Assembly (NCBI GenBank): GCA_040954595.2
Contig: CM082580.2
Location: forward strand, 12,786,909-12,850,908
DNA length: 64,000 nucleotides
Origin: Balanoglossus misakiensis
Lineage: Eukaryota > Animalia > Hemichordata
Direction: 5' to 3'
The translations under genes were made by a program, and so were the position numbers. The first letter of the stretch is position 1. Each line of letters starts with the position of its first letter. Below the pieces are notes generated by a model. It worked only from the letters and a program-made list of their open reading frames with translations, had not been told where the DNA came from and did not search any database. Below are positions 1 through 64,000 of the stretch, piece by piece.

Positions 1-3000
1 CCCGACACGGCGCTTCACAATCATTTTCGCATCCTTGGCATCTCGACCAGCAATCTTTGTGCTGCAGGGAGCAAGGTTCGCTGCATGGACAGTCGCTTCT
101 ACAGCTCTGGTAGGTAACATTGCAGCGCTCGTAGCAATTCAATGATATGCAGTTGCTGCTGGAGTTGGTGGTTAGAGTTGCATTCATGCTGCAATTCTGC
201 AAGGTAGAATTGGATAGAGCGAGTGATGCATTCAGCGTACTTGTAACATTCTGATCTGTAACATTCAGATCAGGACAACCCACGAGACAGGAGTCGTACT
301 CTTCAGAGCAGTTGCTGCTGCAGATCCAGTCCAGAAAAATGCACTGGTGACTACACAGGTCGTACATGTCGGTACAGTTGTTCCTGCACTGCCACAAACA
401 CAGTCTGTCTCCCCAGCAGATCTGCGTACAGTTGAAATCACAAGCCTGCCTCTCGGTGCCACAGCCTTCAATACAACACAGGTTGTGACAACTGATGTAC
501 GGGGCGTGGCACATGTCTTCGCAGTTTGTGAGGCAAACAGCGTCGTCCTCCCAGCTGCACACTTCTTCAGGTGGACAGAGCGCGGTCATATTGCCGCAGC
601 CATGGTTGGGATCACCAGTTGTACAGTTGGTTCCATTCAACGTGATGTTTTCACTCACGCAGTTTGGCACGGGCACAAACTGGCACGTTTCCACACTACA
701 GAGTGGGAAACACTCTTCCTGGCAAGAGGCTTGGTCGATGGTACAGTTTTCGCGACATGTTTTGGGCACAGGGTCACAGTCTAAGCTGCAATTGGCATAC
801 AGCTGATGGCACGTTTGGTTGCAGGCGTCCAAACAGCCCCAGTCGTCATCACACAGCAGACAATCGTCCGTGCACAGGGTGAAGTTGGAGGAGCATTCGT
901 CAAAGCAGCATTCTTTTGAACAGTTGATGTGGCCCAGGGAACATTCCTGGTAACATCGCTGGGTGCAGTTTTGCCATGCTTCAGCATTACCCGGCCAGTT
1001 GCTTGTGCTGCACTCGACGTTGTCGCAGTGCTCGCTGCACTGCAATGCTTGGTCGGTGCAGTTGTCGTAGCAGGTGTTGGGCTCTCTCACGCACTCATAG
1101 CTACACTCGCCGTGCAGGTAGTAACACCCAACAGTGCAGTTGTAGTCCACGACTGCAGTGCTGTTCAGCTCCGCCGTGCAGTTGGCCGGCGAAGTGCAGT
1201 TGGTGCAGTTGAACAGGCAGACATCCATAACGGTGGTGCAGTCGCCGATGCAGCATTCCTGGGAACAATTGGTGAGAGTCCTCCCACAGTCTGTCACGCA
1301 GGCTGCGATGTCATCCGCAGTACAGTTGGCGCAGTCACTGTAGCAGGAGAACTCGCAGAAGTCAAACCATTCATAGCAGTCTGGTGCGCAGCCGCAAGAA
1401 CAGTTTTCTGGCTTCGGGTCAAAATCGGTGCAATTCGCATGAGTTGGCCGGTTCTCCTGAAATGTGCAGTTGCAATAATCCTCACAAGTGTGCCTCACCT
1501 CTGTGTAATATGCCGGCAATACACCAACCATGAAACAACCACCTTCATAGCTGAAATAAAAAATAAATACATATTTTTTTCCCCTTTTGGTTCATACAAT
1601 CTTACATTTCCCCAACTTATAATCCCACCACAGTACTTAACACAATGTGACTATGGAACATATGAACTATTTTTGGCTCAAACCTTATATAAAAAATCTG
1701 ACTGTAATGTACTCAGCTCAGCAAGCAATTCATTAAAATGATACTCACACATGCATGGTGTTGTTGAAGAAACAGGCATACATGATGTTGTGCTGTTCAT
1801 CATAGAGGATATTGTATGTAGACAGCTTCAGATCTGAAAGTCGACAGAGAACATTGTGGCACTCAAGAAACTGACTAAGGATTGGGTTGTTACAGTGATG
1901 TGCGAATGTTTGTTGCAAAAACATAATCTCATGTCAACTATTTTACAATCTAACCAACTTCCACTAAAATCACCCACTCACACAAAGTAGAGACTCTCTC
2001 ATCCTTACCTTCTAACTCTGGTCTTCCAGTGTAAGTTGATGGAACTAACAACAACAAAAAAGCAAAAGAATATCAAAAAATTCTTTCAAGTCAAATATAT
2101 TTGATAACAGTGTCAAAGCAAATTTTCAAGCAATTGTTTAATTGCTTTCAGATAAGGACAGTGTAACTGGTCAACTGACCTTCAAACTTGACTGTGGTAG
2201 GAATGATGTCATGGTAGTGGACCAGAACATTGTGCTTGTAGTCGTCTTCATAGGGGTTGTGTACATCCCAGCTGTAGTAGAAGACTTCAGCCAGAGACAC
2301 TAGGTGATAGTAGCCCTGGGCCAGCTCACTGTTTGGATCAATACGGACACTGAAGTGAAATGATAGGCAGTCCGTGTTTGGAAGTGTTGACAGCTGTGTT
2401 TGAAGAACAAAATCAATGCAAATGAATGAGATTTTAATTTCTGTTTTAATACAGTGGTGGCTTGAAATAGTGGTGGGTGGATGAAGCTAAGACTATCATA
2501 CACCACACACATCTATCAGAAAACCTCCTCACAACACTTACGTAGAATTTAAAACTCTCGTCAGGTGTTGTTGTGAGCGCAGTCACTGGTAGAGTGTCTC
2601 GGCAAGACTCCTTGGATGCAGCCATCTTGTGATTGTGGAGTTCAACGAACTCTACGTAGTATGGAAACAGCCAGACAACATGGATGTCCCTGGCTGTGAC
2701 CGTCGAGAGTGGATTGTGTCTCACTTCAGTGTAATACTCCAGCGTGTCGCTGATGGAAAGAGAAGTCATTTTTTTATCACTCCAGATAAAACCTGTTTAA
2801 AACACACTGGCAAACACACAAACTTTTCCAACACTGGCTTCAAAAGTTTGATGTAATTAAAAGTCAAGTTTCAACAAACAAAACTTAGGACAATTGAATG
2901 TAACTCACCCTGGAAAGAATCCTTGATGTTTGGGTGACACAGACACAGTCATATCTAAGATCACTTCTCCAGCCTGCAAGGAAATTGTAAGACTGATCAG

Positions 3001-6000
3001 CAGTTAGCTCTTGCAGTGAACACTGCAATGCCGATTCACAATTGAAAGTTGGTAACTGATGACGAATGTTATACAAACCTCAAGAAGATATGGTGCAAAT
3101 GGAATGGCTGTTGGTACACGGTCTTCTCCGTGGTCGTAGCTGACATATGGATGCAAGATCTCTGTGACCCCTTTGGTGGACAGTGCATCGATTGAGAATG
3201 TCACTTCTAGTGTCAGTACATCCTATACATCAGAAATAAACAAACAACTGGTGATCTTGACTCCAAGAGTAACAGCAAAATATAAGATCTCATATTCACT
3301 GATACCAGCAAGTACATTGTAATCAAGAACTTGCCTCATCTACTTGATGTAGACCTGTATACCACTCACAGGACTGTTCAACCACAGTGCTATACATGGG
3401 ACCATAGATGGTAATGTAGTCTTCACCACCGCAAGTTGTATTCTGGTCTCCTGAAATATTCATGTTAAATTACAATGCAGATATGAATAGAAAGGTCAAG
3501 AAAAACCAAGAAATCAGTTTTCTCTTGTCTTTTGTGGTAAAAGTCAAATTTAATATACTAGCAGTTCCACTGTGGGATTTCTTGTTATTACCTGAACATG
3601 TGACATTACAGTCACTCATCTGTATATAGTAAGGTATATTGACAACATAAGTGACATTTTTCCATCGGACTTCTTCACGGCTACAGTTACCCAAGTAGGT
3701 GGTGTTGAAGCTGAAAAGCTCGACAAAACTGCAGTTGTCGTAGACATAGGATTCTGCGATTTCGATGATGACATCGGCACAGCTGACAAACTGACACCAC
3801 GGAGCGCACTCGGTGTTCGCCACAGTGCTGCAATCTACACTGCTGTTGCTCTGCAGGCAGGTGTGTGTGCTCTGATTCAAACACTGGGAGCAGTTACTCA
3901 GCTCGGTCGTTACGCACTCACGGACTGTTGAGTTGTATGCTGGTACGGTTTCTGACTGGCAACCGAAGCTGGTGATGTTGTTGCAAGCCTCCACGGCCAT
4001 GTCGGTGCAGTTGATGTTTGTGGACGCTGAACAGTTCTCGAACTCGTCGCGATAGCACTCCCAGGTGACTGGGCTCGTGCACATTTGCATGGCACGATCG
4101 CTGCACACCTGGCTAAAGGTCTCGTTGCAGGTCCTGTACATTTCCCGGGTGCAATTTTCGTACAGAGTTTTCCTGCAGAAATCTAGCTGCCTCGTCCTGT
4201 ACGTTTCCATAGCCAGGTGCTTGCAGTCTTCCATCACAGTCTGGCTGCAGGAAGCAGTTGCTTGCACCCGGCACGCCACACTAGCATTCCCCCGACACAG
4301 CTCAGTTTCTGTTGCTACGCAACCCTCATCACTGGAGCCTTCACAAGCAGACGCGGCAACCGCACCACAGGAGTTGGTCATCAGTTGAAAGCACTCGGTG
4401 AATGTCAAATTCCTGCACCTGTCAAACTCTGCCCTCGTACAGTTCTCGTACACTGCACCATCTTGGCAGACTTCGATCAAAGTCTTGTTGGTTGAGTCTT
4501 CATAGGTTATGTTGCAGTCTTCATAGACGGTTACAGTGTAAGACTCCAGTACAGTTTGATTGGCTGGCGTGTAGATGATGGTGGCGTTGTCATGGTAAAA
4601 CTCCAGCTGAGTTCTGTTACCACAGTAACACTCAGTGCCATTCTTGGTACCGGAGTAAAAATAACCATCAGTCCTGAGAAGTACCAGATGTAAATTCATT
4701 AATTGGAAACTGACAAGCTTGGTAAAAAAAAATACATCAACAGAACCTGGAGGAGGAAACACTGACTACATGTATGTAACCCACCTGCAGAGTCGCATAC
4801 AGTTCCTTCGCGTCATATTCTGAGTCTGATTGTTGTGTTCTGGATTATCAACTGTTGCCATGACAACTTCAAAATAGTGAGTGGTGTCCAGGAAGCAGCC
4901 TTGCAGCAGAAACCTCTCATGGTCCATGGAGTTCAGCCGTGAGCAGCCTGGGTTGGTAGGGTAGGGCTGTTGCTCTCCTCTCATTGTCTTGAATCTTTTC
5001 TGTTTTGCCGACTCGTCAAAGTTCTGTCGGGACAGGAGTATGAATACAGTACGATGAGGAGCGGTGAAACTTGATGAGATCTGGGATATACTGTATTATT
5101 ACACCAAAAAGCTGTACTCTCTTCAGTCACTTATATGAACATTTTATTTTTGGCAATTACTCATTGAAACATACCAGTGGAACACTGTTAACTTACCCTT
5201 GGATAATACAAAAGATCCGGTACACTGTACAGACCTCGCAACTCGGCATAGAAATAGGGATTCCCATCCAGATCTTCCGTGATGGAACTGTTTGATAGTT
5301 TGGAGTGAGGGAACTGGATTTTGTTGCCTAGTTTGGTGAGTTCAACTGACTCAAACGTGAATCCATTACCTGGTACAAGAATATATCAGGAGATTAGGAC
5401 TGTATAAGTAGCTGCTATTAAGCACTCTTGATGAGCTGGTTAAAGACCAACTGTGGGTCACACAGAGGTGAATACACAAAATGACCAATGGTGACCTTCC
5501 CATACCTTTTGGAAGTTTCATGACAACCGTCACATTGCAGATGATCTTGGGGATGATCAGTTCCACTTCGAACTTGACCTGGCTGGCATTTCTGAGATTG
5601 ACCATGACCTGGTGACTCGGCTCTGAAGATGAATACACCGAGAAATCGATGTCGCCACTGCTGTCTGTCGGAATCATCATATGGACTCTAGCGCTAGGTG
5701 CTGGCGCAGTGAAGTTGAACAGCACGTCTTTTTCAATCTGATAGTATCTGCTGTGTTTGGTCTGGCCATACACTTTGCTGGAAAAATACGACATGGTGAC
5801 CTGCAATTCACGATAATAAAAAAAAGTACAAAAGCAGAGTCAGTTAAAACAGAGTGTGATTTGACGCAACATTTAACAGCAAGTATATACCAGTTCTCTG
5901 CATCATTGAGAATGGCTCGATCACTAACCTGAGATGCCCACGTCATACCAGGGTACGTTTCAATCTCCGGTCGTATCCTGAAGGGTATCTTAAACCGTTC

Positions 6001-9000
6001 GCACGTGTCTGGATGGTTGAACCGTTGAATCTTGACTTCAAAGTCGTAGTCGCTGGTTTGCAGCAGGGACGGGAAGGCCAGCAGACTCATAATGGTAAAA
6101 TCGGTCATCTGCCGACTGAAGAAATGCGCACCTTCCAAGAGATCTGCAGCCAGATCCGAGTGCAGGCTGACAAGAACATCAAATGCATTTCCTGTGGGCA
6201 AAAAGAGATCCAGTACATCTTCTAATTTTGGATTTGGGGGTTTTCAATATTTTTTGATGATGTACATGTACACATACCTCTCTTTCGCGATTGCTGAAAA
6301 CACACTTTATAAACTTTACAAACACTATTCTTTTTTATCACTGACATTTGACATCCTTTGAAATTACATTCTATGGCATTACATTATGGTTCAAGCACAT
6401 GTACATGTACATGTATGCCTATTATGTAATTTTACAGTCTCAGCACAATGAACAGATACACCACATTTTAGCCCCAACTCTGACCCACCATCTATGGAAC
6501 TCACCTGTAAATTCTGGGTCATGTGTGATAGTCAGACCATACTGTATGATATCACCAGCGGTTCTGCCCACAGCCGTACAGCCACCTTCCTCATTCTCTA
6601 CAAACCCACTGTAGCATTTACATCTGAAATATTATGAAAGGAGAGACAATGAGGCAAATGTGATGTACTATTAGTGCTGACGGAGTTGCCCTATCTTTCA
6701 ATAGTCAAACAATATACAAATTAATTATTGTCCTTCCACCAATGAAATATGCCTAATATAAACACATAATTTGTATTCAAAACTAAGAACCTCAACTTCA
6801 AAGAACTAAAAAGCTGATCTTATGACTTACTCTTTGGTACCACACTCTGTCATGGTGTCTGTTGCCGTGATACAAACTCTCGCCTCCTCACAAACCTCAT
6901 CTTGACAACACGTGTTGACATCACATGTGTAACTACTAGTCCCTGTCACCTGCTCTAACTGCCAGCTATGATCTAACACCTGATTAAGTACATGTAATAC
7001 ATAATGGTTATTCTCATCTGTTTGTCTGTCTCTGTCTGTCTATCAGTCTGTCTATACAAACGTAGCTCAGATATCCAAAAGTTTACAATGATCACTTTTC
7101 TGCTCTTATTCTTATCTAACTATGTTCTGAATTTTGGCATTTCACAATTTGGACGGGATGCTTTGACATAAGATGCATTTTCCAAAAATTTACAAAACTA
7201 GTTCACATTTTTAGGGGTTTCCAAAAAGAACAGTGAATGTTACATTTACCATAGGAATTTCAAGTTCAGTAATAAAAACATTAACATGTTTATTGAAGAC
7301 TCACCTCAGCTCTTAGGCTGAGTTTTGGTTCCACAACCTGCAGTACTAATTCAGTGTCCACAAGCGTAATCAAATCCCTGACGTAGTCGCTGACGTAGAC
7401 CGACATCATACTGAAGGGTATGTCCATGTCATTCTGCCAGTAATCCACGTTGTTGATTCGAAACGCAAAGCGGATGGTGATGTAGTCAGCGTCACTCAAT
7501 GTGTTGTTGGCCTCACTCACGACCACACCTGTGTTGTAAAAAAGAAATATGGAATCGTTAAAAAATCTGTGACACTGGAATGTAGAGTTGCTGCACCACT
7601 ATGTTCTTTCATCTGGTTCAATGATCAGAAAAAAGAAGACTTCACTCATCCACTGGAAACTAATCTAAATATTTTTCCACATATGTCATATGTTTAAAGA
7701 AAATGAAAGTACAGAGATGTACAACTTGATGAGATGCTACCACAAGAGAATTGTGCACAACATAAACATTCACTGCACACATGGTAGACTCACCTCCTTG
7801 TATAGTGAACCCTCCACTTTTGAATTCCGCTGTGACGTACGGCGACGGCGGATAAACCTCCCCACCAACCCCGGCAGCGTCCAGGAAGAATGAGTCGGTG
7901 TCGTTGCGGACTGAAATCTTATCTGTCAGAAATGCATCACCGTAGTTAACAGTGTAGTCCTGCAGGTCTGACGCGATGGACAGATTCACCATTTGTAGCG
8001 TGATTTCCGGCATGAAGAGCTTAGCCTGAACTACAACGATGTCCCCGATGGAAAACGTCTTCGGTAACGGACCCTCTAGCTCTTCTATGTGATAGATGTA
8101 GGCTGTTGACTTGTCCATCTTACTGGTTATTGTAGGAGCGTCGATCTGAACCGTATCTTCATCGGATATAGGACTGTATTTCCTGCCAGGGAAGTCTATG
8201 GAACAGCTGTCATACTTCAAGATTGCCGTTCCAGTGATGAGGCTGTTGGCAACATAGTCTATGTAGTTTTTCACAATCAAAGTGAATGTTCCGGTGAATG
8301 ATGACTCTGGCGGATCAACTGGGAGGAAATTAAGATAGAAAATTCCAAGATCATTGTTGTATGTAACATTGCAATGAGACAGGTCAGCGCAGAGTTCTCC
8401 TGCGACGACATCTTGTGGAGTCAGAAGGCCAGAGCCAGTTATCCTCGTGAAATTGACCGCATCCAGAGTGACGGTCAAATTGTATGCCGGACTGTCAGAA
8501 TTAGCGGTGTGCCTGACGTCGAAGTCAAACTTGACTTCATCGAGACGATCGACAATTTCAGGTTCTGGATGCCGAGTAAAAGTAATGGCCAATTCTGGTT
8601 CCACGACGATGACGTGGTCGGACAAGCTGGTTTCCGCAATGTCCTTGATGGTGGCATTGTAGTCCCAGTTGTCCAGAATTGCCTGCGTTTCGTTGTCCAC
8701 TGGAACAAAACAACTGCAGTCTGTGGTTTGATACTGCCCGGGGAGCAACTGACACTTGGATTTTTCGACTTCATCGAAGTCTGTCTGGATGTCAGGACAG
8801 CTGCACTTCAGATAGTGGTGTGTTCTGTATCTTGTCAAGACATCTGGACCAGGAGAGACTGTGGTATTGCTGACTGACTGGTTTTCTGCAGTAATGTTCT
8901 GAGCGTCTGTGGTGACATTGTACGCAACATCTCGATTCAACCTAGTGCATGAACAATTAGTCTCAGATTCGATTTGTTCAACTGGTGTTGGCACAAGGGA

Positions 9001-12000
9001 GCAGTTTTGTTTGGTCTCATTGACGCATCTGTCCGTCAACAACAGGGACCCATCAACAGTGCAGTTGCACAGCCTTGGGTAAGTCTTGGACTCTGCGCAC
9101 CTACATGACTGAACATTGAAAATATCCTGCATTAGTCCATCATCAGGATTTAGGTTGCTGCAAGTACAGTTGTATTGGTCGGTTGTCGTGGTATTATGGC
9201 AGGTGCACGACAGCAGAGGCTGGCAAATTCTTTCAGTGTTATTCACACAAACTTCAACATCAATATTCTGCACATACAGCATCTCAGTACATGTGAAGTG
9301 TTTATAGTGCACCCAAAGACACATTTGGACGTGCTGCTGGAGTTCTTGATCGCCGGTCCACAATACAACATTCAGAGATGCGCAGTTACATACGGCCGTC
9401 AAATTACCAACAAGGCCTTCTCTGTCAAGCGCGTTAAAGTAGTCATCATTGCTTTGGCACAGGTTAATGCAGTCGCAGTCAAAACCTCGTGCTTCTCTCT
9501 CGTGCGGTCGAACAATCTCAGTGCAGTTGCAGTCAATATCTGTAGCGTTGTACAATTCTGTGCTTGGGCAAATACAGTCCAGCATTGGCAGCTCCGGGAT
9601 TGAAAGATCATTCTCGTGGCAGGTGCAGTTCTCTTTGAACACTGATGCAGGAGGGATGGGAATTCTTTCGTACATAAATGTTGATGTGAAATTAAATTCC
9701 AAATAGGTGCCACGAACCAGTTCAGGTTCATCTAGAATCACTACAGTAACAAAGACGGCAACTTCGTCTCCTCCCCGAAAACTTTTTGTTGGCACGGCAG
9801 GTGAATGGTACAACACACCTGAAACACAAGTAAGATAAACATTTTCTGATGTAGGCACACTAGTGAGCATACAAAATATACATGCAGTGATTCCCAGTGA
9901 GTCAGCCGATAAAACACCTACAATAATGGCATTATGAATACATACGTGGAGAGATAGGGTCATGCTGGTTCCCGCCGATGAAACTACACACCACGCCAGG
10001 TCTTGTGGACGTCACAGTCGTGTGGACGACTGCAGTCATTCCCAACATGACTGTCTCTTCAACTTCACACTCATGGGGACCCTCGTCTGCTGGCCCTTCC
10101 GTAACCTGCAACACCGGTGCAGCAGTGGTGTTTCCCATTGCCGTTGGTGCCGTGGCCTCTGTCATACCCGATGCAACGGTAGTCGCAGCAGAGTTAGTCC
10201 AGTTGACGCAGGAGTTGTATGAGTCTAGTATGGCGCTGCGGACAGGATCCTGCATTGCTTCGGTGGCATTGCGAGGACTCTCTGCATGGAAATGACAGTA
10301 CTAATTACAAAACACACCAGAAACAGAAAATGGTAACAGCGGCTTTTAAAGAACTTAAGTTACACATACTTCAAAAGTAGCATGTAAAACATACAAGTGA
10401 GTACATGTTTCTTACCTGTTGTCACAGCTTCCATTGGACAGAGACAAATGACATTGTCAGTTACATTCTGATTATTTTCTGTCTGATGTGAAGAACACTC
10501 TCTGTACAGCATGGCATCACAAGCCTGCACCGCCAACACCTCACACGGCTCCACCACGTTCGCCTCTGCGTGCGCGTGCAGGACGTCCGTGCAGTTCCCT
10601 GACTGTGTCTGGTTGCTTGACGTGCTGTTGCTGTTCAGCATCCCTGTGGAGTTGCTGCTGCAGGCACTGGCATTTTGAGATGTGTTATGCGAGGTCAGGT
10701 TGAAGGTTGGCATTACTGCCTGACAGTTGGCCAGGGTGGTTTGGTAGCACACATGGTACCAGTACGGGCAGCCACGCGAGGTGGCGTTTCTCGGGGTCTG
10801 TTCTGTGGCGTTTGCACTTGTCTGGTTTGAAACGAGGTTGTCAGTCTGCGAGGTCGGAGCAGCAGGCGAGCTACTGGTGCTGAAGTTTGATGTTATGTTG
10901 CCAGCAGCACCGGTCAGGGTTTCGTTACTGCCATACCCGGGTGACGGCAAGACGGTTGCTATGGGTAGATGTGTCATTGCCATGGAGACGTTGCATCCGG
11001 CAACAGCATCGAGCTCTTCGCAGGAATACTCTGCCATGATGGCTGTCAAGTTCACCGTGACATTGAGATTTTCGAAACGATAACACAGGCAGTCATCTGT
11101 CAGCTTTTCCTCTCGGCCGAAGCATTCATGTTCATAGAACACATCCTCTATTGGCAGCGGACTTGGCACAGAGGTCCTCATGTAGTCAAGGAGCCACTTC
11201 TTCCTTGTGGTTTCCAGCCGTGGCAATGTGACGTTAATCACAAGCTCAGTCGGGATTGGTGGAAGTGGAACTCTGTATTTGAACGTTGCCTGTTCGTGAA
11301 TGGCTAAATCTCTCTCCAGTGTTGCTGGCTCTGAGGTGCTGACAAACTCCAGAGTAGCATTTCTTATATTGACAACATTCAGGGATGCCAAGGAGATTTC
11401 GTACAGCCGACCCCACCGGTAGAAACTGTAGATATCAACTTCAGCTGTTGCTAAGAGAGCCATTCCTGCAAATTTAATGAAATAAAAATTGCAAATAAAT
11501 CATATATCAAGGTCTGACATACCTTACATACCCACTTCCTATACTTTACATCTTAAGAAAGTCCCGCACACACCTGTAGTCAGCTTGGTAGATACTTTGG
11601 CCAAGAACGTCCCTTCCAGGATTTCTTCCAGTTCCAGCTTGTACAAGTACAGCTGAAACACTTCGTCTGTCTGCTCGGGACCCATCTCATGGAAAACTTC
11701 CGTCCTATCTATTGGCCTTGAATTGTTATTTGGCAAGAAGTCAGCATACACTTCCATGTATTGTAAGTGGATGTCAATCAAGATGTGGTAAGCCGAGGTT
11801 TGAGACTCTGGATCGTGAGTCAGGGTTATCTTGTACTGGAAAACATCACCTGTGAATTCAAATAGTTGTTTATTATCTACTAGGCAAAAACTCCAAATAA
11901 CCAAGAGATATGAAAACTATCAATTGTTATCTTCTGCTGCTTATATGCCTGCACATTCTCACTTTGACCAGTAAAAAGACAACGTGAAATGATGATGTTT

Positions 12001-15000
12001 TTGACAAATTTCCACCTACCAGGGTCTCCAATTGTTGAGGAATTCGTAATGTACATTATCATTTGAACTCCTGGTTCTAGCACCCTGATAGTTTGTTGTT
12101 GGACCATGTCGTCTCCATTGGTGTAGGCCACCGTGGTTGAAAGAGTGTGTTCTGTGTCTCTCACGACGGTTTCTGGCGTGTCTAGTAAGATTACACTGAA
12201 TTCTACCAACAGGTTGTCACCTTCAAAGAGCAAGGGAGCATGAAAGTATCAGCAAGGTCCAGGAAACGTATGGCAGAAACAGATAAAGAATAGAAATTTA
12301 CTTGAAAATCTGACAGGCACTTTCATTTATCCAATCACACACTGAATTTGTATTTCGTGTTCAACATTATTCGGACATGGTTTGTAGTGTTCAAGTACTG
12401 TGTACAGTCTACGTCAGATTGCCTTGCCACTATGGTCAAAGTCACAAACTAAAATACACTTACCGTCAAACGTGACTTTGTTGTCTGCATGATTAACCAC
12501 CGTGCCAAAATTCATCAACATACTCGAACGCAGATTCATGTCCCAGTCACCTTTTAAATTCAGACAAACACAGAAATAGCAAAAGTCATTTACATAAATC
12601 ACACTCAAAATATGATTTAGTGAAAAAAGCATGTGTGCATTTTCAATGCAGCAATGCAGGCCTGGTGAAAATATTTTGATGGTATTTCTTCTCTGAACGT
12701 AAGGATACCTCAAGACAATTACAAAGTGGGAGGTTACTAAAACTTAAAAACATTAATATATACTTACCAATAACATCCACAGTGGTTGTACCAAGGTGTG
12801 TATTGGCTGAGTTTATCAGCTCTAGGTTGCTTCCCTGATGACTAATTGTTGAATACCACAACACTAACACTGTCTCTGGAAGTTGGATGTCGACAGTCAT
12901 CTACCAGGGTTGCGATAAAAAAAAAGAAAATAAAATTTGCCAGTTCCTGTAACAATAGATACAATTATTATGGTGATATTGTTATGGTATAAATGGATCT
13001 GTAGTGGCCACTGAGTTTTAATTGCTTTGGGGAGAACGCTGCCACTTTTGTACATACATGTACATGTACCTACCTTTGTGGTGAGTTCAGGAAATGTGAT
13101 GTTCATAATAAAAACAACGTGAGAACCAATGGGCATGGTGTACATGGTGGAGTTTGCAGGAATATCCTTGCCGTAGAGTTCATAAGTCGGCTGGGGTAAG
13201 CTCAGTATGGGACTTGCACCTGCCAGGTACGGCAGGACAATGGGGGAACTCCAGTCCCTTCGATACGAGAGCTCTATGACACATTGGAACTCCTGATGCG
13301 GCTCCATAGAGTTGTCCCACAGGTTGAAAGTCTGCTGGCCCCTGAAGGGAGTCCCAGGTGTAAGTTCAACCAGGTGGATGTAGTAGGCGGGGCCACGGGT
13401 GAAACTCTCGTCCCACTGACTGGTGTCCTCCACGATGATGGTGGTGGTGTTTTCCTCGACAGGAGGGTAGACGAATTCCATGGTCATGGTGTCAGGGACC
13501 GTGACCAGGGCTGGGCAGGTGACCTCCATCCAGATGTCGTACAGAGTGACCTCCAGTGTGTGCTGCAGGGTGAAATTGTACACAATGTCGTCCAGGGCGT
13601 CTGGGTGGGCACCCAAGATGGCTGGAGGGATTTGGGGTATGGTGGGCTGCTTGGTGACGGTGAGTTTGGCCGGGTTGGTGGCTTTGTAATCGCCATTTGG
13701 GGCATTGATGTAGACGGCCTCGGCAAAAGCCTCAACCACATCATCGGGTTCGACATTAGCCAGTGTCCTCACTGAGAACTCCACTTTTATGTTGTCTGTA
13801 TGGTCCACTTTGTCGTTGTAAAGATTGATGAAGGGACTAAACTCCATTTCGATCTTATCAAAGACTGGCTCAAACGGAGCTGTTTCCGACAGAACTTTGC
13901 GCAACTCATATCTCGGGGGTTGGCGTTCGCTGGTGACAAAAGTCAGATTTGTCCAGTGAACAGGACCTGTGAAGGTTTCATTAATCTTTGTTGTTGCTAT
14001 CAACCTGTTGCCGATGACAACAACGATCTCATCTTCCGGCGTGGTGATGTTCATCTTCTGTTCCTCGTTGATTAGCTTACAGGAGATGGTGAGACGCATG
14101 CCTCCGTTTTGACTTTCCGAGGCCTTCAACAGCAGCCTGTAGTCAATCTGTTCATGTTTCAAAGCAAAGTTTGTCTCAGAGAATGTTGGTGTTGCTGTTA
14201 TGGTAGTCACAGGTTTCTTTACCCTGTACTCTACCGATGCTGAAACATAAAAAAAAAATTCTTTCAGTTCAGTTTCATATTTTTGAAGAAACCTCATCTA
14301 CATTCTAGCATGTAACTATGTACAAAATACCCAGGTGATATATGTAGTAGTTGTCGAGTTTTTGCGGTATATGAATAAACAGACATACATACATGTACAT
14401 AAACTGAAGAGTCATTATGTGAAATTTATATGTCATCCGTACGTGAACTTTCTCAGATCTCATTTCTACTTCCACTTGGTTTTCACTTACCCAATACTTC
14501 TGTAACCTGATCACCAGGTCTCTTTGTGATCTGAGTGATGTTAGCTTTTGCTTCAGCTGTGAACTTCTGATTAACTTCAACAGTATTCAGGATCTCACCT
14601 GAAGGAATTAACAAAAAAATATGTTTTCCTCTTATCATATTTTTTTAAATCAAAGACATGCATCAGTGATACATGTTCTTATCGTTGTCAATTATCAATT
14701 CATGTATCATATCCATGAGAACACAGCTATTGAGGTAGCATTTACTTTCATCTCTGTCCTGCACTGCACAACTTAATTCTGGATCAGAAATGGCTAAAAA
14801 AATATTTACCTGAAAATGAAACAGAGATATTGAACGTCTTGTACACAGTTGGCACGAATGGATGATATAAGCCTGTTGTGTTGATGTTCAGACAATCCTT
14901 GGCTATCGTGTATTTATCCGTTGTAGGCAAACCTAAGAAGGGGTCTATGGTGGGTGGTGCACCTGTTGGCATGGGCTTTGGAGACATTTGTATCACCCGA

Positions 15001-17490
15001 CAACCATTCTCATCCACCGGAGTTATGAACAAGGTAGTGATAAACCAGGTACCGTTGATCTTTTTTTCCTGACCTGTTTGGAAAAAAGTAAATATAATAT
15101 AAATTCACCATCGTACAATCAAAACTGTGAAAAACAGCCACAGAAATAGAGAAATATGCTTATTCCTGTGAACGTGGTCACCCACATGCATTCATTTGTA
15201 CTGCTATATCATGATTACTTCCAGGTCTATTTTCCATAGACTCAGCATACCTTGTAAAGTGCATGTGTTTATCTGTTTCATTGCTAAAACAACTTCACAA
15301 ATATTATGAGGGAAACAAGCTCTAGATTGTGAATATGAAAAGAAAAACAAATGCTCTATTTTCTCCTTACGCCAGATTTCTTCTGCAGTCATGTCACACA
15401 TCTTGATGACAATGTCGTCGGGAATAACTGGCGGGGGCAAGGTCGGCTGGGTCCAGTTATAATCAGCAAAGAACAGACCCCTGTCGTTGATCTGTATGCA
15501 GTCTGTTCTCCGGACCCCCGCAGGACAGAGGAAGGAAGACCTGTCTTCCACGGTGGCGTTGAGTCTCTCGATGCACTCCATGGTGTCGACAAAGAAGCAT
15601 TCCGAGGATGCATTGGTCGGCAGGCAGTCTGTGATATCGATGTAGTAGCAGTAGTCTGGGTCCCAGTTCTGCGCAGGCGAGTCATCAAAGAATATACAGT
15701 CTACAGAGATGCAGAAAAATAATTAGTGTGGTGACACTGTATTTATCACCCAACTTCTAATAAACATTAAACTGCTTGACTCTTTCGTTGTTTCAGTGGT
15801 ACACTAGGGCCTGTACTTTTGGATATTTGACATGCACAAAGGAATTTTGGTTATATCTGAATACATGCCAATGGTGAATTTCAGAAAAAGATCATTTATG
15901 TGAGAGTTTTGACAGAAATTGAACAAGCACAACTGGTGGTTGTTAATCATACCCAGGTAATCTGTGCGGTAACAGTCTTTGGATGGAGTCCACCAACAAT
16001 CAGGTCTTCTCCAAGGCTCGGTCAGATTAATCCACATCAGTTGTGAAATATTTGCAGTAAATCGGACCTGTGTAATAATAAAGACAACAAAAAGCCAACC
16101 ATGTCAACATACAACTGTCGCTTGATATTCAATTTGAAAGGCTCAATAATCATGTTAAGGTTTACACTGTACGAAATGTAGCTCTCACCTTGTCAAGTTC
16201 AGAAAGATATTCCATAGTGTAGTTTATCGGTATCATTTGTGGAGAGGTGTCTGGGTCTGGATGTTCCTCCATTAAATCACTGGAAAACATCACATCCATT
16301 GTACCTGAACTCTTATTATGCAGTGTGCTGAATGGGATATCCGCCTGTCAATCACAGTAAAGGGTGATGTGAATATTACATGCCTCAAAGCCATCACATT
16401 TGTCTTGATAACTGGAGGATTACGAGTACCAAGGGTAAGATTCTTTGAAACGCGAGTTAATGTTTATGTTATATTTCCAACAGGGATGTAAACATAATCC
16501 TTATTATTGTACAATGATCCTGAAATTGGCCAGAGAATATGTTGTTGTTACCTCAAAAGTGACGACACATTGAGTGTGCTCACGTTCCACTGAATGAGTC
16601 AGGAACAGATTGTATGTCAGAATGCTGCCGCCATCGATGTTGTTGGGAAATCCATCACCTTCAATTGTGTATGTCAGCTATGAAATAAAAAACAAATGTG
16701 ACCGTCACTGACGAGTCATGGCAGTACATGTACTAACAGTAAAACCTGTCAAAACCGAACCCTGTATACCCCGGTAATCTGGGAAGTTACCTGTCAGTCT
16801 GTACCAAACACCCTTTAATGTCCTGTCCCTTTGACGTAGAACCACGTTAAAAGAACCTCTATAAACCTGATACCTCTCTCAACCGATCAATTTTTTCAAT
16901 TCATTTGTTGTTCGGTTTAGACAGGTTTTACCAGTACTGTATTTAATTTTAATGACCAATTTTGTGCTTGGTATTTTTATGTAAAGTTAATAATCCCTCT
17001 TTTCAGTCCATCACTTTTACCTTTGGCTCAGGAATCACTTCAATGATATCCTCATGACCTAATAGGTGTCTTCCATGATAATACCAGGAATCAACATGAA
17101 CCTGACTGCCTTTAGGAGTGACTGACACATTCTTACTATGAAACAGAATGTGCAGCACATCAAAATGAGCTGCAAAGTAAAGACAAATTAAACTTTACTC
17201 ATTCTGGTCCAACTTCATATGTGATCAAAGGTTAGTTTTGGTTGTTACTTATAGAAATTGTTTTTTTTTTTTCAGGCAAGCATCTTCTGTAGATTTTACA
17301 AAGGCTCAGATCATGCAATTACTATAACTAGTACATAAAGTACAGTTCCTACCACAATACATGTCTTTCTAACCCATAAAGTTAACATAATAGAAATCAA
17401 CTTACCAGGAAACTCTTGCTTGTCAAAACATATGTAAACATAAAAACAAATCAATGAAAAAAGTATTGTTCCCAGAATTCGTCCCAGCAT
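1..17490 (-). CDS. Giant multi-exon secreted/surface glycoprotein with DUF11/fimbrial-like beta-sandwich repeats, a WSC domain, an EGF-like module and several Cys-rich inserts; 3' end lies beyond the window
   Basis: About 30 phase-compatible exons with GT-AG boundaries, e.g. 17406-17490 (MLGRILGTILFSLICFYVYICF, signal peptide-like), 17021-17135, 16551-16677, 16189-16344, 13074-14239, 10416-11466, 7794-9818, 3592-4673 and 1-1550. A motif D-x-G/L-D-x(3)-Y/F-x(5)-H recurs about 6 times. WSC signature GCFLD...CMRLCR..GYFYSGTKNGTECYCGN. Very dense N-x-S/T sequons. The 5'-most splice path is uncertain. Confidence 0.8.
16737..16934. mobile_element. Non-autonomous Tc1/mariner-pogo-like MITE in an intron
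   Basis: Terminal inverted repeats CAGTAAAACCTGTCAAAACCGAAC ... GTTCGGTTTAGACAGGTTTTAC(C)AG followed by TA; about 200 bp; no ORF. Confidence 0.7.
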
Positions 17491-18239
17491 TTCAACTGTT
17501 AGCAATTTTCAATGAGAGACCCTCCTTAACTTCAAACAGGTGGATCTACAGATTAAAGCAGAAACAGACCCATAGAATCAAAGGAGTCAATATATTTGAC
17601 AATCATTTATCTCATTTTTTAATTTTCAAATACGATAAAAATGACTTAGCATCTATTTAAATTTTTGGGTCATGTTTAGTTGTCCATGAACGAGAAAACA
17701 TGGTATAAAAAGATGTATTTCCAAAGAATCGAAAGGAGTGGTGTTAAAAAAATCCAGCCAATGTTGAGAGTGTGAAAGATTTGGTAGAGATGCTAGGGAA
17801 AACATCCCCCACAGGTCCAATCTTCAACATATCCCCCGGGATATCAAATGGTCCATCCCTTATGAACTGGCATCTCATTAATTAACAGGTTGTCATTCTT
17901 TTGTTTTACGTTCATGAGTGGAGGACTAAATACTGTGTCGTGATTGGTGGAATATATAATGTTACTCGTCCTATTGTGTGCCACTACCCAACAGGCAACA
18001 CTGTCAGTCAGCATAACAGCCGAGTGCTGGTGGAAGACGCAGTTGAGCGCAGAGCTCTCTTCATCACAGAGGCTACGCGTCCTCTTTAGTCTTTGCGATA
18101 ACGTACTCGTGACTCGCCTTTGCATCTCTCGTGGTTATTTTGGATGATACTATAGTTATCCATGTACTTTGTTTTCGACAATGATCACTTTCTCTCAGGA
18201 TATATATGTGAATATAGAATTAACCAGATGTTTACCTTT

Positions 18240-18606
18240 ATTTCCACGGAGGAAGCTCAAGTCTTTCTCCATGTTTAAAGTTGGAGCCAAAATGGCAATA
18301 GCGCGAAATAAGTAATCTGTGGGTTCGCACCATGCCTTGAGGGAGGAAATGTCACTGACACGGGAAGGCGAACTATAAAAGCGAAAAATTAAACAAAATT
18401 GTTAATTTTGCGAATAAAAAACAAAAACAAATGGCTTATGTAGTCTTATTGTAACTAACGAATCGTCATACGAACATACAGTTTGCAAAAGAACAACTGC
18501 TTTCATAACCCGGAAGTGTGTCACACGTGTGTTGCAGTCGAAATCAACACACTGCTACTGTGTCCGTATTTGTATTTTGCGTAGTGAACTGAGGCAACGA
18601 ATTATA
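18240..18606. promoter_or_regulatory. Putative bidirectional promoter (giant gene / C1orf131)
   Basis: Short divergent interval with an ETS/GABP-type CCGGAAGTG at 18510-18518 and a YY1-like AAAATGGC near 18289. A minus-strand splice donor near 18236 suggests a non-coding first exon. Confidence 0.5.
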
Positions 18607-20578
18607 ATGGACTCTGATTCAGATAGTAGTGGGAGCTTGGTAGAATCCGTACATCGTGAAATCGTGAATCGGTTGTATGAGTTCGGTGAGTACGGAGGAC
18701 ATTGCTTGTCTCCAACTGTTATTATGTGGAGCGACTGTGGTACATGTATCCTCCATGCTTCAGGATTCTGACGACTATCTCGTATTTCCATGGCCATAAA
18801 AGATGTATGCTCTTTTCTTCGTTATATATGTATGGAGGTATGATGTATCATTGTATGACAAAACCACAAAAGACTACAAGAACCGGTATAGAGTCACGGT
18901 TACCATGGAAAGTTGAGATAGTCAATCATAGATAGCCAGCCTGGTATATTGAACTCCCGGTTGTCTTGACTACCATTATAACAATAGGGACTTAGGAGTT
19001 TCCCGACCTTCTTTCAGTATAGCACAGTCTGTGTTGATATCATGTGGTATTAGTGTTCCCCACCTGTTATAATGGTTGGCATGTTGTGTCGCAGGGGACA
19101 GCCTTCTAGACGATGATGGGTATAAAGAAATGAAGAAAAAGACAAAGAAAAAGAAGTCAAAAATGCTAGACATGGGGGATTGTACATTAAACATAGATTC
19201 TGAAAGGACAGGAGTGAAAAGGAAAAAGAAAAAGAAGAAGTTGAAATCTGAGTGCGAAGTGTCAGACACACAGAACTTACAAGAATCCAAAAAAGACAAA
19301 CTTTGTAAGCGTAGCAAACTACAGGCATGGCGAGAAGAGCTGGAACTTGATACTGTGGCTTTGAATCAGGTCGAAGGTAGCACTAGCAGTAGCAAGATAG
19401 AGTCAATGGATGGAAATGCAGAGAATGATGTAAAGACAGGGAAGAGGAAAGCTCCAGAAATCATTGTGTTTGAAGACAGAAAGAAGAAACAGTCCAAGGT
19501 GAATGTTTTTGTTTGCTTGATTGCTAGCTTGTGTGTATGTGTGTTGTACAACCTCGTTTATGCAAGCTTTAAAATATGACACGAGTTTGTGAATGAAAAG
19601 TTTCAGCATTGCAGCATGACTTCATGAAGATTCCTGATTTTTCTCCAGAAACCAGATAGGAATATGGGAGAAGCACATAATGATGGAGAACAAATGAGTT
19701 TGAAAGAAGCAAGAAGAGAAGTCAGAGATTTTGGAGTTTCAGGTTTCTCATACAAAGATAAAAAGCAGTTTGAAGAACAGAGGGCCATTAAACTTGGGGC
19801 AAAGGTGAGTTTGTTTGTCGAAGAGTCATATGATGTCATGCAGATTCCATAAGGAATTTTTAAGGTCCATAGTTGTTGATATGGGTAATGTATTTATCAG
19901 CATCCATGTAAGCAAAGGTTTCTGTGTGTTAAGTTGCCCAAGCTATCACACTATCTCTGCTGAATTGTCAGGAATCTGTATAATTTATCAATGCATTGTG
20001 TCTTTCAGCCGCCTAAGAGGGAATATGTGAATTACAAGAAATACATGGATATGCAGAAAGAGAAAAAGCAGGCGGAAATGCAACAAAGAGATTTGGTAAG
20101 ACACTGAATAAGGCCTCTGTATGTGTCTTTCATATGTCCCATTTCAATGGAGACGATGAACTTACAAGAGGGGGGATGTTTCTGTAGATATCACTGATGG
20201 TTTCATGTGTTTATTCCATAGGATCGAAAGACGGGACTAAAGGTTTCCAAGAAGAGTTCTGGTAAAAGAGATCCAATGGAAGGCAAATTCAAGTAAGAGC
20301 TTTATCACATTCTGGGTTATGTATATTATTAGGTCGATATTCTTGCTATAATTGACAACTGTGCAATAGCAATTAGTGGTATAGAAACCAAATACATGGA
20401 CAGAAGAGGCATTTATCATTTTCTGTTTGTGTTTTCTTTCCTCAGGAGATTTGGATTTTGGACAGATTCTTCACTGGAGAGAAGTCTTGATGGACAGATT
20501 GGCAGATACAGGCATGGTGTGCAGGTCCTTCGGAAAACAGACATTGAAACGATTAAAAAGACCAGGGTCAAGAAATAG
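18607..20578 (+). CDS. C1orf131: C1orf131 / DUF4602 family protein (SSU processome-associated)
   Basis: Exons 18607-18685, 19095-19498, 19649-19804, 20009-20095, 20222-20292, 20446-20578. The translation contains APEIIVFED, EARREVRDFGVSGF...EEQRAIKLGAKPPKREYVNYK and GQIGRYRHGVQVLRKTDI, matching the remembered family motifs. Lys-rich N-terminus. Confidence 0.85.
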
Positions 20579-21810
20579 TATTAACCACTACACTGCTGTC
20601 GAAACAGTTACCAAGCCACAGTCGGCACCATAGGTGTTGAAACTCTGCCAGTACATCCATGTTTCTTGAACCAAACATAAATGAAATCAAACAAGCAAGT
20701 TAAGATCATCAGATTTATTTCAAAAGTCTTCTTTGGCTTACAATAATAAACAAATCACTTATTTATTCACCATTAAATCAATCAAGTGTCGTACAAGTCA
20801 ATAAATATGAAATTATTCACAAAAAAATTGTGGAATGTTACAAATTCTGATATGTTTTCATTGAACAACTTTTTTTAAGTACTGAATCAAAAGATAATCA
20901 GAAATGAAAGAACGTCAAAAAAATCTACAATTAAGCTTGTGTTTCAAAGTTTGTTACAGGCAAGACATTGGTTCTAAAACTACCGGTACTCAATTTTCAG
21001 TTCTGCTATGATTTCCTTGTATACATATTTACAAAATAATGTACATGGTGTGTTAATTTATAAACTTGTAGCAAAAGAACATGTATAGTACATGGAAAAA
21101 GTTCATAAGTGTTGGTTTTCGGAACCGAGTATCAGAGTACAACACAAGCCGAAGGGCTTATCAATTTTTTTACACAACATGTCAAGAACAATTTTAATTT
21201 TTGAAGGATTAATCTTGTATACTCTCTCATCAGCGAGGTCAACTCCAATCATCTTTATCTAAATGCAGTGCCACAGTACATCAAATTTTACAAAATGTTG
21301 ACATAATAATACTAGTAGGTATAATTAAACTTTCAATAGTGTACAAATGGTACAATTTAGAAAAATAAAAGTTCTCTGCTAAAATGTACATTTCACCGTC
21401 CATGGTAAAGAGGACAACACCAATGTTACCAACACAACTTGATAGATTCATGATCTTTTGTGAAGAAACAAGTGAAAATATTGCCCAGTGTTACCAACAT
21501 GCATGGATTTAAATCTATCAATGGTGATGGTTTCATTTAAAAGCTGAACACTGCAGATTGGAAAAAGATGGCATACTTTCAGAAATAAATATGGCAAAAG
21601 TGGTGTTATTTACAAAGTCTATCACAGCAATTTACATGAGACAGAAAACAGGCCTTGCTTCTTTAGATACTTGTTGGGGAACAGAAGATCTAAATAGTGC
21701 CTTGCAACCCCCACTCCACCCCCAGTGTGGCCATGAAAAGGAGTAAACAACCTTACAAAGTAAAGAAGCTTTGGACGGGCAAGGTGATATTTCGTTTGCA
21801 AAGTCTGTCA

Positions 21811-24800
21811 TCATAGAGGAACCAATGCAGTTAACGCAACGCACAGAACATAGAGTGCCACCAATGAACTGGGATGAGACGCAGCACTCATGCCGAATGG
21901 GTAGAAGAAATCGTAAGGCAGCTTGGCTTGGAATGTTGGCGGCTCTGCAAGGACACCTTGTGGATAGGAAGACGCATCAACAAACCCAACTGAACTGATG
22001 ACTTCAAATGCCTGGGTCACATTCTGTGATTCAGGACGACAGTATGCACCAATGCACTGGAAAAAAAAAGACAATATATTTGTTGGTATTTTCGCCAGGA
22101 CCCATATTTGCATTACTACATTGCATTTAGAAGAGTTATTTCAAGGAATGACGTTTTCAAAACTTAAGTGGTACCGGTATTTCTGAATTTCAATGTAAAT
22201 GTTCAGATAAATACCAAAAAGTAAGAGCAATTTTTAACACCAGAATGAAGCCACATATCTACATATTTTACTTGCTCAAATGTGAGGACGTGTTTGCTAA
22301 AACGTGTACATGTATGTCTTGGTTAGAACATGACTGAAAGTGCATTCTAACATTCCACAACTTTACCTGATAGTTGAGATCAACAGCATCTGCGTATCTG
22401 TAAGTCACACCTATGATCTTAGGCTGTGGATTTGCCAGAGATCCTGTATCAGCATAGAGGATTTCCAGGTGAACACCAAGCACCATGTTACGACATACAC
22501 CTGCCTGTCCAGTGGATGGCTGATGAGAAAATTGCAACGAAGCCGTGTTAATAATCAGGCACTCAGTATACATCTACAAAAATTCTAAAAAACCTGGTGA
22601 GAGTGGAAAATATTTCTACTTACAGTTGGAGCAGAGGATGGTATGTTGGAGTAAAGAATTGGCACCCAGTCTCCAAAGGTTTCAGGATTTGAGTTGCCAA
22701 ACATGGCAACATGGGTGGGTGGAAAGTCTCCAAAGAGTGTGTTATTGATAGTGGCTTGGATCGATTCACAGATGTCTGACATGTTCATGAAATACACCCT
22801 GAAGAGAAAACACAGTAGGCATAGTGTAACAGCCATATTGGATTTTTATCACCAATCATATTTTTACCACATGTATATCTTCACAGCAGTATCATGTGCT
22901 GGCAAAGATTTTGTAACTAATAGGAAAATATCGGCAATACTCACTCCAGCATACAGCCAGTTCTCATGGACAATCCGTACGTCACAGAAGCTCTAGAATC
23001 GGCATCAGACACACAGTCACCATTGACCGTGGGCGATACCACAGTCAACCAGTTGTCTCTGTCACTGCCCAGATTAATGCTATATGTACAGAACAAGTCA
23101 AGGTCAATGCACAGAACAGAGCAATGTGAGGGTGAGAGACATCATGATAAGGTCTGTAAGCACCTCAACTATTCTTGTGATAGACACTGTGCACGATTCA
23201 ATTCTATGCACTGCAGAAATAACGCTACAGCTGGCATGGCTTCCTTTGCATATTGACAAAAGGATATCTCTCTTCTCCCTGATCATCTATTATTGTTTGC
23301 TCGTTTCCAGCCAGCAACGGCTCAGCAACCACGTATCCCGGGTTACCACTTTTCTTGAACACATCAGTGACATCCATCTGTTGGTTTGTCAGTATAGAGA
23401 GGACAAAAAAGCAAGCGTAAGAAAAGCAAACTGTACTGGTAATAGAAAGAAACATTATACCTAGTTGTAATGTTGACAAAACCGAGTCAATATACACCAA
23501 ACCATGGAAATGTCTGCTTGAAACAGCTCGTATTTCTACTCACATCAGTAAAGGATGATGCAAACGTCTGTGCCAGTGGTAAAGCATTACTGGTGATGTT
23601 GCCAAACACAAGCTGTACTTGGACACTGTTGATACCAAATGTGCCATTTGTTGTAAACATGTATGTCACCTGAAAGGGAAAAAAGATCAATTGCCATGAA
23701 AGAAACACTACAATGTACATCCAAAGGGACACTTAAATTTACATTTTCTTCACTGGTATAGCTCAGGATAAAACGTAATCACAAAACACTTCTCCATGAC
23801 CATGAAAAAGCAACTGGTCTGACAGGTTAGCTAACAATGTAGCCTCTTTACTCACCTCGTGAATTGCATCCTGGCAGATGAGTGACCCTGCATCATAGGA
23901 CGGTTTGGGAATCTCGTCGGTTGTGAAATTGCATTCCCTCTTGACGCCAAACATGTCAATGCAGAGTAACGGCAGTGCCACCTCGACCTCGAGCAGCCAG
24001 GGGTGGTAGTACAGGGTGTCGTTCTGGAACGGTGCTTCAGTTGGTGCTGCGGTGGCATTGGTGGCGTTGAGCGCTGCAGTCGTAGGGATCGGTGCTGCTG
24101 TGGTGATGTTCACGGTGATGGGGGTTGGTTCGATCACTTGGAACAAATATGGTGTCTGGGCGAAATGGGAGAAATGATCACTATATTGAGTTTACAGCAC
24201 TTGCATGTGCATCATATATATGCATGAATTGTACTGATTGAATTGTACTGTACATGCACCACTGACAGATTTGATGTACATGTACACAGCAATTTTTCTG
24301 AGAGGTATAGGAATACTTACAGAAGCCACTTTGAATCCCTGATAATATGTCTGTGCGGTCAGAGCTGGCATAGACTCACATTGGCTTTCCAGATCTGACA
24401 GTGCTCTGGTACATCGGTAGGACTGATCAAACAGGTAGGCTGTGAGTGTGAACAAGTACAAAGTATGGTATTTTATGGTATGCACTGGAAGCATATACAT
24501 CATGTGACAGAAATACAATATTAAATCTTGCAGATACTGTAGATTCATTGGAAAATAAACAACTAAAGAGGAGCTAGCAGGGATTAGACACAAACATACT
24601 GTCGCCATGATTTTAATAAATTTACTTTCTAACTGAGAAAAGTATATATTTTCCATCTACTGCCTTGTTGTACTCTGCAATGCACATCCCTGTAAACTTC
24701 TCGCAACTTCAATGAATGACCTAATTTTCACTAAAGTGCAACTCATCCCCACTCTGACATAACTGTAATTGTAATGACATTCAGGCCTTATAAACCATTC

Positions 24801-27570
24801 AATCTTTAACCATCACTATCTTTAGCATTTAGGCATACCGATCCATTCAACCTTCCAATCACTCAGCATGACAAACACATGTATTTTCACACCTTCTAAA
24901 TAGACAACACATATTTCACCTCACTATACTAAGTGCATTCTGAATGAATTCTGCCATATTTTGAAAGACGACGATTACGCACTGACAAAAAAATCAATTG
25001 TGAACATCATTTTACAAGATGAATGGAACACCTCTGAAATGTGATTACTATCTGCAGAAACAAACAGAGTTTGTACTTTTTTGAATTATTGCCTAATGCC
25101 TAATCTCACTAAAACTTGCAGTGAATCAGCATTGTGCAATCTAAAAATATTCCACGGGTAAATTTAAGATTAATCAGTTCAGCAAGATGTAATTAAGTTA
25201 TTTATCAAATACCCTGCAATATCCACATAACCACTAAGTATTGATATTAATATCAAAACCAATACACATCACATTGTTGGAGTATAATAGACAATATAGT
25301 AGTTTTAATTTCCCAGGGTTGGGTCTCATTTGTACAAATATTGTAAATTCCATTCATTCACAAAAAACAAGTGCCTTGATAAATGATATAATAATTTCTT
25401 GTAATTGCATCACTAACAGTATGGAATTCCAAACATAACAGCAAAGTCAAATTGTGTAATTAGGAAATATATCACATTATTTTTAGACTCAATACAATGT
25501 ATGTCACAAACATCATTATGATGGCAAATTATAAATCAACTAGATGAAAAGCCAAACTGTTACAACTCATGCTAATTGTAAATGGTATCCCAAAGACACT
25601 GTAGCATCAAAATCCCACAACATCTCCTTCTTGAAGATTACAGCTGTGACAAATCTGGGTACTCCTTACCTGCAGGGTTGTTATCGTCACACAGGCTGCT
25701 CGTCAATCTGTTGGCCAGACCTAACACTCCCATGGCTAAACTCTCATACACTGTGTATATAGGATCTCCAGACTGTGTGTGAAGAAATGGTGAAAAAAAA
25801 AATCTTTATTGCGCACACTTCATACAAAACTCAACACCTGAATTGCTGAAGAAATTTTAATAGTGACAGAAACACAACAGAACTTTGACAAAAGCTGAGT
25901 GAAGCAAATAACTAGAATACCTTGTAGAATTCTCCATAAATGACAGGTTCACTGGAAGGTACTTGGTAACTATAGTCCCCATATTCATCAACCAACTCAT
26001 CAAACCTCTCCACAGTGTTGACAGAGTCAGGTATCAGATAATAGTTTCTATCAGCATCTAGAAGCAACCCCAGGATAAATGATATTAGGCAATGATTTGC
26101 ATTCACTATAAGAATGCTAAAAATGGGTAGTATAATTAGTTCATTTGATGAATTGACATAATCTGGCGATGTGTTACACTGAGAAGATTTTTGAGGAAGT
26201 TGTCATGACCTTTTATGCTTTTAATTGGTGACTGACAGATCTCACTACAGATGAGACACCCAATATAAAATGTAGCTTTGTATAGACTGAAAACTGTCAT
26301 CATATATATATTCTGTGATTTCTCAACAAGGTGACAGCATTCCTTTGATGATCAGAAAGAACGGAGCGAAGGGCAACTTAGATAAAAAAGGAATTGCATC
26401 TCCCTCTCTGACCTAAATTATAAAACTCTGTGTATAAGTACTTACAGTTATCAAATTCAATACAGAACAAGCCACTGACACTTTGATTGACAGTGTATGG
26501 TGTGTTTGCTAGGATCAGTTGATTTGACTGCAGGCAGACTTTCTCGTCAACACTGCAACAAGAAAATACAGGTGAAACTTGAGAAATGTCACACTTCTAA
26601 TTACTAGCTACCAGACAGGTAATAGTCATTGAGTACATCATCATACACTCTCTGCGTACATCATACACATTTGAGCAATAAATTTAAAAAAGATTGTTCC
26701 GTTTATTCACTTCTGTATTAAACTGCACATTGAGAAGCTTTAACATATGACACTTGAAATGGTACAACATGGTGACACTGGAAGATATTATTGGTGGAAA
26801 CAGAATGCAAATTGTGCAGCTGTTGAAATTTGCATATATTGATTATGCTAAATATCATCAAGCTGAAACAAGACACACGTCTGTAAATACCAACATACAG
26901 ACAACAGGTGGACACATGTTCTCTACTTACAGAAATTTGGTGTCAAGGCATTCACTGAATGCATTCCTATCATCAGCACTGCAATCTTCATCACAGCAAC
27001 AGTTCACATCACATGCACCTACTTTCAAATCACAGGTGCACGGGCCAAGATCTGCGAGGAGCAGACAATAATGAACATGTTAATTTTGTTATGATTTGCA
27101 TTTTAATAGGGTGTCAATAACTTTGTTTGGCTTCTTTGGGGGGGGGGGGGGTGTTCCCACATCCTCTCCCTCTGGGCTCTAGTACACACAACACCACAAC
27201 ACACGGGGTCATTTTAACGGGGCGGGGCAACAGCGCGATCAACCTATAACCTCTCCTTTAATTCTGTCTCCACAAAGCTTAATTTTCTTCCAGTGGTCTG
27301 AGAATCGTTATAATTCAATTGTTTCCATGGATACAAACCCGTGTTAGGTGGCAAAGTTGACGAAGATGGAGGTTGAGTTGGAGACGGAGTTGTTACTGCC
27401 ACCGTTGTCGCGGGCGCAGTCGTGCCAGCGGTGGCGTTAATAGTCGGAGTAGTTCCTGTGGTGCCTTGTGTTGTTACAATTTGTGTTGGAGTCGTTCCTT
27501 GTGAACGTACAGTGGAAATACACAGGAAAAATACAAAAATATTAAGCAATTTGTTTTTGTCGTCCGCCAT
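21811..27570 (-). CDS. TCTN1: Tectonic family ciliary transition-zone protein (TCTN1/3-like)
   Basis: Signal peptide and Thr/Pro-rich stalk (27339-27570), then the tectonic signature GPCTCDLKVGACDVNCCCDEDC (~26931-27051), SGNPGYVVAEPLLAG, and C-terminal AKLPYDFFYPF followed by a hydrophobic GPI-signal-like tail. Paralog number cannot be resolved. Confidence 0.9.
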
Positions 27571-28725
27571 TTTAGAGAGGAATGCCCTTGTTCATTTGTT
27601 TGTTAATTAATTTCTACCAACGGTTTTAGGTTTTCCTGCGTCTGTTGATGACAATTACTCATTGAATAATAGTATTGGACAAATAAAAGTTGTATGCGGT
27701 AATTCTTAATTTTATATTTTGTCATAAAAGTTGCAAATATAGGCTTAGGAAGGCGAAAGTCTCATCAGAGTGGGAGTCAAACGGGTTATTGGGGATACTT
27801 GAAACTCCGATATGACTGGGGAACTGCCTGGCATAGTCTCGGTGAGAACCAATCAGAAACGTCAATGCTAACCTTTGACCAAACGACAAAGGCGGTAAAC
27901 ATAGCCATTAGCATCGGCTAAATTCAAAATATTTCTGCTTCCTCAATCTAATTACCAAACATCTGTCAGATTGTTAAAATTTTAGCATATTATGCAAGTG
28001 CAAAGTACGTGAAGAAGTTGTGAATGTAAGTATTGTTTCATTTTACACGCGTTTCCGTTTATTCTAGTCAGTTTCGGTTCTGGTGTTTTGTAGTGGCGTG
28101 GGGTCTCCGAAAGCCTGGGAAGAGAGCTTAGACGCGACGCTTACTATGAAAATAAACATATAGCGGACTAGGTTGAAATACGACATGTGTAGTATTTCAA
28201 CACTGGCTGTCAGAAAGTGATAATTATTAATGTTTGAATAGCATTCTTGCCCTAAAACTGATGTGTGTCTCCACTCAATCAAGACGTCTGTCGCGTTAAT
28301 TGTTGTGACTGACTGACTGACTGTCTGGGTACGTTCCCACGTGACAGCTACGCGCGTCCCTTTGTTCAAGCAGAGAGAATCTTGCTCCTTGCTCTCCGTG
28401 ACAGCAGTTTGACAAGATACAGTCTTAGTCGTTGCCATCGTGTAATGTTGCATCCAAAAACTGACTTATATTGCTTCATGGTTTTATTCAGCCTGCAAAC
28501 TGATGACAACTAGATGACTGTCACTCTGATCTCTGTGAATATCCCACAATTCATTGCGATTTGTTCCAAAGATTTTGACATGTATAACAAAAAACTCAAA
28601 AACTTATGATGAAATTAAAATGAAATTATAAATCTGTGGTGTTATTTGTTTCTTAGGTTATATGATCACTTGTGTACAATCCAGAAAGCTAAAGTGTGGA
28701 ACCCAATTACACAATTCAGTAAATT

Positions 28726-30163
28726 ATGCCTCTGAACTGTGACTTCAACTGGGGACCATCTATAGAGCCACAGTACACCTTTGTAACACCACAGAATACC
28801 TGTTTTCAAATATATGGAACCAAAAGGAAAGCAGGCAAGAACAATCAGGTAGATCACATTTTCTTTGTCAACATTGACATTGTACACAGCTAACAGTATT
28901 TTGTTAGACAAATCATAGACATTAGAAGGGGGGGTACAAATGAAGGGGGGGGGGTTACAGCATACACTATGGATGTCTACCCAGGGTCTGTCAGCAACTC
29001 AGATAAATTCCAGGAAGCCAATATATTTCTAATTGTGCATATCAGTTCATAAATGATGCACCCGGCCATACAACGAATTACATTTGTTTATCTTGTTCCA
29101 TATATATACAGGAGTATGAGGACTCCTTGTGCAAGAGACAATGTCCAGGCGTGTCATCGTCTGTTGTAGAAGCTTGTCACAACAGTCAATCAGGGACAGT
29201 GCAATTTCCAACAAACGAGCAAGCCCGCCTAACAGAGACAGACACTCAAGAAGATATGGAACACTCACAAGTTCAAGATGTTCCTTTGCACAATCACACT
29301 GAATCAAAAGTCAAAACTCAGGAATCGTATGATGATTTGCAATTCATACAGGTAATCTTGTGTTTTAAGTACAGGGTAATGTAGGTCTATTTTTTTTTAT
29401 ACAAAATATGGCCGTGTCTTGACAAAGGCTTTGTACATTATGTGTTGAGCTGAAGTCCATACATATCTTTTGAAGAGCATGAGAGTAAATTATTGGCACA
29501 GCTAAAAGCAATGCTTCAGTCTAACAGTCCATACCAAGTGGATACATACACAGTTTAATACATCAGGTATATTTTTGACAGTAAATACACAGGTGTGTAC
29601 CATTATCACTGCACTATCCTCATGAAAGTTTAATTCTGTTTTCATCCTTACACACATACACACACACCAGGAAATGACTATGGAAAGCAATGACTACTGG
29701 TGTGCGCCAATGTCATACCTAAACAACACTCTCCACATGCAAGAGGATTTAGAAGACGCACGCATACGTATGGAATCTGACTATGCACCAGATCCTGAAC
29801 AGTATAAGTCCCTGTCAGCTGAAAGTATCCCACCGCTGGGGTAAGACAATGACCATGTATATTGCATGTTAATGTAAATATGTAAGTAAACTTATTTGGA
29901 AGAATTTATTCAAAGGCAGCATTCAAAGCCAATAGTGTTATAGTTTGATGCTCATTTTGCTGGGGTCAATTCCGAGTTTGCATAGTTGAAAATGGCCAGC
30001 CAGTGGTGACAACTTCAGCAAACCACAGACACGTGCCAGTTTTCTGATCGTAAATGTGTTGTGTGTATTTCTGTACAGGTATGACCAAACGACAAGTGTT
30101 CGAGTGCGGAGTTACTGCAGGCAAAACTGGCCGGAGATGTTGGGACCCAACTGTCTGATTTAG
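28726..30163 (+). CDS. Uncharacterized ~205-aa protein, divergent from Tectonic
   Basis: Four phase-compatible exons 28726-28848, 29112-29351, 29671-29840, 30079-30163 (618 nt, open to TAG). There is an in-frame stop just upstream of the ATG, a possible non-coding exon ending ~28025, and a CCAAT box near 27849. Confidence 0.65.
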
Positions 30164-31210
30164 AGAGTACATGTACTTCATAACATCGTTCATTTGGAGA
30201 AGTACTCGTAACCCTTTGATAGTTTGAGTCTTGTTTAACTTTTAGCTCAAGTGTTTTCAAGAAATAATGCTCTGTATATTCTCTATATACAGAGGTGTAT
30301 CCTGCCGACTATTACTATGGTCTTACTTTTAATCAAAAAGTATTTTTCCCAGTACATGTGTTGTCATTTTTTTATGGATTTTTAAAAAGTAATTTCTTTT
30401 AGATAGAGTGAATTATTTAACTAGAATTCTATGATGTGTACTTATATTAAATGGCAACTGTGTTGTAGTATCATTAAGCAAAAGTAGGTGTGAATATCCA
30501 GATTATTGTTCATGATAAAATTAGTATAATGTTGTCTTTGTGAGAGTGAATCTCCTTGTTATTTATTTCACAGATACAAGGAAAATATATGGGTAAATTT
30601 GAGAGTACAAATGTCATCCCTATGCTGCAGACCTACAGTAGAAATCTGGACACTATGAGTGATAGTTACGCAAAGAAATAATGCGCATTAGTAAACAGAC
30701 CTTCCTTTTTATAGTACCATACCACCAAGTTTTGCTCTCAACATTATAATTTATTGTAAGATAAAGAAGTTTGAGAGTAAGGGTTAGCTTTAGGTTTCCC
30801 CACAGGACATTTCAACATGGATGCCCATGTGAAAATATGCAGCTTTCGGCGCTTTAAAGAGTTCGCCAGTAGATTATTGTACGATGAAAGTTTTTTTATG
30901 TCTGCAATGTATTTATAAATAAGTGTTTACTGAAATATTCTAGACAGAACCCTCATTTCAAACTTTAATGTCAAAAAATATTGGTGTTGTGAAGATAGTT
31001 ATAACAGCAAATTATTGATCAGAAAAAAACATTGAACCGTATTTATAGAATGACTGCCAAATTTAGTATGGTACCATAGCCTTGATTTGGAAGTACCTTT
31101 GACAAGTATATCAATCATTTTAAGGCTCGATATAAGTTGTAAGTTAAGGCAAGCGCGCTTACATTTATTTTTTATGAGATATATTAAAGGGAGGTCGTCA
31201 ACAAGGCCCT

Positions 31211-31302
31211 TTAACCCTTTCACCCCCAGTTCCCTCTATAGAGGTCCAACCTTCCCACAGAAAACAATGGATGTGGACTGAACCATGGTGGTGAAAGGGT
31301 AA
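31211..31302. mobile_element. piggyBac-like MITE, copy 1
   Basis: TTAA-CCCTTTCACC...GGTGAAAGGG-TAA; near-identical to 47602-47694. Confidence 0.75.
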
Positions 31303-32592
31303 TAGCTACTACTCATGGTACCAAAGTCTCTGCCATGAATTACTTTATTTTACTCAGATTTATCACATATTTGTTAGTCTAAAAAGGCATGTCACTATTC
31401 TCTGTCAAAGCTTGTTGGGCTTTAATTTTTATACACTATTTAAAAAGTAAATTTAGTCGGCCTTAGGCCATAACTGACTTGTATGTGTTTTGTCGTTTGA
31501 TATGCAGGTGCAACTTTTTATATTCCAGTCTACATATTTTTTTATGAGCACTTCTTAATCATTTTCATATTTGTAAAGTACAAAGATATCTCTTGACTTT
31601 AATACTAGATCCGTCATTTTTATGTAATAAAAGGTTTAGGAAATATCTGTTTTAATTGGTGTGAAGTGGGACGTCTCATATAGGGGAACCCGACTGTGTA
31701 CAGTACGCTACCGTTATTTTTACAGCGATCATATGACACGCATCTTTTCGCAGGCCTTCGAAAAATCATTTTTAGCCTTTTGCGCAAAAACGCATAATAT
31801 TAATATGTGTAAAAATCATAGCAATGGCTTTGATCACTTCCGTGCCGTGCGTTCATTGGTCAGCGACCAGGAAACCAGTTGTATCCTCCCCTAATCAATT
31901 TTACATAAAAAGTACAACACGTTCAAGTGAATGGCCAACTATACTTGGGTCGTGAAACCCGCACGTGTTCCCCACTTGACGTCAAATAGAACCTTCGACA
32001 TGATTGATTTTTTGTTCAGTCAGATGACGAGACAGCATGAAGGACAAACGTTGAACAGTCTATTCTCCTGTGAAAACACCTGGCGTAGGGCCATCGACTG
32101 TGAACAGCACACAGGTGGTGCATGCTAGTTCGGTAGGCATTCTGATGTTCGTCATTTATGGAAAACGTTAATTCATTTTCCGATATGTTCTTGGCATCTT
32201 ATGTCAAACAGTCACTCACTTCCTTTGTGTATTTACCGCGGTCGTGCTTTCTTTCCGGTTGACGTATAAAGTTCTTGGCAACGGAGCCTTTTCTCTTGGC
32301 AAAACTGCCTCATGTCGACAAACCATCAACTACATTAAAAGTAAGCTTTATTAAGAGTTTATTCAGAACGTAGATAAAAAAAATACGCGCGTGCCACTCA
32401 CAGACTTCAACGAGCAAGCAAATTTCCGTTTTCGTGCACAACAAGTTTACTCTTGCCACTCTGCAAGGGTTTTCATTATAATCGTCAAAATAATATACCT
32501 TCAACAGGTGTTTATGGAGCGGCGTGGTCAATGTTTCTTTGCTCCAATCTTAATCTTTACTGAGGAGCAATTCAAACTTTGCAACTTTGAAA

Positions 32593-32960
32593 AGGTGATC
32601 TATTTTTATTTTGAAAAATCCCCCAGGGTTAGAAATCGGAGCAAGGGACCACTCAAATAACGCCGTTTTAAAGCACCTGAACTTGTCAAAAGAACAAAAT
32701 GAGTAATTACATTAATTTTACTACGGCAATCTACAATAGGTGATCTGGCTATTTTTATTTGAGAAATTCCCAAGGGTTAGAAATTGGAGCAAGGAACCAG
32801 ATAACTTTGTTTTTAGACTGAGCACCTGAACTTGTCAAAGGAACGAAATGAGTAATTAAAATTTTTACAGCATTAATTCGGCGATCTACTTTTCTGTGAA
32901 ACTCCCCCAGGGTCAGAATTTAGAGCGCGGACCCAGGTCACACCCTTTTGATTTTAGACT
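32593..32960. repeat. Degenerate tandem repeat, ~145-bp unit, ~2.5 copies
   Basis: Units start at about 32593, 32738 and 32879. All share GATC-TATTTT...CCCAGGGTTAGAAATT/CGGAGC; the first two also share AGCACCTGAACTTGTCAAA..GAAC.AAATGAGTAATTA. Confidence 0.8.
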
Positions 32961-33650
32961 ACTCGGCCAAAGTCCATGGACTACTGAAACAGTCAAACTC
33001 GTTTGCTGGCGAAACGAAATTTTAATTAATGCCCACCATTAACACATCAAAGTGAATCGCCATCTACGGGGAATTCCTTATTCCGGGGGCCATTAAATGC
33101 AAAGCAAGATTTACAGTCTTGTTTATAATCCACGCAGTAGCATCATCACAAACCGGAAGCGCTTTTTCTGATAAATAACTTTCAATAGAGCCGTGGGTAA
33201 TTAGCGACATATATATATATATATACCCGTGGACTAATAATAGCAGTTCAGATATCAACACGATTGTGTTACTACTAGCATCGCTTTGGTCCCAGTTACC
33301 AGCAAAGTGCCATCACTTTTAAACATCGTCGGAGGTTGACGACTTTGCACGTCGAATACACGAGCAAAAATCCGTTCACGGTAAGTTATTTTAAAAATTA
33401 TCATTGATCATTTCCCCCACGTTCTTCCAAGATATTACAACCGCACAGATACAAATCGACGAAAAAAATTAAACATTTTCTTTATCATAGCCAGATTAAG
33501 AACAGTTTAATACATTACTAACCCTATAAACGGCTACTGCTTTGATTCATCGCGTATACATGATTGGTAACAGAATCGTCTTCATCTTTTTATGTTTTTT
33601 TTTCCAGAGAGAAGATACTTCCTCCCGACACCCTACACCCCTCAAGAAGA

Positions 33651-36600
33651 ATGTCAAGTAAGGACCTGTTGCTCGCTCTGCTCGTGCTGTGTTTGCAAAG
33701 TGGATTTATTCAGGCTCTTCCGACACCGCAACAAGGCGATAGCGAGAGTGACGATACAGAGCCGCCGGCAGAGGATGAACACGACGGAGTTATCGACGGA
33801 ACCATGATAAATTCCATGATGAAAGCTGAATTCTCTCACCACGATTCGTACTCAATGAGCGTAAGTATTGCTTTTTCACCTGGTCATGCAGCTGACCATG
33901 GTGAATATTGGCAGGCGACTAATTAACTTTGGCATCCAGAGCTCATTTCGTTCGGCGCTGTATCTGCACTGTAGTGTGGAACTTGACAGCTGAAAATGAT
34001 ACACCGCCAAAATCTTATGTGCGCACTACGTTGAGAATTACCAAAAAACACACTTTTGATGTATTTGTTCGCGTGGCCAGATTTGTATATGTTCTTGTCG
34101 AGTGACTTGCTCTCCGAGAGATTAAGTTTAACCGCGGAAACTAATCTCTCGCAGGTGGATGATCTATTGAAGACGCTGATGTTCTTGACACGAACAGACA
34201 CATGCAAGCAAGACACTATTACAGGTGAGTTTGTAGAGTTTATTTGTCATAACGCATGGCTCCAAACCAAGTTACCCTTGATTTGCATGAAGTGACAAAA
34301 TTATTTTAACAATTCGCGTGTCGAGGGTGGAGGTAACTTTGCGACAGGAAATATTGACTATTAAACGAATCGAATTGCGCCTCCTAGGCCTAAGTCAGTT
34401 GTCAGGTAAAGTAAAGCGCAGCTGTGAAGTAATGTGTACACTTGGCCGACTCGAAATAATAATTCACCAAGAGTTACTAGTAAACATCAAGGAGAGTCGT
34501 AAACGTCAGACATCAGTGATAAAGTCGCATCAGTTGCGGCTTATACACTTCAAAGAGTTCAGTTTGGAGTGGGAAGAGACAACAGGTGGTTGGTTTTGCC
34601 GACAACAGACCATAATCTACATCTATCTGCATGTGAAGGCTTTGCTAAAGTTTGCTAGTAGTCATTTGCATGTGAATGACATGAAGGTGTATGAAGAAAT
34701 GTTGTACGGCAGTGAAAGGATTTCCATACATTGACCATATCACTTTTTCTTGCGTTTCGATAACAGCGCCACCAATCATCACCGATGTCCGACACGAATT
34801 CAAGCACGAACAGGTGACCGTGAGGGTGCAGGAGGAAGAGAACGTCGTGAATTACTTCGTGGTCTACCAGGGTGTGGGCAACGCCTTCAATTTCGCGCTG
34901 AGGAGCGGGACGAAGACGAACCTGCCCCTGAGAAACGTGCCGAGGGACACGGTAATCCTGGTCGAGATCTTCGCACTCAGACGCTGCATGTGGCAGGTGT
35001 TCTGGAGCAGCTCTGTCTATCTGGAAGTGAAAGTGTCACAAGGTATTTAACGTGATTAGTGTTTATTGTTCCGCTCCCTTTTAACACTTTCCCTAGTCTT
35101 AAAAACACAACTATCTGCTAACAGGGCAAAATATGTCGAAGGCGCCGCTAGGAGTTGGCTTTTCTGACTTTCACGGTGACTGCACGTGCGGTCTTCCATT
35201 TATATGACGTGGCGGTATTTAACCGGGGCTGATTTCCGTCGCTGAACATCTGTTCAGCTAAGCCATGCGTGATTATTACCAATATCAGCCACGGTGTGTT
35301 ACTGCTCCTTCGGGATTAATGCGACCGCGCTTCACATAAATTGTATGATAACTGGTCACGCAATGTTGCTGCGAGACAACGGTGATTGATTGCCAGACAG
35401 TGAAGCAAAAGTGCGTTCGGTGGGTCGACTACATTTATATATGATCTACAGTCCTATTCTCGGGTAGCCCACAGCGCATTGCTTTCTCTAGGGTCTATGG
35501 TATAAGTTGCAAATATGATTATACCGACACTGTGCGTTGTGACAAGCTCAGGTTTTTGTGGTCTTCAAGGTAACCTGAAGGCAGCGCCTAGGATCGAATG
35601 ATTATTAATTATTATAATGTCATTTCGTCCGCAGATGACGAGGTAACTATTGTGACGCCACCAGCGGCGACGCGTTGTAAAGGTGAGTGCAATTTGGATA
35701 GAAGGGGGTAGGGATATGGAGATTCAGGTAGAAACAGCCGGACAGAGACAGTGAGACAGTCCGAAGGAGAGACGGACAGACTCAATGAGAAAAGACAAAT
35801 ACAGAAAGGGAGGGAATGGTAGACAGAAACAGACAGATGAGACTATGACCAAATTTAACAAAACGCATTGTTCACTCGTTCACTTTCCAATTCTTATGCA
35901 TGTACTAGTAATTCACAAGTCCAAATTCTCTTCAACCTTTTCAGTTCCACGACCTAGTATGGCGCTTGAAGGCAAGCTAAGCGAAGACTCAATGACGTTC
36001 AGCATAAAAGCGGAACCGATGATCGACAGGTATCTTGTCACAATGGACACCAAAACCACTAGACACCAAACTTACATCAGCAACGGGCCAAGCGGGTACG
36101 GTATCAACGGTATGACCATAGGCGAGCTCTCGCCGGCGTCTATGTACAAGGTAACGATAATCGGGGAGACCAAGTGCTTCGACAAACTTTTCCACGGAGC
36201 ACCCATCTTCTTCAGCGCCAAGACCATAGGCACACGCGTCGACCCAGAAGGTAATTGCAAATTTGCGCTCGAAGTTCGAGTTGATTTTTTATTATAGGGA
36301 ACAAGTTCGCCTTGTGTTGATAATAGTGTATCGGTGTTTTACAATGTAATAAAGATCGGGAACTCAAGTACTGCTTTAGCTACCCAAAACCACGAGGAAC
36401 CAAAAATAACTATAATGACTCGGGGAACTGACTGCGGTAAAATAATTTGTCGGGATGACGCATTTTTTGGTCGAAGGTTCCGTTATATGCAGTCGATGTT
36501 GTGACTAATAAGACTTGCTTCGGGGAGAACCCTTCTAAATATCTTGCAATCAACTCCTAAAATAATTTAACTCAAATTTGCGTAAACATAGAGCAGATTG

Positions 36601-36681
36601 ATTTTAATTTATTTTTTGTGTTCTCTTACAGACTACCCGAATGTTGTGCCATCTGACGATTTGATATTGCATACCAATTAG
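33651..36681 (+). CDS. Secreted protein with acidic N-terminus and two fibronectin type III-like domains
   Basis: Exons 33651-33860 (signal peptide MSSKDLLLALLVLCLQSGFIQA), 34155-34224, 34767-35042, 35635-35682, 35945-36250, 36632-36681. Two ~92-102 aa phase 1-1 exons show FN3-like patterns (NYFVVY...LRNVPRDTVILVEIFA; RYLVTM...IGELSPASMYKVTIIG). No TM segment. Confidence 0.75.
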
Positions 36682-38199
36682 AGGCAATGATATTATATCC
36701 ACACCTGCCCCACCCCTTCGCCCGCTGTAGACAGCCACGACCACACACATTTTTACGAAGCAAACATTCCATGTTTTGTCGCCCATCATCATCGCAAATA
36801 CCGACAGTGTTTCAAGTTCCATCAACGCCATAAATTACTTCGTATAATCATGTTCGTGTGTACCCCGTCTTTAAAGGGACGAAGTAGCTGAGATTATGTT
36901 AGTTTCTTTTGATGGATTATTTACGCTGCTGTGCTCACTGAAATATGCTCAATCACAGGTTGTCGCATATACATGCACCCTGTATGTGGACATGACAATT
37001 ACCACGATGCAATTTTTGGTATTGGCCAAAAATTAAGTGGTGGAAGTATTCGTCTGTTGTATGCGCATGTACATGATGCGAGTTGACCTCTGACCGCCGC
37101 ACATCGGGCATATTTCAGCGATTCGAATAGCATAAATGACATGATGTCAAAAGAAACTACAATAACCAGAATTGTGTGAAAAGAGAGCGACTTTGTCTCT
37201 CTAAACACATTGATGCCGGTCATCCGACTCAAATCAGAAATGTGGGCAGTAAATAAGAACCATAGCGCAAAGACGGTGGAGCGGGTCATTCTAGGAAAGT
37301 GGCAACCAGGGGAACATGTTCTACAGTTCGGACATCCACAACATACGGGTATTTTATGCACGTGACTTTACTCTCATTCGCTGTTCCCGTTGGACACTTT
37401 ATCTAGACGTAAACACGTTTGATGTGGTATAATGTGAATTTAATGCTTATTTAAACTCTATAGCATAATATGTGTACAAAAACATTTTCACAGTGGTCGA
37501 ATGAAGGACCATCCACAAACAAGAATAATATAGACAAAAACCAGAAGAAGAAAAACATATAGACCAAACACTCTAGACAAATAAACTAGGGTTATATTAC
37601 CAATTATTTGATAGTTAAGTTAATCATGTTAATGTAAGTTACCTAGATTCGAAAATAGCTCTGCTTGTACGACGTTGTCTCTACATTGGCGAGGCTGCTG
37701 ACTGTCAGACAAATACGGCAACAATTGCGTTGCAGTTTCGTTTGGACACAATGTCACCGGCGGTGGTACCTGCGCAACGAATCCGGCTGATTCCAGCGAT
37801 CAGCGGTGACAGATCGTGTCCAGATCGTTTCTCGGATACTCTGAATCTCGTCTGTTTAAATAACGATTAGTACTTCTCATCACAACAAAATTAATCTGCA
37901 TATATTTGATTTTAATGGAAATTATGCGCCTTAACCATTTGAGCTACCGATAAATGGAAATCGCTCTTGTTGTATGACGTGTATAACTTGCTCAATAAAT
38001 GTATATATTGGTATATTACATCACTGGTCAAGATGCTCTTTCCACTCCCTGGAGAAATTGATGGTTTGAACGTTCAACAACCTACGCAGTATTTTTTTCT
38101 CGCATGTCCATGACTAGACAAGTCTTCATTTTCTTGCGAATATAGGCACCACCAGCCATGCGAGTTCTATCAGGGTCTCGTCTCGGAAAATGGTCTGCA

Positions 38200-41100
38200 T
38201 CACACTTCGGATGGCGCGACGTGTTGGTTGAAGAATCCCTGCAGAGAAAAGGGCAAAGAGGATCGATATATGCACCGCACTGCAAATTGAAAAAAGACAG
38301 TTGAACTCCAAACATTGAACCAGAGCAAGCGACTGCTATCCTAATATGCACTCACACTTAAAGTGGTACTCATTTCATGTATAATAGCAACGAGTGCACG
38401 TCATTTGGCATGGCCGCAAAATGCATGTAAATGGCTTTGTGGTGTGACGTCACAAGCGCTTAAGGAGGGCATCCAATCCATGGGCCTGCAGACAATAAAC
38501 ACTGTTTGCCTTGAGTGATGAGTGAACAAGATTTGCCGCCTGGCATCATGGTTAGGCCGTAATGGAAGTCTGCGATTTTGTCTGAGATCAGTTCACTTAC
38601 CATTTTTTTCCGGATAAACAAATCAAAAATCGCGTGGAGATTGTCAGGTTCAGGGCGCTGATCTGGCCGGCCGTCCCAACAGTCGTACATCAAATCATAC
38701 CTAAAGAAGTTAATTTGCTCAGTAAAAATCAGGGAATCCCAAACCAGGATATTTTTTATCCACAATGTTTTCTTTATACAAATAGTGTGAAAATTGCGGG
38801 TTTTTTTTTTCAAACACGCAGTCATTGACATAGTAAAACTCACATGTGATCAGTGAAGGAATCAATTTTGTGAAGTTTGAAGCCTTTTCGGACATAACCT
38901 ACAACAGCTTGGTCATCCATATCGGCATACGGAAATCCTCCTAGATTAAAACAAAATCAATGTAAAAAAACAACAACCACGACATCAGTTTGATTCCATA
39001 ACCTGCCACCACATTTTATAAGCGGCGTACACTAAATTAAAACTTTACTCACCTAATGTGGCAACCTCCCACATGAGAATTCCGAAAGCCCAACTGCAAG
39101 ATGAACCAAAAGAAATCTTTACAACGCCTGTAGTCACTGACAGTTAAATGTATCACTTGCACGTTGTTATATCTAGTCTCTTAATCTCAAAAGCAAAAGG
39201 TGAAAGTCACGGGTTGACTTCATTTGGAATTACTAGAGTAAATGATGACTTACATGTCAGACTCGTGGGTAAATGATCCTTCAACCAGTGATTCCACCGC
39301 CATCCAACGAATGGGCATTTTTTGATGAGACTGAAACAGTGATATGATACTTTCAACCATTGGACTTGTGTATTTAAAGAATATTGTGAAATATTAGGTG
39401 TCCCCATGAAAGGGAACATGTTTGCAGCCTCCTCTAGCGAAGGTGAAGAAGAAGTACTTGCGACGCCAAACTTAGAAATATACTCACCCCACGCAGTCTT
39501 GCATAAATACCTTGTTCATAAACATCTCTAGAAAACCCGAAGTCTCCAATCTTTGCTCGTTTCGTCGAAGATATTAGGATGTTGCGTGCGGCAATATCTC
39601 GATGGACTATCTAAATAACAAAGAAACATACATGTACCATTATATTGATATCTAAACCAACAACAGCAGTTAGTATAAGGTTTTCGCTCAGTCCAAGATC
39701 ACCACGTACATGGCAACAGTGAAAGAGTTTATAATGCGTAGGAGATGGTGGTGACAGATATTTAGTTGTAGTGTTTACCTTGTGCAATTTCAGGTACAGA
39801 AGGGCCTTGATGACGTCATGAACCAGGCTAACAAGCTGCTGGTCAACTTCATGGCGCATCTCATTCTTTCTGTAAAGCCTGACGTGGCTCAGAAGATCTG
39901 TTTCCATTAGCTCCTCCAGGATGTACATGGGGTGCGATTTCACGATGCCATATAGCTCCACTATGTGTTCGTGATCCCTCAGCAGACTAAGCGAGGTGAT
40001 TTCATGGCAGAAATCCCGTAGAGAGTATTCATTGGTACAACCTATACAGATAAGGGGTGTCATACAAGCAATAACAGTCTGGACAACATTACGAGGATGG
40101 TGGCTGGTGCGATATTTTTTGTTACATTTTCTCTGATATAATATTTCATACAGTTATAAATGTACAGCATTGTATATATGTGATGTTCACCTGATATGAG
40201 AGATTTGGCTGCCACAGTTGTTGGGTCTTTTCCGGTTTGGCGCAGTTCGGCTTTGTGAATAATTCCAAACTCCCCTTCTCCTATTCGTGCCATAATTTTG
40301 AGCTCTGTATGGTCTATTTCTTGAACATTGACACCGTCTAACAGCTTGTTAATCAGTTCTTCTGCGTCTGCCTGAAAGATTGATCACCACTAAAGTTAAA
40401 CATTCTTTTGATTGTTAAAAGACTGCTATTAAAACTTACTACAAATCATTGTGTTATCAAGGCCACGGAGGGACTGCAAGTCACGTGTTGTTTTGGCTTT
40501 AAAGAGTGGGTGTCGTCCATTCTGCGGCTGCGCTCCCATACTACACGGTTGCAGTCGAAGGAGCAAATTGTTATACCGTTGCACTGTACATCATGACCAA
40601 ATGGTAACAAAGACGCATGACCTAATTACTGAAAACTTACCTCAGTCATATTTTGCTTCGCACGGCGATACCAGACGAAAGTCACACATGAAGAAATAAG
40701 TATTACCAATACTAAACCGACAATGCTGAAACTTATAATAATATCTCGGTTTTCATTTGCTTCTAAAACTGAAAAGAAATCGTTAACGTTAATTATTATC
40801 CTGTAGCAGCTTATAATTCATCAGATGGTGTTCATTAGTCATGTCATTTTGAGAAATCATACATAATAATAAGTCCAATAGCCACAAAGTGAGGATTTGC
40901 GTCTTGCACGTTAATTTTGTTCTAATACAGCTATAAATGTGTGATTCACACAGAAGATTAAATAATGCAGTTTTTCTCACCCAGTTCACATTTTTCTCCA
41001 AGTCTCCCTTCTGGGCAGGAACACTGACCATCAAATTGGCCACAAGATGTTTGGACTGCGCAGTCGCATTGCTTCTCACAATTTGCACCCCATAATCCCA

Positions 41101-44100
41101 CTTGGCATCCTGGAGATTAATATAATCAATCATATGTCGCCCTTGATTAATCTTGTAAACAACGGTCACTCCACAAAAAATGGCATCACACATCACTAAA
41201 ATGGCATCTCAAGAACATTTCATGGACACATGGAAGTTAATGTATTCACCAGACAGCCAATATTATATTGATGTGTAATTAAAATCAATATAACATTAAA
41301 ACATAATATGTACCTTGTATTCGTAGATTTGCATAGTTAGACCAGTAAACATTTTCATCACTGTCTTCAACTCTGCATCGATAGGAACCTGAATACTCGG
41401 TCTTTCCATCAACAATCTTCAGTGTAGTGCTGTTTTTGAGAGACAAGAAACATCAGGGATTGCTCAGAAGGAGCGTATAACCATTTGTCTGTCGGTCTGT
41501 CACAGCGAATCTAAATGATCACTTCGCATTTACCTTCCATTGATATAACCCGAGGTTATTATTCCCGGTGTCTCCAAAACGTCCAGATCTTTTCCATTGT
41601 GTTTCCAGCCGGGGCGTCCGCTTGGATTGAAACTGTATGGTATACAGGTAAACGCTTGTCTGTTTCCATTCAGTGGAATGGTAACGGCGTCTGGAGTTAG
41701 TCTCACTTCCGGGAATGCTGTCAAATTGCATGAAACGTTCATGACGTTACCGCAGTGACCACGTGGTTCTCTCGTATTGCCAAGATGTACACTAAAATGG
41801 GGGGGGGGGGTGTGCTCTAATGTTGTTTCCAAAATAACTTCAAGCTATGAAACAATCCCCCAATTAAAACAAAGCCTATTGTATTAACACCTGCTCTTCG
41901 TTGAAAACACAAATGAAACCGCGGCATTCCTGATAGATGAACACTTACGTATGTCACATGCAGGACCTGTCCAACCTGCTTGACATTTGCAGGCTCCATT
42001 GAAAGGATGGCAGGTTGCACCATTTTGACACAAGCACGGTGTTGTGCAGAAAAATCCAAATTTGTCGGGGGGACAACCTAGGAAAAGATGTATGTACATG
42101 TACATGCTTGTCAGCGAATGACACTTGTTGTCACACCATAGCGTATAAAGCACATAAAATGGATGCGTTGACCTTGACTTATGTCTACCGTAGTACATGT
42201 ACATCAATTACCTTTAAAAATGATGGCTCCACTTAACTCCAATTGCACACTCCATCGCCCGGGCATGAGAAGACAAGAGCCACTTACAGACGTTGAATTT
42301 CTGATATCTATAGATACGTAAGGTACACCGCCCGTCACGATGTGTGTGTAGCGGGTAAGATCTAACCAATTTGCAAAGATATATTCACTTTCGACGATAT
42401 TATCTTTTCCAATCTGATGAAACAAAAGGACATATTTAATAGATGTGGCGGGAAATATACCGAACGTGCAGATCACAAATTTATTTGTTTATACAGGCTG
42501 CAGGGCACCATTGCAAAGCAGAACAGAATTACCGTCATCAGGGTCCTCCAAATTTGATCCGAGAATGTTATAACTCTCACCTTATTCAGGGTGTGATCTA
42601 GCGTGATAATTTGACCATTTACAAATGCTTTGCAGTCCATTTCGAGGTCACCAGATGGGGCAAGACTTTTAGTAAAATTAGTGTCAACGGGTGCATAAAA
42701 TTTTAAGCCACCTGAAAGAAACAACAACAACAACAACTACTACAATGTAATATTATTATTTTAAACAAAAATAACAAATGTACCAATTAAAGTAAAAATT
42801 TAAACGGAGTCCGACGTTTTTTTGCATAGCTCATGTTAATGGGGCCCGGGGCATTAACGGGGGGATTTAACGTTATAGAAACATAATCTAAATTAATAAG
42901 AAATTAGAAGATATTTTGAAGTGTAAATGCTACCATTTGACTTTTACTGAATATGTATTCTTACAATGACTGTTGTTGATATCCGCACTCCATGCAACAT
43001 CTTCTCTAAACCCCTTGCCATCGACGTTGAGGACGGCGATATTCATCGGTCGCCAAGAAGTTTCCTGCACGCACACAAAAAGCCACACTCGTCTTTATTT
43101 GGCGCATGGCGTTAAATATGGAAAATGGAAACATTTTGGCCCGGGGATGTTGGGAACGTTTATGCAGAGTTAACGCTAGTATGACTTCTTAAAGTGAACA
43201 ATAGTTCGTTGTAACTAGTTGTAATGGCATTAGTGCAAGAAACGCATAAACCCTGAATCATCAACGTTAACAAATAAATTCAACACACTCACTTTTCTAG
43301 GGGGCATTGCACAAGATTCGTTATAGAACGGAGGCCAAGTATTGACGTCGATGAGGCTGACGTTAAGGATAAAATACCACTGAAAACGAAAGAACCAGTT
43401 ATGATATATAACCAATGCCATTATCCATGGCGTTTGCAAATGTACAATTTATATTCAAATTACAGTTCCCCTTTTATTCGAACAAAACTGAAAAGATGGA
43501 AGTCACCAATGATCCATGGTGAAAGTGTTTACCTCTAAACAACTTACCCGGTTGTCCATGGTTATATTTAGAAGGTAATTTGACTGGATATTGTAGTCAA
43601 GTAAGGCTTTCACTCGGATCTCATTACTGATGGAGATCATTTCGAAACGACTGTTCTGTAGGATCGATTATAATTCACTTGTTAGTCTAAGAATTGTATG
43701 TTATGCTTGAAATGTAGTAAACTATTGACAGGATGTGTCCTATCCTACTGGTATGATTCAAAGCTACGCCAAATCTCTTTTTGAGAGAGAAAGAGATACA
43801 AACAAACAAACAAACAAACAAACAAACAAACAAACAAACAAACAAACAAACAAACAAACAAACAAACAAACAAACAAACAAACAAAAACAAGAAAACAAA
43901 CACTTACGTTGTTTCCACCTACGATCGTAAAGTCGCATCGTGGACATGTTTTGCAACTTTCAAAGCTATATATAGTCGTGCTTATGGATATATTCTGTAA
44001 GATATCAAAAATATATCTAAATATACAGTTAGAGTTAATGAAGAGATTAGGGGCCATTTTAAATTTCATTGTTCCCCAAGCCACAAGACAGTTACTTCTT

Positions 44101-44893
44101 GATCTTAAAATGGGATGGATGTCTCAATGACACCTACCTCGGGAATTTGAACAGCGTCGTAGGCTGTCGTGCAGTCAGATGTTGAAGTGGCAATATTCCT
44201 CCCTGTAAAGCAAGGTTGCGACAACATTGCCATCATCATTTACAATAGACGCTGTACATTTCTGAAGTCTGTGAACGCCGATGCTATTGAAAGACCGATT
44301 TACTTCTCTACAGTAAGAACTGATTTCTCTCAAAAGAGAAAAGATTTATGAGGAGAAATTGAGGAATAAAATTGCATGTCATGTAACACGGCTTGGTATA
44401 GTTCCTATTGGTTACCTGGGCATTCAACTTTTAATGAATTTTATTTGCCTCATACCAAATTGGTGTTGTTTTTTTATTGCTGGTTTACCGATGTGATGTG
44501 CAAACTTTCGGGTCGATAAAAAGAGTGCAAATCAAATCAATCATATGTCGTGAGGATATAGCTTTGCAACCATGCTTTGCGATAAGGATCAATTTATACA
44601 CAGACTTTGAATATCGAAAATGAAGCCTTGGTGCGTATGGCGCATTTTTGTTGACAATGTCAAACTTTCGAAACTATCGAAACTCAGTAATAGGGGCTCT
44701 TCAGATTTCACACGTTGAATATGAGATAATTGGGCATTCTCCCAAAACGTAAGTGGTGAGATATAGTAAAATAAAATAATGGACTTCTCTCGCAACATTA
44801 TAACTTTAGATTAAAATTGTTCTCTGACTTACCCAGCCCCGAATTCACTGTGAGTAGAACCACTGTTAATGTGAATATAAAAGAGTTGGTCAT
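38200..44893 (-). CDS. Receptor tyrosine kinase (Tie/RET/Cad96Ca-like kinase) with cadherin, EGF-like and Ig ectodomains
   Basis: About 21 exons. Signal peptide 44833-44893; cadherin motifs [16 protein letters not shown] (44202-43293); EGF 41949-42077; Ig 41718-41314 (YSGSYRC); EGF 40981-41109; TM 40641-40768. Kinase motifs [44 protein letters not shown]. Ends APSEV*. Confidence 0.9.
43799..43885. repeat. (AAAC)n microsatellite
   Basis: About 21 perfect tetranucleotide units in an RTK intron. Confidence 0.97.
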
Positions 44894-47120
44894 CGTTGTC
44901 TTTAATCCGTTGCCAATATCGTCATGTCTGATAGGGATGGAATTAAAAAAATACAATTGTCACACACTCAGACTTATGGTCGAGTTTGCGCGGCTGAAAA
45001 GGGGCGCTCACGCAAAACCTCGAATAACCCTGAGTGTTCCTTCTGGACTTGAAGCGCGCAACTTCAGAAAAAAAAACCTGTAATTTGGTGTCAGATAAAC
45101 AGATTTTGCCGTTTTCCCCCATATTACAGTAACGATACGTATCTGTACCTCTCAATCACTGTCCGCAGTTTCCATTAAAGTTTATAGAAATGGAGGATTC
45201 TCAATGCAAGTGAAACAGAGTCGGCAATTTATTCGAACTCACCGTGTTGCTCGTTCTTGCATTATCTTCGGCCAGCCTCACCCCCAGAATTATATTTCTA
45301 GGATACGGATGTGATTTTAGCTAACGTGTTCAAAAGACTTGAGTCCAGCCAACTTTATACGACTAATTTTGATTTCATGTGACAAAAAAGTCCAGCTAAA
45401 ATGACGTACCATCATGTGAGAAGCACAGAATATAAAACGAGAAGTATAAATTCAGAAGTTAGATGTACATTAGAAATATTTGGAGCGTTGAGTAAGTGTG
45501 AATAGCTTTAGTTCGTGAATTTTTGAATTTGGAATTATTGCCAATTTTCCCTCAGTACCCAAACGCTTACCCATATTGGATATAAAGTATTACATTCTGC
45601 TGATACGATTCCGCGATTAATGCCTGTCATCACGACATAAGCTTAAACCATAGACTGCCAATGCTTAAACATACCTCTGAATATAGATCAGCAGAACCCG
45701 TTGGTCAGCGTCGAGAGTACGTTGATGACATTCACTTCGTTGGGGAGAGCAAGGCTTCACTCGCCAGAAAACTTTGTACTGAAACGGTGTTTAATGTTGG
45801 CCACCATGGAAACAAGAAGTGAAACTCTAGAGGAATCTGTCACTTTGCGCGCGTTAATATACTACCCATAAAACATATTTCAAAGCTCAAATGCCAGTGT
45901 TTCCAAGTAGTTTGTGTGTCGGTACGTGGCTCTCGCAATGTCATAAAACTCTTCGGAAAAATTAATCGGACAACCTTAATTTACTACATGAATATTGCAA
46001 CGCATTGAAAATGCGACTGGCTTTCAAGGAACAGTTCAGTCTGCAGCCTAAGATTTGGTGACAATGAAATGTGTAACTATTAAACGCCACAGAAACAAAA
46101 TACTCTTGTGTATAATTGGTATATATTGATTATTCTCAGCAAATGCGACAAAGAAGACAATTGAGTCGGAATATAGGCAAGAAAACGTATTTTATTCTCG
46201 GATTGTCTTTTCCCATTCAATAGTGATTCGCTGACTTATCTCGATGAATAAAATGTTCGTGATTTATTCGGTGCTTGTCTTTAGTTTCTTAGGAATGGGC
46301 AGACAGTCCGTTTTCACATCTTCCGCCTGTTTTTGTTTTCAGTTTCTTGGTTTTCTCCCTTACGGCTGTCAAGATGTCGGAAATTGATGATGGGCAGCCC
46401 CCAAAGCGGTTCATTTTTTGAGTTTCCTTCATTTTTGCGTGTACTATACGACACACTCTGATCACAGCAATGAAGTTATGGAGTCTTGTTATGAGGGCGA
46501 CAATGTTGACCAACTTAGGGGATCAACGTTAAGGACGCCATCCAGGGGACCTCAGTTCTGCAAGGTGTTGACAGAGGAAGCGTTCAATTTCTCAGGTATT
46601 CGTAGCACCACAATTGAAGTGATGCAGATTCTTTGTACCCTCAGATATTCACTGTATTTCTGTCAACTTTTCTGGGTGATCAGCGACCCGCGCGACTCTA
46701 ACTGTACACGTAGTTTCGGCCCCTCCCCCTGGTTACGCCTTGACTTCCGGGTTGTAAGGCTTGGGCAGGTATCTGTGGTAGAAGCATGTGGAGGGTGTCC
46801 GGCTATATCTGCGCCACCTCCCGGGGTCTATAGTTGACAGGCAGCACAGCCAGAACATCGGATACTATCCACATGTTAGGGTATCTTCTACATAAGTGCA
46901 TAAAATCTGACCCTAATACCATGGACCACGCCCCTTTGTCAATGCCTTGTCATGACATAAACCATACAGGACTTCCATGTTCTGACATAACAGTGATAAC
47001 ACATATTCAGGGAAACTGATAACAGTTACTTGCTGATATGTTAATTCTGAGATGTTTGTGTAATTTGTTTTTCTTGCTTCGGAAATTTATTTACAGGATC
47101 GTGCTGAGCCAGTTGCAAAG

Positions 47121-50100
47121 ATGGGTCGCAAAGTAACATTAGCAACATGTTCTCTCAATCAGTGGGCAATGGACTTTGAAGGAAACTTGGAAAGAATCCT
47201 TAAAAGTAAGTAAGAAGCTTCCACATAACCCACTCAGAAGGGAAAGACATTTTTGTGTGTCAGGGGTACAGGTGTACTTGATGCTCAGGAGTCAGAGGGC
47301 AAGCTGTTGTTTCCCAAATGTACACATGTTTATCCTTCCCTTTTTTGTGACCATTTTATGTTCGTTTCAGGTATTGAGATAGCCAAGGCCAAGGGGGCAA
47401 GATACAGACTTGGACCTGAGCTGGAAATATGGTAAAAATCACGTTGTGTAGAAGAACTATAGTTGGTATTGAGAAATTGTAATGCATGTTCAGTGGGCAG
47501 TGTGACACGAAAAGAACTGCATACATACTGGCAATTACCTAGTTGCCAGCCAAACAAAAGTGGTATTTTTTCCCAGGTGATATTTTACACTGACAACTTA
47601 CTTAACCCTCTCACCCCCAGTTCCCTCTTTAGAGGTCCAACCTTACCATAGAAAACAATGGGTTTGGACTGAACCATGGTGGTGAAAGGGTTAATTGTAA
47701 GTAGATGACTAATCATCTCTATCCACACTTTCAGTGGTTACAGCTGTGAGGACCACTTCCATGAGCCGGACACCTGTCTGCATTCATTCCAAGTTTTGGC
47801 AAAACTGCTGCAGTCTCCTGTAACGCAAGACATCATCTGTGATGTGGGCATGTAAGTGATAAGCAAAAGTTTTGTCTCATTCATTGATGTGTCTTTCCTG
47901 TAGAACAATCTTTTGAATGACTCTATTGTAATGCCAAAAGTCAAGGTTAAGGTATATTTATCCATCTGTTACAGGCCAGTCATGCATAAGAATGTGATCT
48001 ACAACTGTCGAGTAATTTTCCTCAACAAGTAAGTGAATTTCAAGATATTTACTAGGTGTATGGATAATGTTTGGAAAATGTTGTACATGTATGCCTACAT
48101 GTTTATATGGTACATGTATCTCTCTCTTTCTGCAGGAAGATTCTGCTGATTAGACCAAAGATTGATCTCTGCAACGAGGGAAATTATAGGGAATTGCGAT
48201 GGTTTAAAGGTTGGGCCAAGATTCGGACTGTGGAAGATTATTACCTCCCGAGAATGATATCTGAAATCACTGGCCAGGTAGGTTACATCGAGCATTTACA
48301 TCTAAGTGTCTAACTGTCTGTTGATACATTTACCACAGCAATAAAGACTGAATATGTATATAATTATCATCACACAAGACAGATTAAGACATTAATTCTC
48401 GGTAGTTCAAAATGTATCTGATAAACCTTCTGTATTTTCCCCATCAGAGAACTGTACCCATAGGTGATGGAGTTCTATCAACTCTCGATACTTGCATTGG
48501 ATCTGAAATATGTGAAGAACTGTGGACATCCAGAAGGTGTGGGATGAAGTACTCATTCAGATAAAAAAATGCATACATAGACAATTTTACTGAGCTCCCT
48601 GTGTCGAGTACCTGACTCTGATCTTGTTTCTTTGCAGTCCACATGTTGCAATGAGCCTTGACGGTGTGGAGATAATCACAAACGCCAGCGGAAGTCACCA
48701 TGAACTGAGGAAGGCATACCAGAAAGTCGACCTCATCAAATCTGCAATGGAAAAGGTAATTGAGCTTGCTGCAACTAAGTGCAGTTCAAACACTGACAAG
48801 GCAAACATATCCCGACATATTGTAGCAGTGTGTTTGACGTGAATATGAAACAATTTCATTGCATGTTGCGTTGCAGTGCGGTGGGATTTACATGTTTTCC
48901 AACCTGAAGGGATGTGATGGGGAGCGAGTGTACTTTGATGGAGGAAGCATGATTTGCATGAATGGGAAGATTGCTGTGCAAGGAGAACAGTTTTCAGTCA
49001 ATGAAGTGGTGAGTACTCTCCACAATATACCACTTTTTGAAATCCATGTAATTTTGGCAGTGCACCTTAATTATGCTATTACAGTACATACAATGTTGAT
49101 GTATATGCAAGTGAAGACTCAATCAGTGGCATTTGGTGATTTTTTGTGCATCTGTTAATTCAGTCATCTTTGTTTGCAGGAGGTGTGCACCGCAGTGCTG
49201 GATTTAGAAGACGTGAGATCTTTCAGAGGACATTTCTCCAGTAGATCTATGCAGGTAAACAAACAACTGTCTCTGTCATTTGTCAATAGTTGATCGATTA
49301 ATTACCAGTTTTAAATGCAGGATTACTTTGCTTGTTGCAGGCTACCAAGGCAGAAACCTATCCCAGGATTCAAGTGGATTTCTCCCTGTCACTAGAGGGC
49401 GATATAGCACTACCCACGTTTGAACCAATAATATGGAAGTATTGTACCGTACCCGAAGAAATAGCTTCTGGACCGGCCTGTTGGCTGTGGGATTATCTGC
49501 GAAGAAGTGGCCAGGTTTGGTGTCAGATTATTGTTGATGTTTAAAATTCCAGATTTGAATGATTATATGTTTCAACATACACCACTATCCATCCCCAGTT
49601 TCATGATGATATATTTGCAAATACATGTAATAGAATTCTGTCTTTCAGTATTTGTTCTTGTAACCTGATGATAAAATTATTAAAACATTAACTATATGAT
49701 GTGCATGTTTCTGTGCCCAGGGTGGATTTTTCTTACCACTGAGTGGCGGCGTTGACAGTTCTGCTACAGCGTGTATGGTTGCCTCGATGTGCCATATTGT
49801 GTGTGATGCAGTCAGGAATGGAAGTAAGTTCACCACTGTTAATTAAAAGGACAATAAACATTTTAAAAGTTTGGATCATAATTGACCTGTATGGTGTCAT
49901 GTGTTTCGGAAGGTGACCCTAACCCTTTCCTGCTATAATAGAGAGTATATGTGATAACTAAATATTGTGAACATATTTCTTCCAGATGCTGATGTTCTCA
50001 GTGATGTGCGCAGGATTGTTGGAGACACCAATTATACACCAACCGGTCCGAGAGAATTGGCCGGTAGGTTGTTCACCACCTGTTACATGGGGACAGTCAA

Positions 50101-52455
50101 TTCATCAGAGTTTACACGGCAACGAGCAAAACAGTTGGCAGAGGAGATCGGAAGGTGAGTGCTGAATGATTTTGATTATCACCACTGCTGAGGAAGTGAA
50201 CAATAAGTAAATAGGTCAACCGGCCTCCACTCCTTGAAAAGTTCCTAAATCTCGGTGATGTGTAGGCTTTTTCTCTCTCTCCAGTTACCATCTGGGGATC
50301 ACCATAGACACGGCGGTCAGTGCAGTGGTCGGCATTTTCTCCACTGTCACTGGAAAGTCACCAAAGTTCAAAGTTCATGGCGGAGGTGTCAGAGAGAATT
50401 TAGCCCTACAGAATGTCCAGGTACTGTTTTGAAAATCTACTCAATTTATGGCTTGGTATCCTTCCTTGAGTTTTGATTTGTCTAGAAATGTGTCAAAACA
50501 AAATTGTTGGGCCCCCCTCCAAGCTAAAGGAATTGGGTTTTTAGCCCAAGTTTGACATTACCATTGCATTTACACGGTGTGTGTTAATACCAACGATATC
50601 TTGATCTGTTTTGTGTTTGTTTTCAGGCTCGCATGAGGATGTTGCTGTCGTATCTCTTTGCTCAGTTAAGTCTGTGGTCACGAGGGTTGAGTGGAGGTTT
50701 GTTGGTCTTGGGATCTGCCAATGTTGATGAAAGGTATCTGTTTCTCCATGGAAAATATGCAAAGTTGTTTGTTCATGTGTCTTCTCTTGTCTGTCCCATG
50801 TTGACTGCAGTTCATTGAGAATAGCACGAAAATCAAGTCTGTGATTTTGTGAAAATTTCTTGATGGTTACATTGCTTTTTCCTTCAGTCTGCGAGGTTAC
50901 TTAACCAAATATGATTGCTCAAGCGCTGACATCAATCCGATCGGTGGTATCAGTAAGACTGACCTCAGGAAATTCATCATCTACGCCCGGGATAAGTTCA
51001 ACTTGCCTTCGTTGAATACGTAAGTCGAACTTTAGAAAGATTCCACCAGCCATGGCAGTTCGAAGTCGTAGCAAAGTTACTTGCAGAGTGAAATGTGATG
51101 ATCTTGTGGTGTGTTCTCAGGATGGTAGATTATTCCTCCGGAATAGATTTTCAGTGAAGTTCTTTGTTTTTGCAGTATCTTGAGTGCGCCTCCAACTGCA
51201 GAACTAGAACCGCTCGCTGCTGGACAAATCGCTCAAACTGATGAGGTAGGTTGGAAATAAGAGTGGGAACACTGGTTTCTATGAATATTAGTTTTGGGTT
51301 CTGGGACAGTTATCTCTTGTTATCTTGTGTTTGTATCATACAGGAAGACATGGGAATGACGTATGATGAGCTATCAGTCTATGGAAGGCTGCGGAAGATG
51401 GCCAAGTGTGGCCCATACAGCATGTTCTGTAAGCTGATTCACCAGTGGAAGGACACCTGCACTCCACGACAGGTAGGACATACAATGTTTTAAAAGCTTG
51501 ATTGTTTTCAGAGAATGAGCAATCACCTCACACGGTTCACCATATGACTTTTGAATTCACCTAGGTGGCCAGCAAAGTGAAACTCTTCTTCCGGGGCTAT
51601 TCGATCAATCGGCACAAGATGACTACACTGACACCGTCGTACCATGCAGAGTCCTACAGTCCTGATGACAACCGTTTCGATCTACGCCAGTTTCTCTACA
51701 ACGTGAAGTGGCCCTGGCAGTTCCACTACATCGATGAACAGGTATTCAAGCAAATTAATTTTTTCTGAGTGTTTGTGAAAAATCTATGCAACAGTAAGGA
51801 TGGCCTGTCAGCATTGATGCACAATGAAAGATTGACTTAATTTACAGGAGATGGTTTTTAAGGCTGAAAGGTATGGAGCGTTATGATAGATTTTCAAAGT
51901 TTACGTCGCCAAAGTCTTAATACATGTTGATTGCTATTTTAGGTGAAAAAGCTTGAGGAGGTAGAGGGGCGGAAAGATGGAAGTGGTTTCCAAGGAAACA
52001 TGGCCCATGGTAACAAAGACGCAGAAGATGGTGATGGCAGAGGTGGGCCAGGTAGTCATAGCAACCAAGGGAAAGGGCAAAAGGAAAGCAGACTCCAACA
52101 AAGCAGGAACCTGGGAACAGAGAGTGGGATTGTTGTTCCCATGGAAATGGATGTGAGCGATAGTGTAACATCATCCGCCTTTGAAACAAACAACTCCGAT
52201 GATGCTTTCTCCAGGCCGTACGCAACAGGTTTCAAAGGAAGAAAGCGATGTGCAAGTGCCATGGAGGGCGATTTAGGACTCACAGATCAGCTGAAGTCCC
52301 TGGCGTCCAAGAAACGACGCTCCATTTCCGGAATCAAAAGATCAGCAAGTCTGAGAAGCAGCGACAGTGATGACAGCACGAAGTGGTGGAAGCCATGGAC
52401 GTGGAAGACACCAAATAAAAACAAAGTCATACGGATGACACCAGCGTATGTGTGA
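47121..52455 (+). CDS. NADSYN1: Glutamine-dependent NAD(+) synthetase
   Basis: Starts [29 protein letters not shown]. Nitrilase triad motifs GPELEICGY, IRPK, EICEELW; synthetase motifs [78 protein letters not shown]. Last exon 51943-52455. Confidence 0.97.
47602..47694. mobile_element. piggyBac-like MITE, copy 2 (NADSYN1 intron)
   Basis: Intact TTAA on both sides, termini CCCTCTCACC / GGTGAAAGGG. Confidence 0.8.
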
Positions 52456-52548
52456 AATGACTGGATCAGAAGCTGAAATGGCTGGTTCAGGTCTCCTTCA
52501 TGTATATGCACATGTACGACTGTCAAATTATCCGGGAAAATGTTTATT

Positions 52549-52710
52549 AGTATGTATGTATACTGTGTATGTGTGTATGTATATGTAAAGTAAGGATAGC
52601 TGGAGAAACGATAGGTGGTATTATCGCTACTACATTGTATCGTGAGTCACTGGACTCATCAGGAGACTAAACCGTATGTACCAGTATGTATGTATGTATG
52701 TATGTATGTG
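52549..52710. repeat. (TATG)n microsatellite blocks flanking ~95 bp of unique sequence (possible SINE tail)
   Basis: TATG arrays at ~52549-52586 and ~52685-52709. Confidence 0.6.
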
Positions 52711-54573
52711 GGATTATCCAAATTGCAATAATCCTTATTTGCTACAGGGGTGTATACTTTTTGTTGATGTTAGAGCTTTGGTACCCACAATTAGGCAATA
52801 AAATTGTTGTCGGAGCGCCCTCACACGACTGAATCTTTTAATCTACGTGGTCATTTGAAATCAGGTGATGGCGCAGGTGTGGTTAATCTTCGAATATAAA
52901 ACATTATTTGTAACAGGTAAACGTTCCTTTTGTGAGCTGGTGTGACGTCATGGATTTCTAGTACTTTTCAATTATTCCAGAAGCTTTGTCCATGCTCCAG
53001 CGTTTGGGAAGTTCAAATTGACAGTTCATACACCAAGGGAAAGAAAGTAACTTGCGCATGTAGTCTCCGGTTGTGGTAAGATTTTTTCACAAACTTGTCT
53101 CAGTTCGATTGGCTCCTTACTTCGTGCCACGATCTGACCCTATAGCTAGGACATGCTCTGACCCTCCCAGGTCTCTTAAAATCGTCGTGTAAATGCATCA
53201 TGTATTTTACAGTCGCCATACACATCATTACCCGCGTGACCTAACATAACATGACATTTTGCATAAACAGAAGCTGGTTTATTGGAGACCCAGATCTAGA
53301 TTTCGGCGTCCCGGGGTGAACTCTGTCGTCCCCAGCTTAAAAGTAGTAGTTTTCTGGGCAGTCATCGAGATCTGCTGGTGTTGCTATAGGGATATCATAG
53401 CGATAGCGTCGAGCGGAGAAGATTGCGGTCCATAACTGTATGTCTGTTGGCTCTGCTCTGGTAAATATTACCTGGAGAGCAATACCAATCAACGTTAGAC
53501 TTTGGGTTTATTTATCCGAGATGGTCGTCCGATACGCGTAGCGGTCAAATGCGACACTCGAACTCATCACTCTTGCGTCGTGTCTTCTTGTACGGTGACT
53601 CCTGGACTGATTTGCTCGAAGTGAACAGTTGGTCCAGTTCGAGCAGTTTCGAAACCAACTTACGCGCCAGTTGAAGGGCAGATTACCCAGCGGTATACCG
53701 CACTGATGCGTCAATTTTTGACAAAATACAAATCCTTCTATCAGTCGTTGGTCACGGATAGTTGATTTTGCAGGTAAGGGATTACCTTTTGTGGGAGAAC
53801 ACTGGAATTCACTGGAATCTCACTCGACATGGCCTAAATTGACAATTCAATAATTTGTTAAACTCTGGCCTTAATCCGTATAACTGTTCAATCATGCTGT
53901 AATAGCACTGCTGGGTATTTATTTGCTTCTAAAAAGTAATACCTGCCAGTGGTAACGTAAATGTTTCAAAGCTGGTCGGATTTGACCTTGATCCTGTCAC
54001 GATTTTATTAACTCTGTTTGTCGCTTTATAAACAAACCCATGATGTATGTTGGTCAAAGTTCTCGGATATACCATATGGAGTTATTACTGGGTGGGGATG
54101 GGGCCACGGTCTCCGCAGGAGCTTCTATGAATAAATTTAATCCCTTCATAGATTACGCAGGAGGGGGACATTCGCATCATGGTGCATTTAAAGATGAATT
54201 CAGCATTCCTTGCATTGTTTTCCGAGATTTCTCGCGCTTTTCTGGTGATCACCATTGACAGCCATTCCAACGTAACGGTATTAATTGTATAGAAAACCCC
54301 AGAAAAAAATAAGCTGTTAACATTATTCCCAGCATCACTTAGACATGCCCTTTGTGCAGGCTCACAGATTCCCCTCTATTGTTTTTGTCAAAGTCTCTTG
54401 TGTTCCGTCCACAATAGGTGCATCCAAGGGAGAAATCAGAGCCCCGCTACATCCTTCGTGTACCTTGACAGGTCTTTTTGTGTATATGCATGGGAATCTA
54501 GTTTAGCTCCAGCAGAGTGTTAAATTGTCCTTTCCTAATCCTCTCCAGCTAATACTTGGAACGGGTCACAAGA

Positions 54574-55283
54574 ATGGAGTACCAGCAACGGGGAGAAATG
54601 TCCGACTCGGCGGCTTTGAGCGCGGCGTCGTTGCTCATTCTCGATCACCAGCTTTCGCAGAAACTTCAGGTAGAAGATGTCATCAGGTTTGTCAATCAAG
54701 ACTCTTCTAGAGTTTGCAATGGTTTGCTTTTGTATGTGTAATATTAGGTGCGCAGTCGCGACGCCGCGATGTACGCTTCGATCAACTGGAATCGAACTGT
54801 ACAGTTGTGTATGAATTTTTGGCGAGTTTTCCCCCAAGCAAATTCAGGTGTTTCTAAATCAAATGCTCTCTTCAGAAACACCAGACACAAATAGTTTAGT
54901 CTATAAACTTACTATCGACAATACAGTGAATGGACTTGGGGTTCCAGTAGAACGGTCACAACGACGACAAAGGCGTGGTACGTTTTTAACAGTATAAAAG
55001 TTTCTGAATTCCGGGCAGGTTCCCATGCATATTGAAGAAATCAACGTTCTGTCGCATTTACAGATACTTGAGCACAAGCAGGATTCTGTCGTCGGACGAG
55101 GTCCGTTATGTCACTGATGGTGCCACGGAGAAAATTCGACGGGATCGCCTGCTCGCCAAACTGCGGCTTAGCGGCGTGTATGGCTACTGGTCACTGCGGG
55201 AAGCCATGTCGGTATACGGACAAAAATATGCCAGTCTGGTGCAAGCGATAGACAACACGCTGCCGGTGTCTCGTAAATATTAA
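54574..55283 (+). CDS. Small CARD-only (death-fold) protein, 110 aa
   Basis: Exons 54574-54686 and 55064-55283 (333 nt, phase-2 intron), with an in-frame TAA upstream of the ATG. The sequence LSQKLQVEDVIRYLSTSRILSSDEVRYV...TEKIRRDRLLAKLRLSGVYGYWSLREAM...YASLVQAI fits the CARD six-helix pattern. Confidence 0.75.
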
Positions 55284-56739
55284 GTGATAAGCTCAGCTTC
55301 TAGGAAAGGATTCGTTTGTGATTCAGAAAGGACACTTGTTTCAGTGCTCATCGATTACATGGATCAGAAATGTAATACATTTAGTGACGTTTTGCACAGT
55401 CTCTAAGTGATCTGGACCAAAACATACTCGATGCAAATTGTCAGGTAGCTTGCTGTCGAATTTTTCAACCTGTTTCGCGTCGCGGACGGCGAAGAACATT
55501 ATTGTTGGTCGTTTGACCTGCAGGGTATTCTTGGGGGTTATGGGTACACGTAAGCTCTACTTAGCTTAGAACTTGCAATGAAATGACAGAGGTATTTTAC
55601 TCGTTCAATGGTTGCTCATTCCAAAACACACGTGCCCAAGGGCCCGATCTATCAGCGGTGTGGGCCAGTGCACAGCCCATTCACAGCGCCCTCTGTTGTG
55701 TGCCATGTGTGACTATATAGTGCTGATTTTATTTGACAGAATGTCGATCAACCATATGTTTTATCAGATCATATTTTAGCAGTAAACAGAATGTTTAGGT
55801 ATAAAGTTCATCGAATGACGAAGAAGGCAAATATTTGAACGAGACAACTGTTTACCGTATAAATACACTGAATCTTGTTTTTGCATTTGATTCTGTACAG
55901 TACGTGTATTCAAACTGAACGCGACTGTGGAATTGTTTGCTTCGTTGCATGACGACACATAACATGCATCTTTTTGACGCGAATCTAATATTATTGTTTC
56001 ACACCAAACTGGTCATTTAAAAGATATGAAATTTGAAATCAATACGACACATGACACACGAATATGATGATTACTTATAATGAATTTTATTCAGATTTTT
56101 AAACAGCACTTAGTCATGTGTATGTATTGCAGAAAGTATACAACTATAAAAATCTCATTAAAATGAATTTGAAAAACGTATTAATACTGGTACCAACAAT
56201 TAACAGGAAATATTTTCATAAAAAACTACTGAGTCGTTTTTCATTTAAAAGTGTTGGCAGAGATCTTAAATTTACTTATAAATGACGCATTACATGTAAA
56301 TGAGGAGGATTTCAGAAAGGCGGTGACGAACAGTGATCCACATGAAAGATGGCCGCCTGGACGGTTCGGGATTCGACACGCATCGTGCCCTTCTGGTGTC
56401 CAGAGTAAAAGCAGTCATTACATGGATATCCGAATAATGTCGGGTTAGGCCACATCAAACAATAATATGAATTATTAATGTTGGGGCAAGACTTTATAGA
56501 CAACGCTCTGTTATATACGGGCAGGGCGAAGCGTTAGTACATGTATATTCAAATGCTGACACTTTGGTCTATATTATGCTATGTTCACCAGAGTAGCGTG
56601 GTTATAGAGGCAGTGACTGAATGATATGGCCTCAGAAATACCATGGCAACACAACACCGCTTTGTCGAAGCTCCATTTGCTCTAACTTTGGGGTATTTTT
56701 CAGTATTCTTAATAGGACATAAAATTGTAAAAATTGCCC

Positions 56740-59700
56740 TTAAATTTGTGTCTCCGGGCAAATGTCTAGAATTTCATCTTTGTCTGTAAGGAAACTGTCC
56801 TGTGTAGGAGTGATGCTGAGCCCCGCAGCCGAGATTTTGACTTTAGTCCTGGGTATGTCCAAAGCACACGATGACTTGGCTATGAAAATGTCCGAGTCGT
56901 CCTCTTCGCCCTCTAGAGACGGTTCCCCGGGCATCCCTTCGTCTGCGTTGGATTTCGTTTTCTCCGTGAAGTAATCCTCGTTGAAATTCAACTCGGATTC
57001 CGATCGTCCAGACACGTGTCTTTCCAGGGTGCAGCGACCTTTCTTCGGGGTCGCATCGATGTCTTCTTCTTCATCGCCGTTGATAGTCATGCTTTCCATG
57101 GCTAACGTTGTCGTGCCTGCGGCGAAGACATCCGCGTCGCCGCCCAGCGAACTGGCGCCGTCATCGTCGTCGAGGGTTGCTTGAGACCCAAAGTCACTGG
57201 TACCACAGCCTATAGCAGAAATAAATGAGGTAAAATGTTTAAGTGCTATGTTTTGAATTTCTGCCCACTTTCTGAGTGTCTTTGCCGGTCGTGTGTGCGT
57301 TTTATTCTAAGAGTAAAATGTTCATAGCTAGAAGGCGCTTTATAACCACGCCCTCTGGTTTTGGATGTTGTCTGCGCCACAAGAACAAAATGCCCACTCA
57401 CTGGATTCGACTTCAAAATTGATCTCCAAGCTGGATTCGTCGCTCTCCGCGCCCACACCGACACCTCGCGGTCCATCAGGGAGTTTGAATTCCCTGCTGT
57501 AGTGGATTTCGTCTGAGATTTGTTCAAGGAGCTTCAGTGAGTTTGCGTACTTCTTTTTGGCGCTGATGACTGCTTTCTGCAATTCCACCACGTTCTGCTT
57601 CTGCTGCTGAAGTTGTGACGACCCCTCCGCCCTCAGTTCGAAGTAGGGCCTGGAAAAGGGACGATATATCCACAGTTAACTTGGGGATCAAAAATTGAAC
57701 TTGAAACGTTACAGTATAAACTACTGGCTTCTCTAAAGGCTGGTAACAGTTTTGATACACACACGATGAAAATCGGTGTAATTCATTTTTCACAGCGCCC
57801 TCCTCTTACTGCACAAAACTTACTTCGATTTGGATATCGTTCTCTTCAGTTTCTTTGAAAGCTGGTTGACATTCGCGCACGCTTCGGCGAACTTTTCCGA
57901 TTTCAGCTTGTGTTCTTCCTCGCTCTTCGACTTCTCTCGTTCCGCATCCATCACCTGCGAAAGTATACAAACAGATGTTTGAAATATGGCGGCGGTTGTC
58001 CTGTGGTGATGGTGGTGGTGGTGGTGATGATGATAGTGGTAGTGGTGTCTGTGGAGGGGGATTGCACCATAAATTCATTCACCTTTATCGTGGCGTGATT
58101 CAACATCTCCTGCCAAGCAGTGTCGAAACATCTTTCCGGGTCGCTGAGAAGTCGTTCCTCTGCCAGCTGTATGGTTTCCCTGGCAGCCCTGTGTACTCCG
58201 GACGCTTGCTGGTACTTCCTCGCCGCTTGCTGCGCTTCCACTTGAGCCTAACAAAATACATAGAGTACACTTGACTGTTTACACAGTATAGCTTTAATAT
58301 TTGTTCAATTTTACACCCTTGACCAGAAGACAAGGCGTTTCAAATATCCAGGGACGAAAAACAGACCTGTGAACAAGGTTTAAATTAACAAACAACAGGG
58401 GCGCGAGGTTTTTATTTATATTCCACGATGCGACAAAATACTTCACCTTGCATAGGAAAGACCTGTACATGTAGCGCAGAATGCGAGCAGGTTGAACGTT
58501 TCGTTGCTCGAGTTTTCAATTTCCTGCTAAATATTCCGTGGTACAAAAATAGCTATTTATAAATTGTAAATTTGGGGAATTCCTTAAATTGGACACTTTA
58601 CATCTACATGCCAGTGTTATCTCTAATGGGTATTGATAAATACAGGTGAACTGTCAGATAACCCCCGACAATGCAATTACGATCCGGGTATCAACGGTGA
58701 AGCATTGTCGTTTGTCACGCAAAAACACAATAAACGATATCAAACAAAGGCATTGTCACGTTGGTATGGGGAAATATAAAATTCCTTGGCACGATTGGCT
58801 CGGGCTATGTATTCGCTTTGACCTTTTGCAAGTTAGATGACCGAGGATACGGAACTACGTATAAAGGACGCAAAGGCGGATATATATCTTTAGAAAAGAA
58901 GGATGTTTTCTATTACAGAATAAGTTTACTAAAATCATTATATTCAACGCAAGAAAGGTCAGGAAACAAACTATTTTACGAAAAGATAGAAATCAAGAAA
59001 CGTCTGGCTCAATGTATTATTGTAATTCATCAAAAAGAGACAGAATTTCGGCTTGTTAAAACCGGTCAGAAGATTGTATTGTCAAACTTAGTTATTAACT
59101 GTCAATTCACACATACCTCGCCAACCACCTTCACGGCTTCATAATAGGGTCTTGCTTTCCGAACAGTCCGTTTATTTTTCTGAGCGAAAAGGTTGAGTTT
59201 CTGTGTGAACATCGTCTGGGTTTGTCGAAACTTTGCTCTGGCCTCCTGGAATATATGAAGGTCAAAGGAAGGTCAGGGAAAAGCGAAGGTCAATGTCAGG
59301 CTAAATTTTCAGTTAATCAGCTCACGTCTCATTATAAGACACGGAAGCATATATTTCAAAATATAATGAAAAGATATAGCTAGAACAAACAAACCGATTT
59401 ATTCTGTCAGTTCAAAATCAATTACTTCGTGGTAATACTTACATCAAGTTCATTTTCGAGCCTGTTAATTTCATCAGTCGAAGCATTCAACTGGTCCAGT
59501 TCAGCCTGAAATAAGCAAGTGCACAGAATTATGCCTAAGCAAACATATAGCACAATTATGACGTGTTCGCACAACATATGATCATGTTCATGTAAGTGTT
59601 TGATATTTGATATAGACAGAGCAAGTGAAAACGAATATACGCCCTAAAGACAGGTCTCCGGTTCACGCGATATCGGAGTCGGTCTTCGCAGTGACCTTGG

Positions 59701-61519
59701 TCTCCTTATATATTTAGGTTACCGGAAAGATGACAATCTTCCCAGATCCTAGATTTGCCGTGCGAAGGGCGAAGTGGAGAGCTGTGTTTTGACACATAAG
59801 TTTTCGACCACTCGGTATTTTATTGGGGAAAATTTCGCTTTTACAAACTACATTTCTGGACTGCTGACGGGAAAAAAATCAACTGAAGATATGTCGATCC
59901 CTAAATCAACCAAAACTTTGGACATTAAACGGTGATCCAGCCCAAGAGTCTAGGTCAACACACTCTATCATTGCGCAAAATTGCACGTTGAAGACAGTTC
60001 CCCTTTTATCAACACTTTGACAGTATTTAAACGATTCATCTCCTTATTTCGTTCCCAGTTTTTCATATCGCGTTTGAATCACAGCGAAGGGAATGGCTCG
60101 ACAAGGCAATGAAAAATTCTCAGGCTGTCAGATAATACTGGAATTCAAATCAAGTTCGACACAGTGACCCAAATAATATGTTGGGCGGTCAAAGGTTTCC
60201 GATGCCATGCCCGATACGAATGTTAGTTGTTACGTACACAGAGAACCCGCTGCGGACTTTGTGAACCCAGTGGCGTAATTGTGTCACGAACTGTGCTATA
60301 TTTGTCTACCAAGGTCTCTGCTTGAAACATGGTTTTAAAGCCTTTTGGCGTTCTGTCCGACGTTTGGGGTAGAAGGCGAGAAATGTTCTCCCCTCCCCCC
60401 TCTTTCTCTCTTCCCTCTTTCTGGATTCTGCAACATGATTCACTTACTACACATCCACACACTGTGTAAGGTCTATGTTTACAGTCCATCTATGGTCTGA
60501 CTAAAGTCGCGTTATTATACCGCGCCTTCTTTTCGTCTGGCCTTCAATACTACGCACGTCTTTTCACTGTAACCACTGGCCCGTGACAACTTGTTTTATC
60601 CCCATTGATGCATTGTTGGCATTGTAACAGGACAAACGCAACAGTTGGGTGACTCACGCATTTCAAAGAAGTGCGTCTCTTTCAAAAAAGGAGGATTGAA
60701 CCCCGCATGCTTGTTTGATTGTTGCCAGAAACACGAATACCAACAGACATTCCCTGTTATTAGCATAGAATCGAGTCTACTGTCAGTGGTATAGTATGGT
60801 TAACATGCATTCAATTCTGTGTTATGAACCGTCTGTTAACCCTCTGGCAAGGTTGTTAAAAGTAAAGTCAGTTTACGGTTTAATATACATGTAGATTCTG
60901 TGCATTGTTCTGGAAATAAACATATATAGTTGCATTTGCCCACCATGACTTTAGGAACCATACTTCACGGTCATTCTGTAAATGTTTAATTCAAGTTCTA
61001 CCTGTTATGCAAATTTGTCTCGTCGAAATTAAAATGGAGCGAAAAATCAAATTTGCACGGTTGTTTGCATACGCGATAGGCGATAATAAACACACACTTG
61101 CCATGATTGAGGCCATAGGAAAACAATGCTTACTATCTAGAACTTTGGCCTTTGTGTATTGTAATCTGGGTACTAAAGCCCCAATTTGACTTTGACTTTG
61201 AAAGCGTGTGGACCATCAAGGTTTTGAAATTTGTCATGTTCTCTGTGCTGTTTTCAATAAATTCCCTGGATGTCTTAAGTGTTTACAGCAGACGTTTTAC
61301 GGCGAATGGTGAGTAGGGGCGGATCCCCTTGCCGTACCAAGACTTTAAAAACACTGACCGGCTGTTGTTAATGCGTCACAATTGCTGTATGTACCCCAAA
61401 CTTGGTTTTATAACCAACAGGAAAAAAAGTTGAAAAAGAACGCTTACTTTTATCCGCGGGTCAAGATTGCTGTCGTCTTCACCTTCCCCACAGGGAAGGG
61501 AGTTTTCCTTGTCCGTCAT
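56740..61519 (-). CDS. SH3BP5: SH3 domain-binding protein 5 (Sab/parcas family, Rab11 GEF)
   Basis: Exons 61448-61519, 59443-59505, 59117-59245, 58083-58247, 57824-57954, 57402-57649, 56740-57209. Motifs LDPRIKAELDQLNASTDEINRLENELD, KARPYYE, DTAWQEMLNHATIKV, KSKPYFE, LEQISDEIH, PRGVGVGAE. Confidence 0.95.
58005..58047. repeat. (GGT/GAT)n trinucleotide run in an SH3BP5 intron
   Basis: ggtgatggtggtggtggtggtgatgatgatagtggtagtggtg. Confidence 0.85.
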
Positions 61520-61783
61520 GTGGAAGCCGTTCCTTCGCTCAGCAGCAGCACAGTCAAACAGTGTCACCTTCCCACCAACGGTTTCCGTGCTACTAAACGA
61601 TAGGTACCGGACTGCGCTCGGCTGTTGGCCAGTCGTGTGTGGGGTCAAAGGGCATACCCTCTATAGCGCCACCAGAAAACAAATAACGAACGCCAGAGGG
61701 CGTTGTTCAATTACAGGATTTGAAAATGGCGGCGCCATCGGGAACAGACTTCTGAAACTGTCGAAACTGTTACACTGAAGCAG
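61520..61783. promoter_or_regulatory. Putative bidirectional promoter (SH3BP5 / downstream gene)
   Basis: GC-enriched. YY1-type AAAATGGCGGC at ~61723, CTCF-like GCCAGAGGGCG at ~61692 and GCGCCACCAG at ~61666, plus-strand donor CAG|GTGGGT at 61783. Confidence 0.5.
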
Positions 61784-62035
61784 GTGGGTACGCTTTACAT
61801 TATTCCAAAATTTTAGTGAATATACTCAACCAAATTCTTTATCTTGTTAGTTCTCTCTTAAATGAGCCCGACAGTTTTATTTATTCGTGAATCAGCAAAA
61901 GTTTATACTGTACTCGATAAAAGTAGATGGAGGGGGGGGGGGGTTGTATGGGAACTAGTGTTCACATCAATGTGGTGTTACCTTTCACCTGTCTTTTGCT
62001 TTTCATAATCAAGAAGCCCAAACAGATTAGAAGCC

Positions 62036-62806
62036 ATGCCTAACATACCAACATTCAAGCAACACAGCAGATTGACCAGCAACAACACTGGCAGGGACAC
62101 CAGTGCCTTAGATGTCTATGAATTCAACGAGCCTGGTTGTGATGTCAAGCCCAGTACTAAAGAGAAGCAGTGTAAGCACAGAGTGAAGGTTAGTTCATAT
62201 TAGTGTTTTTCATGTATGAATCAAGGTAATCGTACTATTGAACCTGTTAACATCCCCAAAAGTGAAAAGTTGCTGGTCCACTTGCCACAGATGATCACAA
62301 CTGGTGATTTTTGACATTTCAGCCTGAAGTGGTGCAGGGTGTGCTCAATCTTATATTCAAAACCCAGCAAAGCATACAACATCTGAGAGAGAGGGAACAA
62401 CAGCTGATAGCAAAGGATCAAGAACAAGGTTAGATACTGCCACTAATCCAGGGTGGGATTATGACACTAATTCCTTTGGTGTAAATCTGTCCTTATGTGC
62501 TATCATAAATATCCAGAAGTTACACGGCTCGATCTTGCTGTGGAGTTCTTGTTTGTTTACTTAGTTCCTTTGCATCTGTTCCTACTGTTATTCGCCAGTT
62601 TTGGAAGCTGTTAAACAGAACCATTAAATGTCTGTGACCACTCCCGCCCCTTCTCCATTTCAGATGACATGTCTGGTGGCAAAGGAAAGCTGCCATCTTC
62701 TAAAAAGAAGAGCAAAACAGAGACAAAGCATGAAGGTAAACTGCAGAAGAGAGGACTCGATGTATCAGTGTCATCGGCAGCTTGTGTTCACTTCAAGAAA
62801 ACTAAG
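62036..62806 (+). CDS. 5' portion of an uncharacterized gene (basic/coiled-coil); 3' end not resolved
   Basis: Phase-compatible exons 62036-62188, 62323-62428, 62664-62806: MPNIPTFKQ...ALDVYEFNE...|PEVVQGVLNLIFKTQQSIQHLREREQQLIAKDQEQ|DDMSGGKGKLPSSKKKSK... Confidence 0.6.
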
Positions 62807-64000
62807 GTAGGTCAATGAATAATGACATCGGTATTACTATAATCCTAGCAAACTAGTTCTAGAGGGTAAGTTATTGGCTATTACTAACAGTAACAGCCAT
62901 GCATGTCTTGCTCATAAGGTCAAGTGGGATTGATATTGCCAAAAACAACCTTAAAAATGGCCATGTGGTGGTACTTTTTTTTTTGCGTGGCCACCCTGTA
63001 TCCTGTGGCTATCGCACAATCCATGCCATTAAAAGTATTTGAATAATTGAAATCAGTAACATCAGTAGACCTTATCACAGTTTGTTGAGTTGAAGGATGA
63101 GGTTTCTTCTTAGGCAGAATGATTTCATGTGATATATGATGCTGTTTAAAAGGATTGCCTCAATGGTAATAATATATTTTCACATTTGCTGCTGTAGATG
63201 GGATTGTACGTGATCAGTTGGTGTCTGTTATTTGCCCACCTCCTGACCTACTTTTGTTGTCGTTTCAATTTATATCCCGCTATGTTCCATCTGCCCCTTT
63301 TGCCATTCCTTCAAGCAGTTTCGGATACAAACAGATCGATGATGGCTTAATTCTCACACCAGAAATCAACATCCAATTTTTCTCAGGAAGTCAATCACAT
63401 TGATTTATTATTCAGTTCACACAGAGTGTAGCCAACTCTTCCTAGTGTACTTTTTCTTGTTCACGTTGATATACATTTCAGTTCATTACAAATTGGCCAT
63501 TGGCCTTGAAGGGATCTCATTACTTTAGTTGCTAAGCAACAGTTACCAAGTTTGATGTGGCTTAATGAAGGAGAACTCGGAGAAACATTGATAGCAACCT
63601 CCACATTTGTGCAGTTAGATCCCCCTAGAAATCAATTTTCTGATGACACAGCACCCTTGGCTTGTGAATATATATGTTTCAAAAATTGTTATTATACATG
63701 TATGTCTAAATTGCATGCTTAATATTTGTCTTGCTATCATGTGACAAACTCAAATTGAAAGGTTTGACAACCGTTATTGTGTCACGGCAAATGCCCATTG
63801 CAAAAGGAAATGGACATTTCATGTGAACATGAATTAAGAAACATACACTGCATATAATATCTTCATGCCATCCTTGAAAGCACAGCAGCAGGGACGCTCA
63901 GTCACTTCCTTAGCGGGTCGTTATCTTGACAGTAAAATTGATGCAGTGTGCATCATGTGGAGAAGGCGCACGCAGATGCATTATTGAACAGACAGGCGCA

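Follow-up and report, generated by a model that had tools for sequence, protein, structure and literature searches.

How a giant animal gene could come to carry repeats that look like the stalk domains of prokaryotic adhesins is the question raised by one end of the window, the 64,000-nucleotide stretch of Balanoglossus misakiensis contig CM082580.2 analyzed here. A preliminary description had noted a resemblance to DUF11 and isopeptide-forming fimbrial proteins and proposed a bacterial adhesin scaffold, anciently transferred and domesticated as an extracellular animal glycoprotein. We examined the gene model, its repeats, their relatives and the routes by which they may have arrived.

A giant gene shared by hemichordates and echinoderms

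Splicing of the locus gave a stop-free model of 11,569 nt encoding 3,856 aa, starting at an ATG at position 17490 of the minus strand (Table 1). Thirty of its introns are GT-AG and one is GC-AG; the frame is kept across all 31, and every exon junction was checked against five orthologs. The single giant, intron-rich animal gene of >3,800 aa that had been predicted is borne out by this 32-exon, frame-keeping model and by colinear orthologs. It is wider than the interval first assigned to it (2150..17135), extending from the ATG to position 1 and, with exons 30-32, past the window start.

Uncharacterized proteins colinear with the model occur in Ptychodera, crinoids and sea stars. The Acanthaster ortholog (P0011) matched in one BLASTP alignment (residues 62-3856, 40% identity), the Ptychodera flava ortholog with 66% identity over 2,455 aa, and the proteins of Anneissia and Asterias amurensis in long colinear blocks. 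The gene is common to acorn worms and echinoderms, encoding a conserved protein of >3,856 aa, and sequence searches found clear orthologs only in hemichordates and echinoderms. Its residence in an animal genome is evident from the canonical introns, from orthologs in six named species and from its neighbors, intron-containing eukaryotic genes with tyrosine-kinase, EGF, SH3BP5 and FSAF1 matches; such ordinary neighbors argue against contamination.

RefSeq models divide the gene in two of the six named relatives: the Ptychodera flava model (P0001, 2,433 aa) breaks off at intron 20, and in Asterias rubens the gene appears as two neighboring loci (P0012 and P0015). Both annotations would suit a reading of the exons as two or three adjacent genes, which we nevertheless regard as very improbable: single proteins of 3,801-5,407 aa in four relatives are colinear with the model, all introns are canonical and in frame, and domains A5 and B5 span the supposed breaks.

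Table 1 Features of the gene model (all on the minus strand; positions in the window)
Feature	Residues	Positions	Remarks
Whole gene model	1-3856	1..17490	32 exons; 3' end incomplete, runs off window position 1
Exon 1		17406..17490	ATG and N-terminal hydrophobic segment; putative signal peptide or signal anchor
A1	73-453	14214..17038	interrupted by conserved 209-aa Cys-containing insert (16019-14844)
B1	454-640	13653..14213	weakest B unit
A2	641-792	13197..13652	profile evidence
B2	793-952	12084..13196	carries FGTVVNHADN..D loop
A3	953-1099	11365..12083	profile evidence
B3	1100-1931	8608..11364	two large sequon/Cys-rich inserts, 11205-10061 (337 aa) and 9660-8656 (335 aa)
A4	1932-2088	8137..8607	predicted beta-sandwich, mean pLDDT 84
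B4	2089-2265	7341..8136	Ptychodera counterpart predicted pilin-D2-like
A5	2266-2487	5702..7340	62-aa, 9-Cys insert (6967-6575)
B5	2488-3133	3091..5701	contains WSC domain (4909-4607 and 3622-3407)
Insert splitting the WSC domain of B5		4606-3623	328 aa, C-x7-C-rich
A6	3134-3300	2043..3090	profile evidence
Best-conserved segment	3301-3352	1514..2042	71-83% identical to echinoderms
Start of very Cys-rich region		1..1513	17.7% Cys; C-x3-C and C-x6-C spacing; continues beyond window

Homology of the repeats to prokaryotic stalk domains

Eleven units alternate in the order (A-B)x5-A. The protein also has inserts rich in Cys and sequons, a WSC domain and, at its C-terminal end, a highly conserved piece. 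All 12 motifs quoted in the preliminary description were recovered from the spliced model in a single reading frame, each where expected, including its six A motifs (starting at 16635, 13601, 12026, 8550, 6562 and 2748), FGTVVNHADN at 12509 and DNLLVEFSV at 12218. The alternating B motif also stood, but the four copies originally listed (13130, 11301, 8049 and 5590) fell one short of the five B units, as B1, with its motif at 14159, had been overlooked. A profile of 12 non-animal A and B units scored the model at 158 bits, whereas neither the reversed protein nor any of 200 locally shuffled copies exceeded 6.7 bits. BLASTP of the model against itself found no internal repeats, indicating units so strongly diverged from each other that only profiles reveal them. 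The WSC domain (PF01822, cut-off 27.8 bits) was recognized in stretches of the orthologs P0010 (41.7 bits) and P0015 (30.6 bits); in the window copy, spread over exons and split by an insert, eight conserved Cys align, and a search with the exon 23 piece alone gave no match. The segment following A6 probably makes up the first half of a head domain at the C-terminus, and the Cys-rich region beyond it has 32 sequons in 504 aa.

Reciprocal profile searches connect both unit types to prokaryotic proteins. With prokaryote-only profiles, the model reached 51.9 bits for A (nulls at most 6.5) and 24.7 bits for B (nulls at most 5.0); the weakest units were A1, A2, B1 and B5 (1.2-10.5 bits). Animal-only profiles, aligned on their own, scored prokaryotic DUF11/TIGR04226 proteins as high as 32.7 bits (A) and 21.6 bits (B); reversed controls did not exceed 2.6 bits (46 proteins). 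In profile-profile comparison, animal A paired with prokaryote A at 98.4% and B with B at 97.0%, versus 14% and 0.9% for the crossed pairs. Shared motifs are visible in the alignments (V-E-P-x-L, D-A-G-D, H, A-Y-D and G-R in A; I-G-E, P-E and F-G-x-V-x-N-x-A-D-N in B), and Verrucomicrobiota and proteobacterial proteins show A/B alternation of the same kind. Among prokaryotic proteins with this alternation, P0006 and P0013 matched TIGR04226 at 143 and 131 bits (cut-off 30 bits), and of the 19 prokaryotic A units in the alignment with window A4, Pfam DUF11 matched 16 and TIGR04226 matched 15 (E<=0.1). The best ESM Atlas matches were DUF11 clusters (score 0.96), at a recognition value of 2183, below the reliability mark of 2300. 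Judged by these profiles, the eleven repeats share ancestry with the DUF11/CLIPPER and pilin-D2 stalk domains of adhesins.

The DUF11/fimbrial likeness noted earlier thus holds as homology by reciprocal profiles and fold, but not as family membership. PF01345, TIGR01451 and TIGR04226 gave no match at cut-off in 16 window exon pieces or window A4, nor did the DUF11 and TIGR04226 models in whole orthologs (P0001-P0004, P0010 and P0012); no Pfam or NCBIfam repeat family directly matched any tested animal sequence. The likeness to isopeptide-forming proteins did not extend to the bonding residues. In A units, the Lys column is occupied in 22 of 28 prokaryotic versus 0 of 30 animal units, the Asp column in 26 versus 0 and the Asn column in 23 versus 1. 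In B units, the catalytic Asp is present in 21 of 21 prokaryotic versus 0 of 25 animal units and the bonding Asn in 19 versus 0; the Lys column, where the alignment is poor, was left uncounted. As read from these columns, the animal repeats lack the self-crosslinking isopeptide triad, a state also found in some DUF11 domains (PMC12617251).

Fold prediction and structure search gave a predicted fold that matches bacterial stalk domains. The A4 model (pLDDT 84) aligned with BcpA D2 at Z 12.2 (rmsd 3.3, 144 aligned) and with the CLIPPER/DUF11 crystal structure 9IFR at Z 12.1 (rmsd 2.3, 117 aligned); the B4 part of the weaker P0001 model (pLDDT 58.8) aligned with BcpA D2 at Z 12.1 (rmsd 2.6, 134 aligned), SpaD D2 at 11.6 and EbpB at 11.3. 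The A domain is accordingly predicted to be a CnaA-like Greek-key beta-sandwich and the B domain to have a pilin D2-like fold. These predictions lean toward a CnaA-type fold because both input alignments contained non-animal rows (4 of 9 for the first model; 19 of 23, prokaryotic, for A4).

Whether metazoan folds fit better received a divided answer. VIA favored pilin D2 and CLIPPER, with integrin alphaM at Z 11.1 (rmsd 7.9, P0001 model) and 10.3 (A4), 1-2 units below the best, but Foldseek put integrin alpha legs at the top of its list for the two-domain model (TM 0.32, rmsd 12) and in second place for A4. These rankings, the TRAP-beta, alpha-2-macroglobulin and complement domains also present in the structure lists, and an Ig I-set repeat protein (P0005) in fifth place of a phmmer search would fit native eukaryotic Ig-like sandwiches of the integrin-leg, TRAP-beta or alpha-2-macroglobulin type that resemble bacterial domains in fold only. 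Such an explanation is already strongly disfavored, and we give it very little chance: across kingdoms, the reciprocal profiles match each unit type to its own kind, and the shared motifs are visible; per-domain scores of P0005 were under 0 bits with each of the six profiles; and the metazoan Ig, cadherin, PKD, integrin and alpha-2-macroglobulin Pfam families had no match in the animal proteins.

Origin and route of the repeat module

Descent of the repeat module from prokaryotes is likely; the route is less clear-cut. The ancient bacterium-to-animal transfer originally put forward would have supplied an early animal or ambulacrarian with a multi-repeat adhesin gene, to which introns and inserts were added later. 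It would accord with the A/B alternation of the bacterial proteins, with the confinement of clear orthologs to hemichordates and echinoderms in the searches made, and with the 20 introns inside domain cores, none of which coincides in both alignment column and phase with an intron of another repeat, as fits repeats older than their introns. Yet the A and B trees do not place animal repeats inside bacteria, and the best-scoring non-animal repeats belong to P0007 and P0009, probable eukaryotic microbial proteins; P0007-P0009 are likely eukaryotic. Animal A units score P0007 and P0009 above the sampled prokaryotes (medians 35-36 versus 24 bits), as do B units (26-36 versus 19 bits), those of P0008 being lower (16). 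The B tree puts all 21 prokaryotic units on one side (support 96/87), a split that is weak because support falls to 44/41 without the triad columns. The A tree has no resolution at depth, and prokaryotic sampling in the comparison and trees was narrow. We lean slightly toward a route through an older eukaryotic lineage common with unicellular eukaryotes, hold direct transfer to be possible but doubtful, and consider any other route improbable.

Probable export, proposed function and significance

An N-terminal hydrophobic 19-mer from residue 5, the only one above 1.7 in the model, has counterparts in P0001, P0010, P0011 and P0014, and sequons hold 130 of 241 Asn (54% versus 17% expected). Both features agree with the extracellular glycoprotein first proposed, and the protein is likely secreted and heavily N-glycosylated. 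It might instead be a type II membrane-anchored surface receptor or adhesion molecule, held N-terminally like teneurins rather than released. The sole strong hydrophobic segment is indeed N-terminal, starting at residue 16 in P0014, and full-length orthologs show no C-terminal anchor; a second strongly hydrophobic segment was absent from the model, P0003, P0010 and P0011, with one marginal in P0014. We think such anchoring unlikely, since the segment begins at residue 1-5 of the model and of three orthologs, with hardly any sequence left to form a cytoplasmic part.

The reading that we consider fairly probable is a secreted, N-glycosylated, rod-like extracellular scaffold of homologous A/B repeats without isopeptide residues, built on a module of prokaryotic origin. 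The chain of beta-sandwiches would form a rod for spacing and display, like that of microbial fibrillar adhesins, with disulfides and glycans in the inserts taking over the protection given by isopeptide bonds. Carbohydrate would be the putative ligand of the WSC domain. The conserved C-terminal domain may serve as a head for binding or assembly and may be processed at furin-type sites; all four full-length orthologs have R-x-[K/R]-R sites in their C-terminal regions. In an extracellular coat or matrix, the protein would have a structural or adhesive role.

With DUF11/CLIPPER proteins (PF01345, TIGR01451), it shares an A domain homologous by reciprocal profiles, tandem copies and a long, presumably exported chain; unlike them, it comes from an animal gene interrupted by at least 31 introns, carries large disulfide- and glycan-rich inserts within domains, and has neither the Lys/Asp/Asn triad nor scores at family thresholds. 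TIGR04226 (RrgB_K2N_iso_D2) and pilin D2 domains (BcpA, SpaD, EbpB and RrgB) rank first for the predicted A and B folds (Z 10.6-12.2), whereas the animal units have no model match and no bond residues. Integrin alpha thigh and calf domains are beta-sandwiches near the top of the structure searches, but the animal repeats have no sequence match to them and no C-terminal membrane helix follows; per-domain Z scores of integrins were worse than those of pilin D2/CLIPPER. No prokaryotic sorting domain was found in the animal protein, where, to our knowledge, a sortase or pilin motif would not be expected.

A 2025 survey treated DUF11/CLIPPER as a bacterial and archaeal domain, sought intact bonds in models up to 1,280 aa and considered its isopeptide hits in eukaryotes to be probable false positives or contamination (PMC12617251). 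Precedents of a general kind are colossin A and teneurins. The giant structural protein colossin A of Dictyostelium, with repeats of a bacterial adhesin domain, is listed as a horizontal transfer in PMC3188802; that amoebal protein has hundreds of Cna_B repeats, compared with eleven diverged CnaA-type units plus inserts in an animal here. Teneurins are reported to be animal surface proteins on a bacterial scaffold predating animals (PMC3278476, PMC6425310) and illustrate how such a module could pass through unicellular eukaryotes; they differ in their YD-repeat scaffold, presence in all animals and known neural roles, and we claim no sequence relation.

This intron-rich hemichordate-echinoderm gene carries recognizable descendants of CLIPPER modules that Pfam repeat families do not see. 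It offers a natural test of what becomes of an adhesin stalk after isopeptide-bond loss and is a new candidate for microbial input to the animal extracellular toolkit. Tentatively, we picture an unrecognized eukaryotic family of giant extracellular proteins, derived from prokaryotic CLIPPER/pilin-D2 stalks, that shed the isopeptide bond early, left survivors in unicellular eukaryotes and became a conserved deuterostome scaffold with disulfide-rich, glycosylated modules hung from its loops. If true, this family would be a second teneurin-like case, arising from an adhesin.

A single gene for a giant ambulacrarian protein

The region carries a single minus-strand gene, whose 32 exons begin with the ATG at 17490, reach window position 1 and give a stop-free coding sequence of 11,569 nt (3,856 aa). 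An automatic splice search had yielded 3,667 aa, with several exons missed or shortened, and was refined manually to the present model, in which 30 introns are GT-AG and one is GC-AG. The preliminary description had proposed a giant intron-rich animal protein of >3,800 aa, as this model, colinear with its relatives, bears out; its limits for the gene (2150..17135) were too narrow at both ends. The Ptychodera flava ortholog P0001 shares 66% identity with the model across 2,455 aa, and Acanthaster P0011 aligns in one block from residue 62 to 3856 at 40%. Anneissia and Asterias amurensis give long colinear blocks, and the Antedon alignment spans 78–3827. All 31 of 31 exon junctions were checked against five orthologs, whose alignments continue across them, with poor cover only at junctions 1 and 14, the latter in a variable insert. 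RefSeq models split in Ptychodera and Asterias rubens would suit an assignment of these exons to more than one gene, but four other relatives have unsplit models of 3,801–5,407 aa; split and unsplit models alike are gene predictions. The giant protein is real and conserved.

Behind an N-terminal hydrophobic segment, A and B units alternate strictly, six of the former and five of the latter. They lead into the best-conserved stretch of the protein, 52 aa long with 71–83% identity to echinoderms, and then into a Cys-rich region (17.7% Cys) that extends past the window. All 12 of the A and B motifs quoted in the preliminary description are present in the spliced model, while its B total has to be raised, since a fifth B unit was also found. 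Several units are broken by Cys- and sequon-rich inserts of 60–340 aa; across the model, sequons hold 130 of 241 Asn, with 17% expected. A WSC domain, scoring above cut-off in two orthologs, sits in B5 and is split here and in sea stars by a C-x7-C sequence of ~330 aa, with only 20–37 aa in crinoids. The C-x7-C stretch is thus an insert within an insert, interrupting a domain that itself lies inside B5. The Cys-rich region of four full-length orthologs contains R-x-[K/R]-R sites and terminates in a conserved domain of ~120 aa, for which the C-terminal 130 aa of P0011 matched no Pfam family. A Cornifin match on exon 24 fell under the cut-off and was attributed to composition bias.

The adjoining genes gave tyrosine-kinase, EGF, SH3BP5 and FSAF1 matches. 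FSAF1 and the giant gene are arranged head to head, with ~1.1 kb between the probable FSAF1 start and the ATG at 17490, so that one bidirectional promoter may serve both. Pieces of the gene starting with MADDKNKLL had no match in Pfam; judged by sequence features, its product resembles a GPI-anchored mucin-like protein. The EGF and tyrosine-kinase exons suggest a Tie-like receptor kinase.

Features of the giant gene and its neighbours, in window coordinates
Feature	Position	Strand	Remarks
Intron 25	3335-3223	-	GC donor, consensus otherwise strong; sole donor in frame and agreeing with orthologs
C-x7-C sequence	4606-3623	-	
N-x-A-D-N..D loop	12509-12480, 7526-7490	-	in B units
FSAF1 (C1orf131-like, PF15375) gene	18607-20600	+	Pfam match 19628-19849
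Multi-exon gene, start MADDKNKLL	21800-27600	-	Thr/Pro-rich stretch and hydrophobic C-terminus
EGF and tyrosine-kinase exons	39600-45100	-	family matches
SH3BP5 homolog	56700-57700	-	PF05276

Repeat homology and loss of the isopeptide triad

Direct searches of the animal sequences against Pfam and NCBIfam repeat families gave no match. Using phmmer with A4 and part of B4 against 1.84 billion representatives, we obtained nine matches: four were to close relatives, one was to an I-set protein, and the remaining four were to repeat proteins from outside the animals (P0006–P0009). The I-set protein P0005 was rejected, as it showed only summed weak matches over 16 copies. P0006 and P0013, the latter encoded in a Verrucomicrobia genome, both pass the DUF11 and TIGR04226 models; the models passed by P0009 are DUF11 and TIGR01451. 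P0006 was classed as prokaryotic because it passes family models and retains the Lys-Asp-Asn triad of the intramolecular isopeptide bond. Further prokaryotic units came from seven of 301 Verrucomicrobia genomes and three proteobacterial plasmids. In Verrucomicrobiota genomes (L002, 1-11824; G001, contig C377; G002, contig C95), open frames reach 8,199 and 9,621 aa and contain numerous A/B units; they encode giant, fibrillar-adhesin-like proteins.

Profiles, built after removal of inserts from the animal units, connect the animal and microbial repeats in both directions. A 12-unit non-animal profile scored 158 bits against the model (201 controls, ≤6.7), and prokaryote-only profiles scored 51.9 and 24.7 bits (controls ≤6.5 and 5.0), the A set of this test including two P0006 B units that were excluded from later alignments. 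Conversely, animal-only profiles reached up to 32.7 (A) and 21.6 bits (B) against prokaryotic proteins, with reversed sequences of 46 proteins at ≤2.6. Profile–profile comparison gave 98.4% for A with A and 97.0% for B with B, against 14% and 0.9% crosswise. The signal stems mostly from A3–A6 and B2–B4 and is weak in A1, A2, B1 and B5. The resemblance to DUF11 and TIGR04226 noted in the preliminary description therefore stands as homology seen by profiles, not as a direct family-model match. Window exons searched directly against PDB sequences and against plasmids gave no match, nor did profile A1 against PDB sequences; profile A2, dominated by prokaryotic rows, retrieved the CLIPPER/DUF11 structure 9IFR (E 7e-4). 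An Rfam search of the first 20 kb of the window was negative, one locus (L003) was excluded as a chance match within a housekeeping region, and a second Atlas search excluding DUF11-like families returned clusters nearly all without taxa.

In CLIPPER, according to PMC12617251, a Lys–Asn bond with a catalytic Asp raises the melting temperature from about 45 to about 80 °C. For Lys, Asp and Asn of the A-unit triad, retention is 22/28, 26/28 and 23/28 among prokaryotic units and 0/30, 0/30 and 1/30 among animal units; in B units, Asp and Asn are retained in 21/21 and 19/21 prokaryotic and 0/25 animal units. By these counts, the animal protein is a descendant rather than a strict member of CLIPPER/DUF11. 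The triad is also missing from P0007 and P0008, and P0009 retains the A-unit Lys only. The N-x-A-D-N..D loop of the B units, common to P0007, P0009 and a Roseomonas protein, could be a calcium site.

Predicted fold and origin of the module

The repeats are predicted to adopt a CnaA-type sandwich fold. Window unit A4 was modelled as an all-beta sandwich (pLDDT 84), its best match among 48,161 chains being BcpA D2 (Z 12.2), with 9IFR at Z 12.1 (r.m.s.d. 2.3 over 117), followed by TTHA1873, EbpB and RrgB and then by integrin alphaM (10.3) and the alpha-2-macroglobulin receptor domain (9.4). In a weaker model, P0001 B4 gave Z 11.3–12.1 against the middle domains of BcpA, SpaD and EbpB. A better match to metazoan folds would have spoken for an ordinary animal protein; on this point, Z scores rank BcpA D2 and CLIPPER over integrin, whereas integrin alpha legs take the top or second place in the Foldseek lists. 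The predicted fold is consistent with the sequence evidence without being an independent line, because both alignments included non-animal rows.

P0007–P0009 are composed almost entirely of regular A/B units of 290–300 aa, without the full triad. P0007 ends in a membrane segment and is enriched in sequons, and P0008 carries a source label that we assume to be that of a marine eukaryote catalogue; all three are therefore likely eukaryotic and may mark an undescribed surface-protein family of microbial eukaryotes. P0007 matched nothing in Pfam or NCBIfam, and viral contigs searched for P0007 or P0009 relatives yielded none.

A prokaryotic source of the module is favoured, given the wide prokaryotic range of DUF11 (PMC12617251) and the patchy eukaryotic range found here. 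As to the route, we prefer arrival in animals through an older eukaryotic line, to which we give slightly better than an even chance, over direct entry from a prokaryote, a tentative and rather doubtful alternative. Of the ancient bacterial transfer proposed in the preliminary description, the prokaryotic source remains favoured, with direct entry into the animal ranked lower. With animal profiles, P0007 and P0009 outscore the sampled prokaryotes. The A tree left deep branches without resolution, grouping animal units at just 55/38; the B tree separated all 21 prokaryotic units from the rest with support of 96/87, which fell to 44/41 after removal of triad columns (all trees omitted P0003 and P0014 units, and the B tree with columns removed also P0011). 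Of 20 introns inside domain cores, none is common to different repeats, which suggests that the repeats predate the introns. The sensitivity of word-indexed protein searches was low (5, 1 and 2 matches, the last of these searches missing even the known Acanthaster C-terminus); operating at the detection limit, the searches define the range in other animals only loosely. Uncharacterised proteins with similar repeats and F5/8 type C domains presumably occur in cnidarians, molluscs and crustaceans.

Working model and significance

The product is likely an exported, heavily glycosylated rod built of eleven CnaA-type sandwiches, which would bear disulfide-rich inserts, the WSC domain and, at the C-terminus, a conserved head. 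From these features, we infer its location, binding and role: it may serve as a structural or adhesive component of an extracellular coat. We did not find the protein described in open-access article texts on DUF11/CLIPPER, TIGR04226, adhesin transfer, sea star adhesive footprints or the ortholog accessions; supplementary proteomics tables could list these accessions. Domestication of a microbial adhesin module in a eukaryote is of a general kind already known, with precedents in colossin A (PMC3188802) and, for a microbial module, the teneurins.
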